The notes under the pieces are model-generated. The model did not search any database. It was not told where the DNA came from and worked only from the letters and a program-made list of their open reading frames with translations. Below, piece after piece: positions 1 through 64,000 of a DNA stretch of 64,000 nucleotides. The position numbers and the translations under genes were made by a program. Numbering within the stretch: position 1 is the stretch's first letter; each line of letters starts with the position of its first letter. Source of the DNA: a virus (lineage: Duplodnaviria > Caudoviricetes); IMG/VR virus record IMGVR_UViG_3300010885_080481, one strand, 5' to 3'.

Positions 1-1146
1 TTTGATGTTTGCAACTTTTTAAGTTCTTCTTACTCTGACGGCGCATGGTTTATCACCGGTTGTGCGAAAGGTGGCGGGTCTGATGAACTTTGCGACTATA
101 TTACTTCTTCAAATGGAATCAGCTTTAATTCTACGCAACACTTTACGATTGGAGAAGAAGACTTAAATGTTGATGTCACAAAGATAGTGTCTGCAACCCT
201 AGCAGGAACGATACCTGATAGCGGCATGAGAATATCATTCTCCCAGCAAATAGAGAATGACAAATACTCTTACTTCGTTAAGAGATTTGCCTCTAGGTCA
301 GCATATAATACTTCAAAACGTCCTAGATTGATCGTCAAGTACGATGATTCTCTACAGGATGATACTCAACTTTTGCGTTTTGATACGCCTGCAAATGTTT
401 TCTTAAGAAATTATTCTTATGGAGATCTATCAAATATACTGAGCGGTTCAGCCCTTTCAGCGATCACAGGATCTAATTGTTTGACTTTGAAGTTATCAAC
501 TCAACGCTCTGATGGTAGCGGATCATACAACATTTATTTTACTGGTTCTCAATATTCTAATGGTCTTAACTCGTTTACTGGAATATATTCAGCTTCTGTG
601 TTTTTGCCGCAGACAGATGCCGTCCTAAAGACAGAGTTGTTAAAATCAGGATCCGTCAAATTTACACCAATCTGGAGTTCTTTGGATGGAACAGTCACGT
701 ATTTGACAGGTACTTCGATCTACGCTTATCCTCCTCAGACATCCACAAAAGCGATAGATTTTTCTAACTATGTAATCTCTACTTCTGGTCTAAAGACTTC
801 TCATAGATCTGATGAGGAAGTCTTTGTTAGGTTGAACATATTCAACCATTCCTCACCGTACATAAAATTGGTAAAAAGACCAATGGAATTACCAGGAATC
901 GTGATAAAGAAATGTTATTATCAAATTAGAGATTATTCATCAAATGAAATTTTGATACCCTTCGATGAGACATATAACTCAACGAGAGTATCAAGCGATG
1001 ATTCAGGAATGTATTTTAAGATTGACATGACGAATCTGTATAAGGATAGAAGTTATGCCTTAGACGTAATGATCTCTTTGGCCGGTAACAAAAATGTCTA
1101 TAAGACAGTCAACGTGTTCAATGTTAGCGATTCTGCTTTAATGTGA
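1..1146 (+). CDS. Virion/baseplate-associated structural protein, 5'-truncated by the window edge
   Basis: Frame 1 is open from position 1 (FDVCNFLSSSYSDGAWF...QHFTIGEEDLNVDVTKIV), so the start lies upstream of the 187 call. Beta-rich S/G/T composition; heads a run of structural genes. Confidence 0.6.
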   Translation, partial: FDVCNFLSSSYSDGAWFITGCAKGGGSDELCDYITSSNGISFNSTQHFTIGEEDLNVDVTKIVSATLAGTIPDSGMRISFSQQIENDKYSYFVKRFASRSAYNTSKRPRLIVKYDDSLQDDTQLLRFDTPANVFLRNYSYGDLSNILSGSALSAITGSNCLTLKLSTQRSDGSGSYNIYFTGSQYSNGLNSFTGIYSASVFLPQTDAVLKTELLKSGSVKFTPIWSSLDGTVTYLTGTSIYAYPPQTSTKAIDFSNYVISTSGLKTSHRSDEEVFVRLNIFNHSSPYIKLVKRPMELPGIVIKKCYYQIRDYSSNEILIPFDETYNSTRVSSDDSGMYFKIDMTNLYKDRSYALDVMISLAGNKNVYKTVNVFNVSDSALM

Positions 1147-1150
1147 GTAT

Positions 1151-4100
1151 ATGGCAAACTATAACGTCAACCAATACATTCCTTCTTTTATCAAGGCAGC
1201 TTCTGCTGGTGATAATCGTTTATACGTTCTGAGGTTTGAGGATTTACCTGAATCAGATGTCGAAAATGATGATTCTTTTGCCTATACCTCTGAAGGAACA
1301 GCGCTCAAATCAACGCAACAGCTGAACGTAGATTGGACCAAATTTGAGAATCATACATTTTTTATGTCTGCAGAAGCCAAGGTTAACTTGGCTTTTGAAC
1401 AGATCATAAACAACTATCCATTCGACGGTACTAAAGAAGAAATAGAGAGTTTTTTTACTAAATTAACTGGATACGAAAAGTGGGTATTTGATCAATTCCC
1501 TAAATACAAAGGAGAATTGCTCTTTTCAGGTACACAACTCTCAGAAACAACTCCTAATAAAGGCACTTACATAATCGTTAAAGACATGCCTGGTGCCTTG
1601 TTTCCTGAATTGAGTCCAAAGGTGACGACTAATTCAGCTGTGTTGAATCCAAAAAACAAGAAATCGATGAGTATAGAATTTCATCTATACATCCCTAACA
1701 TCTCGACTGATGGAACGCAGGTTGTGTTTCAAAAGATAAATGATGTAGATAATCATGGATTTTCTTTTAGATTAAAGCCGACGATGTCAACCACCCAGGC
1801 AGAATCTCAATTTGAGATCTTTGCTGGAACTTCCGCGATGACTGTCGCCGCGAATCTAGAGAAAGGAAATTTTAATCATATTTGTTTGATTTACAATCGA
1901 GAAAAAAATCTACCAATTTTACAGTTTTACGTGAATGAGAGTCTAGTGGCTGAGTCTTCACAAAATATTGAGTTCAGCGATTTGAAAATAGATTATTCAG
2001 ATTTTATCATAGGGTCAGGCTCTCAATACAACATCTCCACCACCATAGTGACGCCGCAACAAACATTGTCTGGTGTGTTGGACGAATTTAGGGTTTTTCA
2101 TGAGGTTCGTTCACCTTCTCAGCAAACTTCTTTTGCTAAAAAATCGATATATTCAACCCCTAGCTTAAAGCTTTATTACAGATTTAACGAGCCTCCTCCA
2201 CCTCTTTCTCCGTTTGCTAACGACGTTGTCAATTCAATTGTCTTGGATAGCTCTGGAAACTCTCTGCATGCATATATTTCAAACTTTTCAGATGAATTAA
2301 GAAAAGATGCAGAGACGGACACGAATAGCAAGATGATTTACGAGAAAAATCTGCTGTCTCCGATTCTGTTTCCTGCTAATGAAGACGTTTTATCTCTAAA
2401 TGCTAATCTGTTGGCAGCGGCAAAAGAGTATGACGAAGTTAATCCTAACCTAATAACCAAACTCATACCTCGGCATTATTTGCTGGAAGGTGCCGCGCAA
2501 GAAGGGTTAGAGACCGTAAACCAGAACAATGGATCTCCGTATGGCGGAACGGGGATACCAGGACAGGGCAAGCTTAACAACGTTCAGTTAATGCTTTCTT
2601 TGCTTTACATATGGGCCAAATTTTTTGATGAAATCAGGTTGTTCATTGACGCATTTTCTAACTTAAAAAATGTTGAATATGACACCAACGAAAGTATTCC
2701 TAACAATTTCTTATTTGACATAGCGAAGAGTTACGGATTGTTTCTGCCTCCATTATTGAACAACTCTACAATCGAGCAGTACGTCGATGGTGAGAATATA
2801 GACGCAGCTCAAAAAAGCAATGAACAGTTATCGTTACGATCTGTACAACATGAGTTATTGAGACGAATTTTGATAAACGTTCCTTCCGTTATTCGATCAA
2901 AAGGTACTCAACATTCTATTAAGAGCTTTTTAAGAGCTGTTGGAATAGATCCTGATAGCAGCATGCGTTTTAGGGAATATGGCGGGCCGACGTACAAACA
3001 CCTCATAAAGTCTAGAGAACAAAAGACAGACTTAAATGCGATGATAAATTTCGCAACATCGTCTTACGTGTTCTCCACGTATCTATCTGCCTCCAGATAT
3101 GAACCAGGTTATCCGCACCCAGCAGGTACGTTTACAAGCAAAGATCAGTATGGTTTATCTATATCAAATGATCCTGATGACGGTTTATTCACCTCAGGTT
3201 CATGGTCTTATGAGTCAATTGTCAAGTACAACTTGAAGTCTGTTCCCCTGCAGAACTTAACTCAATCTATTGTTAGAATGTGTGTGACGGGTTCGAACAT
3301 AGCAAACCCTGGTCTGCTAGCAAACCTGGTCGCATTTTATGATGAAAATCAACCAAAAGTAGAGTTGTACCTACGTCCAGGTAATGCCGCCGCCTCCCCG
3401 TTGCTTTCCATGGGATTGCAATTACCAAAAGAAGCCATCTTTGGTGGAGACATTTGGAACATTTCCTTTGGATGTAATCGCAATGACAACTTCGGTTCTG
3501 TCGCCTCTTCTTCGTACTATCTTCGTGTGGGTTCTCAATCGGATGGGGAGTTGAGATATTACGAGACGACATCTTCTTACTTTTATGAGTTATCTTCTGG
3601 AATGCCTAATGAAAACGCTTTCCGACAGTTGAACTCTCAAACAAATGCTTCAGGAACTTTTTTGGCGTTCGGTTCAAACCAGGTGGTGCCTGTTGGAACA
3701 ACTTCGGCCTACCTGTACTTGAATAATTCTAACTATTCACCTGCAGCTGCCAGAGTGACAGACTTTAATGGTAGGCTTGCTAAGGCCAGATTTTGGTCTA
3801 AACAATTTTCAGAAAATGAATGGATTGAACACATACGGAATTATCAATCATTAGGTGTCGAAGATCCTAAGAAAAACTACAACTACCAAAAATACATCTC
3901 TGGTTCTTTTGAGAAGCTTAGGTTAGATTCGTTCACCAAACAGACCGAGAAGATTGCATCAAATTCTGGTCAAATAACATTTTTGGATTTTAGCGAAAAT
4001 GAAATGCATCTTTTTGGTTCAGGATTCCCAACAAATGAAAGCAGCGTGACTCCTGAGTTCTTCAGGTACTCTTATCTTTCTCCCTACTTCGATGAAGCTA

Positions 4101-4612
4101 TATCCAGCGATAAGATAAGGGTTAGAGGGTACAATGATGAAAGTTTAATTCAACAGTATCCCTGGGCATCTTTTGCTCCTGTTCACGAAATACCAAGATC
4201 AGAAAGCCCCACAGACGATGTTAGGTTTTCTATAGATTTTTCGCTTGTTGACTCGATCAACAGAGACATTGCAAATATGTTCTCTACCTTTGAGTCTTTA
4301 GAAAATTACATAGGGTCTCCTGAGCTCGTCTACTCTCCCGACTATCCTGATCTAGAAAGATTGAGGGTGAATTATTTCAATCGTTTAAAAAAGAAATTAG
4401 ACTTCAAAGCATTCTTTGAGTTTTATAGCTGGTTTGACAGCACTGTTAGCACATTCATCGAACAGTTGTTACCTAGAAAGACGGCATACAAAGGAACAAA
4501 CTTTATCGTAGAATCTCACATGTTAGAAAGAGCCAAGCACGAATATTATAGCACCGATATATACTTAGGAACTCCTAACAGAAATAACATTGTCGATAAA
4601 TTTTCTACGTAA
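1151..4612 (+). CDS. Baseplate wedge-like protein with a LamG/concanavalin-A-like domain
   Basis: 1153 aa. LamG-type motifs FNHICLIYN, LQFYVNESL, SGVLDEFRVFHEVRS, LKLYYRFNE; wedge-type motif LLRRILINVPSVIRSKGTQHSIKSFLRAVGID; a second LamG-like segment near FNGRLAKARFWSK. Confidence 0.65.
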   Translation: MANYNVNQYIPSFIKAASAGDNRLYVLRFEDLPESDVENDDSFAYTSEGTALKSTQQLNVDWTKFENHTFFMSAEAKVNLAFEQIINNYPFDGTKEEIESFFTKLTGYEKWVFDQFPKYKGELLFSGTQLSETTPNKGTYIIVKDMPGALFPELSPKVTTNSAVLNPKNKKSMSIEFHLYIPNISTDGTQVVFQKINDVDNHGFSFRLKPTMSTTQAESQFEIFAGTSAMTVAANLEKGNFNHICLIYNREKNLPILQFYVNESLVAESSQNIEFSDLKIDYSDFIIGSGSQYNISTTIVTPQQTLSGVLDEFRVFHEVRSPSQQTSFAKKSIYSTPSLKLYYRFNEPPPPLSPFANDVVNSIVLDSSGNSLHAYISNFSDELRKDAETDTNSKMIYEKNLLSPILFPANEDVLSLNANLLAAAKEYDEVNPNLITKLIPRHYLLEGAAQEGLETVNQNNGSPYGGTGIPGQGKLNNVQLMLSLLYIWAKFFDEIRLFIDAFSNLKNVEYDTNESIPNNFLFDIAKSYGLFLPPLLNNSTIEQYVDGENIDAAQKSNEQLSLRSVQHELLRRILINVPSVIRSKGTQHSIKSFLRAVGIDPDSSMRFREYGGPTYKHLIKSREQKTDLNAMINFATSSYVFSTYLSASRYEPGYPHPAGTFTSKDQYGLSISNDPDDGLFTSGSWSYESIVKYNLKSVPLQNLTQSIVRMCVTGSNIANPGLLANLVAFYDENQPKVELYLRPGNAAASPLLSMGLQLPKEAIFGGDIWNISFGCNRNDNFGSVASSSYYLRVGSQSDGELRYYETTSSYFYELSSGMPNENAFRQLNSQTNASGTFLAFGSNQVVPVGTTSAYLYLNNSNYSPAAARVTDFNGRLAKARFWSKQFSENEWIEHIRNYQSLGVEDPKKNYNYQKYISGSFEKLRLDSFTKQTEKIASNSGQITFLDFSENEMHLFGSGFPTNESSVTPEFFRYSYLSPYFDEAISSDKIRVRGYNDESLIQQYPWASFAPVHEIPRSESPTDDVRFSIDFSLVDSINRDIANMFSTFESLENYIGSPELVYSPDYPDLERLRVNYFNRLKKKLDFKAFFEFYSWFDSTVSTFIEQLLPRKTAYKGTNFIVESHMLERAKHEYYSTDIYLGTPNRNNIVDKFST

Positions 4613-4627
4613 AAGGTACTACCTGAT

Positions 4628-5542
4628 ATGAGCGATGAACTTAGTAGAGCTTTTCAACTTTTAACGCCGAAAAAAGACACAGCATTTTTCTACGGTTTTT
4701 TGCCAGAAAATAAAAACGAGTACTTTGAAGACAATACAAACGTAGATCTAGATTCTAAGCTAAAAAATTCAAATTCAAACCAATATTTCATCACGGGTTC
4801 CGTGATTGACACTTCGCAAATTGATCCTTATAGACAAGGCGTAGAGCTAACCAGCTATAAACAATTTTACGTAGGCATTGATAGAGGAGTCTGTAAGATA
4901 CATGCAGGTGAACCTGGACACGTTCTAAGGAAGAACCACTTTGGAACTGATAGAAATTTTAGAAAAGAAAACTACTACTATGACATCGAATACTTCAACG
5001 CGGTAACTTACTTAAATTCTGACAGGGTCTACACCTATCCCATTATAACAGGAGATAACTCAGAAACAGAAAATTACAATTTTAACGGCGTCATCGAGCC
5101 ATTGACCATCCGAGCTTTGGTTTCTTTCTTCAGCATTGACGTTCCGTTTGAAGCTCATGATATAAAAGCAAATATTGAAGACGGAAATGGTGACATAACG
5201 AGGTCTCACAGCAAGGTTATCAACATCTATGAAAGAAATCCTTCTCATAGAATTGTTCCTTGGCTTGATATGATTGATATGGTTGGAGAAGTAAAGAAAA
5301 TTCCAACTATGGGATTTTTTAATGATGATAAATCTTTTATTACACCTTTTAACGATCAAAAATTTAAGGTAGAATTATCAAACAACTTAGAAGGAATTAT
5401 GAAATCAGCCGTTATGCGTTTGCAAGGTTCGACTGAAAATTATGTGCCTGATCTTTATGTATCAGCTCCTTGCGGGTGGATGTACGATGATGCAACCATG
5501 AAAGGAACTGATTCTTTAGCATTTGGAGGCCTTGCTTATTAA
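4628..5542 (+). CDS. Hypothetical virion structural protein
   Basis: 304-aa ORF tightly coupled to its neighbours (TAATG overlap at 5540-5544); no recognisable motif. Confidence 0.55.
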   Translation: MSDELSRAFQLLTPKKDTAFFYGFLPENKNEYFEDNTNVDLDSKLKNSNSNQYFITGSVIDTSQIDPYRQGVELTSYKQFYVGIDRGVCKIHAGEPGHVLRKNHFGTDRNFRKENYYYDIEYFNAVTYLNSDRVYTYPIITGDNSETENYNFNGVIEPLTIRALVSFFSIDVPFEAHDIKANIEDGNGDITRSHSKVINIYERNPSHRIVPWLDMIDMVGEVKKIPTMGFFNDDKSFITPFNDQKFKVELSNNLEGIMKSAVMRLQGSTENYVPDLYVSAPCGWMYDDATMKGTDSLAFGGLAY

Positions 5543-8424
5543 TGCCTACGTCCCGATCTTCTCGTACTCCTCCTCCGCGTTTATTTGCTGACTACATTCT
5601 AACCTGGGAGGTCGGTAAAAATTCTGGTTTATCTAGAGTAGATAAGACTCTATTTTCTCCGATACCTGGTAGTGTGGGACAACCTGACACCGATGATGCA
5701 GTTTCTGCTGTTCTAGACATCGGATTTATTTTTAAGTTTGAAAATAAAAACTATACAAAGTATGTCGTTTCGACAGACGGATGGATAGCTTTAATAGATC
5801 CAGATTTTTCGACATTTACGTTGACAGACATTCTTGAATCAGGAGCTGCTACGCGTAATAACTCCAAAATTAAAGATACATTTACAAAAAACCACGTTTT
5901 ATTAGCTCCGTGGTTTGACGATCTTGTCAATAAAAAAGGTAATTTAAACTACATCTTGTCTTTGGCGACTCGTGATAGGATGGAAAAAGGTATCGCTCCT
6001 TTATTACCGAACTATCACCCTTCCGAAAATGGAGTCCAATACTATTTGGATAAAAATTCGAGGTTAGGGAAGCGTTTGATAATCCGTTGGAACTCGATAC
6101 ATTCTCAATCTACTCACATTTTAACTTTTGAGAGCGTGATTTACGAAAATGGTCGAATTGAATTTAGATATGCCCCTAGATCTAATTGGTTTACATCACC
6201 CAATGATGGTAAGCAAGCTGCAACTTGCGGCATTTTTTTAAATAACGATCAGGATATTAAACACGGACCTTTTAGAGATTTTTCTCCTTTGTTTGGGTAT
6301 AGACCCTATGATAGACCTGAATACGTTTATGGGGGCGCTACATATAATGCGGCGTACACTGATACTGATGCAATAGAAAGTGACTCAGTTAATTACACTG
6401 TTAATTTAGATCCCAGCATCCATTGGCCAGGACAAAATCGTTTAGGGGCAACTGTTATATTCCAACCTCCATTAAATCGAAGGAAGATTTTACCTAGACA
6501 AACATTGAGAGATAGAGATAATAGATTAAACTTACCTGTAGTTTCTAGAACCGGTGCTGGCTATAATTCTAATTCTTCTTTTTTTGACGATAGAACTTCA
6601 ATTACCTATGGAGTACGCAAAAGAACCGTTAATAGACAAACTGTCTATTTAAGCGGATCTAATCTGTTAAATTACCCTACAACGATTCCTCGTTTTTATG
6701 GGAATTCGCAGGAAGGGATTTCTGATAGACAAAACTTGTTTGCTGGAGATTTTCTTGTCACAGCTTCCACTTCAAAATCTCTGGTTCAAGACCTAATAGG
6801 CAATTCAGTTCAAGAATACGTTACACCCTTTAATGAATCTTTACTGTTTGCTAACGAAAATAAAGCATCTCAGGATCCATTTTTCTCAGTAGGCACTTCA
6901 ATCGAAGATGTTGGTCTTGGATTTTCTCAACCATTAAAATCCAAGACGCAGATTCGCATGTCTATGAGAGTTGATCATAAGACAAGAATGTTTGAAGCAT
7001 CCTCCAGCATTTATTACTTTAGTCCCACCACTAAACGTTGGCAGTATCCAACTTCATCTTTTGTTGGTGGAGGAGATGACATAGCCAGTCCATACTCAGA
7101 AGTCTATCGATCCAGGTTGGTCGAGGTTGATAGAGGATTTAACGCATTCGGATTCAATATCTGTTCAGGATCTAACTCTGCGATTCGTCGATTTTTTGAA
7201 TATGGGACTGATGATATCTTTAATCAAGGGTGGACTAAAGAGAATGAAACGATTGCTCTTAACAAAACCTACAGTAAAAGTGTACAAAATGATACAAGAT
7301 ATTCTGCCACCAATAATGAATTTTTTACCGTACCTATTTCTCATCCTTTTTTGTTAGAAAAAGCAGTTATAGAAATACCGATAGAAGCTGGACCTGGATG
7401 GTTTAATGATAAGACTCAATGCTTTTTACCAATCGCCAACACGTATAGCGGATGGAGTCCATTTGCTAGAAGTTATCCTTTCGACGTAGGCGGCCCAGGA
7501 GTTACGATTGCATTGTTCAATCAAGTCAACATTGGTGGGGGGAGAACTAGAAGAGATCTCATTCTTTCTGGAACAATCACTCATGAGTTTGATGACGTCA
7601 CCAATATTGTATACTCTCGTGCTCCTGACCTAGGAAGTCTTGGTGGCGACGTTTGGCAGATAGTTCCTCAAGGATTTAACGCTTATGGCACGCCTTCAAC
7701 TGTCGTAAGCGGGTCAAATCAATTTTTCACTGGCACTGTACGAGTAAAGTGCGAAGCAGCCATATCGAATGGCGTGATGGTCAGGGACACAATTTATGCA
7801 AACCAAACCAGCTACGTTGATTACCTGACAGGGTCTCTAGAAAACATATTCAATTTTCCAGAGTGGTCGTTGGTAGGTAGAGGTAACATTGAAAACTTCA
7901 ATCAAGATCCAGGAGGGAATGGGTTTAGAGAACGCACCATCGTAGCTGTCAACAATCTCGGCCGCGGGGGCACCGGATTTGAACCTTCTGGCAGGTCTAT
8001 ATTTGGTAAAGAATACGTGACGTCCCAAGGATTATCTCAAAAGTCTTATCCAAACGTTTTTTACAAATACAAGAATAGTAGCATCTTGAATGAATTAAAA
8101 ACGATTGCCTCCACCGCAAGCCCAACTCCCGAATTTTATGCGACTTCTGTTGTAAACCAACAAACGAGTAAAGCATCTCCTTATTTGCTGTTTCCTAACG
8201 ATAAATTGATTTTATCTGTTTCCAAGACTAGACCTTACTTCTTTTCAACTGAAGTTTCTTCGCCTTATACGACAGGTTCTATTCAACATGATATAAAGTT
8301 AAGCACTGGTAGCATTAACATTACGTTGTATGGAAGTTTGGTCGCAAATGGTCAAGAGTTTCATAATAATTCTAGTCAAATAGCATCTGATGCTGTCCAC
8401 GAAGTGATTTTTGGAGATATTTGA
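5542..8424 (+). CDS. Large hypothetical virion protein with an N-terminal NIDO-like beta domain
   Basis: 960 aa; LLAPWFDDL...LIIRW...TFESVIYENGRIEFRY resembles NIDO-type domains; structural-gene context. Confidence 0.5.
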   Translation: MPTSRSSRTPPPRLFADYILTWEVGKNSGLSRVDKTLFSPIPGSVGQPDTDDAVSAVLDIGFIFKFENKNYTKYVVSTDGWIALIDPDFSTFTLTDILESGAATRNNSKIKDTFTKNHVLLAPWFDDLVNKKGNLNYILSLATRDRMEKGIAPLLPNYHPSENGVQYYLDKNSRLGKRLIIRWNSIHSQSTHILTFESVIYENGRIEFRYAPRSNWFTSPNDGKQAATCGIFLNNDQDIKHGPFRDFSPLFGYRPYDRPEYVYGGATYNAAYTDTDAIESDSVNYTVNLDPSIHWPGQNRLGATVIFQPPLNRRKILPRQTLRDRDNRLNLPVVSRTGAGYNSNSSFFDDRTSITYGVRKRTVNRQTVYLSGSNLLNYPTTIPRFYGNSQEGISDRQNLFAGDFLVTASTSKSLVQDLIGNSVQEYVTPFNESLLFANENKASQDPFFSVGTSIEDVGLGFSQPLKSKTQIRMSMRVDHKTRMFEASSSIYYFSPTTKRWQYPTSSFVGGGDDIASPYSEVYRSRLVEVDRGFNAFGFNICSGSNSAIRRFFEYGTDDIFNQGWTKENETIALNKTYSKSVQNDTRYSATNNEFFTVPISHPFLLEKAVIEIPIEAGPGWFNDKTQCFLPIANTYSGWSPFARSYPFDVGGPGVTIALFNQVNIGGGRTRRDLILSGTITHEFDDVTNIVYSRAPDLGSLGGDVWQIVPQGFNAYGTPSTVVSGSNQFFTGTVRVKCEAAISNGVMVRDTIYANQTSYVDYLTGSLENIFNFPEWSLVGRGNIENFNQDPGGNGFRERTIVAVNNLGRGGTGFEPSGRSIFGKEYVTSQGLSQKSYPNVFYKYKNSSILNELKTIASTASPTPEFYATSVVNQQTSKASPYLLFPNDKLILSVSKTRPYFFSTEVSSPYTTGSIQHDIKLSTGSINITLYGSLVANGQEFHNNSSQIASDAVHEVIFGDI

Positions 8425-8428
8425 TAAC

Positions 8429-9880
8429 ATGATAACGTTGTTAGACCAATACGAGGTTGAGTATAAGGAATCTTATATATCGGGAAGCCATGACCAAGTG
8501 GTCATGGGAAAGATGTTTTACCGTGTTGTAGATAGAGGAATTAAAAAATACGTATATGGATCTAGAGGCGTCGCTTATGGAGCTATAAATGCTCAATATG
8601 CGTCCACACCGGGTACATCTATTTTTGATTTTAACACATCTAGATCCTACAGAGCTCAACCTTACAGAGAGAAAGCTGGCAATACTAGAGCAACTAAACA
8701 TTCATGTTTAGAAGAAAGAATATATGATTCCATGCCCCCAGATGCATTGTCATGTTTTAAAAGAAATAACGCGAATGTTTTTGTAATAGAAAGAACGGCA
8801 GACGAAGCGCCCGGATATTCTGCGGGTACTTCTGGAGTAGATATTTTTTTAAATGGATTTTTGATGTTTGATAGTTACATCCCTCCATATTCAGGACATA
8901 GAGATAATTTTAATTTAGGTACAGACAAATACTGGACAAGATCTTTTCCCTTTGAGCCTAGATACGCAGATGTTAAAAGAGAAAAATCTCAAAATTTTTC
9001 CAATTCGGTGCTTGCAAATTTTAAAGCTCTTTTTAGACATGATTCTTCACAAAATTTCGTAGCTTTAAGAACTAAAAGAAAAGTAAAAGGCCTCATATTA
9101 GGAACTTTCGCACCCGCCCGCGGCGTTCTTAAACATGATACTGCAAATTTACTATCATCCTATCTGCTTCCAACCCCCTGGAAGCATAGATGGGTAGTAG
9201 ATATGGATTCTACAAAAAAGGTTTTTGTCGGCAGCGCCGCCAATTTAACTTCATCATGCGGTGATGATGACATGATGAAAGTCTTATATGGATTTGGTGA
9301 TATTAATACTATTTTCTACACGTCTTCGTATACCGACAGCGAAAATTCCACTGGATATGCAATGTTAGGTACAAACAATTGGCCTGATTTTAGAATAAAT
9401 AACAACACCAACTATGCAGCTCCAAGTGGATCTTACGAATGGATCACCGGTAGTGTGTGGTCAGCATCACCTGTTATACGCGGGTGGAAATACGGATTGT
9501 ATAGCGGATTACCTGCTTATACTTCTGCTTATTATAGACAAGGTCGTTACGGCCAATTTAGAGACATGTTAGAACAAAGACAGTTTACCAAGTTGTTGAA
9601 TAAGTCAACTTCTCAAAAATCAAATTTAAACAATGAAAGTTTATTTAGCGTCGAAAAGTCAAGCATTGGCACTTCTCCTGTAACTGTAAAATTTTTAGAC
9701 GCAGATGGTAACTTAGTTGAACCAGGTAGAACGCAGTCTCAAAACCTAAGCGAAGAGGTGACGTCTTCTTTGCCTTTCTTTGATCTAACACAACGTAACA
9801 GGCCTGAAAATGTTCGTTCTTTGACAAACCTTAAGCTGCTAAACTTCACCGTAGATCAGTTTAGAAATACGATCTTGTGA
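8429..9880 (+). CDS. Hypothetical virion protein (may be joined to the previous ORF by a +1 shift)
   Basis: First ATG at 8429; the frame is open from at least 8411 and overlaps the upstream stop at 8422-8424; no recognisable catalytic motif. Confidence 0.55.
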   Translation: MITLLDQYEVEYKESYISGSHDQVVMGKMFYRVVDRGIKKYVYGSRGVAYGAINAQYASTPGTSIFDFNTSRSYRAQPYREKAGNTRATKHSCLEERIYDSMPPDALSCFKRNNANVFVIERTADEAPGYSAGTSGVDIFLNGFLMFDSYIPPYSGHRDNFNLGTDKYWTRSFPFEPRYADVKREKSQNFSNSVLANFKALFRHDSSQNFVALRTKRKVKGLILGTFAPARGVLKHDTANLLSSYLLPTPWKHRWVVDMDSTKKVFVGSAANLTSSCGDDDMMKVLYGFGDINTIFYTSSYTDSENSTGYAMLGTNNWPDFRINNNTNYAAPSGSYEWITGSVWSASPVIRGWKYGLYSGLPAYTSAYYRQGRYGQFRDMLEQRQFTKLLNKSTSQKSNLNNESLFSVEKSSIGTSPVTVKFLDADGNLVEPGRTQSQNLSEEVTSSLPFFDLTQRNRPENVRSLTNLKLLNFTVDQFRNTIL

Positions 9881-9881
9881 C

Positions 9882-10340
9882 ATGACAATCGCCAAATACA
9901 ACATAGATAGTTCACCTTTCATCTTTGCTCAAGACTCGCAAAGTAAAAACGTAGAACTAGTAGTAGTTCCTTCTAACTTCCAGGTTGGGATAAAGGATTC
10001 CCCTGCGGATACCACACTCATGGGAAGGCTGTCCGTTTCGACTGCTGTATACCAACCTAACAGCAAGAATAGATACACTGTAAATCTAGACTCATTTGTG
10101 ACAGTAGCAATAATAGACGTAATCGATAGGCAGCCCACGACGGTGAACCTACCAGGAGCCGTAAGGAATGGTCACATCGTGTATGTGAAAGACAAGAATG
10201 GGATGGCAGGTAGCTTTACCATAACTGTTTCTGCGAATAACTCAAAAATTGACGGTTCTTTAACGACAACGATTTCTACTAATTATGGCAGCAAGTGTTT
10301 TTGCTGGTATGTTGATCGATGGTCCATTATTTCTGCTTAA
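9882..10340 (+). CDS. Short fibre-associated protein
   Basis: C-terminal VNLPGAVRNGHIVYVKD...TTISTNYGSKCFCWYVDRWSII aligns by eye with the C-terminus of the fibre at 17388 (LYLPSAAPNGFQVIVKR...TTISANYGSSTFIKLGSGWYIT). Confidence 0.55.
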   Translation: MTIAKYNIDSSPFIFAQDSQSKNVELVVVPSNFQVGIKDSPADTTLMGRLSVSTAVYQPNSKNRYTVNLDSFVTVAIIDVIDRQPTTVNLPGAVRNGHIVYVKDKNGMAGSFTITVSANNSKIDGSLTTTISTNYGSKCFCWYVDRWSIISA

Positions 10341-10475
10341 CGTTTCTACAAGCTGTAATTGAAGTTGCGATTCTTCTGATCGATTTACTTTAGGATCGCC
10401 GCCGCTCTTTTCAGCTTCTTGCGTTACTTCTACCAACAACGTCTCTGAGTTGCCCAATAGGTCTATAGTAATCAT
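10260..10475 (-). CDS. Hypothetical protein (71 aa)
   Basis: ATG at 10475 lies 14 nt past a palindromic ATAATTAT motif (10490-10497); the 3' end overlaps the convergent gene by ~80 nt, so it is uncertain. Confidence 0.35.
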   Translation of the reverse strand: MITIDLLGNSETLLVEVTQEAEKSGGDPKVNRSEESQLQLQLVETLSRNNGPSINIPAKTLAAIISRNRCR

Positions 10476-10505
10476 AGATCACCTTATAAATAATTATTCA
10501 TAATG

Positions 10506-10985
10506 TCATACTATATTTTCCTTCGTTGATTTTTTGATTAAATCTTCGATTGTTTCGTTGTCTTGGAACAATTCTTCGAAATTAAATTGTTCGTCTTCAT
10601 CATGCAACGATCTTATGTGAATTCCACTTTTTTCTCCTTCGATTAATCGTAGATGATCCGTTAATATCCATCCGAAATGAACTGATATCAACGACCCATC
10701 ATTTTTCCTCTTAGGAGACATCGTGGCCTTAATTAATCTTAAAAAGCTCGTTGAAGTGGGGGTAGGCTTGCTGTAATCTATATGACATCCGTTCCATTCA
10801 ACCTCTAACCATTGTCCTCGTCGTAAAGAGACAGTCTCTACCTCTGGATGCTTCTTCAAAAGATTTACGATATTTTTCTTTTCTGAGTTTGCGACAAGAG
10901 AATGCAAAAGAGACGATTCAGGAAACAAATAGAAATATTTTGTCTTTGTTTCCTCACCAGACAACGATACTTTGCATTTTTTCAT
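10506..10985 (-). CDS. Hypothetical protein
   Basis: 159-aa ORF with no competing + strand ORF, in the minus-strand block. Confidence 0.6.
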   Translation of the reverse strand: MKKCKVSLSGEETKTKYFYLFPESSLLHSLVANSEKKNIVNLLKKHPEVETVSLRRGQWLEVEWNGCHIDYSKPTPTSTSFLRLIKATMSPKRKNDGSLISVHFGWILTDHLRLIEGEKSGIHIRSLHDEDEQFNFEELFQDNETIEDLIKKSTKENIV

Positions 10986-11035
10986 TATTGTTTACGAATT
11001 TATAACACAATGTAACGTAAAGTTTATTGAAGATC

Positions 11036-11398
11036 TTAAATGGGTTTCAACCTGTGCACGATTTTATTGATGACTGAAGCCTCATCTGGACCTAGAGCTA
11101 CGCACGCGATTTTATTGCCTTTTGCGTTGGCATGCGTTTCTATTCCCATAAATTCAGCCCTAGACATTATGTCTTGTAGCTGTTCTTCTGAATCCACTCC
11201 TAAGACGACTTGATTAACAGAACCTGTTAACCAGCATGCTTCATTGTTCGATAGCGTGACAAATATTTGATCACCCCTAGAAGATTCATTGTTTTCAATC
11301 AAAAATTTCAACGAAGCGGCAGCAACTTGAGCAGCAATTTCTCCTTTTTTCATGTTTAAATCGTTACGAACCACGATGACTTGTTTTATATCGTCCAT
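11036..11398 (-). CDS. Peptidyl-tRNA hydrolase 2 (PTH2) family protein, divergent active site
   Basis: KQVIVVRNDLNMKKGEIAAQVAAAS matches the PTH2 N-terminal signature; VVLGVDSEEQL and VALGP...INKIVHRLKPI match the C-terminal half; the usual DAG-x-TE motif is absent. Confidence 0.8.
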   Translation of the reverse strand: MDDIKQVIVVRNDLNMKKGEIAAQVAAASLKFLIENNESSRGDQIFVTLSNNEACWLTGSVNQVVLGVDSEEQLQDIMSRAEFMGIETHANAKGNKIACVALGPDEASVINKIVHRLKPI

Positions 11399-11422
11399 TT
11401 ACGACCTCACTTCAATAAGAGT

Positions 11423-11902
11423 CTACGTTTCTTCATTCAAAATTTCTTGTCGAACCTCCTGAAGAATTCTACCCAACCAGTTTTCTCCTTTCCCGTTGAC
11501 AACACCCCAAAATTTATCATTCCAGCAGTTTTCGTTAATCAACTCTTTATTATTCGTTTCTAACAATCTCCACTTCAAAAATGGATTTTCGAACTTTTCT
11601 TTGATTAGAAATTTCATGATGTTGACACGTACCTCGCGCCAATCAGGACGCACTAAAATAGATTGCCCTAACCTCTTTGCTTTGTTCGGGTCAGGGGCTT
11701 TTCTTATAATTTCTCTTGTGCTATTGTCTAAAGTTTTGGACGCCTGATATGCATGCTCGACCGTCGGGTATAATGCACCTTCGTACGCAACGGTCGATGC
11801 AAAGAAGTTAGATAAAAAATCATAACCGGTTTTTCTTGAAAACCCGACGATCGAGTCTCTTTCATTATTTTTGAGATTTTGCTCTTCGGAGTCCTTCTTC
11901 AT
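11423..11902 (-). CDS. NADAR family protein (YbiA/RibX-like)
   Basis: YDFLSNFF...YPTVEHAYQASK, AKRLG...RPDW, KFENP.LK..LLET...LINEN.WNDKFWG...GENWLGRILQEVR. Confidence 0.9.
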   Translation of the reverse strand: MKKDSEEQNLKNNERDSIVGFSRKTGYDFLSNFFASTVAYEGALYPTVEHAYQASKTLDNSTREIIRKAPDPNKAKRLGQSILVRPDWREVRVNIMKFLIKEKFENPFLKWRLLETNNKELINENCWNDKFWGVVNGKGENWLGRILQEVRQEILNEET

Positions 11903-12404
11903 ATAAAGCGGCCAAATTTCTCGAGTATAGCTCTTCGTCAGATCTATAATAATTACATCTTTTCAAAGAAGAAGCTGCCGCTCGTGGATCTCTAAGTCTA
12001 AAATTTTTTATTGTTATAGGACATCTGTCTTGCAAAAATAGCCAGTATGCCTCGGCTCCCTTTATGAAATTAGGAAAAGACTTGAATGTGCTTTTACCAA
12101 AATGACTATAATAAGGACCGTCAAACTTGTCTGGAAAATACCCGATGTTCCCCAAGTTGTAGTTCCAAACCTTTTTACCTTTTGCATTTTCTAGAGAAAT
12201 TTGTGCCCACGCCCCCGCCACGACATTTTCGTGGGGTATATCTCCATTTATGTTCAAATAAGACTCATTCAATATTTTTACTAGATCATCTTTGTCTACT
12301 GGCGTGGATATTCTATCATGTTTTATGTTCAAACTATTTGTCGACGCTAAGGTTAAAATTCCACTAACTGCAAAAGAATACAAAACTTTTATAGACGCTG
12401 CCAT
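11865..12404 (-). CDS. Putative glucosaminidase/muramidase (GH73/FlgJ-like) with a hydrophobic N-terminus
   Basis: AQISLENAKG...NYNLGNIG (candidate catalytic E), FKSF.NF.KGAEAY..FL, YYRSDEELY; N-terminus IKVLYSFAVSGILTLA. Confidence 0.6.
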   Translation of the reverse strand: MAASIKVLYSFAVSGILTLASTNSLNIKHDRISTPVDKDDLVKILNESYLNINGDIPHENVVAGAWAQISLENAKGKKVWNYNLGNIGYFPDKFDGPYYSHFGKSTFKSFPNFIKGAEAYWLFLQDRCPITIKNFRLRDPRAAASSLKRCNYYRSDEELYSRNLAALYEEGLRRAKSQK

Positions 12405-12443
12405 AAAGAACCTTTTATCTTACATTAGATTACAAAAGTTTAC

Positions 12444-12451
12444 ATAAATAT
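12444..12451 (-). promoter_or_regulatory. ATANTTAT promoter-like motif (ATATTTAT read on the - strand)
   Basis: ATAAATAT on +, about 40 nt upstream of the minus-strand block start at 12404; same motif precedes + strand genes on +. Confidence 0.5.
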
Positions 12452-12576
12452 CAACTTTGTAAGTTAAAGCGTGGTTGCATATTTGCTAAGTTTGATAAAT
12501 ACTGAAAGTATGACGCCACGTTAATTTATTAATTCGCAAAGAATCATACAATTGGTCTACCTAATTTGAGCTCTAG

Positions 12577-13545
12577 ATGGCAACCAACGATAAAAATAGA
12601 TTTAGAAAAACCTATTCATTCTTTAGAAACCCGCCTGTCTATGCTAGCGGTGGAGGAGGAGGCGGAGGTGGCTCGTCTGAACAATATTGGTATTCTACAA
12701 CAAATGATTCGATATACACCACTGGATCTGTCATCATTAGAGGAGATGAAACAGGATTAGATTCGCCATATGACGTCGGAACTGATGTGTTCTTTTTCGT
12801 CAGCGGTTCTATTGAGGCAACAGATCCAAACGAAAACAGGGTTTCAGTCTTTGGCGGAGATCTCGTAGTCAGCGGTACGTTTTTATTAGAGAGCGATTAC
12901 CTTGAGATAACTGGCACGTTAGTCGTGACAGAAGGCATCAGTGGGTCTCTTACAAGACTTGCTGACGGTACTTCGTATCTAATAGCTGGCAGCAATGTTA
13001 CGATAACTTCTCAATCTAACGGTTCTGTTATAATCTCTTCGACGGCCGGTGGCGGCGGCGGATCTTCAATCAACTTTTTTGACTCTACAACTGCTGGATC
13101 AGTGTACACGACTGGATCATTCGCATTTAGAGGTCAAGAGCTAATTGATTCTCCTTCAGACATAGGAACCGATGTTTTCTTTTTTGTTAGCGGCTCTGCG
13201 GGAACTATTAGCAACGAAAAATCTCTTTTTGGTGGCGATCTAGTCGTTAGCGGTTCATTCTCAACTTTTGCTGATACGTTAGAGATTACAGGATCTTTAA
13301 TTGTAACAGGAAGCTTACGGGTAACAGGTTCTATTGGAATAAGGGGATCGATAATTCCAGACGAAGATACGACATACACTCTTGGAACTTCCAATAAAAG
13401 ATGGAGTCACGTTTATACAGGCGATTTGCATCTGAGGAATGATCGAGGAGATTGGACCATCGTGGAAGAAAGAGATTTTTTGTGCGTAGTTAATAACATA
13501 ACTGGAAAAAAATACAAAATGATGTTGCAGCCGCTTGAAGACTGA
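12577..13545 (+). CDS. Fibre-like virion protein with an internal duplication
   Basis: Two copies of STT..S(I/V)YTTGS...DSP.D(V/I)GTDVFFFVSGS...FGGDLVVSG; Gly linkers; C-terminal [19 protein letters not shown] shared with the next gene. Confidence 0.7.
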   Translation: MATNDKNRFRKTYSFFRNPPVYASGGGGGGGGSSEQYWYSTTNDSIYTTGSVIIRGDETGLDSPYDVGTDVFFFVSGSIEATDPNENRVSVFGGDLVVSGTFLLESDYLEITGTLVVTEGISGSLTRLADGTSYLIAGSNVTITSQSNGSVIISSTAGGGGGSSINFFDSTTAGSVYTTGSFAFRGQELIDSPSDIGTDVFFFVSGSAGTISNEKSLFGGDLVVSGSFSTFADTLEITGSLIVTGSLRVTGSIGIRGSIIPDEDTTYTLGTSNKRWSHVYTGDLHLRNDRGDWTIVEERDFLCVVNNITGKKYKMMLQPLED

Positions 13546-13552
13546 GATTCGT

Positions 13553-13560
13553 ATATTTAT
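13553..13560 (+). promoter_or_regulatory. ATANTTAT promoter-like motif (ATATTTAT)
   Basis: Intergenic, 34 nt upstream of the ATG at 13595. Confidence 0.5.
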
Positions 13561-13594
13561 CTCCGATGTTCATACATGAACTGGGGGATACAAG

Positions 13595-14986
<1,392 letters not shown>

Positions 14987-14994
14987 TAATCTAT

Positions 14995-15038
14995 CGGCCC
15001 GTTGCGGTTCACCCCTCCCGACTACAGCGGGCCGTTTT
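14995..15038 (+). terminator. Probable intrinsic terminator
   Basis: cggcccgttg (14995-15004) pairs with cagcgggccg (15025-15034, one G-U), followed by tttt; the 20-nt loop is large. Confidence 0.5.
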
Positions 15039-15081
15039 ACGTGTTCCTAAACTATCAAAAAATTTGTAGTAGAATCGGTGT

Positions 15082-17343
15082 GTGGCTCCAAAGATCTCCG
15101 TAATCATCCCGCACTTGTCCGAGGTTGGAAGCACCGACCTACCTGAAAGAGAAGATGGCCTTCGTAGGTGCATCGAGTCGATAGACAGGCAGGTTGGATT
15201 CCTTCACAGCGACATAGAGAAGATCGTCTTAGATGGCCCAGGAACGGTGCCCGAAAAGGTAGTTGCCGGGCTCAAGAAGTCTTCAGGAGATTACATCGTC
15301 TTTGCCGCAAACGACGTTGAGTTCTCGATGGATTCTTTTCGCCTCGCTGTGAAAGATTCCACAGAAAACAACAAGGCTCTCGTTGCCTTTGATGGTGGCT
15401 CTGTGCTGCCTGACGAAGGAAACATCTGCGAGCACTTCTTGATCAGGAAGGACTTTGTTCCATCACTCGAAGATGGCCAGATCTTCAGCACCGACTTTCA
15501 CCACGTTGGTTGTGATAACTGGCTGTGGGCCCAGGCAAAAAGGTTGGGCCAGGCCATGAGATCGCCTCGCGCAAAGATCACACACCACCACTTCTCAAAG
15601 AATAGAGGGACGAAGGATGCCGTGTACGAGCTTGGGTGGTCAAGAGCAGAAGAAGACAGAAAAATGTTGGGGGAAAAGATAGAAAAGCTCAAGAACAACA
15701 GGACCTACTCTAACAATTGGTTCGAATTAAGAATTGGTAACTTTGAAAACTTTATTTCAAAATTTTCTGGGCGTCAGGTGCGTTGCCTGGAGGTTGGTTC
15801 CTTTGAAGGGCAATCAGCCAACTGGATCGTGGAGAACTGGTGCACGCATGCAGGCTCTCACCTGACCTGTGTGGATCCTTTTACGGGAAGCGTGGAGCAC
15901 AGTTCGGAAGAAAAGGAAGGCCTTTTTGAACGGTTCGAACGCAACACGGTGGGCAATTCCACAAAGATCAAGGTGATAAAGATGGAATCTCACGTGGCGC
16001 TTCGGCGGTTGATCGCCACCGGAGAAAAGTTTGATTTTATCTACATAGATGGCGATCACCACAGGGATGCAGTGGCCAAGGATGCCGAACTTGCACACCA
16101 ACTGCTAGTACCAGGTGGCCTTCTTGCCTTCGATGATTACACTTGGGGTGCCGGGCTTGAATCCTGGCAGAAGCCTCAGGAAGCCATCGATGATTTCTTG
16201 AGTGCCATGGGGGATGAGTACGAGGTGGCCATCAAGAACGCCCAGGTGTTCGCTTGGAAAAAAAGGCCGCGGATCGGAAAGACTCCGCGGCCAAAAATAG
16301 CTGTGTACGCAATATCCAAGAACGAAAGCAAGTTCGTGGAGAGGTTTTGCAGATCCTGCAGGGATGCCGATCTCATCGTGATCACCGATACCGGAAGCAC
16401 TGATGGAACGGTGGAGGCGGCAAGAGCTTTAAACGCGGTGGTGCACTCGGTGTCTATATCTCCCTGGAGGTTCGACATAGCCCGCAACGCCTCGATCGCC
16501 TTGATCCCATCCGACATTGACATCTGTGTCAACCTGGACCTGGACGAGGTGCTAGAACCTGGTTGGAGGGAAGAGATCGAAAAGCTGTGGAAGCCTGGCA
16601 CCACTCGACTTCGTTACCTGTTTGATTGGGGCAGCGGGGTACGGTTCATGTCCAACAAGATCCATTCCCGCAATGGGTACATGTGGAAGCACCCCTGCCA
16701 CGAGCTTCTTGTTCCTGATCCACGAACCACCGAGGTGTATGCCCACACCGAAAAGCTGCTGGTTCGCCACCTTCCGGACCCAACCAAGAGTCGTGGCCAG
16801 TACATCGATCTCCTGGAGATAGGTGTGAAGGAGGATCCGTACTGCCCACGAAACTCCTTCTACTACGCTCGCGAGCTCACCTTCTATAATCGGCACACTG
16901 ATGCCCTCAAGGAGCTCAAGAGGTACCTGGATCTTCCAACCGCCACGTGGGCTGATGAACGGGCTTTTGCGATGAGGCTGCTTGGATCCACGTACCATGC
17001 CCTTGGGAACAAAGAGCTGGCTTTGGATTGGTACACGAGAGGAGCAGCGGAGGCACCTCATCGCAGAGAATCCTGGTTTGCCCTGGCCGAACACTGCTAC
17101 AAGGTAGGCACGTGGGATACCTGTTACGATGCAGCCACGCGCTGCATATCCACCCCAAACAGTAACCAGTGGCCAACTGATTCCAGGGCGAGCAGCGCGG
17201 CTCCTCATGATATCGCCGCCATCGCCGCGCACCACCTAGGAAAGAAGGAAGAATCGGTGAAACACGGAAGGGCTGCCTTGGAGCTATCTCCGGGAGATGA
17301 GCGGCTCAAGGCCAACATGAGATGGTATCTCGGCGAGAAGTGA
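15082..17343 (+). CDS. GT2-like / SAM methyltransferase / GT2 / TPR fusion protein
   Basis: KISVIIP...SSGDYIVFAAND (GT-A-like); LEVGSFEGQSANW, TCVDPF, FDFIYIDGDH, PGGLLAFDDY (class I MTase, Methyltransf_24-like); KIAVYAISKNE, DTGSTDGT, FDIARN, NLDLDE (GT2); C-terminal TPR-like helices (FYYAREL...RESWFALAEHCY). Confidence 0.85.
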   Translation: MAPKISVIIPHLSEVGSTDLPEREDGLRRCIESIDRQVGFLHSDIEKIVLDGPGTVPEKVVAGLKKSSGDYIVFAANDVEFSMDSFRLAVKDSTENNKALVAFDGGSVLPDEGNICEHFLIRKDFVPSLEDGQIFSTDFHHVGCDNWLWAQAKRLGQAMRSPRAKITHHHFSKNRGTKDAVYELGWSRAEEDRKMLGEKIEKLKNNRTYSNNWFELRIGNFENFISKFSGRQVRCLEVGSFEGQSANWIVENWCTHAGSHLTCVDPFTGSVEHSSEEKEGLFERFERNTVGNSTKIKVIKMESHVALRRLIATGEKFDFIYIDGDHHRDAVAKDAELAHQLLVPGGLLAFDDYTWGAGLESWQKPQEAIDDFLSAMGDEYEVAIKNAQVFAWKKRPRIGKTPRPKIAVYAISKNESKFVERFCRSCRDADLIVITDTGSTDGTVEAARALNAVVHSVSISPWRFDIARNASIALIPSDIDICVNLDLDEVLEPGWREEIEKLWKPGTTRLRYLFDWGSGVRFMSNKIHSRNGYMWKHPCHELLVPDPRTTEVYAHTEKLLVRHLPDPTKSRGQYIDLLEIGVKEDPYCPRNSFYYARELTFYNRHTDALKELKRYLDLPTATWADERAFAMRLLGSTYHALGNKELALDWYTRGAAEAPHRRESWFALAEHCYKVGTWDTCYDAATRCISTPNSNQWPTDSRASSAAPHDIAAIAAHHLGKKEESVKHGRAALELSPGDERLKANMRWYLGEK

Positions 17344-17387
17344 CATATTTCCGCGCTAAATGATACATAGAAATTAGAGAAGAAAAC

Positions 17388-19712
17388 ATGGCACTAGTAA
17401 CGAACAACATCTCAGGATCCTCATCCGGTAGCCGCATCGGAATCACCGGCAGCGTTATCTTTGCGAACCAACCAGGTCCGCAGTTCCCGCCGATGCCAGG
17501 AACCGATGTTACTTTCTTCGTTTCAGGTTCCTCCACGGAACGATCTGTGTTCGGTGGAAACATGGTGGTTTCAGGAACCTTGTTCGTGGATGGCGATACC
17601 TACATTGGCGATTCAAGCTCCGATAAGCTCATCATCTCGGCCTCAACTTCCTTTCTTGGCGATCTATTCGAGATGACAGGTTCCCTAACGGTTACCGGTG
17701 GAATCTCTGGTTCGCTCACCCGCCTATCGAACGGAACCTCGTACCTCATTGCGGGAGATAACGTCACAGTCACATCCAGCTCCTCCGGACAAATCACCAT
17801 CTCTTCGATCCAGGGCCCCGCTTATTGGGAATCTGTCCAGACAGACGTCATCTTCACAACAGGTTCGGTCGAGATGACAGGATCGCTCACTGTCAAGTCC
17901 AACTTCATACTTGACGGAACTTTCAGACAGGGAGACACCAACCTCGTCACGGGCCTCGTTTCTCACGCGCAAGGATTCTTGACCACTGGTTCAGGAAACT
18001 ATTCGCATGCAGAGGGTTTTGTCACCATCGCTTCTGGTGACTATTCCCATGCCGAAGGAGAACAAACTCTAGCCTTGGGGCAATCTTCACATGCTGAAGG
18101 CCACTATACCTTGGCCCTTGGCGACAAATCCCATGCAGAAGGTTATCTCACCACGGGTTCGGGTGTTTCTTCTCACGCCGAGGGTGGAGAAACGTGGGCC
18201 ATCGGAATCTACTCTCATGCTGAAGGCTATAGGACTATCGCATCGGGAACTTTCTCTCACGCCGAAGGCCACGAATCTTATGCGTCAGGTACTCAATCCC
18301 ACGCAGAAGGCTATCACTCGTTAGCCATCGGCGTGAGTTCACACGCTGAAGGTTACTTCACCACAGCTTCGGCAGATGATTCTCACTCGGAAGGCTTCAG
18401 GACTATAACTTATGGTTATGCTTCCCACGCCGAAGGCAGCGAGACGATAGCATGGGGTGTAAAATCTCATGCCGAAGGTTTCAACACCCTTGCATACGGA
18501 GACGGCTCACACGCCGAAGGAAGCTTCACGACTGCATCTTTGTTTGTGTCCCATGCCGAGGGTCAAAACACTCATGCATCAGGTTCGTCCTCCCATGCCG
18601 AAGGTTACTACTCAATAACATTCGGATTCGGATCACATGCTGAAGGTTACATCACTACTGCCTCAGTAGATTATTCTCACGCTGAGGGAAACCAAACGCA
18701 CGCATCTGGCAACTTTTCACACGCTGAAGGTGGAAATACCCTAACGATCGGTGAATCCAGCCATGCTGAAGGTGGTAGCACCACTACCATAGGTTTCGCT
18801 TCCCATGCCGAAGGATTTTTTACTACAACAACAGGCCTAGGAAGCCACGCTGAAGGAGGCTACTCAACTGCTGCTGGATCGGTTTCCCACGCTGAGGGTG
18901 CTTATACACTTACAACTTCTGAAGCCGCTCACGCAGAGGGTTACCTCACGACAGGATCCGGTTTAGGATCACACTCTGAGGGTTACCTCACAATCGCGTC
19001 GGGAAATTATTCACATGCTGGTGGCATTGGAACCATCGCGTCGGGTTCCGGTCAGACAGTTTTCGGGTCCTACAATACACGTGATAACGACTTCTCGCTC
19101 TTCGTGATTGGTGACGGGACAGGAGACGCAGACATCGACCGAAGCGATGTTTTCAGGGTGAACACGGACAGAGTCGAGGTGACAGGTTCACTCTCCGTCA
19201 CTGGCTCGCTAGATCTGACGGGTTCCTTCTTTGCCGTGGGCGACATCCTAGAGATGACAGGCTCTATCGCTGCCACGCTTGGATTCAGCGGGTCATTGAC
19301 AAAGTTGACTGATGGTACCTCATATCTTGTCGCCGGAGCAAACGTGACGATCGCATCGGCTTCGAATGGAGCCGTAACAATCGGCTTGATGCCTTCTCTT
19401 ACCGGTTCTTTCTCAGGAACATTTAGTCACACGACCTACGCATTCACGGGAACGGGTCCTTTCACGGCGTCGCTCAGAAGTTTCTTCCTAGTCGACGTCG
19501 ACACCGACCCCACGACCCTCTACCTCCCATCAGCAGCACCAAATGGTTTCCAGGTCATTGTGAAACGCCACGACCCGACCGCGAACAACAGGGTGTTGTG
19601 GGTCTCTGGGTCCAACTCCGACACCGTCGACGACATCGGAGGTACAACGATATCAGCGAACTACGGTTCGTCTACTTTCATCAAGTTGGGGTCAGGTTGG
19701 TACATCACCTGA
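17388..19712 (+). CDS. Fibre/adhesin with YadA-head-like 14-aa SHAEG repeats
   Basis: 26 in-register repeats of SHAEG..T.A.G..; LFVIGDGT...RSDVF neck-like motif; modules shared with the other fibres. Confidence 0.85.
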   Translation: MALVTNNISGSSSGSRIGITGSVIFANQPGPQFPPMPGTDVTFFVSGSSTERSVFGGNMVVSGTLFVDGDTYIGDSSSDKLIISASTSFLGDLFEMTGSLTVTGGISGSLTRLSNGTSYLIAGDNVTVTSSSSGQITISSIQGPAYWESVQTDVIFTTGSVEMTGSLTVKSNFILDGTFRQGDTNLVTGLVSHAQGFLTTGSGNYSHAEGFVTIASGDYSHAEGEQTLALGQSSHAEGHYTLALGDKSHAEGYLTTGSGVSSHAEGGETWAIGIYSHAEGYRTIASGTFSHAEGHESYASGTQSHAEGYHSLAIGVSSHAEGYFTTASADDSHSEGFRTITYGYASHAEGSETIAWGVKSHAEGFNTLAYGDGSHAEGSFTTASLFVSHAEGQNTHASGSSSHAEGYYSITFGFGSHAEGYITTASVDYSHAEGNQTHASGNFSHAEGGNTLTIGESSHAEGGSTTTIGFASHAEGFFTTTTGLGSHAEGGYSTAAGSVSHAEGAYTLTTSEAAHAEGYLTTGSGLGSHSEGYLTIASGNYSHAGGIGTIASGSGQTVFGSYNTRDNDFSLFVIGDGTGDADIDRSDVFRVNTDRVEVTGSLSVTGSLDLTGSFFAVGDILEMTGSIAATLGFSGSLTKLTDGTSYLVAGANVTIASASNGAVTIGLMPSLTGSFSGTFSHTTYAFTGTGPFTASLRSFFLVDVDTDPTTLYLPSAAPNGFQVIVKRHDPTANNRVLWVSGSNSDTVDDIGGTTISANYGSSTFIKLGSGWYIT
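17961..19025 (+). repeat. Coding repeat, 42-bp / 14-aa unit x 26
   Basis: First SHAQG at 17961, last SHAGG at 19011 (1050 nt = 25 x 42); DNA is degenerate but the register is exact. Confidence 0.9.
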
Positions 19713-19730
19713 GAAATTCGGAGGAAAATC

Positions 19731-20981
19731 ATGTCGCATCTAATATCAACGCCGCCTTTCTTCGGAAGGGTAATCCAAGTCGACGCCATCAACGGCAACG
19801 ACTCGACCGGAAAGAGGGGACGGTCTCCCTTCAAGACCATCAACGCCGCGGTCTCGGCCTCGACGTCAGGAGACACGATCTGGGTGTCGCCCGGCACTTA
19901 TGAATTGACCTCTCCCATCACACTGACGAACGGAACTGCCCTCCGCGGCATGAGTCTACAGACGACCCTGATACAGATGACCAACGTGACAGGGGACACG
20001 ACTCTTCTGACGATGGGAGAAAACTGTCGCGTGGAGGACGTGACTCTGACGTTGACGTCCACCGGACACCACACCCTCGTCGGAGTCGACTTCCCAGGTA
20101 CATCTTCAGTCACGTCGAAACTCCGACCGACAGTCGTCACGGTCGACAACTCCTCTGCGTCGACGGGCGGGTCCTCGAACGTCTACGGCGTCCTGTGCTC
20201 AGGGACAGGTTCGCTGGGGACTGGTAACTTCTCGTTCAACTCCCTGAAGGGTATTACGGTCAATGTCCGCTCGGCGGGAGGCGGCAATAAGCGGGGGATC
20301 TACGTCACCGGAGCCGGGGCAATAACCACTCGTGACTTCAACCTGTACGTGACGGGATCTGCCGCAGGAGGCGGGTCGTTCGTCGGGGTCGAGACCGTCA
20401 ATCCCGCGGGACAGGTTCAGCTCAGATCCTCTACAGTATACGGCATGACGTCCGACATTAAGCAGAGCTCAGGGTCGATCGAGTTGGGACCAGGAACCGA
20501 CCTCGTCAACAAGACAGCGGGTGGAAAAAACTTCACTACTTATGTGTATCCCACCACAATCTTCTACGGCTGCATAGGATCGCTTAGTTCGTCATACGAT
20601 CCGGTGGTCGCTAACTACACGGCGTACCTCACACCGGGTGCCGGAACTGTACAGGCTGCAGCTACATCTCCGAGAGTAATCCACAGATTTCCTGACAAAG
20701 ATATCAACTTCTATTCGTCCCAACAGAAGGCGATCTGCTTCGGGTTGTTTGTCTCTGCTTCTATGGGTCCAGGCGCACCCGGGAACGTAACAAAAGTTGT
20801 GGTAATGAAAAATCGTGTTGACACACTTCTTACAGGAAGTTTGACCGGCAGCATGTTAGACGCAAGAAATTACAGCATATCCACCGACTTCAACCAATTC
20901 GACCTCCTGTCACTCAGGTTGGAATACACGGGATCGACGAACACAACCCATGACCTTTTCTGTCAGGTCGACATGTACTAA
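19731..20981 (+). CDS. Pectin-lyase-like beta-helix protein (tailspike/depolymerase-like)
   Basis: VDAINGND.TG....PFKTINAAV..S.SGDTIWVSPGTY is a typical parallel beta-helix N-cap, followed by G/T/S/V-rich repeating strands. Confidence 0.7.
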   Translation: MSHLISTPPFFGRVIQVDAINGNDSTGKRGRSPFKTINAAVSASTSGDTIWVSPGTYELTSPITLTNGTALRGMSLQTTLIQMTNVTGDTTLLTMGENCRVEDVTLTLTSTGHHTLVGVDFPGTSSVTSKLRPTVVTVDNSSASTGGSSNVYGVLCSGTGSLGTGNFSFNSLKGITVNVRSAGGGNKRGIYVTGAGAITTRDFNLYVTGSAAGGGSFVGVETVNPAGQVQLRSSTVYGMTSDIKQSSGSIELGPGTDLVNKTAGGKNFTTYVYPTTIFYGCIGSLSSSYDPVVANYTAYLTPGAGTVQAAATSPRVIHRFPDKDINFYSSQQKAICFGLFVSASMGPGAPGNVTKVVVMKNRVDTLLTGSLTGSMLDARNYSISTDFNQFDLLSLRLEYTGSTNTTHDLFCQVDMY

Positions 20982-21018
20982 TTCGTCACATTTTGTAACG
21001 TCGCTGAAAGGTTAGATT

Positions 21019-21987
21019 ATGCCTGTTAAATTTAGAAGAGTTGGAATAACCAATAACATTTATAATTCTGGATTTCCGGTTGGGAGACCAGCACTTGGTC
21101 CTGCTGGGCCGCAAGGAGAAACAGGACTAGCTGGTCCGACCGGACCTACCGGTCCAACAGGTCCGACCGGATCTGTTGGTCCAACTGGTACAGCTGGTTC
21201 CGCTGGTCCGCAAGGACCGACTGGGCCATCAGGATCGACTGGGTCGCAAGGTGATAAAGGCGAAACAGGAGCCGCTGGCGATCGAGGAGAGACAGGGCCG
21301 ACAGGACCTGCTGGTTCGACAGGTCCTCAGGGTGACAGAGGCGACAATGGTGCTACGGGAGCAACCGGTGATAGAGGAGAAGCAGGACCGACAGGCCCGT
21401 CTGGGTCTACAGGACCTCAAGGTGACAGAGGCGACAATGGTGCTACAGGCGATCAAGGTCCCACAGGCGCCGCAGGGCCGACTGGTCCGACAGGACCTCA
21501 AGGTAATCGTGGCGATAACGGCGCGACGGGTGCCACGGGTGCCACGGGCGCCACGGGTGATCGCGGCGAAGTAGGCGCTACAGGGGCGACTGGCCCTACG
21601 GGGACAGCCGTCGGAAGTTTCTTGTTTTACTTTGGTGCTACAAGCATAAGCATTGATGCAACGAGATACTTGTATCCGGGAAGCTCCACTTCTGCAGCAT
21701 CATCTACCATCGTCCAAATTCCTATGCCAATAAGAGGTAATATCACTAAAATGTACCTTGCTCAATTAGCTGGTTCAGGAACTCGATCTATTGATTATAA
21801 ACTTTACGTAAATGGATCTGCATCAGGCATGGGCGTATCAACAACCACTAGTGGCACCGACGCAAATACCACAGACTCTATCTCGATATCCTTAGGCGAT
21901 AAAATTGCCGTGGCATCAGTACCAGCTGCAGGGACGGGCACAACTCCATCTAATATAATGATAGTAGTAGTTCTTGAGCCTACGTGA
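21019..21987 (+). CDS. Collagen-like protein with a C-terminal beta-sandwich head (BclA-like layout)
   Basis: 57 uninterrupted Gly-X-Y triplets (21097-21609), 27 with Thr at Y; C-terminal ~125-aa beta domain. Confidence 0.85.
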
Positions 21988-22030
21988 TTCCGCAATTTAC
22001 TTTAACAAAAACAGAAATATCATATAAGTC

Positions 22031-22210
22031 ATGCCAGCAACAACAGATGTATTATTGGTGAAGATAAAGCAGCTAGAGCTTCAAATCCAGGAAATCATTA
22101 AAAAAGGTCACGATGCGTCTGCTTTACAAGAGCAATTGAATGAAATGAAAAATTCTTTCATTCTAAAAAACGAAGCTCTAGGCAATAAATCCAACATTCT
22201 AAAAGGTTAA
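22031..22210 (+). CDS. Small coiled-coil protein (59 aa), absent from the ORF track
   Basis: MPATTDVLLVKIKQLELQIQEIIKKGHDASALQEQLNEMKNSFILKNEALGNKSNILKG*; ATG 22031, TAA 22208-22210; fills the intergenic gap. Confidence 0.65.
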   Translation: MPATTDVLLVKIKQLELQIQEIIKKGHDASALQEQLNEMKNSFILKNEALGNKSNILKG

Positions 22211-22222
22211 TAAAAATAACAT

Positions 22223-22441
22223 ATGCAAAAGGTAGACTTATATCAGCCCATGATCAGCGCCCGTGTTGGAGCACCACCGTTGGTTCTTAACGTAGGTGTA
22301 CAAAGAAGCTCAGCAGAAATCATGGGAGGTCCAGTGGAGAATGCTCTCCGCGCCGAATATTATGTGTTGTTGTCAGCTCTTCCTGATGAACTAAGAGAAA
22401 GAGTCAAGACGGCAGTGCAAGCAATTTTGTCTTCTACGTGA
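22223..22441 (+). CDS. Hypothetical protein
   Basis: 72-aa ORF ending 3 nt before the endolysin ATG. Confidence 0.55.
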   Translation: MQKVDLYQPMISARVGAPPLVLNVGVQRSSAEIMGGPVENALRAEYYVLLSALPDELRERVKTAVQAILSST

Positions 22442-22444
22442 ATT

Positions 22445-23233
22445 ATGAAAACGTTGTATCCAGGAATGAAAGGTGCCGATGTAAAGCGTTGGCAAATTTT
22501 TCTTAGAGGATTATTCAATGACTCCAATGTGATCGTCAATGGAGAATATGACTCCGTTACTCTTGAGGCAACACGAGCATTTCAAGCCTCTAAGGATCTT
22601 GACGCAGATGGTATCGTAGGTCCTAAAACCATATCTGCAGCTTTATTAGACGGATTCGACGTAATGAAAGATAATTCATCTGGAGAATTTGGACCTAACT
22701 GGCCTTCTAGACCTGTGAATAACCCGTTGACTCCTCTTGAAAGAATGCGTTTGTTTGGGAAATTTTCTTTTATTTCGTCCCCAACGCAGACAAATCCAGA
22801 GTCGATTAAGATTACTGATAATTGGTCGAAAGACAACATAATCGTGGTGCAAGTCCCTCAACTAGTGGGGATCCCAGGATCTTTACATGACGGGACAGCC
22901 CACGTTCATAGAAAGATATCAAGACAATTCTTGAAATTGTTTGATGATTGGCAATCAGCAAATTTAACTGAAAAAATTCTAGCCTGGGGTGGGTCATGGG
23001 TGCCGAGGTTCGTGAGAGGGTCAAGGACTTCTTTATCTAATCATGCTTGGGGCACGGCCTTTGATATAAATCACCAATGGAACGGGCTGGGTGTCCGTCC
23101 TGCACTTCGAGATGAAAAAGGATCGGTTAGAGAACTAGTCGATATTGCATATCAAAACGGATTTTATTGGGGAGGATGGTTCAAATCTAGACCTGATGGA
23201 ATGCATTTTGAGGCTTACAAAATAATCGAGTGA
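22445..23233 (+). CDS. Endolysin: PG_binding_1 domain plus M15-family peptidase
   Basis: GMKGADVKRWQ..L...G.YDSVT..AT.AFQ...DLDADGIVGPKT (PG-binding); R.VRG..TSLSNHAWGTAFDIN and DGMHFE (Zn ligands H, D, H). Confidence 0.9.
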   Translation: MKTLYPGMKGADVKRWQIFLRGLFNDSNVIVNGEYDSVTLEATRAFQASKDLDADGIVGPKTISAALLDGFDVMKDNSSGEFGPNWPSRPVNNPLTPLERMRLFGKFSFISSPTQTNPESIKITDNWSKDNIIVVQVPQLVGIPGSLHDGTAHVHRKISRQFLKLFDDWQSANLTEKILAWGGSWVPRFVRGSRTSLSNHAWGTAFDINHQWNGLGVRPALRDEKGSVRELVDIAYQNGFYWGGWFKSRPDGMHFEAYKIIE

Positions 23234-23251
23234 CTATTTAATCAACACTAT

Positions 23252-23632
23252 ATGGCATTCAGAGACGCATCGCGAACCAGAAAAGCTTACTCGTACTATA
23301 GACCTAGACCACAAATCCAGATGGTAACAAGTGTAGCTGAGACCAAAAGTCTTCTACAGCAGATCAGCAACTTAGCCTCGCTCACTACTGTTTCCATGAT
23401 ATGGAATGAAACGCTTTCAGGACCGGCTGACGATTCAAACATGACTTTTGAATTGTCTTATACTCCTGTTGCTGACACCGAAATAATGTTGTTCATAAAC
23501 GGAGTTCTTCAACATAGAAATAATGGAGAAAACAAAGATTTTAGCATATCAGGCAAAGTAATCACCATGAATTTTCCTCCGCACACGGGAGATGAAGTCA
23601 CCGCGACATATGCGTACGATCCTTCAGCTTAA
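23252..23632 (+). CDS. Small virion protein with an Ig-like beta domain
   Basis: TFELSYTP....IMLFINGVLQ......DFSISGKVIT.NFPP..GDEVTATY; N-terminal basic motif shared with 12577. Confidence 0.55.
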   Translation: MAFRDASRTRKAYSYYRPRPQIQMVTSVAETKSLLQQISNLASLTTVSMIWNETLSGPADDSNMTFELSYTPVADTEIMLFINGVLQHRNNGENKDFSISGKVITMNFPPHTGDEVTATYAYDPSA

Positions 23633-23691
23633 TTTGAATCATTCTTGATAGATTCTTCATAAATTCGTGGCTGTCGCTGATACGTAGTATT

Positions 23692-24867
23692 ATGGCTACG
23701 TTTTCTGAGACTATTAACCCAACGCCTTTTGGTTTTTTCGATTCAGATACAAATTTTCAATCTGAAGCCGATGCCATGGTTCTTTTCGTTAAACGTAAGC
23801 TAGGAGACGATGTTCTTTCAGTCGAGTTAACGAAAAAAGAGATATGGGCATGCTTTGAAGAGGCATGCTGTGAGTATAGTCGTCTAATACATGAAACAAA
23901 AATCACTTCTGAGTTGACCAACCTTTTGGGCCTTCCCACGGGATCTGCCGACATTACCAACAGATATGCTAAAATGACGTTGGATCATTTACTTAGGCTA
24001 GCAGAACCCTATGCTTCAAATGCATTTGTTGGAGGTTCTTACGATGCAACTTTGGGGTACATAGATTTAATTGCAGGCCGCCAAGATTACGACATTTATT
24101 CTGACGTCAAGGATAACGAAACCGGGATAGGAATTTATGATAGTATGCCTTCCGGGTCCAAGGGAAAGCTAAAGGTTGTAGAGGTATTTCATTTTGAACC
24201 GTTGGCTGCTCAGCAATTTTTATTGAATGCATCGAATATTACGAACTTTTTGGCGACGAATTTTAATTACGAATCTTACGTAAATTCGACGGTTTTTTAT
24301 GTGTTACCTGTATTTGAAGACGTTCTTAGAAGAGGAATGTTGGAAACAGCTTTTAGGGTAAGAAGGTCCAATTACAGCTATGAAATTTTAGGTAGGAAAT
24401 TGAGAATTTTTCCTATTCCGACGACCGATTTGCAAACAGGACGTCTGTATATGAAACTTATGAAACCTCAGAATCCATTGTCACCATCATATCATGATGA
24501 TTCAATATATGGAGTATCTGGACCCAGCAACGTACCATTGGGTAACATACCATTTAAATCAATAAATCAACCTGGAAGACAGTGGATACGACAGATGACC
24601 CTCGCGTTGAGCAAAGAACTTTTAGGGTTAATTCGTTCTAAATTTCAAACAGTCCCCATCCCCAATGCAGATCTGCAACTCAATGGTGATGCTCTTATCT
24701 CACAGGCTCGTGAAGACAAAGACAAATTAACGACGCAAATGAAAGAATTTTTGGCTAACTTGACGTACCAAAAGTTGATGGAAGCTGATGCATTGGCGGC
24801 AGAAAACATAAATAAGCAATTACGTTTTATACCTATGCCGCTCGGAAAAGCCATTAGCATAGGATGA
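23692..24867 (+). CDS. Neck protein (T4 gp13-like head-tail adaptor)
   Basis: VKRKLG..VLSVELT...I.ACFEEA..EY near the N-terminus; WIRQMTLALSKELLG..RSKF..VP.P.ADLQLNG.AL...A near the C-terminus; first gene of the neck-tail block. Confidence 0.7.
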   Translation: MATFSETINPTPFGFFDSDTNFQSEADAMVLFVKRKLGDDVLSVELTKKEIWACFEEACCEYSRLIHETKITSELTNLLGLPTGSADITNRYAKMTLDHLLRLAEPYASNAFVGGSYDATLGYIDLIAGRQDYDIYSDVKDNETGIGIYDSMPSGSKGKLKVVEVFHFEPLAAQQFLLNASNITNFLATNFNYESYVNSTVFYVLPVFEDVLRRGMLETAFRVRRSNYSYEILGRKLRIFPIPTTDLQTGRLYMKLMKPQNPLSPSYHDDSIYGVSGPSNVPLGNIPFKSINQPGRQWIRQMTLALSKELLGLIRSKFQTVPIPNADLQLNGDALISQAREDKDKLTTQMKEFLANLTYQKLMEADALAAENINKQLRFIPMPLGKAISIG

Positions 24868-24878
24868 AAGGATGACCT

Positions 24879-25547
24879 ATGGCTCGCCTTTTTATTACTC
24901 AAAGAGAAATAAATTTTATATCAGACATCACAAAAGAAGTAATAAAGGATGTCATAGGTCAAAAAATCTATTACTATCCCATCTCTGAAACAAAAACAAA
25001 AACTCACACAGTCTATGCAGAAGCTATCCAAAAGATATTCGACAATCCTTTGATAATAGATGCGATTGTTAGCAGCCAGTTCCAAATAGACACGAAGATA
25101 GATAAATTCGGTATAGACACCAATTTCAAATCTGAAGTCTTCATTCAACACAGAGACATGGTAGAAAAAGGCATATCTCCTGCAATAGGAGATTATTACT
25201 CTTTCAGCGACGTGTTTTATGAAATAACTGAATACAGATACATGCGTAACATCTACGGTCAACCTGAAAACATCGACGGAATTGCGCTTGTGGGAACCAG
25301 AGTTCGTGAAAGCCAGTTCAAGACGATTCTCAAGGGTCCGACAGACATTGTCTACACAGATCCAGATGCAGCTCAAACAACTTTCGTACAACAACGTGGA
25401 TTTGCTGATAATGCCGATGGCCCCACCGCCGACGTTAGAGACCTGGTGAGGCAAGGAGTTCTCGATCCGCCAATCACGGGTCCCAGGGAAGTATCACCTC
25501 GCGGAGACTCTACGGGAGCCGGCAACTCTTTTTATGATGAGGAATGA
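24879..25547 (+). CDS. Neck/head-closure protein (T4 gp14-like)
   Basis: MARLF...EI.FI..I.KE....VIGQKIYYY; P.IGDY......FYEI; position between gp13-like and gp15-like genes. Confidence 0.65.
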   Translation: MARLFITQREINFISDITKEVIKDVIGQKIYYYPISETKTKTHTVYAEAIQKIFDNPLIIDAIVSSQFQIDTKIDKFGIDTNFKSEVFIQHRDMVEKGISPAIGDYYSFSDVFYEITEYRYMRNIYGQPENIDGIALVGTRVRESQFKTILKGPTDIVYTDPDAAQTTFVQQRGFADNADGPTADVRDLVRQGVLDPPITGPREVSPRGDSTGAGNSFYDEE

Positions 25548-25550
25548 AGC

Positions 25551-26891
25551 ATGGCGACAAGATTTAATTCCAAGAGTTCTCCAAAGTATGGAGTTTCAGG
25601 CATAGCCGATAAAACCCATCAAGATTCACCTGACCTTTCAATTCCGTCAGTCGGGATTGAAGATGTCGACGTGTCGCTTTTCAATCTATTTGAAAAAGAA
25701 ATTCCTCTTCAGGTAAGCGGAGACAATTCTACCCCTAAGAAAGTGCCTGTAATTTTTGCCTCTGGCGAAAAGTGGGCAATGTTAAAAAAGTATCAAGCTA
25801 TCAGGGATAGAAATGGATCATTAATATTGCCTCTGATCACAATCTTAAGAAATTCGATAGAACAGGATCTCACAAACGACATTGCTGGTAGAGGTATCAA
25901 TCAGCAGACCAACGAAATCGTGATCCGCAGAAGGTTGGATAAATCTGATAGAAGCTACCAAAATTTGATCAACCGTTACTTAGTAAAGAATCAAAAAAAT
26001 GTGGCGACTAACAACTATAGAGAGCATCTGCCTGATCAACTGTTGACCAACAGAAGTGTTGGCGAAGATCAAGATGACCCCACTATAATAGATGGTGGAT
26101 GGTTGGCTGATATAAAATCTAAAAATATTTACGAGACGATCGTCATACCATCACCTCGATTTTGTTCTATCAAATATGATGTATCACTATGGACACAATA
26201 CACCCAGCATATGAATCAGTTGCTAGAACAAATAATGTCATCATTTTTACCGCAAGGTAATGCGTGGCGTTTAGATACGCCTAAAGGCTATTGGTTCATC
26301 GCGACAGTTGACGGGTCATTTGATCCAGAAACTAATTTCGAAGCGATAGAGCAAGAAGAAAGATTGGTGAGACATAAATTTTCTGTGAACGTAAATGCTT
26401 ATATCTTCGCCGGAGCCGCGCCTGGCGTCAATGTGCCAATCAAACGTTACGTTTCTTCGCCCGTGGTCACTTTTGATACGGGTTTAGAACCGAATGTTGG
26501 CTCAGGTATGAGTAAGACGGCAAACACGACTGGCAATCCATTTCTAGGGTCTGATGATCCGACCTTACCTTTGTCCAATGACAAAAATCGTCGACCAGAT
26601 CAAAGAAATACTGGAACCAGACTGTATGATCCAAAAACCGACAATTTGGCGACAACTGATCCTGCTCTCAACGCCAGAACCGCTCAGCAGTATAACCCCG
26701 TGTACACGAAAGTTGTGTCTCAAGATTCAACGGGCAAACAAGTCATTAAATATGATAGGTCTTATAGGGTTACAGCAGCATCTGGGGAGACAGTCTTGAA
26801 ACCAGCTTCGGATTTTGTATCAAAACCAGGAATAGCTACGGCCGATGCAATCTTAGGCGGGTTGACTTACGAGAGCGGCAACGACCTCTAA
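25551..26891 (+). CDS. Tail terminator/sheath-stabiliser-like protein (T4 gp15-like)
   Basis: IEDVD.SLF..F, VPVIFASGEKW, LPLITI.R, P..C.I.YDVSLWTQY..HMNQLLEQI; immediately upstream of the sheath genes. Confidence 0.6.
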   Translation: MATRFNSKSSPKYGVSGIADKTHQDSPDLSIPSVGIEDVDVSLFNLFEKEIPLQVSGDNSTPKKVPVIFASGEKWAMLKKYQAIRDRNGSLILPLITILRNSIEQDLTNDIAGRGINQQTNEIVIRRRLDKSDRSYQNLINRYLVKNQKNVATNNYREHLPDQLLTNRSVGEDQDDPTIIDGGWLADIKSKNIYETIVIPSPRFCSIKYDVSLWTQYTQHMNQLLEQIMSSFLPQGNAWRLDTPKGYWFIATVDGSFDPETNFEAIEQEERLVRHKFSVNVNAYIFAGAAPGVNVPIKRYVSSPVVTFDTGLEPNVGSGMSKTANTTGNPFLGSDDPTLPLSNDKNRRPDQRNTGTRLYDPKTDNLATTDPALNARTAQQYNPVYTKVVSQDSTGKQVIKYDRSYRVTAASGETVLKPASDFVSKPGIATADAILGGLTYESGNDL

Positions 26892-26936
26892 AAACATGTT
26901 AGATTAATTGACAAAAGTTTTTTGGATTTATCCATA

Positions 26937-26944
26937 ATACTTAT
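26937..26944 (+). promoter_or_regulatory. ATANTTAT promoter-like motif (ATACTTAT)
   Basis: 40 nt upstream of the sheath-1 ATG at 26985. Confidence 0.55.
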
Positions 26945-26984
26945 AGAAAAGTTTTTCTATAGTGTTTTTAGAAGGAGAATTATA

Positions 26985-29900
26985 ATGGCCGAGCAAGTAT
27001 TCAGATCGCCTAATTTTTTTGAACGTGAAATTGAGCTCAAAGCTCCACCCCCTGGAGGTCCTGTAGGGGTTCCTGCTGGAGTAATCGGGACTGCTAGAAA
27101 GGGTCCTGCGTTCGTTCCTGTCACGGTCGCAAGCTGGAATGAGTTCGTTAGCGTCTTTGGCGATCTTGATCCAAAGAAGTTCGGTCCTTATGCCGTCAAT
27201 GAATTTTTGAAAAATCGTGCTTCTCTCACCTACATGCGTGTTCTCGGTGCAGGTGCCAATCGCACCGTTGGTGATATCTCGGATACGACTTCAACAGGTA
27301 GAGTTAAAAATGCGGGATTCAAGCTGACACCAACTCCGCTCGGCGGAGACAAGGATGCGCACGCAAGATCTACTGGAGACTTGCAGTTTTTGGTAGCTGA
27401 TCATACGATCGCCACCAACGAATCGGCAGGCATGCCGATGTTCACTGACAACGATTCTCGCACCCAAGCCAATAACATTTCTTTGGTCAGGGGTATGGTC
27501 ATGTTGGCTTCTGGTGCCAGAATGTTGGTATTGGATGGAGATGAGGTCCTTGGTACTAAAGCAGATACAGCTGTGGCAATTGATGATTCTGCTCAAATCA
27601 AATCAGGAAAGTTTAAGATAGTCATTTCTTCTTCTTTAGGCAGCAGCTTCTCTTTCGATGACAAGAAGACAGGCATCAAAATTTATACTGCCTCTATGAA
27701 TCCATCGAGCGCGGATTATTTCGGCAAGATCTTAAATAGAGATCCTGAGAAATTCGCTCAATATCAGCATCTTTTGTATACCGACTTTGCGGTGGACGAA
27801 GAAGTTGCTGGCGTTCTAGAAGGAGATTACATTGCAGTTCTATCAGGAACCGCGAACAAGAGTCTTACATCAGGTGACGTCACATCTGATTTTAGCTCTT
27901 CTTACACTTCTTTTAACACGAGATTCTCAACTCCAAAGACGACGTTCTTCATATCTCAACCTTTCGGTTCTACGGAATATGATCTATTCGCCGTTGAAGC
28001 AATCGACGACGGCGAGTATGCAAACAGTCTCTACAAGATTTCAATAAGCAATCTTAAAGTTTCAGAAAATGAAGCTTACGAGTATGGCACGTTCAATCTG
28101 CAGATCCGCGATTTTAATGACACTGACATTAATCCACGCGTGATTGAAGAGTTCGTCAACTGTTCTTTGGATCCTGATTCTAGTAACTACGTCGCAAAAC
28201 TTGTCGGTGACCGTAAGGTGACGTACGATTTTGATCAAGACATATCGACAGAGCGCCGCATCGTCACGACTGGTAAATATCAAAATGTGTCGAAGTTCGT
28301 CAGAGTCGTCATGTCAACGGCCGTCGAAGAGAAGAAGGTTCCTGCTCGAACGTTGCCTTTCGGCTTCCGCGGCGCAGAGGTGTTAAAGACCAATGATAGT
28401 TTAAGCGATCTTGCACCTTCTTTAACATTGAAGAGACTCGGCGGAAGACTTTTAAATAATGCTGATAGTTTTCTTTCAGGCGCAATACTCCCGCCGGTTC
28501 CATTTAGATACAAGGTAACAAAGGGTGCCGTTGATTCAACTCCTTCTTGGGACGGTGATCCTGGTCCTCTAGAGGCAGCAATGCCTTCTCTATACTGGGG
28601 CGTCAAATTCGAAAGAAACAACGATCCGTTGAATTGTAACCTTTCGGAAGAAAAGAATGTTTTGATTGAAAGCTATACCAAGTTCTTGGGAATCAAGAAG
28701 CTAGATGTTCTGGTTACGGGTTCTGGTGCTGATTCTTTCAACAACAACAAGTTCACATTAGCAAAGGTGGCTTTTGCCAACGCGGCGATTTCCGATCTCA
28801 CAGGGACAATCAGATCTCATATGAGAGAGGCAGCATATATCAGAAATGCGAAGGTAGATCCATCGACGTATGTCGTGAAAGACCCAGTGTTGGGTGACAG
28901 AATAACATTCGCATCTTTGTTATCAAACGGTCAAGCTTACGAGTTCAACAAATACTCTAGCTTTGCTAAGTTCACTACGTTTATGCAAGGCGGATTTGAT
29001 GGTTTAAACATACTCGACCCCGCTGCCCGCCGCATGAATGATAAAGCTACTTCTTTTGAAACTCCAAATGGAGCTGCTTCATCGATTTATGTATCACCAG
29101 GACTCAAAACCAATGTGGCAGGATCTGATGTGTCTAACAATGCTATCAGCTCTTATACTACAGCCATTGATTTAATGACAGACCCACTACAGGTTAACGT
29201 CAATCTCTTGGCAATTCCTGGAATTAGAGAGGATTACATAACTAACTACACGTCTAAGAAAGTTAGAGATTATGGTTTATCCATGTACGTTATGGACATT
29301 CCAAACTATGATGATAATGGCGATCGTTTGTATGACGACTCAACCAACCGTATCAATATTGAGAACACGGCGTCGGTTTTTGAAGACAGAACGTTCGATA
29401 ACAATTATGTAGCCACTTACTTCCCGAACGTTTACGTAAATGATCCGACTAACAAACGTTATGTAAAAGTACCTGCATCTGTTGCGGCCTTGGGTGCAAT
29501 TGGATTCAATGATCAAAATGCATATCCATGGTTCGCTCCTGCCGGATTTAATAGAGCAGCCTTGGACTTCGTTAACAATGTTGAAGTCAGATTGAACGTT
29601 TCCGATAGAGATAGATTGTATGATGCTAGGATCAATCCGATCGCAACGTTCCCTCGTCTGGGATTCGTTATCTACGGTCAAAAGACGTTGCAAATCAGAA
29701 AATCTGCTCTTGATAGAGTAAACGTTCGTAGATTGCTTCTCGAGGTGAAGAGAATCATCATAGGAATTGCCAACAGAATCATCTTTGAGCAAAATACACC
29801 AGCGGTTCGCAACAAGTTTGTAGCCGACGCAATTCTTCAGTTAGGTCTCATTCAGACGCAGGCTGGCATCGAAGCATATCAGGTCATTATGAATGAAACA

Positions 29901-30026
29901 AATAACACGCAGGAAGACGTCGACTTGAATCGTCTGAATGGTAGGATCGTTGTTGTCCCGACAAGAGCGATCGAGTTCATTGCTATCGACTTTATCGTAA
30001 CCAATTCTGGTGTCGAATTTGTTTGA
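26985..30026 (+). CDS. Contractile tail sheath protein 1
   Basis: Start at 26985 (AGGAG at 26973-26977). SPNFFEREI, GTARKGPAFVP, PWFAPAGFNRA, RDRLYDARINPI, GQKTLQ...SALDRVNVRRLL, PTRAIEFIAIDF. Confidence 0.92.
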   Translation: MAEQVFRSPNFFEREIELKAPPPGGPVGVPAGVIGTARKGPAFVPVTVASWNEFVSVFGDLDPKKFGPYAVNEFLKNRASLTYMRVLGAGANRTVGDISDTTSTGRVKNAGFKLTPTPLGGDKDAHARSTGDLQFLVADHTIATNESAGMPMFTDNDSRTQANNISLVRGMVMLASGARMLVLDGDEVLGTKADTAVAIDDSAQIKSGKFKIVISSSLGSSFSFDDKKTGIKIYTASMNPSSADYFGKILNRDPEKFAQYQHLLYTDFAVDEEVAGVLEGDYIAVLSGTANKSLTSGDVTSDFSSSYTSFNTRFSTPKTTFFISQPFGSTEYDLFAVEAIDDGEYANSLYKISISNLKVSENEAYEYGTFNLQIRDFNDTDINPRVIEEFVNCSLDPDSSNYVAKLVGDRKVTYDFDQDISTERRIVTTGKYQNVSKFVRVVMSTAVEEKKVPARTLPFGFRGAEVLKTNDSLSDLAPSLTLKRLGGRLLNNADSFLSGAILPPVPFRYKVTKGAVDSTPSWDGDPGPLEAAMPSLYWGVKFERNNDPLNCNLSEEKNVLIESYTKFLGIKKLDVLVTGSGADSFNNNKFTLAKVAFANAAISDLTGTIRSHMREAAYIRNAKVDPSTYVVKDPVLGDRITFASLLSNGQAYEFNKYSSFAKFTTFMQGGFDGLNILDPAARRMNDKATSFETPNGAASSIYVSPGLKTNVAGSDVSNNAISSYTTAIDLMTDPLQVNVNLLAIPGIREDYITNYTSKKVRDYGLSMYVMDIPNYDDNGDRLYDDSTNRINIENTASVFEDRTFDNNYVATYFPNVYVNDPTNKRYVKVPASVAALGAIGFNDQNAYPWFAPAGFNRAALDFVNNVEVRLNVSDRDRLYDARINPIATFPRLGFVIYGQKTLQIRKSALDRVNVRRLLLEVKRIIIGIANRIIFEQNTPAVRNKFVADAILQLGLIQTQAGIEAYQVIMNETNNTQEDVDLNRLNGRIVVVPTRAIEFIAIDFIVTNSGVEFV

Positions 30027-30045
30027 TGCAAACGTCGGGAGATTT

Positions 30046-30053
30046 ATACTTAT
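30046..30053 (+). promoter_or_regulatory. ATANTTAT promoter-like motif (ATACTTAT)
   Basis: 25 nt upstream of the sheath-2 ATG. Confidence 0.55.
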
Positions 30054-30078
30054 CATGCAAAGCTTAGGAGCGATATAA

Positions 30079-33000
30079 ATGGCACAGCTCAAATTTGGAA
30101 GCGCAGGAGTAACATCAAGAGAAATCGACCTATCAGGTCCAGTAGAAACCTCACCAACAGGTGTTCCAGCTGGCGTGATTGGAACATCTGTTAAAGGACC
30201 AGCTTTCGTACCTCTGACGTACGGAAACTTAAAAGACTTTTTTGCTAAGTTTGGTGAAAGCGATTCAAAAAAGTTTGGTCCTATCGCTGTGGCTGAGTGG
30301 TTGAACAACGCAACTTCGGTCACGTATTTACGCGTTCTCGGTGTGGGTGATGGTAAGAAACGTACGGCCTCCGGTGCTGTGACGAATGCTGGTTTTACGG
30401 TAGGCGAAAAGCAACCTGATTCTACCGGAATGTTGTCTTACAATTCTTATGCAAATCAAGAAGGATCCCCTGGCAGAACTTACTTCTTGGGTTGCTTTAT
30501 GTCAGAGTCTGCAGGTTCTACTTTCTTCAGCGACGCAGGCCTTCAAGGGTTGAACAGAGTAACATCTCCTAATTCGTTAGATGCAGCCGTGCCAATTGTC
30601 AGAGGAGTTTTAATGGCTCCTTCTGGAGTTCTAATTAGACTATCTGCCTCACACGGTCCGGCCTTTTCTTCAGCTCCTACATTAACGACAACAGGTCGTG
30701 AGTTAGATCCCAATTTGAGAGGTACTACGCTGGGTTCAGTAGTGCTGGACTCTTCCAAACAAGAGTTCACATTACTTCTAAATGGGCATAGAGGCCTTGA
30801 TTCCGCTTATCCCAACGTATTGACCGCTTCTTTCGACGTTAATTCGGCTAACTTCTTGACGAAGGTTTTAAATACAGATCCTTACAAAATACAACAAGCA
30901 GGTCATTATTTAGCGGCTCACTGGGATATTCATCCTGCAGTTGCTGTCGTAACGGGGACGGGACTAATTTCAGCCGGCGCTTTTTCGTATGGATTAGCGG
31001 ATCTTCGACGTGGCAAAGAATCTTCTGCTTTCTTGTTGACTTCGTCTCAAGCATACGATGCAGGAACAACGTCTGTTCCAAACTTTGAATCATTCAAAGA
31101 TAGGTTCTCTAATGCAAAATCTCCCTGGGTGATCTCGCAAAAGTTTGGCGGAAATCCAATAAACCTATTTAGATTTCATTCTTTGGACTCTGGCGTTGGC
31201 GTATCTAACAAGTTTAAAATTACTATCGCCAACATCGTCCCTTCAACCGCAGCAAATTACAAATACGGTTCGTTCAATGTCGTAATTCGAGCTTTCGAAG
31301 ATAATGATATAGATCAAAAAGTTTTAGAAAGCTTCAACGGAGTCAATCTAGACCCATCATCCGATAGATACATCGCTAAGGTTCTAGGCGATATTAACGC
31401 ATACTATGATTTTGACAGAGATGAAGCAAGCCAAAAACTTGTCATCGAAGGAAACTATACGTTACGATCTCGTTTCGTTCGTGTTGAAGTATCGAACGAG
31501 GTGTTGGACATGGCAGTAGACTCCACCGCTCTACCAATGGGATTCAGAGGAATTGCTCACCTTGTAACATCTGGATCTGTTCTTAAGACTCTCTCCGCCG
31601 CCGACGCGGCTGAGTTAACAGCCGCAGAGTACATAAAAAATGTTGTAGAGTCTCCGTTGCCTTTCAGAAAAACGATCATAGACGGAACAGGATTACAAGC
31701 TCAAGAAAACGCTAGGTATTGTTGGGGCGTTAAGTTTGAACACACGACAGATCTTGCGGAACAGAACAGCGGTAACTCCCCAGACAAATCCTTAAATTAC
31801 TTCACAAGTTACTTCCCTGATTTTTCAACAACAAATATGAACTTTGTTGTCGGCGATAATTCAGGAGCTCCGGACACATCCACAAATGGTATTCTGGACG
31901 CTGACAGATTCTGTAACAATCTTTTCACTCTTGAACACATTAAGATTACGACAGGATCTAATGGCACCGTTGATCAACCAGATTCTTGGAAGTATGCAGA
32001 GTACGTTCGCAGGGGGTCAATTCCGACCGACGATACAGGCAAAACCCGTGCAATCAATGTATCTGATCTATCATTCTCGCAGAACAGAAGATTCCTCAAA
32101 TTCACCATGGTCATGCAGGGTGGATTCGACGGCGTCAACATCTTCGATGAGAATGAGCATCAGATCAACAACGCAGCCGTCACCGCAGACATGGGCGATG
32201 CTAACAGAGGTGGAAGCAGAGGTCCAAACGTAAGCTCTTATCTCAAGGCATTGGAAGTTATGAAGAACACCACAAACGTGGATATTCAATTACTCGCAAT
32301 ACCTGGTATCAGAACTCCCGTTGTGACCGATGCCGCCCTCGCAGCAACAGAAGAGCGTTTTGACGCTCTCTACATCATGGACATGGAACAGGTAGACAAG
32401 AATGGCAACCTGATCAACGTCACAGGAACCGCTAAACCTTCCGTAACTGAGACGATTGCCCAACACAAGGCTCGTAACCTCAACACGTCCTTCGCAGCAA
32501 CTTACTTCCCTGACGTGCTGATGAGAGATCCTTCAAGGGCATCCAACACCGTCGTTGTTCCACCTTCGGTCGTCGTCCTCGGAGCCTTGGCGTTGAATGA
32601 TGCTCTAGGATATCCTTGGTTTGCTCCCGCAGGTCTCACCCGCGGCGCACTTCCCACTACGCTAGAGACCAGCATCCAGCTGAAAGACGAAGATCTCGAC
32701 GCTCTATATGATGAAGACATCAATCCTCTTTACGCGCAAATAACGCAGGCTAGATCAGGATTGAATCCGAAGGGAGGAGTCGTCGTCTGGGGTCAGAAGA
32801 CGCTGTACCAAGCTGCTTCAGCTCTTGATAGAATCAACGTCCGTCGTCTCCTTATCGACATCCGTCGTCAGGTTCGTGAGATCGCTCAAACGATCATCTT
32901 CGAGCCAAACCGCGAAGCCACCCTCGCCCGCTTCTCTGCCGCTGTCACCCCTCGCTTGCAGAGAATTCAGGCCCTCGCCGGACTAGAAAGGTTCAGAGTC

Positions 33001-33141
33001 ATCATTGATTCTTCGACCACAACCCAGGCCGACGTGGAGAACAACACGGTTAGAGGAAAGATATTCCTCCAGCCAACAAAGACGATAGAGTTCGTTTCTC
33101 TAGACTTCGTCGTGGCAAACAACCTCCAGTCAGTCACCTGA
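30079..33141 (+). CDS. Contractile tail sheath protein 2
   Basis: SAGVTSREIDLS, GTSVKGPAFVP, PWFAPAGLTRG, LYDEDINPL, WGQKTL...SALDRINVRRLL, PTKTIEFVSLDF. Confidence 0.92.
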   Translation: MAQLKFGSAGVTSREIDLSGPVETSPTGVPAGVIGTSVKGPAFVPLTYGNLKDFFAKFGESDSKKFGPIAVAEWLNNATSVTYLRVLGVGDGKKRTASGAVTNAGFTVGEKQPDSTGMLSYNSYANQEGSPGRTYFLGCFMSESAGSTFFSDAGLQGLNRVTSPNSLDAAVPIVRGVLMAPSGVLIRLSASHGPAFSSAPTLTTTGRELDPNLRGTTLGSVVLDSSKQEFTLLLNGHRGLDSAYPNVLTASFDVNSANFLTKVLNTDPYKIQQAGHYLAAHWDIHPAVAVVTGTGLISAGAFSYGLADLRRGKESSAFLLTSSQAYDAGTTSVPNFESFKDRFSNAKSPWVISQKFGGNPINLFRFHSLDSGVGVSNKFKITIANIVPSTAANYKYGSFNVVIRAFEDNDIDQKVLESFNGVNLDPSSDRYIAKVLGDINAYYDFDRDEASQKLVIEGNYTLRSRFVRVEVSNEVLDMAVDSTALPMGFRGIAHLVTSGSVLKTLSAADAAELTAAEYIKNVVESPLPFRKTIIDGTGLQAQENARYCWGVKFEHTTDLAEQNSGNSPDKSLNYFTSYFPDFSTTNMNFVVGDNSGAPDTSTNGILDADRFCNNLFTLEHIKITTGSNGTVDQPDSWKYAEYVRRGSIPTDDTGKTRAINVSDLSFSQNRRFLKFTMVMQGGFDGVNIFDENEHQINNAAVTADMGDANRGGSRGPNVSSYLKALEVMKNTTNVDIQLLAIPGIRTPVVTDAALAATEERFDALYIMDMEQVDKNGNLINVTGTAKPSVTETIAQHKARNLNTSFAATYFPDVLMRDPSRASNTVVVPPSVVVLGALALNDALGYPWFAPAGLTRGALPTTLETSIQLKDEDLDALYDEDINPLYAQITQARSGLNPKGGVVVWGQKTLYQAASALDRINVRRLLIDIRRQVREIAQTIIFEPNREATLARFSAAVTPRLQRIQALAGLERFRVIIDSSTTTQADVENNTVRGKIFLQPTKTIEFVSLDFVVANNLQSVT

Positions 33142-33161
33142 TTGTAACAGTTGTTAGAGAT

Positions 33162-33194
33162 GAAGAGCCGTTCACAGCGGCTCTTCTTTCATTT
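33162..33194 (+). terminator. Intrinsic terminator after sheath 2
   Basis: gaagagccg (33162-33170) / cggctcttc (33178-33186), perfect 9-bp stem followed by tttcattt. Confidence 0.7.
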
Positions 33195-33315
33195 GCGTTA
33201 GGTATGATTAGAATGCTCTCTAATAATTTTTCTGTTAATTCATTGGGTGATAAACGTAAGAATTATAAAAATAACCTGTGAAGGATCCTGCTGAGGCGGG
33301 CCTTTTTACGTTGTG

Positions 33316-33323
33316 ATAGTTAT
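33316..33323 (+). promoter_or_regulatory. ATANTTAT promoter-like motif (ATAGTTAT)
   Basis: 20 nt upstream of the sheath-3 ATG and downstream of two hairpins. Confidence 0.5.
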
Positions 33324-33343
33324 TGTCGTAAAAAGAAATTGCG

Positions 33344-36343
33344 ATGAGCGAATACAAGTTTAACAGCGCAGGGATATCGGCTCAAGAAATTGGACTGATT
33401 GGTCCGACGGACGAAGAAGATGTTCCATTCGGTCGGAACGCTTGCATTATAGGAACTTCTTTTATTGGTCCTGCATTTGTTCCTTTGACTTTAGGAACTC
33501 AAAGGAAATTTCAAGCAAAATTTGGCGACCTCGACGCGAAGTTGTTCGGTCCTTTCGCCGTGAGAGAATGGTTGAGCAACGCCAACTCTGTCACCTACAT
33601 GCGTGTTCTGGGGATCGGAGATGGCAAGAAGAGAGGTCCCGACGGAGATGTGACGTCAGCTGGATTCACTGTCGGCGAGGAATTGCCTTTCGTCTCATCT
33701 AGCGGGTACATCGTTTCAAATAGCTTTGCAAACTCCGGAGGTCCGTTAGGCAGAACTTATTTCTTGGGTTGCTTCATGTCTGAGTCGGAAGGCAACACCT
33801 ACTTTAGTTCAGCTGGGTTACAAGGAACTGGTAGCCAAAATAATATTGTTTCCGCCGCCGTTCCAATCATCCGTGGCATATTGATGGCGCCATCAGGGGT
33901 TATATTACGCCTGTCTTCATCAGGCGGAGGGTACAATTCTAGCGCTCCTCCCTTGACGTATGTGGCTAATGAATCTACGACTTATGGAACCACCTTGGGA
34001 TCAGTCACACTTTTGGATGGAAACAGCTCTGTCAAACAAGAGTTTGTGTTGTTGCTGAATGGCCACACTGCTGGGGATACTGCTATTACTGCTTCTTTTG
34101 ACATGCAAGCTCCTAATTACTTCCCGAAAGTATTCAACACGACTGCATCTTACATTCAAGAGAAGGGACATTTCCTCTACACACATTTTGACATTCATCC
34201 TTCTACAGCTGAGTTGACAGGAACGAATGCGGTGACCGCTGGAGCTGGAGCTGATTCAGATTCTAATAGGATATTTGGAACTGAGAGATCCATCTTCTTG
34301 ATCACGTCTTCATTGGCTCGGAACGTTGGTTCAAGTACGGTCCCCAATTACGAAAACTTTAGAGACAGATTCACTCATTCCAAGACTCCTTGGTTCGTCT
34401 CACAGGATTTTAGAGGTAATAGGCACAACCTATTCAGACTGCATCTATTGGGTGATGGAACTCAAGAGTTTCAGTCTTATAAAATCACGATAAAGGATAT
34501 AACGCCTGCGGCGCCCGATTCTATCTACGCATATGGTACCTTTAGTATATTGGTACGTAACTTGATAGATCCAGATGGAGAGACCTCAACTCCTGTAGAA
34601 AAATTCATAGGCGTCACCTTGGACCCTTCGTCTGACAAGTACATCTCAAAAGAAATTGGAGACGTCAATGCATTTTACGACTTCGACAGGCCTGATAACG
34701 AGCAGAAGCTAGTCATAGAAGGTAACTACCCGTTAAAATCGAACGTCATAAGAGTTGAGGTGTCTGAAGACGTCAAAAACAAGAAGGTTCCTTTCGATTC
34801 TCTCCCTGTGGGATTTAGAGGAATCTCTCATCTGGTCACCTCCGGATCAGCACCTTTAGCCACGCTAAATTCGGCCGACGCTTCAGCGTTGGTTTCTGCT
34901 GGCTACGTAAAAAATATGGTGCAGCCTCCTCTGCCCATGCGTTTTAATAATAGAGCAGTAAACTTGCAAACGACTCCTTCTACCAACAAATCTTGGGGAG
35001 TGATGTTTGATCATGCAGGACAGAATAGCAACGACATCAAACAGCCCTTGATGTTTCTATTTGGATACACCTCTCATTATCCTGAACATGCCTCGAGCAA
35101 TGCAAATTTTGCGGTTGGTGATAACGTCGGCGTCCTTGATACATCTGCTAATGGCATCATGGATGCGGACAGATTTTGCTACAATTTCTTTACTCTAGAA
35201 AACATAAAAATAATCACAGGATCCAACGGAACAGTCGATCCGCCATATGACTGGAACTTGGCTGAGTACGTGAGGAACGGCGATATTCCCGAGAATCATA
35301 AAGAGAAATCGAGAAGGATTGGTATGGGAGATTTCTTGTCGGCTTCTAACTCAGGATATCTACGTTATGATGTGATCCTGCAGGGCGGTTTCAATGGCGT
35401 CAACATATTCGACACAGATGAATCAGATTTGACGTCGACAGCCGTGAAGGCCGACATGGCCGACCCAGCCCGTGGCCGCCTCAAGGGGCCTTCCGTGATA
35501 TCATATAAAAAATCTTTAGAAATAATCGGTAATTCTACGAACACTGATTTTAGCATTTTTGCTATTCCTGGAATTAGAGAACCTGTCATCACTGATGAAG
35601 CCACCCTGACAGCCGAAGATCGCTTCGACGCTCTCTACGTTATGGATGTAGAGAACGGTTCGACTCCGAAAGAAACAGCAGAGACATTGAAGAATCGTGT
35701 CATAAATTCGTCTTTTGCGGCCGCTTATTATCCTGATGCGGTCATACGGTTGTCTCCTCAATTGAACACAGAGTACGTGGTTCCACCTTCGGTCGTTGTC
35801 CTTGGAGCTCTGTCTCTCAACGACAGCATAGGACAACCTTGGTTTGCCCCTGCTGGTGTGACAAGAGGGAAGTTGGTATCGACGGTAAAAACGACAGTGC
35901 CACTAAATGAAAAAGATCTTGACACTTTGTACAAGAGCAATATCAACCCCTTATACGCGACGACTAACATTGAAGGTGTCAATCAATTTCAAAATGTGAG
36001 CGCCGTTGTCGTATGGGGGCAAAAAACGTTGCAATTGGCAAATGCAGCCGTCAACAGGATCAACGTCAGACGGTTGTTAATCGAGGCTCGCCGCGCAGTG
36101 AAAGAAGCTGCTCAAACGGCATTATTTGAACCAAATAGACCTGAATCCGCCGTTAGGTTGACCAACATCATATCTGAAAGATTGGCAACGATAAAATCTT
36201 TAGGTGGTATGGATGAATTTAGAGTGTCTCTCTCACCATCAAATGATCCAGAATTTTTGACAATTCGTGGTCGTGTTTACGTTAAACCGAAGAAAACACA
36301 AGAATTTGTGACTTTAGATTTCTCAGTTTCTAATGATGAATAA
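33344..36343 (+). CDS. Contractile tail sheath protein 3 (diverged paralogue of sheath 2)
   Basis: SAGISAQEI, GPAFVP, GRTYFLGCFMSES (identical in sheath 2), PWFAPAGVTRG, WGQKTLQ, RINVRRLL, PKKTQEFVTLDF. Confidence 0.88.
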   Translation: MSEYKFNSAGISAQEIGLIGPTDEEDVPFGRNACIIGTSFIGPAFVPLTLGTQRKFQAKFGDLDAKLFGPFAVREWLSNANSVTYMRVLGIGDGKKRGPDGDVTSAGFTVGEELPFVSSSGYIVSNSFANSGGPLGRTYFLGCFMSESEGNTYFSSAGLQGTGSQNNIVSAAVPIIRGILMAPSGVILRLSSSGGGYNSSAPPLTYVANESTTYGTTLGSVTLLDGNSSVKQEFVLLLNGHTAGDTAITASFDMQAPNYFPKVFNTTASYIQEKGHFLYTHFDIHPSTAELTGTNAVTAGAGADSDSNRIFGTERSIFLITSSLARNVGSSTVPNYENFRDRFTHSKTPWFVSQDFRGNRHNLFRLHLLGDGTQEFQSYKITIKDITPAAPDSIYAYGTFSILVRNLIDPDGETSTPVEKFIGVTLDPSSDKYISKEIGDVNAFYDFDRPDNEQKLVIEGNYPLKSNVIRVEVSEDVKNKKVPFDSLPVGFRGISHLVTSGSAPLATLNSADASALVSAGYVKNMVQPPLPMRFNNRAVNLQTTPSTNKSWGVMFDHAGQNSNDIKQPLMFLFGYTSHYPEHASSNANFAVGDNVGVLDTSANGIMDADRFCYNFFTLENIKIITGSNGTVDPPYDWNLAEYVRNGDIPENHKEKSRRIGMGDFLSASNSGYLRYDVILQGGFNGVNIFDTDESDLTSTAVKADMADPARGRLKGPSVISYKKSLEIIGNSTNTDFSIFAIPGIREPVITDEATLTAEDRFDALYVMDVENGSTPKETAETLKNRVINSSFAAAYYPDAVIRLSPQLNTEYVVPPSVVVLGALSLNDSIGQPWFAPAGVTRGKLVSTVKTTVPLNEKDLDTLYKSNINPLYATTNIEGVNQFQNVSAVVVWGQKTLQLANAAVNRINVRRLLIEARRAVKEAAQTALFEPNRPESAVRLTNIISERLATIKSLGGMDEFRVSLSPSNDPEFLTIRGRVYVKPKKTQEFVTLDFSVSNDE

Positions 36344-36372
36344 AAATATTTTTGTTAGATCTTCTTTTAAGA

Positions 36373-36380
36373 ATAATTAT
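36373..36380 (+). promoter_or_regulatory. ATANTTAT promoter-like motif (ATAATTAT)
   Basis: 32 nt upstream of the tail-tube ATG. Confidence 0.5.
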
Positions 36381-36412
36381 GCTAAGAGTTCCAACAACAG
36401 GAGTAATTTACA

Positions 36413-36901
36413 ATGGCTGAAACCCTTGACGTAACGTCAATGATCCCAAACAAATTTGAACCCAAACGCAAGAACCGTTGGGTCCTCATGATCGAAGGCA
36501 TCGATGCCTACATTTTGAAAACCGCCGCACGCCCACAGATATCGACGGAAGAAGTTGCTGTTCCTTTTATCAACTCAACCCGTTATCTTGCAGGTAGGAC
36601 AACGTTCGGACAGATGAGCGTGACGCTCCACGACCCCATTGCTCCTTCTGGCGCACAACAGGTCATGGAATGGGTTCGTTTACACTTTGAGTCTGTTTCA
36701 GGTCGTTCAGGTTATGCAGACTTCTACAAGAGAGATGTTCAGTTGAAGATGCTTGATCCTGTTGGCACTGTCATCGAACTTTGGGACATCAAGGGTGCGT
36801 TCATCATGGAAGCAAACTTCAATGATCTAACGTACGAAGATGGCGGCCCTGTTGAAATCGCTTTAACGTTGCGTTATGACAACGCCGTTCTGCAGTACTG
36901 A
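36413..36901 (+). CDS. Tail tube protein (T4 gp19-like)
   Basis: FEPKRKNRW...I.GIDAY, RP.I..EEV..PFIN..RY.AGR, DPIAPSGAQ.VMEW, YADFYKRD..L.MLDPVG...E.W...GAF, I.LTLRYD. Confidence 0.9.
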   Translation: MAETLDVTSMIPNKFEPKRKNRWVLMIEGIDAYILKTAARPQISTEEVAVPFINSTRYLAGRTTFGQMSVTLHDPIAPSGAQQVMEWVRLHFESVSGRSGYADFYKRDVQLKMLDPVGTVIELWDIKGAFIMEANFNDLTYEDGGPVEIALTLRYDNAVLQY

Positions 36902-36979
36902 TCTGGAGACTTCAATCAAAACTATTCGTTTGGAACCGTCAAGTTAAGCAGACTGAACTGGTTAACTTGTTAATTCTCG

Positions 36980-37006
36980 AAGGCCCAATTTTTTGGGCCT
37001 TTTTTT
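36980..37006 (+). terminator. Intrinsic terminator after the tail tube gene
   Basis: aaggcccaa-tttt-ttgggcctt followed by a T run. Confidence 0.8.
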
Positions 37007-37056
37007 ATTTACAAAAATTTAAAAAGATATAATTTGATCTTGATATCAGGAGACAT

Positions 37057-37929
37057 ATGTCAGATCAACGAGAAGTCAAAAATTCCATTTTCAATCCTAA
37101 CATGCCTGGAGGGGTCGATCCTCGCATGCCTATGCAATCCGTCGCGGACAAGCTGAAGGCAGAGTTCGGATTAGACATTCCGACAGAGCTAGTTCCGCTT
37201 CCATCATGCGGTAAGGTATATCCCCCTGAGATGTCTTTGCATAATCAAGACGTCGTTGAGATTCGTCCAATGACCGCAAGAGAAGAAGACATTCTAACTT
37301 CTAGAGCTCTTATCAAAAAGGGTACCGTCATCACTGAGCTGATCAAGGCTTGTCTCGTGGATAGATCAGTAAGCACGTCTGATCTCTTGGTTGGTGATAG
37401 AAATGCTCTAATGATGGCGATTCGTATCACGGGATACGGTCCTGATTACACGACTGAGATGGATTGTGACGAATGCAGCTCTAAAAATCAACAGACATTC
37501 AATCTATCAGAACTACCCATCAAGAAGCTTGAGATAGATCCTGTCATTCATGGTCAGAACGTTTTCGAGTTTTTGCTACCAAGAACAAAAAAGAAGGTCA
37601 GATTCAAGTTCTCTACTGGTCGTGATGAGGAAGAAGCTTCCATTTTAGCAGAAAAACAAAAGAAGCTTGGATTAGGTGCCGAGACTGGTGTCACAACGTC
37701 TTTGATGCAATCAATCTTGTCAATCGACGGTATAGAAGACAGGGTCAAGATCTCTAATTTTATCAAGTACATGCCTGCTCAAGATTCGTTGGCATTAAGA
37801 AACTACATGAGGGAGCACGAACCTGGTGTCACGATGAAGCAAGAGGTCGTGTGTCCTGCCTGTGGGAACACAGAGGAGGTCAACATGCCATTAGGCATCA
37901 ACTTTCTTTGGCCTTCGTCCAGAAGATAA
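37057..37929 (+). CDS. Tail assembly chaperone / baseplate hub assembly protein (T4 gp26-like)
   Basis: VPLPS.G..Y, IRPMTAREEDILTS, LL.GDRNA..M.IR..GYG..Y, CxxC pairs (CDEC, CPAC); AGGAG SD; directly after the tube gene. Confidence 0.75.
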   Translation: MSDQREVKNSIFNPNMPGGVDPRMPMQSVADKLKAEFGLDIPTELVPLPSCGKVYPPEMSLHNQDVVEIRPMTAREEDILTSRALIKKGTVITELIKACLVDRSVSTSDLLVGDRNALMMAIRITGYGPDYTTEMDCDECSSKNQQTFNLSELPIKKLEIDPVIHGQNVFEFLLPRTKKKVRFKFSTGRDEEEASILAEKQKKLGLGAETGVTTSLMQSILSIDGIEDRVKISNFIKYMPAQDSLALRNYMREHEPGVTMKQEVVCPACGNTEEVNMPLGINFLWPSSRR

Positions 37930-38176
37930 GACGACTTTCATTTTAGAACCTGCATTCTTGTTGATGTATTATTGCGGATTTACGTACAGGGAGACCTATG
38001 CGCTCCCTGTTGCGTACAAACAATGGTTCATAGAACGAATTAGAAAAGAGTTGACAAAATCGACGGACGACGGAAACACCCAATCTAGAGCACTACACCA
38101 CAATTCACCAGAGGTTAGAGCGATGTCAGGAATGGCTAGAGAGTCTTCTCCTTCGCGGCTGCGAAGATTTACTTGA
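37904..38176 (+). CDS. Chaperone C-terminal extension (gp51/lambda gpT-like), probably made by +1 frameshift
   Basis: Frame is open from 37895: STFFGLRPEDKTTFILEPAFLLMYYCGFTYRETYALPVAYKQWFIERI...; no SD before the in-frame TTG/ATG at 37958-37964. Confidence 0.55.
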   Translation, partial: FFGLRPEDKTTFILEPAFLLMYYCGFTYRETYALPVAYKQWFIERIRKELTKSTDDGNTQSRALHHNSPEVRAMSGMARESSPSRLRRFT

Positions 38177-38225
38177 TGACATAATAAAAAAAGGTAGTTT
38201 TCTTTTTAGAATATTAGATATTTGC

Positions 38226-38519
38226 ATGACCAATCCAGCCTTCGTACAAATAGAATTAAATGGTGATGATTCTAAGAAGCATGAACTGTTTCGTGCAATC
38301 GCTTCTAAGTTAACTGGAAACTTAGCATGCGAGATTAGGCTGAAGGGCACAAAAAAGCAGGTCTCTATCGTCAATGAAGCCACCTCTGCCACCTACCAAT
38401 TTCATCGCAATCTCAATGATAAAAATGCTAGCCTGCAGTCTGTCATAGAGAGTCTTAACAAGAAGCATGAAGCGGCTCAAAAGTTTGAGTCTCACTTCGG
38501 TATTTCTTGGGTTCTTTGA
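38226..38519 (+). CDS. Hypothetical protein
   Basis: 97-aa ORF between the chaperone and tape measure genes. Confidence 0.6.
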   Translation: MTNPAFVQIELNGDDSKKHELFRAIASKLTGNLACEIRLKGTKKQVSIVNEATSATYQFHRNLNDKNASLQSVIESLNKKHEAAQKFESHFGISWVL

Positions 38520-38538
38520 TTGAGAAGGATGTAGCTAG

Positions 38539-41500
38539 ATGGCACCTCCTGGCGGCGGAACCGGCGGCGGAAGTGGTGGCGGAGGTGGGATAAACCCTGA
38601 CATCATCAGATCGCTTACTGAATTGCTTGGGTCTTCCAACACAAACCTGGAAAGGATGTTGGAGAACCTCGGTCGCCTCGGCGCGAGCTCTCAATCGTTG
38701 ACGGGTCTTGCCGGTGCCGCGCAGGAATTATCAGATCATTTGGGAGGGTTGGGTCGATCTCTCACAGATCTGCAAAGACTGTTGGGTAGAGTCAATGATC
38801 AGTCAAAGAAGCAATCTTCCATTCTGAAGATGATGGGTTCAGCCTGGAAGACATTTGGGGCGGCCGTCAAGGGTGCTATGAACATCTTGAGTGGGTTGAC
38901 TGACGTCATATCGACCGTGGGAGGAGCGCTATGGGATTTAGGCGCCGCAATCATAGCAGCTCCATTTGAGATGTTGAACTGGCTTATCAAAAAATCCAAG
39001 CAAGTCATTGGAAGCGGTACTGAAATAGCTGAGGCTTATGAAAAGATTCGTGAGCAATTCGGAGATTTGACCAAGGGCACCTCAAAGGACGTGATCGATT
39101 TCGGCAAGAGTATGGCCACTGGGATGATCACCCCTACGTTGTCCGCCAGGAGAGTGTTCGGGTCCTTAGCAGAGTCTTTGAATAAAGCCCTCGAGGTGGC
39201 TCAGGCCGCCCCTGCTACCTTCCAGCTCTTATCTGATCAGTTTGAGAAGAATGGTCTAGAGATAATGGCCATGGCAAACGGCCTTGGCCTCGGTAATGAA
39301 GAACTCACAGCGTTACAGCAGAGAGCCATCGCAACAGGCACGTCTCTCGTGGATCTTGAGTCAGAGATAACGAAGTACGCAAAGGGAATGTCTGCTCAGT
39401 TCGGATTAAACTCCAAAGCCATGTCTAGAGACATGGGCCGAGCGCTGAAAGACGTCAAACATTTTGCTAATTCTACTGTCAAAGAAATTGCGCAAGCCAC
39501 GACGTACGCTCATAAATTAGGCTTAGAGCTTAAAGACATTACTGGCGTTCTAGATAAGTTCAACACGTTCGACGAAGCTGCTGAGAACGTGTCTAAGCTG
39601 TCGCAGGCCTTCGGCATCAACGTCGACGCAATGAAGCTTGTTGAAGCAAAATCTCCAGCCGATGCGTTAGACATGATCAAACAGGCGATGGCCGCAGCCG
39701 GTAAGTCTGCAGATCAGATGAATCGACAAGAGCTGCAACTTCTCGCCTCGACGGTCGGTATGTCTGAAGAGCAGGTTCGAATGGCTTTCTCCATGAAGAA
39801 CTCCGGCGTCTCGATGGACAAGGTGAAACAATCTGGGACCGGATTGGAACATCAGATGATGAGCACATCTGAGGCAGTGGCATCTCTCGCTGATGACATG
39901 AAGCGAGTGGTCAAAGCAGGCCAGCAACCTGCTGGCGATTCTTTCTTTGAGATATTTGTCGAGGGTTTCTTAGAAGGAATCGACACCTCAAAGACGTTCT
40001 TGTCCTTGCTGCAGGCAGTGATGAAGGACATGTATATTGTTCGTGATGCCGGCCGCCAATTGGGCAGAGCATTCATTGAGAACTTCCCGGGGGTTAAGGA
40101 CTTTATCAACGGATTGAAAGAGATGTTGAACCCGACGGCGATAAAAGGATTGATGTCCAACGTCGTCAACATATTCAAGGATTTCTTCGATCAACTTAAT
40201 AAAGGCACTGCTGACACAGGCAAGCTGTTTGATTCGTTGGTGGATGGTTTCACAAATTTCGCCGAAAAAACTTCAGGTGGAAGCCAGATGTTGAAAGGGT
40301 TGAAGAATATCTGGAAAGCTGTAGAAAGAATCATTTCTACGGGCATCGATTGGTTATCTAACAAGCTCAAGACGGGATTAGAATTCATCGTAAAGTTATT
40401 GAGTGGAGACTTTAACAATGCCATTGCAAACGCTGCTGAAGCTGCCCCTGGCGCTATTGGCGATGCCCTCGGCGGTGCAGGTGGAGCAATTGCCGAATCT
40501 CCAATTAGTAAGGCATTTATATCCGCATTTCAAAAGCTATCAGGACCTTTAGAAAAAATCTTCGATTTGTTGTGGGATAAAATTGTTGCTAAATTAGGAA
40601 ACGTTTTAAAACAATATAAATGGGAAATTGCTTTATTTGCATTAGGTCCAACTATAGCAAACTTAACGGTAAGTGCAATATCTGGCGCATTATCAAATCC
40701 TGGGGTGATTTCTGCTTTTTCAAAATTAGGCCCCTTGCTGGCTAATCCCCTCGGTCTCGCCGTGGGTGCATCTGTTGCGATTGTCGCGGGCGCAGCATAT
40801 ACGATTAACAAAGATCTTGAAAATTATCAAAATAATCTAAGAAGAGATGCTGCATTAACTTTAAAAGCAGAAAAAGAAAAAAATAAAACCTTTTTAGATC
40901 AAAATGCTACCATTGAACAACAAATTACGTTATTACGTGCCCGTGCCGCCGAAGGCGATAAAAATGCTGCTGCAGAAGCGAATAGGCTAGAAAAAGAACA
41001 AGAAGCTACGCGTCAACAACGTTTATCTGGTCAAGGGAAATCAACAGAGGATGCTCTTCGCCCTGCTATTAAAGAACTTGGATCAACCGTTAACATAAAC
41101 GAAGAAAAAATGGAGGAATTTCTCGATCGTGCCCAAGCTCAGGTCACAGACTCTATAGCTTCGCGTGTCAAAGGTGCAGCTGGTAAGCAAGCTGAAACTC
41201 TTAGACAAATGGAAAATGAATTCTATATGACTTCTGGGTCCCCGGAGTTGAGTGCCCAAGGGCAAGCGTTGTTAGAAAAGATGAAAAGCGACGTTACGAT
41301 CAGAGAAAGGTTGTTAAAAGCAACAGTCGACGAACTAGATACGGAAAACCTCGAATTATTGAAAGATATTCTTCCTGAATATGATGAAATTGATTTTAGT
41401 AGTTCAGACGCAAGTATTATTAAGCTCGCCGGAATGCGAATGAACGCCGAGGACGCCGCGGCTAAGGAGGCCGCTGCCGAGTCTCAAGAAAGTGTCTCAA

Positions 41501-42936
41501 AAAGGATTAAGAATCTAGGAGAAAGTATCAAAATTACTCCTGAACAGCTTAGAGGTTTGGTTGATCCTACTACCGGTATGGCGATTAGCCTCGAAGATCT
41601 AGAGGCTCTAAAGACCACCGGCGGGGAATCAGCCGTTGCAGAAGCTTTAGCTGCAGCAGCTGTTTCAACCGATCCTAACGCTCTCAAAAAATCCATGGCT
41701 GATAAACAAAAAGAACAAGCTGATGCGATTGGGGCAGCCCGTCGCGAAGCGCTTGAAGCATTGGATCTTGGTTCAGATTTCAGTGTGAAGAACGTTGAAG
41801 AATCGATAAAGAAAGTCGAAGATCTCACGAAAAATCTAGATGAAGGTTTGCTGAACAAAGTTACTGAATCTATAAAAAAGATTAGAGAAAAATTTGATTC
41901 GGCTGATTTTAGAATATTTACCGACCCCAAAAAAAGCGATGAGATAACTCAAACAGCTATAGATCTTAAAATGATTAATTCTGTTTTCGTAGGCATAGCT
42001 GATGCCGCCGATAATATGGAGAATATCCCAAAAGCAGCTGCGAAATTAGCTCAACTTCCTGAAAATGCCAAGTCTTATGGTACAAGTATTACAAAAATAA
42101 AAGACACGTTGTTCGGTTCCGAAGGAATAATTACAAAAATTGTTGATATTAAAGGTTCAGCTGAAAAATACGTCCCTCAAATTGAAAGCACAAACGAAAC
42201 GATTGGAAAGATAAAAGACGGTGTGGATGGCGCCGCGACTTCTATAGGAACAATCATGGATGCTTTACCGAAATTGCAACGTGGCGGTGGATTGTCAAGC
42301 GCATTCTCAGCTATAGATACTATCGCTAAGTCTTCCGGTAACCTGAAGGGTGAATATGAGGCTGGATCCGCAGTGAAGGACAAAGTCGCTTCAGCTATGG
42401 CGGCCGCCAAGGTGGCAATGACCGAAGCAGCATCTAGTATGCCGAGTTTGGTGACCGCTTCAACGGACTTGTCAAAGATCCTCACGGACGACGTCAACAG
42501 ATCCATTGACGGAACTGCCAACAGGGTCGCTCAACTGTTTGCGTCTCTAGAGAAATTTATAGCAACGACAGCCAAACCGCTCGTCGCGCAGCAAGCTCAG
42601 GAGCTCGGCGCCAAGGTCAAGTCGATGGTTGATGCCATCAACGAGCTTAACACCGCGATGACTGACATCAAGATTGGCGAAAATGGTGAAGTCAACGTTA
42701 AGATGAAAAACCTAGCCAAGGGCATCAACAAGGCGGATCACAAGTACACAATAGAGAAGAAGAACGCCATCATTAACTTGTCAGTCAGTGTGTCAATGTC
42801 GGTGACCGATGTCGAGAGCATGCTCATAAAGAACCCGAACTCGCTGATTAGACTCCGTATCAACGAAGCTCTCAAACCGCTTGATAAAAAAATTAGCGAC
42901 AGCGGGGGATCCACTGTCCCCGCCGACATAGTATGA
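38539..42936 (+). CDS. Tail tape measure protein
   Basis: 1465 aa, Ala/Lys/Glu-rich, helical, with hydrophobic Ala/Gly stretches; canonical position after tube and chaperone. Confidence 0.85.
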   Translation: MAPPGGGTGGGSGGGGGINPDIIRSLTELLGSSNTNLERMLENLGRLGASSQSLTGLAGAAQELSDHLGGLGRSLTDLQRLLGRVNDQSKKQSSILKMMGSAWKTFGAAVKGAMNILSGLTDVISTVGGALWDLGAAIIAAPFEMLNWLIKKSKQVIGSGTEIAEAYEKIREQFGDLTKGTSKDVIDFGKSMATGMITPTLSARRVFGSLAESLNKALEVAQAAPATFQLLSDQFEKNGLEIMAMANGLGLGNEELTALQQRAIATGTSLVDLESEITKYAKGMSAQFGLNSKAMSRDMGRALKDVKHFANSTVKEIAQATTYAHKLGLELKDITGVLDKFNTFDEAAENVSKLSQAFGINVDAMKLVEAKSPADALDMIKQAMAAAGKSADQMNRQELQLLASTVGMSEEQVRMAFSMKNSGVSMDKVKQSGTGLEHQMMSTSEAVASLADDMKRVVKAGQQPAGDSFFEIFVEGFLEGIDTSKTFLSLLQAVMKDMYIVRDAGRQLGRAFIENFPGVKDFINGLKEMLNPTAIKGLMSNVVNIFKDFFDQLNKGTADTGKLFDSLVDGFTNFAEKTSGGSQMLKGLKNIWKAVERIISTGIDWLSNKLKTGLEFIVKLLSGDFNNAIANAAEAAPGAIGDALGGAGGAIAESPISKAFISAFQKLSGPLEKIFDLLWDKIVAKLGNVLKQYKWEIALFALGPTIANLTVSAISGALSNPGVISAFSKLGPLLANPLGLAVGASVAIVAGAAYTINKDLENYQNNLRRDAALTLKAEKEKNKTFLDQNATIEQQITLLRARAAEGDKNAAAEANRLEKEQEATRQQRLSGQGKSTEDALRPAIKELGSTVNINEEKMEEFLDRAQAQVTDSIASRVKGAAGKQAETLRQMENEFYMTSGSPELSAQGQALLEKMKSDVTIRERLLKATVDELDTENLELLKDILPEYDEIDFSSSDASIIKLAGMRMNAEDAAAKEAAAESQESVSKRIKNLGESIKITPEQLRGLVDPTTGMAISLEDLEALKTTGGESAVAEALAAAAVSTDPNALKKSMADKQKEQADAIGAARREALEALDLGSDFSVKNVEESIKKVEDLTKNLDEGLLNKVTESIKKIREKFDSADFRIFTDPKKSDEITQTAIDLKMINSVFVGIADAADNMENIPKAAAKLAQLPENAKSYGTSITKIKDTLFGSEGIITKIVDIKGSAEKYVPQIESTNETIGKIKDGVDGAATSIGTIMDALPKLQRGGGLSSAFSAIDTIAKSSGNLKGEYEAGSAVKDKVASAMAAAKVAMTEAASSMPSLVTASTDLSKILTDDVNRSIDGTANRVAQLFASLEKFIATTAKPLVAQQAQELGAKVKSMVDAINELNTAMTDIKIGENGEVNVKMKNLAKGINKADHKYTIEKKNAIINLSVSVSMSVTDVESMLIKNPNSLIRLRINEALKPLDKKISDSGGSTVPADIV

Positions 42937-42959
42937 TATTTTCATCTTAAGAGGAAAGC

Positions 42960-43241
42960 ATGTCCAAGATACCCACGAAAGAAGAATACTTCAAGACTCT
43001 CAGGAGTCACAAGGTTTACTCAGCGATTTTGAAGAAAGCGCCTGATGATGCCGCCCGCCGACAGATCATATCAACGGTTGAGTACATAGCCAGTTCTCTT
43101 TTCGATGGAGTATTACCAGTTATGGCGACTGCGACATCGAACCCCGAGTCTGCTGAGAAGATTTCTGAGGCGTTGAAGACGGGTGACAACATAATTAAAG
43201 AAAGCGACGGAGCTCCCATCGCGCCGAAGTCGAAAGAGTAG
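42960..43241 (+). CDS. Hypothetical protein
   Basis: 93-aa ORF with GAGGAA SD, followed by AGAGGT SD of the next gene. Confidence 0.6.
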   Translation: MSKIPTKEEYFKTLRSHKVYSAILKKAPDDAARRQIISTVEYIASSLFDGVLPVMATATSNPESAEKISEALKTGDNIIKESDGAPIAPKSKE

Positions 43242-43250
43242 AGGTAGGTT

Positions 43251-46200
43251 ATGTCTGGCATCAAGACAGGGAACAAGGGTTTCGTCAATCCGGTCGACAA
43301 CAAGGTCTATACCATAGACACGGTTGCTCAGGGCGCCGATGGGACGAACAAGGCTCCTCTCCCGAATTTGGATCCAGGTAACATGACCGTAGACAACACG
43401 GTTAAAGACATCGGTAAGATCACCAGGGTCACCTTGGGGACTTATCTGAGCAAGATGACGAAGGGTGAAGTTGGTTCTGCCAAGAAATCCAATGCTTATA
43501 CGATTGATGCGTCCAACGCCTCCACGCCGCAATCTTCAATCACGACGTCTACCGGATACCCTGTCCCTCTAGCACCTTCCAATAACACTTCACAATTTAA
43601 ACAGATATTGCCAAGCGCAATTTCCGACAATTATTCTGTCATTGCTTCAGACATCAAGAAAGGCAGCGTCGAAGGTACGGGCGTAGATGGCAACAAGCTA
43701 TTACGAGGTGCCACAGCCGACGATTCATCGACCCAGCTGGTTTCGGGAGGTCCCGTCGATGAGTACACCGCCGAAGTTTTAGACGCGAATAGATGGGATC
43801 CATCATCTGAGTTCACGGGAGGCGTCGATCCTTCAGCTGTTCCTAACAACTTTGATGTTGCGTTACAATCAGTCGCAACAGCAGTGCTACCTTCCTCGGA
43901 GGCAACAGATCCCTCAAACGCAGTTTACAAACTTGATCTCGGTATAGCAGCTTCTGTAGGACCAGTTAAGACAGCAAATAATGATTTTCCCGTTGCACCA
44001 AATCCCAATAACGCGTTACAGCTCGTCGCAATCACGACGAATGAGGTTCCATCACCTTTAACGCCGCAACAAGGCGCCCCCGTCTTCGCGCCGAACATCG
44101 GAAATTCTTACACCAACGACTATACTGAACTAAAGGTAAATGCGCAGGATGGATTGCAAAAGGGATCAACTTCGGTTGAAGGTCCTAATGGCAATGAATT
44201 TCTTTCTAAGACAGAGTTGCAATCTGGCCAAATAATTGCGCCCACACCTCTCGTCAACTACACACAATCGGCGATTACCCCAAATATTAGAGCCGTCGGA
44301 GGACCTGGATTTTCGCAAGGCGAAGATATCGCAAGTCCGTCTTCGGCGTTTAATCCGTCGCTGCAATCGATCGCAACGATGGTGACACCTGCTGAAGAAG
44401 CTATAGATTCTTCGAACGCAAAATATGAATTAGATCTAAGGTTAGCTTCACAAAAACCTGGGTATGACACATCATTTGAAAAAAATGTATATCCCGTTTC
44501 TACTCCTGATTTAGGACAGAATTTAGAAAATCTAGCTAGTACCACGACAGACAAATATCCGACGCCTTTGACGCCTGCGGAGAATGCTAATCTTTACGTT
44601 CACGCTCCCAAGCTTCAATCAAGTGAATCTGACACGTTCATACAATATGGCGAGGGAATCAACAAAGGCAAGAGTAAAGAACCTGGATTCGATGGAAACA
44701 GCCTTTTAAGCAGCGAGATAAAACAGAATGATCAAGGTGTCACGAAGCTACCAGCGAACCTTGAATCTTACACGTATCACATGACTGATCAAAACAATCA
44801 GTCTCCAAGTAAACCTTTATTGCAGTCAGAGATTGACCTGACCGCTCCGCCACCAAACTATGAAACGAAGTTAACTTACATCACTGAAAAAGGTCAACAC
44901 CAAGATGCTCCTCAGCTGAATCTGACTCTTGATGCGTTGAGAATTGTTGGTGCCGCGAAAACCGCAGAAGCCAAAAATGAATACCCGGTCGATAAAAAGT
45001 TAAATGCATTAAATGCGATAACAGAAATAGATGGTTATCCCGTCCCGCTTGCCGATACGGAAAATTCTAAAAAATTTGCTCAAAGAAGTGAGATAGCTCC
45101 TGTTCCCAACGAAACCGTAAAGTTCAATAAAGGGAAAGGCAACGGCGAGTGGAACGGTAACAACATCTTAAAAGATGTTACTGGCAACTTGTATATTGCT
45201 CCCGCTCCTGGAAGTCGTGGTGGCGTTTTACCTGGCGGATCCGCCGTCGAGGATAAAACAAGCCCGAATAATCCGATTAAAGAATATAAGATAGATGATC
45301 ATAAAAGATCTTCTGGAAAAGTTTCTCCTTTTGCCTTAGGAAATTCTAGATTCATTTCTAAGTCTCAGTTTGTCTATGATTCTCAACCTATTCCTGAATT
45401 TAATCCGATCATTTATCAACATGGTGTTGTCGAGAAACGAGGCGTTTCCACCCTAAAAATGGCAAAAATTGGTGTAGGTTTGTCACAGCGAGCGTCCACG
45501 GAAATTCCTGGATGGCCTGGTGGTCCTGGAAAAGATGGCCAATTTGATCCGACGGGCGGCTCCGCCGAAGCTGGTGCGTTGCTACCTTCCGTTTCGCAAT
45601 TAGGAATTTTAAAAGTAAACAATAACTTGTTGTCGGCAAAAGATGTTTTAGATTCCATTATTGATGCCTCCGATTACGATCCTGATGCCTTGGTGGAGAT
45701 CGCTCCATTTGGAGGACAATCATGGGGAAATTTGAACAACATATCTGAACCGTTCAGCGATGGATCTAACAGCATAGGCTTATTTTTAACGATGCTTGCG
45801 CTTGTTATAGCAATCGTAGTGTTGTTTAGCTTGATCGCTTTTATAGTTCCGAACGGTGAGAGATCAGGGACGTTTTCAGAAAAAGGCGAAAGAACGTTGG
45901 GTAAATACCTGTTTAAGCCCAAATCAGAAAATTCATGGCTTTCTTTGTTGCCATCTCCAGCTGAGATATTCGGTATAAAGCAAACGATAAATTCTTTTGA
46001 TTCTTCTTTGCTTGCTGGAACATATTCTTTCTTTTTAGGCGCAGAAAATGCGGACGCATCTATAATAGATCTAATCGCAGGATTGGCGACAAGCGGATTG
46101 GATCAATTACTAAAAGACAATAATTCCGTCGGTGCCAACGTTGTTGTCTGCAGAACGATAATTCGTTCAGGTTTGGTAATGGCTGAACAAATATCAAATG

Positions 46201-47771
46201 TAATTAAAAAGTCTCAATTATCAGCAGTCGCCGGAGTAAAGGCCTCAATTAACCTCCTTAGGGCCTTTCGTTCATCGAAATTAATATCTGCCATCAACGT
46301 ATTTTCCGCCTTAGGCGATCAATTGCTGAATTCAAGACGACAAACTGCGAAAGTAACTGGTCCTGACGGCAAAGAGGTGACAATCGAATTGACTCCTGCC
46401 AACGAGTTGATGCATTCCGCTGTTAGAAAGCACAGATTAACGACCTATGAAGTCGTTTCGGGCGGCGGTCTGCTGAATCCTGAAACAGCGAATAAAACCG
46501 CGGCAAAGCAGTACGATCCGACCTTGGCTTGGAGCTCTCAGCGAGCACCTTCGATGTATCTGCTGCCTCCTGCCATCACAAATTTACAGCTTAATGATGC
46601 TGCCAACGTCCTAGGTTCATTCAAAGGTGTTTCCGCGTTAGATAATGACAAGGCCGTTATAGCTGCTCAGCGAGTCAATAACAGGATCAGCGACGCTGAC
46701 AGGAAGATCTTCGAGTCCCGCCTCGAGGCAGAGTATGTTCCCTTTTATTTTCATGACGTCAGAACCAACGAAATTATATCATTCCACGCGTTCCTGGCTT
46801 CTATAGGAGACAGCTTCAACATTGCTTACGATTCTGTCGAGGCCTTTGGCCGCGTAGAACCCATCAAGATTTACAAATCAACAACTCGTAAGATTGACAT
46901 GAGCTTTTACCTTATCTCTACTTCAGTGACGGATTTTGATCACATGTGGCATAAGATCAATAAATTAACCACAATGATCTATCCACAATACACGAAAGGA
47001 AGGTTGCTGACGACTGAAGGCGCACAAATGAGAGCTCCATTCAGCCAACTCGTCGGCGCATCTCCCTTGATAAGAATCAGGCTCGGTGATCTCTTCAAGT
47101 CCAACTATTCTCGATTCGCATTGGCCCGTCTCTTCGGCGCAGCCGACGGGGACATGAAAACAACGCCACAAAGCGCCGAACTAACTCCTGTCGAATTTTC
47201 TCCACCAGATCCGAAAAAATATATTGCGGATTTGAAAAAATTCAATGATCGAAAGGGGAGTCCAACAAAGGGTGACACAGGATTTTTGCGATCAAATTCA
47301 GGCAAACCTATAACGGTAACCGCCGTGGAGCTCGGCGGGACAGAGTTCCGTTATAAGTCTCAGGAGTCGCAAACAGAAAAATTAGCGTTTAATTCTGAAT
47401 TCATCCCAGACGCAGATACGGAGCAAAAAATAGTAAAAGAAATATTCGGCGAGACGTCTGCTTATTCTGCATTGACAGAATTCATGAATCCCACGGGCAA
47501 TGCAATTGTTAAGTCATTTGAATCAGCAGGTGGCAAAGGTCTCGCAGGCTTCATAGACAATATGTCATTTGATTGGTATGACAAGGTGACGTGGGAGATA
47601 GATTCTGGTCGCACGGCCCCGAAGATGTGTAAGATCATCATATCGTTCTCACCAGTGCACGACATAACTCCTGGTATTGATCACCTCGGGTATAATCGTG
47701 CTCCGATCTATGGCGTCGGCGCCGCCATGAATTCAACTTCTGCCACGTTTAGTGATCCCGGGGGCAGATGA
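43251..47771 (+). CDS. Large baseplate/tube-initiator-like protein with N-terminal repeats
   Basis: C-terminal YVPFYFHD.RT...I.F.AF...I.DSF...Y.....FGR.EPI..Y..TTRKI..SF, LTTMIYPQY, PLIRIRLGDL typical of tube-initiator-like folds; four degenerate N-terminal repeats. Confidence 0.65.
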   Translation: MSGIKTGNKGFVNPVDNKVYTIDTVAQGADGTNKAPLPNLDPGNMTVDNTVKDIGKITRVTLGTYLSKMTKGEVGSAKKSNAYTIDASNASTPQSSITTSTGYPVPLAPSNNTSQFKQILPSAISDNYSVIASDIKKGSVEGTGVDGNKLLRGATADDSSTQLVSGGPVDEYTAEVLDANRWDPSSEFTGGVDPSAVPNNFDVALQSVATAVLPSSEATDPSNAVYKLDLGIAASVGPVKTANNDFPVAPNPNNALQLVAITTNEVPSPLTPQQGAPVFAPNIGNSYTNDYTELKVNAQDGLQKGSTSVEGPNGNEFLSKTELQSGQIIAPTPLVNYTQSAITPNIRAVGGPGFSQGEDIASPSSAFNPSLQSIATMVTPAEEAIDSSNAKYELDLRLASQKPGYDTSFEKNVYPVSTPDLGQNLENLASTTTDKYPTPLTPAENANLYVHAPKLQSSESDTFIQYGEGINKGKSKEPGFDGNSLLSSEIKQNDQGVTKLPANLESYTYHMTDQNNQSPSKPLLQSEIDLTAPPPNYETKLTYITEKGQHQDAPQLNLTLDALRIVGAAKTAEAKNEYPVDKKLNALNAITEIDGYPVPLADTENSKKFAQRSEIAPVPNETVKFNKGKGNGEWNGNNILKDVTGNLYIAPAPGSRGGVLPGGSAVEDKTSPNNPIKEYKIDDHKRSSGKVSPFALGNSRFISKSQFVYDSQPIPEFNPIIYQHGVVEKRGVSTLKMAKIGVGLSQRASTEIPGWPGGPGKDGQFDPTGGSAEAGALLPSVSQLGILKVNNNLLSAKDVLDSIIDASDYDPDALVEIAPFGGQSWGNLNNISEPFSDGSNSIGLFLTMLALVIAIVVLFSLIAFIVPNGERSGTFSEKGERTLGKYLFKPKSENSWLSLLPSPAEIFGIKQTINSFDSSLLAGTYSFFLGAENADASIIDLIAGLATSGLDQLLKDNNSVGANVVVCRTIIRSGLVMAEQISNVIKKSQLSAVAGVKASINLLRAFRSSKLISAINVFSALGDQLLNSRRQTAKVTGPDGKEVTIELTPANELMHSAVRKHRLTTYEVVSGGGLLNPETANKTAAKQYDPTLAWSSQRAPSMYLLPPAITNLQLNDAANVLGSFKGVSALDNDKAVIAAQRVNNRISDADRKIFESRLEAEYVPFYFHDVRTNEIISFHAFLASIGDSFNIAYDSVEAFGRVEPIKIYKSTTRKIDMSFYLISTSVTDFDHMWHKINKLTTMIYPQYTKGRLLTTEGAQMRAPFSQLVGASPLIRIRLGDLFKSNYSRFALARLFGAADGDMKTTPQSAELTPVEFSPPDPKKYIADLKKFNDRKGSPTKGDTGFLRSNSGKPITVTAVELGGTEFRYKSQESQTEKLAFNSEFIPDADTEQKIVKEIFGETSAYSALTEFMNPTGNAIVKSFESAGGKGLAGFIDNMSFDWYDKVTWEIDSGRTAPKMCKIIISFSPVHDITPGIDHLGYNRAPIYGVGAAMNSTSATFSDPGGR

Positions 47772-47789
47772 TATTAAAGGGCAAATAAA

Positions 47790-48086
47790 ATGGCAATTTC
47801 TAGGTATCAAAATGCTCCTCTTCTATCATTAGGATCGCAATACGGAACTTCAAACGCGGTTTCTATCATTCGCCGAGGAGTCACAACCGGATTCATCCCA
47901 ATCACGACGACTGTCGTTCTACAAGGCAATCAAAGGTTGGATCATCTTGCTGCAATTTATTATAAAGATTCTAGGTACTGGTGGGTCCTCGCCGCCGCGA
48001 GCGATGTAGGTTGGGGTTTACAATTACCACCAGGAACTGTAATTTCGGTTCCTGATCTGCAAGAAGTCATTAACGCGCTAGGATAA
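47790..48086 (+). CDS. LysM-like baseplate protein (T4 gp53 / P2 gpX-like)
   Basis: GNQRLDHLAAIYYKDSRYWWVLAAAS...LQLPPGTVISVP. Confidence 0.85.
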   Translation: MAISRYQNAPLLSLGSQYGTSNAVSIIRRGVTTGFIPITTTVVLQGNQRLDHLAAIYYKDSRYWWVLAAASDVGWGLQLPPGTVISVPDLQEVINALG

Positions 48087-48092
48087 GTCTGA

Positions 48093-51000
48093 ATGGCTAA
48101 TAACCAAAAATCAATCATAGATTTTTACAGAGACTTTGAAACGACTGGCATTCAAGGCGCCCGCATCATTTCTCGAAGCTTTAACGGGAAGTTGCAAAAT
48201 CCCGACGTGACTTTTGAGAAAATTTTCAAGCTGTTGTATCCTGATTCTGCGGCCTTAGGTTCAGCAGAAGAAATGTGGAACGTGCTGAAAGAATTAGGTA
48301 CTGCTCCTCCCGCCTCTCAGCAAGGCAACACATCTCCTGATAACGAAACCGCGAAAGAAATCACAAAATTATTAAGAATATATCATACCTCCTTCAAAGG
48401 TGATGCACCTTTGAGTAGTGAAATAAGAAAATTTTATGTGGAAGGTGGACGTCCATCAGCATACAAGGCGTACAACGCTTCAGACGGTGGGTATCTAATA
48501 GTAGATAATCCCTTGTTTGCGATTGGAAATGCAGCAAAATCATCATCCAGCGATTCATCTACAAATGGACCGTCTTTGACGTACATTCTTCTCGATACCC
48601 CTAACATTGATATAAAGTTAAGAAATGCTGACAAAGCCTCTGCTTTTCTGAACTATGTGCCTTCTATAATAGCATCGCAGCTCCAGCCTTATCTAGACGT
48701 GGAGTTCAATTTATCCAGAAATACCACGAAAGAAACCTCGACAGACAAGCGTCTGTCTAGCATGAGTCAGTTAAAGTTTCTCATGGGACCTGAAGCGATT
48801 CAACCTGGTTCTGCAAACGATAAAATTCATGAGGCTTCATTAAAAAGATCAAAATCTCCAGCGCCCGCCGCGGAAGCCACCCGTAAAGACTTGATAATTC
48901 AACAGTTAGAAGGTCAGTATGCCGCTTGGCAGCTCGCGAAGAAACAGTATGAAGACACTGTGAAGACGACCGTCAAAAATGCGGACGGAAAGCTCGGACT
49001 AGGTAAAGCTGCTTATCCTGTCGATCCTCCCACTGATCCCAACAACGCTGCCGCCGTCGCGGCATATATTAAAAGTATCGACTCAGGTAACAATGTTCCT
49101 AATGCTCCTAAAATCGACGGTAAAGAGGTGTTGACTGCAGGCATTGAATTGTTCACTATGCCACAAACATTGTTGAATATGGACCCTCAATCCAGCGCTG
49201 GCCGATTTCAGCCTGTCATCAACCCCACGATGCCTTTTGGTGCAATAACTAACCTCACTATAGACATACGACCCTCAGTCGGAGTGATGTCTTTTAAGAC
49301 GGCGACGCTGACGTTGAAGATTTTTGACAGGTCTAGGTTGGTCGAGATCGCAGACTTTCTCAATCCTAAGCTCTATCAAGCAGTGACATTGTGGTTGACT
49401 TACGGTTGGAGAGCTCCAATATTTCCTCTTCAATCGCGTCCTGGCTTGGCTAACGATATTAAGATATACGCAGATTTTATTAATGAGAGCATGCTGAGAA
49501 GAGAAGCCTACGGCGTGAGAAACGTTAGCGTGTCCACGGAACCCAATGGAGTCACAACAGTTACTTTGTCTCTTTTTACCCGCGGCGGAGCCGAACTGCT
49601 TGAGGTGAAGGATTCTCGTTCAGGTGATTTTGATAAGATAAGAGAAAAAATAGGGGCTGACTTAGAAGAGATTAAAACATTAACAAAGAAATTTGGGTTG
49701 CAAACGTTCGCCGATACAGGGAAAGAACTACGCGGATCGCAAGTCATCTCAGCAGCATTGGCCGGTGACATTATAGCCGTCGACACCAAAGAATTAAGCA
49801 ATATCGCGTCTTCTATAAAGAAAATATTAGAAGAAAAAGGTTTCGTTGAAGAGGCAGGAAGACTAGAGTCTTTGTTGAAGCAAGTTTATGGAAAATCTTC
49901 TGCAGATGGTAAAAGTCTCTTAGATGACAGACTAGAAGGAGCCGCACGGGGCCTCACAAGAAGCAGATTTTATGCTTTAGCAAAGGATGAAAGTAAACAG
50001 AGTGATGTATGGACCATTCCAAATGAGATCTCAGATGCAAACCAAACTAATAGAGGCAAATTTGCTGATGAATCTGACACGCCTCGTCCTAATTTCTTAC
50101 AAACCCTACGTGCCGCTGACGTCGCTCGAAAAGATCAGGACTTGAGTAAAACATCGAAGGATCAAAGTGGCAATCAGTTTTTCGGCGGGTTTCGTAGCTT
50201 GTCGTTCGGCAGATTGTTCGCAAGTTATTTTTTTGATGTAGCTAGAGGATTAACTGATAGTAACGTTATTGATGATGTTCAAGTGATTTTTTACAACTTG
50301 AATTCTTTAGCAGGCCCCGTAGCAAATCTCAATATAGCAGAATTTCCAATAGAAATGGCACCTCTTGAAGAAGCTTATGCGAAAAAAGTCACCGAACAAA
50401 AAGGCGAAAACATGTCTTTCACGACCTTGTTAGAGGTGATAAAAGATTCTCAATTCAGCAGAATGCAGCATGCAGCTTATGGATTTCAATCTTATTTCGT
50501 TCCAGACAAAAAGACTGGTAAGCTAGTTCAGGATGAACGTAATAGCAAATTACTTTCCGAGGCTGTTCTCAAAAATTATGGCCTTCCTGGAGCTTTCTCG
50601 TTGCCGGCCATCGAATTTTACATAGAGACGAGCTTTGCCAACAGCAAATCAAAATTAGAAGTTGATCTTTTAGAGTCCATTGACTTTTCGCGCCGGGCGC
50701 CCACCGGCAACTTAACAAATAATGTCAAGAAGATAATGAGGATTCACGTCTACGACAAGTCGGCGATTCCTCACCAAGCCGCGACGCAAATACTCTCTTC
50801 TCCCAATGGATACATTGAGCTTGACTCGGAAGTGTATAGAGCGTTGCAAACGCAAAATAGAAATTCCGCAAGTGGCACAGCGGATGCAAGCAAAAAATTA
50901 CAACAATTAATTGATAGTTTGAAAACAAAAATAAAAAATATTAACGCCCTCCCCCCGAATCCTACTGACTCCAACGCGGACTTTGAAACTTTCAAAAAAA

Positions 51001-51620
51001 TAGCTGCAGAATTGAATCTACCTGAAGGCATTAGCAACGATGAAAAAAAGTTAAAAAGTTTATTCAACGTGTTTTCTTTTAAAGAAGGAGGGTCACCTTC
51101 TTTTGAAAAAGTGAAACGACAGATTGGGCGATTCGTTCCCACTATTACGATAGGTTCCAATGGATCGATGGTAGAAAGTTCCAACTATTCGACGGGCAAT
51201 GACGCTTTATTGAGCACGATCATGATGCTCAGAAATTCTCAAGCTGCTCCAAATCCTGCGCAACCAAATGGTTCCGGTGTGGGAGACTTGCCTCTTCGCA
51301 TCATCCCTGGCTCTTTAACGATCAATTCGTTGGGATGTCCTTTGGTCGAGTACATGCAACAATTCTTTGTTGACTTGGGTACAGGCACCACGGCTGATAA
51401 CCTTTACAACGTGACTGGATTGACTCATACATTCACTCCTGGGAAATTTAGCACGCAGATAAAGTTTACGTTCGCGGATGCTTATGGTCGCTACGAGAGC
51501 GCGCAGACCTTCATCGACGGCGTCACGGCTGAACTTACAAAGATGAGCAACGATCTTGAAAAATCTAAAAAAGCCGAAGAAGACAAAATTAAACAAAGAG
51601 GCGGTAAAAAAGTCGGGTAA
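48093..51620 (+). CDS. Baseplate hub-like protein
   Basis: 1175 aa after the LysM gene; F.TATLTLKIFD, L.LTYGW, C-terminal IP..LTI..LGCPL....QQFFVDLGTGTTADNLY.VTG..H....GKFST. Confidence 0.6.
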   Translation: MANNQKSIIDFYRDFETTGIQGARIISRSFNGKLQNPDVTFEKIFKLLYPDSAALGSAEEMWNVLKELGTAPPASQQGNTSPDNETAKEITKLLRIYHTSFKGDAPLSSEIRKFYVEGGRPSAYKAYNASDGGYLIVDNPLFAIGNAAKSSSSDSSTNGPSLTYILLDTPNIDIKLRNADKASAFLNYVPSIIASQLQPYLDVEFNLSRNTTKETSTDKRLSSMSQLKFLMGPEAIQPGSANDKIHEASLKRSKSPAPAAEATRKDLIIQQLEGQYAAWQLAKKQYEDTVKTTVKNADGKLGLGKAAYPVDPPTDPNNAAAVAAYIKSIDSGNNVPNAPKIDGKEVLTAGIELFTMPQTLLNMDPQSSAGRFQPVINPTMPFGAITNLTIDIRPSVGVMSFKTATLTLKIFDRSRLVEIADFLNPKLYQAVTLWLTYGWRAPIFPLQSRPGLANDIKIYADFINESMLRREAYGVRNVSVSTEPNGVTTVTLSLFTRGGAELLEVKDSRSGDFDKIREKIGADLEEIKTLTKKFGLQTFADTGKELRGSQVISAALAGDIIAVDTKELSNIASSIKKILEEKGFVEEAGRLESLLKQVYGKSSADGKSLLDDRLEGAARGLTRSRFYALAKDESKQSDVWTIPNEISDANQTNRGKFADESDTPRPNFLQTLRAADVARKDQDLSKTSKDQSGNQFFGGFRSLSFGRLFASYFFDVARGLTDSNVIDDVQVIFYNLNSLAGPVANLNIAEFPIEMAPLEEAYAKKVTEQKGENMSFTTLLEVIKDSQFSRMQHAAYGFQSYFVPDKKTGKLVQDERNSKLLSEAVLKNYGLPGAFSLPAIEFYIETSFANSKSKLEVDLLESIDFSRRAPTGNLTNNVKKIMRIHVYDKSAIPHQAATQILSSPNGYIELDSEVYRALQTQNRNSASGTADASKKLQQLIDSLKTKIKNINALPPNPTDSNADFETFKKIAAELNLPEGISNDEKKLKSLFNVFSFKEGGSPSFEKVKRQIGRFVPTITIGSNGSMVESSNYSTGNDALLSTIMMLRNSQAAPNPAQPNGSGVGDLPLRIIPGSLTINSLGCPLVEYMQQFFVDLGTGTTADNLYNVTGLTHTFTPGKFSTQIKFTFADAYGRYESAQTFIDGVTAELTKMSNDLEKSKKAEEDKIKQRGGKKVG

Positions 51621-51666
51621 CATACTCTCACCTCAGCTTAATAAAATTTCAATAAAGATATAAGTT

Positions 51667-51696
51667 TTGAAATTCGACAATCTCTGGTTGTAGATT
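51667..51696 (+). promoter_or_regulatory. Sigma70-like promoter, likely leaderless transcript
   Basis: TTGAAA (51667-51672), 18 nt, TAGATT (51691-51696); predicted +1 falls on the GTG at 51703. Confidence 0.4.
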
Positions 51697-51702
51697 GCAT
51701 TA

Positions 51703-52899
51703 GTGAGCATCACCATTGACTCTTCTGTGCTTGGAACATCGGAACATCTCTGCATAGATCATGATGGTTTCACAAGAGTGAAGAATGTTGACAAAGATTC
51801 TTGGCATCTTTCAGGCGGAATTAAATTGACATCAACTCGTTGTTGGGACACAGCTCTCAAATTAGCTGGCAGGTATTCTCTACCAACTCCTCCAGAAAAG
51901 TATAGGAAAATGATGAATGTGGTGATGCCCTTTGATTCAAAGGCGCCACCTTGGTCTTACGTCATGCCTAAAGCTGAATATCAGACTTACTTTAAGGAAG
52001 TAGTCTCTTCAGCTTCTATTCATGACCTAGACACCAGCTATTATGAGAACATTTGGATTCATGGCAATCAGCTATTGAGTTCGCTGCGCGCTGCGAAAGT
52101 CGACGGACAGACGATAGACAAGTTGATTGCGGAATCAGTTCATTCCTCTTCCACTGTTTCATCTTTCACTCCTAGAGCTGGTGGATATGCACAACCTGTT
52201 GTTTACGATAGGTTTGGCACCGTCACAGGACGATTGGTCGTAGAATCTGGGCCAAACATTTTATTACTGAAGAAAGAACACAGGTCGATATTAAGACCAT
52301 CAACTCCAGGTGGATCCATCGTCTCTCTTGATTTTTCCGCCCTCGAGGCCCGAATTCTTTTATACGAATCCGGTGGAACATGCGGAGATGAGGATCTCTA
52401 TGAGTCTATTGCTCGTCGTGTTGGTTCAACATCTCGTTCCGTCGTCAAAGCAGCTGTTTTAGCCGAGCTCTATGGGTCATCAAAAAATGCTTTGGCATTG
52501 ACGCTGGGGATGTCAAACGAACATTTATCAGAATTTATTCGTAAGGTTGAGGAGGTGATCAACACAAAGAAGCTCCTTGCCTCTCTAAAAAAACAATTTT
52601 CTAAAGAAGGATGGATCACAAATAAATATGGCCGGCGGATAGAGGTATCTCGACCGCAGGACAACATCTTTGTGAACTATTACGCTCAAAGCACAGGTGT
52701 GGACGTGTCCCTCTTCGGGTTCAATAAGATCTTAAATGACCTGGGATTTGATGGAATCAGACCCTTATTCGTTCTTCATGACGCCTTGATCCTTGATGTC
52801 AGAGAAGACCGCCTGAAAGACGTGGAGGGCGTGAAGTCAGTTTCCGTGCCAGGGTATTCTAACAAGTTTCCTCTTAAGCTAGAGACGCTTCAAGGCTAA
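51703..52899 (+). CDS. Family A DNA polymerase, polymerase domain only
   Basis: TVTGRL, motif A LDFSALEARIL, motif B RSVVKAAVLAELYG, YGRR, NYYAQST, motif C LHDALILDV; 398 aa with no exonuclease motifs seen. Confidence 0.8.
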   Translation: MSITIDSSVLGTSEHLCIDHDGFTRVKNVDKDSWHLSGGIKLTSTRCWDTALKLAGRYSLPTPPEKYRKMMNVVMPFDSKAPPWSYVMPKAEYQTYFKEVVSSASIHDLDTSYYENIWIHGNQLLSSLRAAKVDGQTIDKLIAESVHSSSTVSSFTPRAGGYAQPVVYDRFGTVTGRLVVESGPNILLLKKEHRSILRPSTPGGSIVSLDFSALEARILLYESGGTCGDEDLYESIARRVGSTSRSVVKAAVLAELYGSSKNALALTLGMSNEHLSEFIRKVEEVINTKKLLASLKKQFSKEGWITNKYGRRIEVSRPQDNIFVNYYAQSTGVDVSLFGFNKILNDLGFDGIRPLFVLHDALILDVREDRLKDVEGVKSVSVPGYSNKFPLKLETLQG

Positions 52900-52935
52900 T
52901 GAACATTGTATCATTGGTGCTATAATGTGATTTCC

Positions 52936-53532
52936 ATGAGTTTAAGTCCTGAAGAAATTGCAGCTAATTTTGACAAGTTTCGTTCTTTGTGCGAGAGATT
53001 GGGTGATAGATCATCAGCGGCTCTTGCCTTGGTTGATCACTTTGGAGAGAGGTTGGCACTATGTCCCGCCTCAGGTCGTAAAGATTTTCATTTAGCAATC
53101 CCAGGAGGATTGGTCGATCATTCGTTGCGAGTTCTTTCCAATGCAATGAAATTGTGCAAGGCGTTCGAACATAACATTGCAAAAGATTCTCTCATCATAG
53201 GTTGCTTATTCCATGATATCGGCAAATTAGGAGACGTAGAGCATGATTATTACGTTCCTCAAGATTCCGATTGGCACCGGGAGAAGCTCGGTGAAAACTA
53301 CAAACATAACAAAAGCATCAAGTATATGACAGTTCCCCACAGAGGAGTGTGGCTTTGCCAAAATTTTGGTCTACGCCTCAATCAAGACGAGTGGTTATCC
53401 ATTATGTTGAATGATGGATGGGTGCTTCAAGAAAATAAGGCGTACTGTCTAAAAGAATCAGATCTTGTTCACGTGGTGCAGACAGCAGACTATATCTCGA
53501 CGAAGCAAGAAAAAGAATCCGTTGACGAATAG
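52936..53532 (+). CDS. HD-domain phosphohydrolase (YhaM-like)
   Basis: PAS....HL..PGGLVDHSLRV, LFHDIGKLG, VPHRG, LVHVVQTADY; TGcTATAAT extended -10 at 52918-52926 upstream of ATG 52936. Confidence 0.8.
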   Translation: MSLSPEEIAANFDKFRSLCERLGDRSSAALALVDHFGERLALCPASGRKDFHLAIPGGLVDHSLRVLSNAMKLCKAFEHNIAKDSLIIGCLFHDIGKLGDVEHDYYVPQDSDWHREKLGENYKHNKSIKYMTVPHRGVWLCQNFGLRLNQDEWLSIMLNDGWVLQENKAYCLKESDLVHVVQTADYISTKQEKESVDE

Positions 53533-53541
53533 TTAGGGTGT

Positions 53542-53754
53542 ATGAATGATATTTTACGCCGCTACATCGTAGAAGTTATTAAGACGGATTCCTTGGTAGA
53601 CGAGGATGAAGAAAATTCAGAATCAGACGTCAACGAATTTAGCGGCGTTGCATCCATTGCAGGTTTCACTGCACCTCTAGGCATGTCTGGTCAAGATATG
53701 CAAGGTCCTGGGGTCAAAGAGAGAAAAAAGAAGAAAAAGTCGACTTGGAAATGA
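53542..53754 (+). CDS. Small hypothetical protein
   Basis: 70 aa with an acidic middle and basic tail; ATAGTTAG motif variant at 53529-53536 and AGGG SD. Confidence 0.6.
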   Translation: MNDILRRYIVEVIKTDSLVDEDEENSESDVNEFSGVASIAGFTAPLGMSGQDMQGPGVKERKKKKKSTWK

Positions 53755-53755
53755 C

Positions 53756-54064
53756 ATGAAACGTCTGATCCTACCTTACTTTTCTTTGTTCGTTTTAGGG
53801 GTTCTAGGGGCTCATATAACAAAGAAAGTTCAAAGTGGAACTTTTCCTATATGGGCCACCATAGGGCCTTCTATCTTCAGTGGTGTGCTGTGGGGGTGGA
53901 TTGCACAGAGATCACAGAGTCTTAGCCTCATGTCTGTGCTCTTTGATGTCGTTTATACGGCCGCGTTCGTTTTTGGTTTTTTTCTCTTAGGAGATAGACT
54001 CACACCTCTTCAGATTGCAGGATTCGTCGTGTCACTCATCGGTGTCGTAATGATGGCAGCTTGA
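53756..54064 (+). CDS. Small membrane protein (DMT/SMR-like)
   Basis: 102 aa with 3-4 hydrophobic helices; ending LGDRLTPLQIAGFVVSLIGVVMM resembles DMT-superfamily C-termini. Confidence 0.6.
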   Translation: MKRLILPYFSLFVLGVLGAHITKKVQSGTFPIWATIGPSIFSGVLWGWIAQRSQSLSLMSVLFDVVYTAAFVFGFFLLGDRLTPLQIAGFVVSLIGVVMMAA

Positions 54065-54078
54065 TTCACACTATCGTG

Positions 54079-54086
54079 ATATTTAT
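54079..54086 (+). promoter_or_regulatory. ATANTTAT promoter-like motif (ATATTTAT)
   Basis: 4 nt upstream of the closing helix of the candidate structured RNA. Confidence 0.5.
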
Positions 54087-54090
54087 ATTG

Positions 54091-54297
54091 TCGACTTGAT
54101 CGGCGCGGAATCGGGTTAGGAAGAGGCAAAAATGCAAGACCTACTTTTGTTCTGTCCTGAAAGGACATCGTGCAAAGATTACTCAACGAATGTTAGTTTG
54201 ATACAACTCTTTCGTTGCAGGTTAGGTTGACAAACACTCGGATTGATAAGCTCGATCGCTTATGACACGGTGTCATAACATCGAAAATTGAAGTCGA
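54091..54297 (+). ncRNA. Candidate structured RNA or SSB mRNA leader (~207 nt)
   Basis: Ends pair (TCGACTT 54091-54097 / AAGTCGA 54291-54297); internal stems TGTCC-TGAAA-GGACA, CAACGAA/TTCGTTG, ATAAGC/GCTTAT, TTATGACA/TGTCATAA. Confidence 0.45.
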
Positions 54298-54324
54298 AAG
54301 AGGAAGCGGAATAGGAAAACAAAA

Positions 54325-55164
54325 ATGGCAATTGATCTAGAAGCAATTAAGCGTCGTGTTGCAGAGCTCAGTGGCGTGAGGAAGACGTCGTCCGTTCAGA
54401 TGTGGAAGCCACAAATTGGAGAATATAAGATTCGCTGTCTGCCTTGGAAGAATTCTCCTGAAGGCCAGCCTTTTGCAGAGAGGTGGTTTTACTACATCGG
54501 AGAGAATGCAGGCCTCCTTGCTCCAAATCAGTTTGGAAAGCCAGATCCAATCAACGATCTGATCCGTAAGCTGTACAGCAGCGGCAAGCCTGACGATCGA
54601 GTTCTTGCAAAGAAGCTTGCGCCTAAGATGCGTTGTTATGCCCCCGTCATCGTCCGCGGTGAGGAGGATAAAGGTGTGCAGGTCTGGGCTTTCGGTAAGA
54701 TCGTCTACCAACGTATGCTTGGTTTCTTCCTCGATGAGGAGGTCGGCGATATTCTAGATCCAAATCAAGGATTTGATTTGAAAGTGACGATCTCAAAAGC
54801 CCCCGGTAAACAGTTCAATGATACGATGGTGGATCCTGCTCGACGACCTTCAAAGCTTCATGAGGATCAAAAAACCATGGCAACTTGGCTGGAGAATATT
54901 CCAAACATCGATGACATGTATCGTCTAAAGTCCACTCAAGAGATTGAAGCTGTTCTCAACAATTGGCTCAACGGTGGTGCTACTGATGACACACCAACAG
55001 AGACAACCCGTGGTCCAGCCACAGCAGATGCTCTTGATGACTTGGTTGCTGAAGTAAAAGCCTCATCGCCAGACAAACCAAAGAAAGTAAAGAAAGCTGA
55101 TGATGACTCTCCAAAGAAACAATCATTAGATGATGCGTTCGCAGACCTGATGGGCGACGAGTGA
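54325..55164 (+). CDS. Single-stranded DNA-binding protein (T4 gp32-like)
   Basis: WKP..GEY.IR.LPW, FG.PDPI, R.YAPVIVRGEED.GV..W.FG, DP..G.DLKV; acidic tail LDDAFADLMGDE. Confidence 0.8.
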   Translation: MAIDLEAIKRRVAELSGVRKTSSVQMWKPQIGEYKIRCLPWKNSPEGQPFAERWFYYIGENAGLLAPNQFGKPDPINDLIRKLYSSGKPDDRVLAKKLAPKMRCYAPVIVRGEEDKGVQVWAFGKIVYQRMLGFFLDEEVGDILDPNQGFDLKVTISKAPGKQFNDTMVDPARRPSKLHEDQKTMATWLENIPNIDDMYRLKSTQEIEAVLNNWLNGGATDDTPTETTRGPATADALDDLVAEVKASSPDKPKKVKKADDDSPKKQSLDDAFADLMGDE

Positions 55165-55171
55165 TTTAACT

Positions 55172-55213
55172 GTTCAAGCGCCGGGGAATTTTAATTTTCC
55201 CCGGCGCTTGAAC
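55172..55213. other. Perfect 17-bp inverted repeat between the SSB and recombinase genes
   Basis: gttcaagcgccggggaa (55172-55188), 8-nt loop, ttccccggcgcttgaac (55197-55213); no poly-T tail. Confidence 0.85.
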
Positions 55214-55242
55214 TATTTAGTGAGTTAAAAGGATAATACACT

Positions 55243-56430
55243 ATGGCAAAAAGAGAGAAGTCAGAAGAAGTTGAGACCGTGACTAAAAAGTCTGAGGTTG
55301 ATAATATGATGAAAGATCTCATTTCATCTATCAACAAGGAATTTGGTCAACGCATTGCGTACAATCTATCAGAGATGGATGCACCTACGGTCGTTAAAAG
55401 GTGGATCGACACAGGGTCGATTCAACTTAACTATGCGATCCGCAACGCAATGGGAGGAGGGTATCCAGAAGGTCGAATCATAGAAATCGCAGGATTACCT
55501 TCATCAGGTAAATCGCACCTTGCATATCACGCGGCTTCAGTGGCCCAACGTATGGGTGGTCTTGTTGTCTATATTGACACAGAAAATGCAACTCCTGTTG
55601 CGAAGTTGGCGGACATGGGAATCGATGTTCGTAAGAGATTTGTTTATTGCGATTCTCACTGTACAGAGGAGGTCTTCTCCATTATTGAATCTACAATCAC
55701 CAAGGCGAAGCAGGTGCTCGATAAGAACATTCCTATTCTTGTCATCTGGGACTCTGTCGCAGCAACTTCTCCTAAGGCCGAGCTCGACGGTGATTATGAT
55801 CAAAACTCGATTGGTCTACAGGCCCGCGCTATTTCTAAGGGAATGCGTAAGATCACAGGCGTCATTGGACAAAACAACGTGACGCTACTCTGCATCAATC
55901 AAATTCGTGATGCTATCGGTGTGATGCATGGTGATCCTACAACGACGCCTGGCGGTCGTGCAATCCCATTCCATTCTTCTGTTAGAATTCGTTTAGGTAG
56001 TGGCAATCAAGTGAAAGACAAGAATGGTAATCCTATTGGAATCCATACCACTGTCACTCTTAAGAAGAATAAGGTTGCTGCCCCTTTTCGCAAATGTGAG
56101 TTTGATATCATCTTTGGCAAGGGTATCGTAGAGGATGAATATCTTTTTGATGAAGTTCGTTCACATTGCAAAGCCAATGGCCCTGTCAAGCGTGATGGTT
56201 TTGAGATCAATGTCAGCGGCGAAGGTGCGTGGAAAGAGCTTTCAGTGGTTAATGCAAAGACAGGCGAAGTTGTGGTAGAGAAGAAGTTCTACAAGTCTGA
56301 GTTTGGGGATATGCTCAAGGACGAGAAATATTCGAGTTATCTCTTGACGGCTATTGACTCTGCCCTTATAACAACTGGTGGCGAACCTTCGGGCGAGGGA
56401 GACGGTGAAGGAGGAATGTCTGATGAGTGA
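55243..56430 (+). CDS. recA: RecA/UvsX recombinase
   Basis: TGSIQLN, GGGYPEGRIIEI, Walker A GLPSSGKS, YIDTENA, Walker B VIWDSVAA, INQIR, GGRAIPF.SSVRI, KNKVAAPF. Confidence 0.95.
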   Translation: MAKREKSEEVETVTKKSEVDNMMKDLISSINKEFGQRIAYNLSEMDAPTVVKRWIDTGSIQLNYAIRNAMGGGYPEGRIIEIAGLPSSGKSHLAYHAASVAQRMGGLVVYIDTENATPVAKLADMGIDVRKRFVYCDSHCTEEVFSIIESTITKAKQVLDKNIPILVIWDSVAATSPKAELDGDYDQNSIGLQARAISKGMRKITGVIGQNNVTLLCINQIRDAIGVMHGDPTTTPGGRAIPFHSSVRIRLGSGNQVKDKNGNPIGIHTTVTLKKNKVAAPFRKCEFDIIFGKGIVEDEYLFDEVRSHCKANGPVKRDGFEINVSGEGAWKELSVVNAKTGEVVVEKKFYKSEFGDMLKDEKYSSYLLTAIDSALITTGGEPSGEGDGEGGMSDE

Positions 56431-56863
56431 TATATTTTGGATTAGATGCGAAGTGGATGACAATGACCTTGTGCCAAAGTATCAAACACAAGGATCTGCG
56501 GGGTGTGACATATATGCTAATGAGTACCTAACGATCAAGCCTGGACGAAGGGCTATGGTGGCCACTGGATTAAAGATCGAACTGCCTCCTGGATTTGAAG
56601 CGCAAGTCAGACCTAGGTCTGGGTTAGCGGCAAAGCATGGTATCACGGTATTAAACACGCCCGGTACTGTTGATGAAGACTACAGAGGAGAGATTAAGGT
56701 CATTTTATTAAACACAGGTGACGAAGAATTTATTGTCAATAAAGGTGATAGGATTGCACAGTTGGTATTTTCTCGAGTTTTTCGTGGGATATTCCAACCA
56801 ACCAATAGCTTGTCTTCAACAACTCGTGGTGGTGGTGGATTCGGTTCAACAGGCAAAACATGA
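56423..56863 (+). CDS. dut: Trimeric dUTPase
   Basis: Start at 56423 (GGAGGA SD). AGCDI, PRSGLA, GTVDEDYRGEI, RIAQLV, RGGGGFGSTG. Confidence 0.97.
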   Translation: MSDIFWIRCEVDDNDLVPKYQTQGSAGCDIYANEYLTIKPGRRAMVATGLKIELPPGFEAQVRPRSGLAAKHGITVLNTPGTVDEDYRGEIKVILLNTGDEEFIVNKGDRIAQLVFSRVFRGIFQPTNSLSSTTRGGGGFGSTGKT

Positions 56864-57843
56864 GCTCAGATCGACCCATCTTGATAGTGGATGGTGCAAA
56901 TCTTTTTATTAGAAGCTGGTCAGCCTTTCCATCTATGTCTTCTCATGGATATCAGATGGGAGGCTGTGTTGGCTTTTTGAAAACTTTGAAGAGAATTGTT
57001 ACAGAAATTCAACCAAAGTTCGTGGTGGTTGCCTGGGAAGGTGGAGGATCTTCTCGACGTAGAAGCATATATCCTGATTACAAGTTAGGCCGCCGTCCGG
57101 AAAAGTTGAATAGATTTTATGGGGATGACATTCCTGAATCTGAAGAAAACAGAAAGCATCAGATGCTTTCTCTTCTTGACATGTTAAAATCAGTTCCAGT
57201 ATGTCAAGTTTACGTGCCTGACTGCGAAGGTGATGACATCATCGCTTTTTTGTGCAAAGGATATTTTAGGCAGGCTGAAAAAATCATAGTTTCATCCGAT
57301 AAAGACATGTATCAGCTTTTAAATGAAAAGACAAAGATCTATTCTTTACACAAGAAGTTGGTTTTGTCAAAAGATGACATATTCGATGAGTTTAGGATTA
57401 AAACCCATAATTTCGCCATGGCAAAATCAATCTGCGGAGACCCTGGAGATAACATCCCAGGTATAAAAGGATTGGGATTTAAAACTGTATCAAAAAAGAT
57501 ACCGTTCTTAGGAGGAGACTCCGAGGTCTTGATTGATGAAGTCATCTCTTTTTGTCACTCTAGAATGCCTGAATCGTCTATTTACAAACGGATTGTAGAG
57601 AATGAGAGTGTGATTCGTAGGAACTGGAAATTGATCTATCTTGACGGCAGCATGTTGTCTGCCACACAGATTTCTAAGGTGCAACATGTTATAGATACAT
57701 TTGCACCACACACGAATAGGATTGCTTTAATCAAGTCGCTCGTCAAAGAAGGCATAGGCGATTTTAACGTAGAAGATTTTTTTTACGCCTTTAGGTGTAT
57801 CGATCATGCTCCTTATGCTGGCGGAGAACAAAATGCAGGATAA
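56860..57843 (+). CDS. 5'-3' exonuclease/flap endonuclease (T4 RNase H / Pol I N-terminal-like)
   Basis: LIVDGANLF, YPDYK.GR, EGDDIIA, SSDKDMYQL, CGDPGDNIPGIKGLG.KT. Confidence 0.92.
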   Translation: MSSDRPILIVDGANLFIRSWSAFPSMSSHGYQMGGCVGFLKTLKRIVTEIQPKFVVVAWEGGGSSRRRSIYPDYKLGRRPEKLNRFYGDDIPESEENRKHQMLSLLDMLKSVPVCQVYVPDCEGDDIIAFLCKGYFRQAEKIIVSSDKDMYQLLNEKTKIYSLHKKLVLSKDDIFDEFRIKTHNFAMAKSICGDPGDNIPGIKGLGFKTVSKKIPFLGGDSEVLIDEVISFCHSRMPESSIYKRIVENESVIRRNWKLIYLDGSMLSATQISKVQHVIDTFAPHTNRIALIKSLVKEGIGDFNVEDFFYAFRCIDHAPYAGGEQNAG

Positions 57844-59275
57844 CGAAAATAAAACTGGTTCTAAGTTAACTTTTGGTTCGTATGGTAAATCTTTTCAAGA
57901 GAAAATCATGCAAGCTCTCTTGACAGATTCAAAGTTTGCAGAACAGATGATGGAAGTGTTCGATACATCTTACTTTGAATTGAAGTATCTACAGTTTCTA
58001 GCGGATCGATACTTCTCTTACTCTAAAAAATACAAGGTATTTCCAACGTTACAACTTCTTGTGACGATTATACGGGAAGACCTAAAAGTAGGTACGGATG
58101 TGATTCTTCGAGATCAAATCATTGAATACCTGCAGCGCATGAAAGCGAATCCAGATCCTGGCGATTTGCAATTTGTTCGTGAAAAGTCTCTTGACTTTTG
58201 CAGAAAGCAAGCTCTCAAGGCCGCCCTTGAAAATGCCGTTGATCAAATGGCGGCAGACAAATATGAATCTATCGTTGAATCGATAAAGAAAGCTGTTCAA
58301 GTTGGAACAGCACCATCTGTCGGTCACGACTTCTTTAATGAAATGGATGCAAGGTTCACTCGTCTAAAACGTGACACAATCCCGACAGGTGTTCCTGAAC
58401 TTGATAAGAAAGAAATTCTACAAGGTGGTTCTGGTAAAGGTGAACTACTTTGCGTTGTCGGCGGTAGCGGATCTGGTAAGTCTCACTGGCTTACGATGAT
58501 TGGTGCAAATGCTCTAAAGGCAGGTAAGAATGTTCTTCATTATACCTTCGAGCTATCTGAAACAGCTGTCGGTATTCGCTACGATTCTAACCTCTGCGAC
58601 ATGGATTCCAATGAAGTCATGGATCACAAGGATGAGATCATTGAAAAATACAAAGGTATGACTCTCGGCCGACTCTACATTAAAGAATATCCCACAAACA
58701 CGGCATCCATTTTTACAATTCGTTCTCACATCGAACGGCTTGATCTAAAAGGATTCAAACCGGACATCATTATCATCGACTACGCGGATATCATGAGGTC
58801 AACGCGACAATTTGATTCGCTTCGACACGAATTGAAATTAGTCTATGAAGAGCTTCGAGGCCTTGCTATGGAAATTGGCGTTCCTATCTGGACAGCATCT
58901 CAGTCTAACAAAGAAGGTGCCAATAGCGAGATCATTGATATGACAAATATGTCAGAGGCCTATGGAAAGGCAATGATCTGCGACTTCATCATCTCTGTCT
59001 CTAGAAGAGCGCATGAGAAGGCTTCAGGGTGGGGTAGACTCTTCGTCGCAAAGAATCGAGCAGGTAGAGATGGATTAGTTTTCCCTGCTAAGATAAATAC
59101 TGCACAAAGCAAGTTTGAGATCACTGGCGCCGCTGATGCGCCGAATGAGGTTGCAGCAACGGATGAAGCAGAACAGAAAAAAGCGCTTAGGGCAAAGTGG
59201 AAAGAACTAAAGAATGAATTCAGCTCAAGCTCATCAAATAAAAGCTCTTCTTCATTTGAAACTGTAACAACTTAA
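57833..59275 (+). CDS. Replicative helicase (DnaB / T4 gp41-like, SF4)
   Basis: Start at 57833 (GGAG SD). TG...LD, Walker A GGSGSGKS, YTFELSE, IIIDYADIM, IWTASQ, KNRAG.DG. Confidence 0.92.
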   Translation: MQDNENKTGSKLTFGSYGKSFQEKIMQALLTDSKFAEQMMEVFDTSYFELKYLQFLADRYFSYSKKYKVFPTLQLLVTIIREDLKVGTDVILRDQIIEYLQRMKANPDPGDLQFVREKSLDFCRKQALKAALENAVDQMAADKYESIVESIKKAVQVGTAPSVGHDFFNEMDARFTRLKRDTIPTGVPELDKKEILQGGSGKGELLCVVGGSGSGKSHWLTMIGANALKAGKNVLHYTFELSETAVGIRYDSNLCDMDSNEVMDHKDEIIEKYKGMTLGRLYIKEYPTNTASIFTIRSHIERLDLKGFKPDIIIIDYADIMRSTRQFDSLRHELKLVYEELRGLAMEIGVPIWTASQSNKEGANSEIIDMTNMSEAYGKAMICDFIISVSRRAHEKASGWGRLFVAKNRAGRDGLVFPAKINTAQSKFEITGAADAPNEVAATDEAEQKKALRAKWKELKNEFSSSSSNKSSSSFETVTT

Positions 59276-59287
59276 AAAATTTGAAGT

Positions 59288-59295
59288 ATAGTTAT
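59288..59295 (+). promoter_or_regulatory. ATANTTAT promoter-like motif (ATAGTTAT)
   Basis: 28 nt upstream of the RNR ATG at 59324. Confidence 0.45.
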
Positions 59296-59323
59296 GCACC
59301 TAAATTATGAGTGGAGACAAACA

Positions 59324-61909
59324 ATGACTTACACGTATAACGAGGCTTACGAGGCATCTTTAGCATATTTTAAAGGCGACGAGCTCGCAGCTTCTGTCTT
59401 TGTATCAAAGTATGCGCTACGTGATTCCGAAGGTAATATCTTGGAAAAAACTCCGACGGACATGCATTTACGTCTCACTCGAGAGTTTGCTAGGATTGAA
59501 TCCAAGTATCTTAATCCTTTATCAGACAAGGAAATTTTTTGCCTCCTTGCTGACGTGGATCATCTCGATGTCACAAAAAAGTCAACAATGACTTTGGAAC
59601 AGCTAGCTGCAGAATCCCGTGGCATGGGTGCAGTTGTTCCTCAAGGTTCTCCCATGTCAGCGATGGGTAATCCATATAAACTGCAATCCTTGTCCAATTG
59701 CTTCGTCATTGCCTCGCCGCAGGATTCATACGGTGGCATCCTCTTCACAGACCAGGAACAGGCACAGATCATGAAGCGCCGAGGCGGAGTTGGTTTCGAC
59801 GTTTCAACTATTCGTCCAAAAGGTCTTGCTACGGCCAATGCTGCGGGGACGACAGACGGCATTGGCGTCTTCATGGAAAGATTCTCTAATACTTGTCGTG
59901 AGGTTGCTCAAGGAGGTCGGCGCGGCGCACTGATGCTCACTATATCAGTGATGCATCCAGAGGTGGAAACTTTCATCAATATCAAACGAGATCTTAAGAA
60001 GGTCACAGGAGCAAACATCTCCATCCGCCTCACTGATGAGTTCATGAACGCCGTGAAGGATGATACGAACTTCACACTTCGATGGCCAGTCGAGTCTACG
60101 GTTGAAAACGCTAAGGTCACGAAGGTTGTTAAGGCTCGCGAACTATGGAATCAGGTCATTGACGCAGCTTGGACGTCAGCAGAACCAGGTCTTCTCTTCT
60201 GGGACACGGTCAAGAAGATGACTCCTACTGAGGCATATGCTTCAAAAGGTTACGCTAACGTTTCAACAAATCCATGTGCGGAACTCATCCTCAGTCCGTA
60301 CGATTCCTGCCGTCTTCTTTTGATCAATCTCACAAAATTTGTCAAGGATGCTTACCTTCCCACTGCTTCTTTTGATTTTGAGAAGTTCAAGAAGGTTTCA
60401 GCGAAGGCACAAAAGTTAATGGACGATCTCGTTGACCTTGAGATTGAGGCCGTTGACGCAATCTTAAGAAAGATTGAGGCTGATCCTGAGAGTGAAGAGG
60501 TCAAGCAACATGAGGTCAATCTCTGGCAAAAAATTAAAAAGGCGGCCTCAGGCGCCCGTCGCACAGGCTTAGGTATCACTGGTATTGGCGATGCTCTGGC
60601 TTCTGTTGGCGTGACTTATGGATCTGAGGATTCAGTCAACAAAACAGAAGATATCTATAAAACGTTAGCTCTTTCTGCTTACAGATCATCTGTCGATATG
60701 GCAAGAGATAGAGGTTCGTTCCCTGTTTACGAATGGGAACTAGAGAATCAAAGTCCATTTTTGAAACAAATGATGCAAGCCGATGAATCATTATTTGCAG
60801 ACTGGAAAAAGTATGGTCGTCGTAATATTGCGTTAACGACCACCGCACCTGCAGGTTCCGTATCATGCCTCACGCAGACAACAAGCGGTATTGAGCCTGC
60901 TTACCTCCTCTCTTATACACGCCGCAAGAAGATCAATCCTAATGATACTGCTTCACGAGTTGACTTTATAGATCAGCTAGGCGATAAGTGGCAAGAGTAT
61001 AAGGTCTATCACCACGGCTTCAAGAAGTGGATGGACGTCACTGGCAAAACTGATGAACAGATTACTGAGTCTGCTTATTGGAAGGCCACAAGCAATGATG
61101 TTGATTGGCCTATGTCAGTCAAACTTCAGGCTGCTGCGCAAAGATGGATCTGCCACGCTATCTCTAAGACGTGTAATCTTCCTAACGACGTAACCCATGA
61201 AGTTGTTGCCGAAGTATACATGAAGGCTTGGGAAGCAGGTTGCAAAGGTTTTACTGTCTATCGAGACGGTTGCAGAACAGGCGTCCTTGTCCAGGATACT
61301 CCTAAAGAAACCAAACAGGTAGATTCCGATAGCCAACCAGAAACATTAGTAGAAAACCACGCACCAAAGAGACCGAAGGAATTACCATGTGATATTCATA
61401 GAATTAATGTAAAAGGTTCTGAAGGTCAGGAATCATATTTGGTTTTGGTTGGCAGCCTTGATGGAAAGCCTTATGAGATCTTCTGCGGTCGCTCATCTCA
61501 TGTTGAGGTACCAAAGAAAGCAAAAACTGGAATTCTAATCAAGAATGGCAAGAAAGACGGCGTAGCCACTTACAATCTTCAAATACCCGTAGGCGATGAT
61601 GATCAACTTTTGTTTAAAGACATTGTTGAGCTCTTTGCTAATCCAAATCACGGTGCATTCACTCGTACCTTATCATTGGGATTACGCCACGGAGTACCTG
61701 TACAATACATTGTTGAACAGTTGCAAAAAGACAAATACAGCGATATGCAATCTTTCTCTAGAGTTCTTGCACGAGTTTTGAAGAGCTACATACCTGATGG
61801 CGTCAAGGCTACTTCTTCTGATAAGACCTGCACACAATGCTCGTCTGATGCTCTAGTGTATAAAGAAGGGTGCGTTACATGTTCATCCTGCGGATGGAGC
61901 AAATGTTGA
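59324..61909 (+). CDS. nrdJ: Class II (adenosylcobalamin-dependent) ribonucleotide reductase
   Basis: SNCFV, GGVG.D.S.IRPKG, GRRGALM, TNPCAEL, RRTGLG..G, TTTAPAGSVS, Q....HAISKT.N, KGFTVYRDGCR; C-terminal RPKEL (TSCPD-like) domain and CxxC-CxxC; no beta subunit gene adjacent. Confidence 0.9.
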   Translation: MTYTYNEAYEASLAYFKGDELAASVFVSKYALRDSEGNILEKTPTDMHLRLTREFARIESKYLNPLSDKEIFCLLADVDHLDVTKKSTMTLEQLAAESRGMGAVVPQGSPMSAMGNPYKLQSLSNCFVIASPQDSYGGILFTDQEQAQIMKRRGGVGFDVSTIRPKGLATANAAGTTDGIGVFMERFSNTCREVAQGGRRGALMLTISVMHPEVETFINIKRDLKKVTGANISIRLTDEFMNAVKDDTNFTLRWPVESTVENAKVTKVVKARELWNQVIDAAWTSAEPGLLFWDTVKKMTPTEAYASKGYANVSTNPCAELILSPYDSCRLLLINLTKFVKDAYLPTASFDFEKFKKVSAKAQKLMDDLVDLEIEAVDAILRKIEADPESEEVKQHEVNLWQKIKKAASGARRTGLGITGIGDALASVGVTYGSEDSVNKTEDIYKTLALSAYRSSVDMARDRGSFPVYEWELENQSPFLKQMMQADESLFADWKKYGRRNIALTTTAPAGSVSCLTQTTSGIEPAYLLSYTRRKKINPNDTASRVDFIDQLGDKWQEYKVYHHGFKKWMDVTGKTDEQITESAYWKATSNDVDWPMSVKLQAAAQRWICHAISKTCNLPNDVTHEVVAEVYMKAWEAGCKGFTVYRDGCRTGVLVQDTPKETKQVDSDSQPETLVENHAPKRPKELPCDIHRINVKGSEGQESYLVLVGSLDGKPYEIFCGRSSHVEVPKKAKTGILIKNGKKDGVATYNLQIPVGDDDQLLFKDIVELFANPNHGAFTRTLSLGLRHGVPVQYIVEQLQKDKYSDMQSFSRVLARVLKSYIPDGVKATSSDKTCTQCSSDALVYKEGCVTCSSCGWSKC

Positions 61910-61918
61910 GGAACATCT

Positions 61919-62182
61919 ATGAAATTTAATCTTAAAGATATAAGGAAAATGGTCAAAGAAGAATATTCTAGGGCTATTCCTGAGTTTATTGTTAAACAAG
62001 CCGTAGAATCTTGTGTCGAAGACTTAAAACGTGTAATGGTCAACCACATTAATTCAAAATCTAACTCTCAGCAGAGCAGACAGAAGATGATAGTAAGAAT
62101 GAACCTGAACCTTGAAGAGTTGGAAAAGGAATTAAAGAATATTGTTGACGAGAAAATTTCAAAGTTTTTATCAGAGATTTAA
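61919..62182 (+). CDS. Hypothetical protein
   Basis: 87-aa helical ORF, GAGGAA SD. Confidence 0.65.
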   Translation: MKFNLKDIRKMVKEEYSRAIPEFIVKQAVESCVEDLKRVMVNHINSKSNSQQSRQKMIVRMNLNLEELEKELKNIVDEKISKFLSEI

Positions 62183-62183
62183 T

Positions 62184-62843
62184 ATGTCATCCAACGATAA
62201 CAAAGTAGAACTGATCGGATATTATGGGTCAGACGAATCTCATGCACTTTCTGCATGGACTTCAACATCTCGTGAGTTAAACGAAGAAAAGAAAAATAGA
62301 ATACCTCAACTTCTTAAGATGCTTGCCGAGAACGAACATCATTCTGTCTTTGAGAAATCAAGTTTACATTTTCTAGTCACGTCCGACGTAGCATCTCACG
62401 TCCATCTTCTCAAACATCGCATTGGCGTTTCTATAAATGCCGAATCAGCCAGATATAAAGAATTGAAAGATGACAAGTATCACGTTCCGGTTGATTGGGA
62501 TGGTGAAGAAGTGGCTGCTTACACCGAACATATGGAGTCTTCTCTACAAAAATACCATGAAACTCTTGAAAGGCTAGTGAAAAAAGGCATGCCCAGAAAG
62601 CGTGCCAAAGAGTCTGCTAGGTTGTACCTTCCTTATGGAAATCAAATTACTGCAGATGTGATGTTCAACTTCAGAAGCTTTTATCACTTTCTTTATCTTC
62701 GATATTCTGAGCATGCTCAATTAGAGATAAGAAACATAGCTAGACAGATGTTAGAGCTAGTTGTAGAAACTAAAGCATTCCCAGCAACTCTTGAGGCGTT
62801 TGGTCTCACAGTCAATGGCGAGATTAGAGGACCATTTACATGA
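62184..62843 (+). CDS. thyX: Flavin-dependent thymidylate synthase
   Basis: H.SVFE, HLLKHR...S.NAESARY, ARL.LP, N.RSF.HFL.LR....AQLEIR; ATG at 62184. Confidence 0.93.
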   Translation: MSSNDNKVELIGYYGSDESHALSAWTSTSRELNEEKKNRIPQLLKMLAENEHHSVFEKSSLHFLVTSDVASHVHLLKHRIGVSINAESARYKELKDDKYHVPVDWDGEEVAAYTEHMESSLQKYHETLERLVKKGMPRKRAKESARLYLPYGNQITADVMFNFRSFYHFLYLRYSEHAQLEIRNIARQMLELVVETKAFPATLEAFGLTVNGEIRGPFT

Positions 62844-63382
62844 GTAAAAATGCTAATTTACCATTTCATTTTTACGTAAATGTAAATAATGAGTTCTTAG
62901 GTCCACAAATGCCTCGAGGGTCGACTAAGGGTATATGGCACGCTGTTTATAGCAAAGAGTATCAAACTTTATTGTGCCACGTTTTCCTCGAATCGGGAGC
63001 TCACTGGAGTGGTCTTCCTCTCCATGCAATGTCGACTAAAGAAGATTGGTCATTGACAGGGGAACAATTGATGCCATGGACTTCCATGGGAGATCACATA
63101 GAAACATTTTATGCAAAGTATATGGAAGGACTTGAATGTGAAGTTTTCAATCCATTTACGATGAACGGAAGACACACAGGATTAATTGTAGATTGGGAAG
63201 ACGGATACTCTAGATATCCGTCTGAACATAAGCCTCTAAATTTGGTAGAATTGCGAAATGGGCAGTTTGCTTTGCTTCCAAATAATTTTTTGTTGTTTAA
63301 AGACAAACACTTTACTGAAAGTTTAGCAAAAGAAAATTTAAAATTTTATCGCCGTGGTGAAACAACATATTGGGAAAAGTGA
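62840..63382 (+). CDS. Hypothetical protein
   Basis: 180 aa, ATGA-coupled to thyX; motifs FLESGAHWSGLP and EHK....EL.NGQFALLPNN; function not recognised. Confidence 0.7.
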   Translation: MSKNANLPFHFYVNVNNEFLGPQMPRGSTKGIWHAVYSKEYQTLLCHVFLESGAHWSGLPLHAMSTKEDWSLTGEQLMPWTSMGDHIETFYAKYMEGLECEVFNPFTMNGRHTGLIVDWEDGYSRYPSEHKPLNLVELRNGQFALLPNNFLLFKDKHFTESLAKENLKFYRRGETTYWEK

Positions 63383-63963
63383 TGTCTAAAGTAATAGTGA
63401 TTGAAGGTCCTGATCGAGTTGGTAAAGCAACTCAAACAAATTTTCTTTCTAATTTTCTTTCCTGGAGAGGATATAACGTTTTGACAATCGAAGTTCCTAT
63501 TCGATCAAATTTCGTTTATCATATCATCTATTGGATGCTCCGGAACGGACTGGCAAAAAAACTTCCAAAATGTTTTCAGTGGTTACAATACTTCAATAGA
63601 CAACTATTCCAGTGGTTCACATTAAGAAGATTGGAAAAGAAGTATGATTATATCATTATGGATAGATGGAGTCTATCGACAGTGGTATACGGCCAAGCAA
63701 CGGGAGTGCCTTCATCATTCACTGAAAAATTGTATGCTAGATTGAGAAAACCAGAATTTACTTTTTTACTCTTGGGACCAGCTCACAAACATTCTGCCGA
63801 AGATGTATATGAATCCGACACGGCACTACAAGAAAATGTCAGAAGAATTTATTTAGAGTGGTCAAAAGAACATCTTCAAATGTGCAAGGTAATTGATTGT
63901 ACTCAGCCTAGAGAAGTTATTGCAGAAGAAATTAGAACCAAATTAAATGAATTAAATCTTTGA
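63382..63963 (+). CDS. tmk: Thymidylate kinase
   Basis: P-loop IEGPDRVGKATQ, MDRWSLS..VYG; TGATG overlap at 63380-63384. Confidence 0.9.
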   Translation: MSKVIVIEGPDRVGKATQTNFLSNFLSWRGYNVLTIEVPIRSNFVYHIIYWMLRNGLAKKLPKCFQWLQYFNRQLFQWFTLRRLEKKYDYIIMDRWSLSTVVYGQATGVPSSFTEKLYARLRKPEFTFLLLGPAHKHSAEDVYESDTALQENVRRIYLEWSKEHLQMCKVIDCTQPREVIAEEIRTKLNELNL

Positions 63964-64000
63964 CAACAATGTACTTTTAAAAAAGACGATTTAAGTTCTT

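Follow-up and report, generated by a model that had tools for sequence, protein, structure and literature searches.

Three tandem gp18-type tail sheath genes with a single tube gene in an uncultured lake phage

The contractile sheath of a phage is regarded as a polymer of a single protein, and sheaths composed of several subunits are rare in phages. All the phage sheath entries among our PDB matches fit this homopolymer picture. The only published multi-protein exception that we found in the literature is Pseudomonas phage PaBG, whose two-component sheath of gp76 and gp213 is described in PMC7412058 (citing Kurochkina et al. 2018, Virology 515:46), both proteins being present among the virion bands (PMC7412058, Table 1). 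In a survey, two sheath copies were noted in some phage genomes (PMC9230969). Among the eCIS, Afp2, Afp3 and Afp4 polymerise into the Afp sheath (PMC12961389), and in PlPVC1 a single initiator ring is made of Pvc4 and the layers of Pvc2 and Pvc3 alternate, the Pvc3 knob being thought to dock fibres (PMC12546770).

The DNA described here carries three sheath genes. The original prediction had presented a sheath of several proteins as unusual for a phage; in view of PaBG and the two-copy genomes it is not unprecedented. It is the third sheath copy that is the new part: a phage sheath of two proteins has been described before, and no paper describing three sheath genes in a phage was found.

The locus and the sheath proteins it encodes

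The window (the whole analysed stretch of 64,000 nucleotides) derives from an uncultured lake phage of roughly 200 kb, with related DNA on viral contigs of up to ~206 kb. As predicted, its plus strand carries three full-length tandem sheath ORFs and one tube gene, all with PHROG matches. S1 (26985-30026, 1013 aa from its ATG) is the most conserved copy; a longer frame from a TTG at 26922 is unlikely to be used. It is followed by its old partner S2 (30079-33141, 1020 aa), by the younger S2 duplicate S3 (33344-36343, 999 aa) and by a gp19-like tail tube gene (36413-36901, 162 aa; phrog_4542 'tail tube protein', E 8e-28, with a weak match to Pfam PF06841), which is present in one copy only in the window. 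Upstream, S1 adjoins a gp15-like tail sheath stabiliser/terminator gene (25551..26891, plus strand; phrog_227 'tail sheath stabilizer', E 1.7e-5), which also lies 5' of S1 in nearly all related loci compared. A baseplate-hub-like gene (37057..37929, plus strand; phrog_150 'baseplate hub', E 2.9e-20) keeps its position 3' of the tube gene in every relative, and the neighbours of S1-S3 include phage neck, endolysin and fibre genes. No extra sheath copy was found in the window or elsewhere in the whole records of five relatives. Near-identical DNA was not found among cultured phages, and scanning 185,579 prokaryote genomes for the S1 pattern yielded no prophage or bacterial relative.

The proteins diverge strongly from each other, with BLASTP amino acid identities of 51% between S2 and S3 over the full length, 33% between S1 and S2 and 28% between S1 and S3, so that S1 is the more distant copy, as had been noticed at the outset. 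The exact blocks said to be shared by S2 and S3 (GRTYFLGCFMSES, GFRGI.HLVTSGS and VVPPSVVVLGAL) are present in their alignment. The patches of DNA similarity between these two genes also exist, but their 'high identity' was overstated; they are just 66-84% identical over 32-356 nt and thus give no sign of recent gene conversion. In their middle regions S1 and S2 are very different, with 5-23% identity in several 40-column blocks.

It is scarcely conceivable that the array is an artefact in which an assembler collapsed strain variants of one sheath gene, or that some of the copies are decaying pseudogenes, and no evidence in favour of either was found. Mis-assembly of co-occurring strains, which had been named beforehand as an outcome that would overturn the prediction, was looked for and is excluded by contigs from other lake metagenomes and other studies, which independently span every junction of the array (records 5, 7 and 8 of run X2 with 0 differences; record 21 of run X4 covering 29226-34229). 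The same gene order recurs on about 21 different IMG/VR contigs at 47-96% amino acid identity, and every copy is open, about 1000 aa long and has a low dN/dS (0.03-0.05), which together with the bridging contigs rules out both readings. The identities among the paralogues, moreover, are far outside strain variation.

All three proteins match the PHROG family phrog_23 'tail sheath' with E values of 1e-34 to 1e-53. With the Pfam family PF04984 + PF17482, S1 and S2 score under the curated cut-offs and S3 gives no match at E <= 0.01. The family profile matches residues 465-649 of T4 gp18 (the C-terminal sheath domain, gp18 domain IV) at E 1.6e-40, and eCIS sheath proteins more weakly, at E 1e-12 to 1e-16. 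The best PDB match of the AF2 model of S1 (pLDDT 82.5) is T4 gp18, and the top Foldseek matches are the T4 and KP1 sheaths (E about 1e-18 to 1e-19). The S3 model (pLDDT 80.1) has the full sheath fold, with Z scores of 21-24 to T4-type sheaths and alignments spanning from residue 22-30 to residue 983-997. In both models the T4-type match extends from about residue 25 to the C-terminus, covering the whole fold from the N-terminal arm to the C-terminal strands, which bears out the complete N- and C-terminal sheath parts claimed from the ORFs; the fold of S2 was judged by its alignment to S3, which has few gaps. By profile and, for S1 and S3, by predicted structure, the three are full-length sheath proteins of the T4 gp18 type and not of the eCIS type. 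Their placement between a gp15-like terminator gene and a gp19-like tube gene is that of a gp18-type sheath.

Duplication history, constraint and expression signals

Metagenomes contain more than 2000 S2 homologues and, on complete or partial contigs, roughly 70 loci with two or three sheath genes. In these loci the order gp15-S1-S2-tube-hub is found wherever the contig reaches far enough, with S1 identity falling to 36-41%, and in many two-sheath loci the sheath genes fit tightly between terminator and tube, the gaps measuring 28-59 nt. The subtrees of S1 and S2 are mirror images of each other, and the single-sheath relatives Mel-JY01, L132, L133 and L138 all fall outside the clade, on branches that lie between the outgroups and the S1/S2 split. 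The trees trace S1 and S2 to a single old duplication, which marks out a very large clade of uncultured phages that share the arrangement gp15-S1-S2-tube. S3 is monophyletic and nested within S2 (100% SH-aLRT) and is intact in every three-sheath relative; the tree topology indicates that it arose once, from S2, in the subclade of the window. The X ORFs, located after the tube gene, represent a second origin of a third paralogue. As in PaBG, then, the trees give sheath paralogues that arose by duplication and number at least two per genome.

Both computational checks proposed along with the original prediction came out in its favour. The survey of copy number in related phages found two or three sheath genes kept throughout the clade, and dN/dS is low in each copy against the nearest relative, L006 (S1 0.028, S2 0.053, S3 0.036). 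Purifying selection is strong on all three. In other pairs the dN/dS of S3 is 0.11-0.24, and the gene changes at 2-4 times the rate of the other copies; this fast, mosaic evolution could reflect partly relaxed constraint in some lineages, in which dN/dS reaches 0.24. The conservation among orthologues of the N- and C-terminal parts is 0.8-0.99 in S1 and S2 and 0.42-0.55 in S3, so that the variation of S3 peaks in the very parts that are most conserved in S1 and S2; residues 131-195 of S3 are as conserved as in S2. Judging from these alignments, the pattern of constraint has shifted in S3.

The divergence of S3 is also discordant with that of its neighbours. Between L008 and L015, S1 and S2 are 97% identical and S3 71%, whereas between L002 and L005 S3 is 98% and S1 92% identical (dS 0.18 vs 0.84), which indicates that S3 cassettes are exchanged between near-identical backbones. 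No partner gene tracking S3 divergence across such backbones was found among the neighbours. Of these, only the large gene after the hub gene is hypervariable as well, and it does not co-vary with S3.

The regions upstream of the genes carry short promoter-like motifs on the plus strand. ATACTTA lies 48 nt 5' of the S1 start (26937..26943) and occurs before S1, at -39 to -48, in 10 of 10 distinct three-sheath loci. The same heptamer stands 33 nt 5' of S2 (30046..30052), where ATA[C/T]TTA is found at -33 to -38 in all three-sheath loci, and ATAGTTA stands 28 nt 5' of S3 (33316..33322), at -24 to -31 in all of them; ATAATTA precedes the tube gene by 40 nt (36373..36379). The ATAnTTA pattern is not enriched across the window, where 8 of its 26 matches sit 28-67 nt before gene starts (motif list compared with the ORF table by eye), and its positions before genes are what suggest a function. 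The T4 late promoter TATAAATA occurs twice in the window, which is the chance level, and neither copy is near the sheath or tube genes; sigma-70-like promoters are not enriched either (21 found vs 28 expected in the window).

Directly 3' of S2 there is an intrinsic-terminator-like hairpin with an 11 bp stem and a T-run (33162..33196, plus strand). In the 150-200 nt spacer between S2 and S3, 13 of 13 three-sheath loci (10 of them distinct) have a GC-rich hairpin with a T-rich tail behind it, the hairpin sequences themselves being different. Another terminator-like hairpin with a T-run follows the tube gene (36979..37012, plus strand). The Shine-Dalgarno (SD) sequences of S1 (GAAGGAG) and S2 (TAGGAGC) are strong, with anti-SD duplex energies of -8.8 and -6.5 kcal/mol, and that of S3 is weak in this phage (-0.9 kcal/mol). 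The same ranking holds for the means over the 10 distinct loci (S1 -8.0, S2 -6.6, S3 -2.2 kcal/mol), and from this signal S3 looks weakly translated.

A probable sheath of several subunits and its alternatives

We consider it probable (at about 0.6) that one contractile sheath is built from more than one gp18-type subunit, with S1 and S2 as co-major components and S3 as a low-copy specialised one. The heteropolymeric or position-specialised sheath proposed originally is favoured by the intact and selected copies kept clade-wide, but its three copies are not equivalent: S1 and S2 pair up from ancient times, and S3 was duplicated from S2 recently, has other constraints and shows weak translation signals. 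The members of the ancient pair are obligately inherited together and, as both genes have a promoter-like motif of their own and a strong ribosome-binding site, the two proteins are probably produced abundantly and at similar levels. They share the conserved N- and C-terminal parts, which would be the inner ones, and their divergent middles may be taken as outer domains. S1 and S2 would co-polymerise round the single tube; the simplest form would be hexameric rings that alternate or are ordered in some other way, and this ordering would give the tail a two-subunit surface pattern. Alternating S1/S2 rings are not the only arrangement conceivable, and the data are as compatible with mixed rings or with blocks. 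For S3, the terminator-like hairpin upstream, the weak ribosome-binding site, the fastest change where S1 and S2 are conserved and the swapping between backbones point to a low-copy, position-specialised subunit, for example a ring at the baseplate or at the neck. The co-assembly, stoichiometry and positions that we infer for the subunits in this way would make S3 the counterpart of the Pvc4 initiator ring below the alternating Pvc2 and Pvc3 layers in the Photorhabdus PVC.

Alternatively, a single paralogue, most likely S1 or S2, might form the sheath, and the others might act as a non-virion assembly factor, as an outer decoration attached to the sheath or as a sheath-like tube used elsewhere in infection. 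The very different middles of S1 and S2 would suit such an explanation, but all three proteins keep the whole fold, including the N-terminal arm and the C-terminal lattice and tube-contact domain, and the parts concerned with lattice and tube contacts are the most conserved ones in S1 and S2. The tight packing of many two-sheath loci between the terminator and tube genes also speaks against it, as does the fact that both PaBG paralogues are virion proteins (PMC7412058), and we regard a one-paralogue sheath as unlikely. The subunits might also be interchangeable, redundant or condition-dependent, without any fixed position, and S3 might be a swappable cassette under diversifying pressure, for example from a putative sheath-sensing host defence. 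This possibility draws on the discordant divergence of S3 in the L008/L015 and L002/L005 pairs and on the repeated origin of a third paralogue in the X ORFs. Redundancy, however, leaves unexplained the mirror-image co-inheritance of S1 and S2 across very deep divergence at equally low dN/dS, as well as the uniformly weak SD of S3, and the explanation seems to us improbable.

Returning to the sheath of several co-assembled subunits, a bolder and more tentative version of it, which we put forward as a possibility well short of an even chance, is that an ordered, eCIS-like sheath has evolved by convergence in a very large clade of T4-like phages from lakes, the sea and soil, all of them uncultured. 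Alternating S1 and S2 rings would produce a two-ring repeat docking many collagen-like fibres, and in one subclade an S3 end ring, at the baseplate or the neck, would undergo rapid cassette-like exchange that tunes triggering or host interaction.

Comparison with known systems

The nearest solved structures, by profile and by fold, are the T4 gp18-like sheaths (PDB 9mkb and 3j2m; Klebsiella phage KP1, 9ev2). T4 has the same gp15-sheath-tube order but a single sheath gene of 659 aa, whereas the three found here are of about 1000 aa and their middles are larger and diverge more. The nearest cultured relative in the phage collection is Microcystis phage Mel-JY01, on which no paper was found; it shares the order of sheath, gp19-like tube and hub-like genes, and its sheath is the best cultured protein match (31-34% identical to S1 and S2), but it has a single 812-aa sheath gene that lies outside the S1/S2 duplication.

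PaBG (Baikalvirus) is, like the present phage, a large freshwater myophage in which gene duplication has produced at least two sheath paralogues of the gp18 family. Its two copies, however, are of about 550 aa (the matching one has 547 aa) and are encoded by the non-adjacent genes 76 and 213, so that the PaBG locus contains a single sheath gene, while the three genes here are in tandem. The PaBG sheath is about 28-30% identical to S1-S3, in the C-terminal 250-290 residues only. This low and C-terminal-only identity, the non-adjacent genes and the branching of single-sheath relatives before the S1/S2 split make it likely that the PaBG duplication was independent of that between S1 and S2.

The eCIS (Pvc2/3/4 of the Photorhabdus PVC and Afp2/3/4 of Serratia) also have three tandem sheath paralogues per main tube protein. 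Their sheath proteins are of about 350-470 aa and come from a bacterial locus devoid of phage head and lysis genes, in contrast to the proteins of about 1000 aa and the phage locus found here. As the proteins are distantly related and the window is that of a phage, the multiplication of sheath genes in the two groups is convergent. The comparison with Afp-type systems made in the original prediction is consequently apt as an analogy (PMC12546770), although the S1-S3 proteins themselves are T4-type.

From the trees, two sheath subunits have persisted over deep time in a very large uncultured clade, and a third was gained on at least two occasions. If these subunits hold fixed layers as they do in the PVC, the clade would show how ring-specific subunits evolve from a homopolymer, and it would provide natural models of how positions on a contractile tail can be made addressable, whether to dock fibres or to control triggering. 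By analogy, the PVC may be considered the best mechanistic model for a sheath of two major subunits and one minor subunit.

The sheath gene array and its integrity

The observation of three sheath genes is confirmed. As originally predicted, three long plus-strand ORFs, S1 (26985–30026), S2 (30079–33141) and S3 (33344–36343), match the PHROG tail sheath family phrog_23 (E-values of 1e-34 to 1e-53) and are accompanied by one tail tube gene, a short plus-strand ORF (36413–36901) matching the tube family phrog_4542. The longest S1 frame begins with TTG at 26922; the ATG at 26985 was taken as the start because a GAAGGAG Shine-Dalgarno sequence lies upstream and the position agrees with the paralogue starts. 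Both Pfam sheath domains are detected in S1 and S2, but below the curated cut-offs, and S3 has no Pfam match at E ≤ 0.01. Around the array lie genes of the phage tail and neck, including one resembling a head-tail adaptor, a gp15-like sheath stabiliser gene directly 5' of S1 and a baseplate-hub-like gene 3' of the tube gene, with collagen-like fibre genes and an endolysin further upstream of S1.

Mis-assembly of co-occurring strains, considered in the original prediction as a source of an artefactual array, is excluded. In the metagenome run X2, contigs with 0 differences span S1/S2 (record 5), S2/S3 (record 7) and S3/tube (record 8), a single 5-kb contig (29226–34229) from run X4, of another study and another year, spans both sheath junctions, and the same order recurs in independent IMG/VR loci. 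The stretch was recovered by several studies, in metagenomes of lakes and fresh water. Among 56 related IMG/VR loci, about 21 have the full S1-S2-S3 order and 7 more end inside the third gene, with amino-acid identities to the window of 47% to 96%; other relatives have two sheath genes or one. Searching whole records gave exactly three adjacent copies for the three-sheath relatives and exactly two, also adjacent, for a 309-kb record rated 91% complete.

Several other features of the region deserve mention. At 14001–22000, over collagen-like fibre and glycosyltransferase genes, the G+C content is 0.53–0.54 versus 0.37–0.45 elsewhere. The 1465-aa gene following the hub (38539–42936; homologues L008:20229–23048 and L002:19497–23066) is hypervariable (62–69% identity) among phages otherwise 93–100% identical; its product has no Pfam match and could be a tape measure or an ejected protein. 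In the related locus L008, an inserted 552-aa minus-strand gene (16329–17987) separates S3 from the tube gene, and a reverse-strand insert occupies the same position in L012, L013, L015, L019, L024 and L029; the L008 gene gives a weak match to a restriction-endonuclease-like domain (PF18741, below cut-off), and this insert may be a mobile element.

Descent and fold of the paralogues

The exact blocks predicted to be common to S2 and S3 were found in their alignment, and S1 is indeed the more distant copy (full-length identity 51% for S2/S3, 33% for S1/S2 and 28% for S1/S3); the DNA patches common to S2 and S3 exist, but they are short and only 66–84% identical rather than highly so. The family profile matches T4 gp18 residues 465–649 with E = 1.6e-40, while the sheaths of extracellular contractile injection systems (Pvc2-4, Afp2-4) reach only 1e-6 to 1e-16 against it. 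AlphaFold models made from 53-sequence alignments are confident for both S1 (pLDDT 82.5, pTM 0.85) and S3 (pLDDT 80.1, pTM 0.78). Foldseek ranked the T4 and Klebsiella KP1 sheaths top for the S1 model, and the S3 model matches sheath structures from residue 25 or so through to its C-terminus (VIA ranges; Z 21–24). Residues 1 to 24–26 are disordered in both models. Sheath subunits hand an N-terminal arm to a neighbour in so-called handshakes, so disorder of these residues is expected. Such handshakes have been described for the Photorhabdus PVC particle (PMC12546770).

In a tree of 57 sheath sequences, S1 and S2+S3 form two clades, each with 100% support. The first branch within the latter is S2 of the two-sheath phages L030, L032, L034, L038, L040 and L041, and the next node, also with 100% support, separates a monophyletic S3 from S2 of the three-sheath phages; S3 branches are 2–4 times longer than those of S2. 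This order indicates that S2 gave rise to S3 a single time, in the ancestor of the subclade to which the window belongs. A further scan, queried with the family alignment, added 80 more distant loci, in which S1 identity drops as low as 36–41%; of those reaching far enough, most show the order gp15-S1-S2-tube-hub, and the gaps are often as short as 28–59 nt. A lone sheath gene is present in five loci at about 28% identity and in Microcystis phage Mel-JY01, the nearest cultured phage, and in a 67-row tree the single-sheath phages fall outside a single S1/S2 duplication. The same groupings recur in the subtrees of S1 and S2 (e.g., L080+L124, L076+L089, L071+L074+L096 and L065+L091+L129), which argues that the two genes have been co-inherited for a very long time. 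In one distant relative (L107:5669–11525) the genes in the S1 and S2 positions pair together with 99% support outside both clades, which could reflect gene conversion or independent duplication.

Four of the distant loci, from another subclade, carry a sheath-like ORF after the tube gene (L104:10100–11620, L106:8038–11373, L131:3150–6374 and L135:3157–5889), of about 800–1100 aa, 24–28% identical to S2/S3 and with no Pfam match. The copies of L106 and L131 form a very long-branched group inside the S2 lineage, indicating that a third paralogue arose at least twice, the second time independently.

Constraint and expression signals

As to the relaxed selection raised in the original prediction, none of the three genes is decaying: against the closest relative, L006 (dS about 0.9–1.2), Nei-Gojobori dN/dS is 0.028 for S1, 0.053 for S2 and 0.036 for S3. 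In other pairs S1 and S2 stay at 0.03–0.06 and S3 reaches 0.11–0.24. The divergence of S3 is also out of step with that of its neighbours: L008 and L015 share 97% identity in S1 and S2 but 71% in S3, and for L002 and L005 the identity is 98% in S3 and 92% in S1 (dS 0.18 and 0.84, respectively). This points to a mosaic S3, swapped among co-circulating relatives. Conservation among S1 and S2 orthologues is highest (0.8–0.99) in the first 100 or so and the last 170 or so residues. These parts align to the conserved core of the sheath; in known sheaths, this core makes the contacts within the lattice and with the tube. The same terminal regions are the least conserved ones in S3 (0.42–0.55), in which residues 131–195 equal those of S2 in conservation.

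Judged from sequence, S2 is followed by a strong terminator-like hairpin and a T-run (33162–33196), and a second such hairpin lies after the tube gene. In 13 of 13 three-sheath loci examined (10 distinct) the S2-S3 spacer of 150–200 nt holds a GC-rich hairpin and then a T-rich tail, the hairpin sequences varying between subclades. The motif ATAnTTA lies 24–48 nt 5' of the S1, S2, S3 and tube starts in the window, and 5' of all three sheath genes in 10 of 10 distinct three-sheath loci. Window-wide it is not enriched (26 matches, 33 expected); however, when the motif list was read against the ORF table, eight matches (plus strand 26937, 30046, 33316, 36373, 13553, 43191 and 4561; minus strand 12445) lay 28–67 nt upstream of gene starts, a proportion well above the fraction of the sequence that such positions cover. 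ATAnTTA is a candidate phage promoter element, unlike T4's TATAAATA. The mean predicted anti-Shine-Dalgarno pairing energies are −8.0 (S1), −6.6 (S2) and −2.2 (S3) kcal/mol, uniformly across three-sheath loci, and the simplest reading is a similar, high output of S1 and S2 and a much lower one of S3.

Possible assembly and known multi-protein sheaths

We infer that the paralogues co-assemble in fixed positions. S1 and S2 would co-polymerise on the single tube; they keep the same core, with no whole domain gained or lost, and differ strongly in their middle regions (5–23% identity in several blocks), and the co-polymer would present two kinds of outer face on the tail surface. By analogy with PVC, S3 may form a specialised ring at one sheath end, baseplate or neck, as suggested by its predicted low abundance and by the concentration of change where known sheaths make lattice contacts. 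That only one paralogue builds the sheath appears unlikely. It is equally improbable that the copies are interchangeable and S3 is a diversifying cassette: the apparent swapping of S3 fits this, but simple redundancy does not account for the uniformly weak translation signal of S3. The heteropolymeric or position-specialised sheath originally proposed is partly supported: the genes are intact, under selection and co-inherited, and fixed positions would be expected.

Our literature search found no published description of three sheath genes in one phage. What is new here is how the third copy arose, its conserved signs of weak translation and its altered constraint, how widely the two-sheath clade extends, and the second third paralogue, of independent origin; the multi-sheath arrangement is widespread and testable, and its structure is unexplored.

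According to a survey of sheath evolution, two sheath copies are present in some phage genomes (PMC9230969). In the case of phage PaBG, a published account describes a two-protein sheath whose components are 38% identical, are both virion bands and derive from duplication (PMC7412058). Unlike the tandem S1–S3, the PaBG proteins are of about 550 aa, their genes are non-adjacent and their match to S1–S3 is confined to the C-terminal part (28–30% identity), so this duplication is probably independent of the S1/S2 one. The uncultured 484-kb phage LR756508 (L059, LR756508.1) looks like another multi-sheath lineage: its two sheath genes (4867–7356 and 8365–10845; about 830 aa each, 1 kb apart) lie after a gp15-like gene, about 7 kb upstream of the tube gene, and branch outside the S1/S2 split, one grouping with the single sheath of Mel-JY01. 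The best-documented model for the S1–S3 arrangement is the Photorhabdus PVC particle, in which Pvc4 forms the initiator ring, Pvc2 and Pvc3 alternate in layers and Pvc3 bears a knob thought to dock folded fibres (PMC12546770). The S1–S3 locus would encode a multi-subunit contractile sheath, a type already known.
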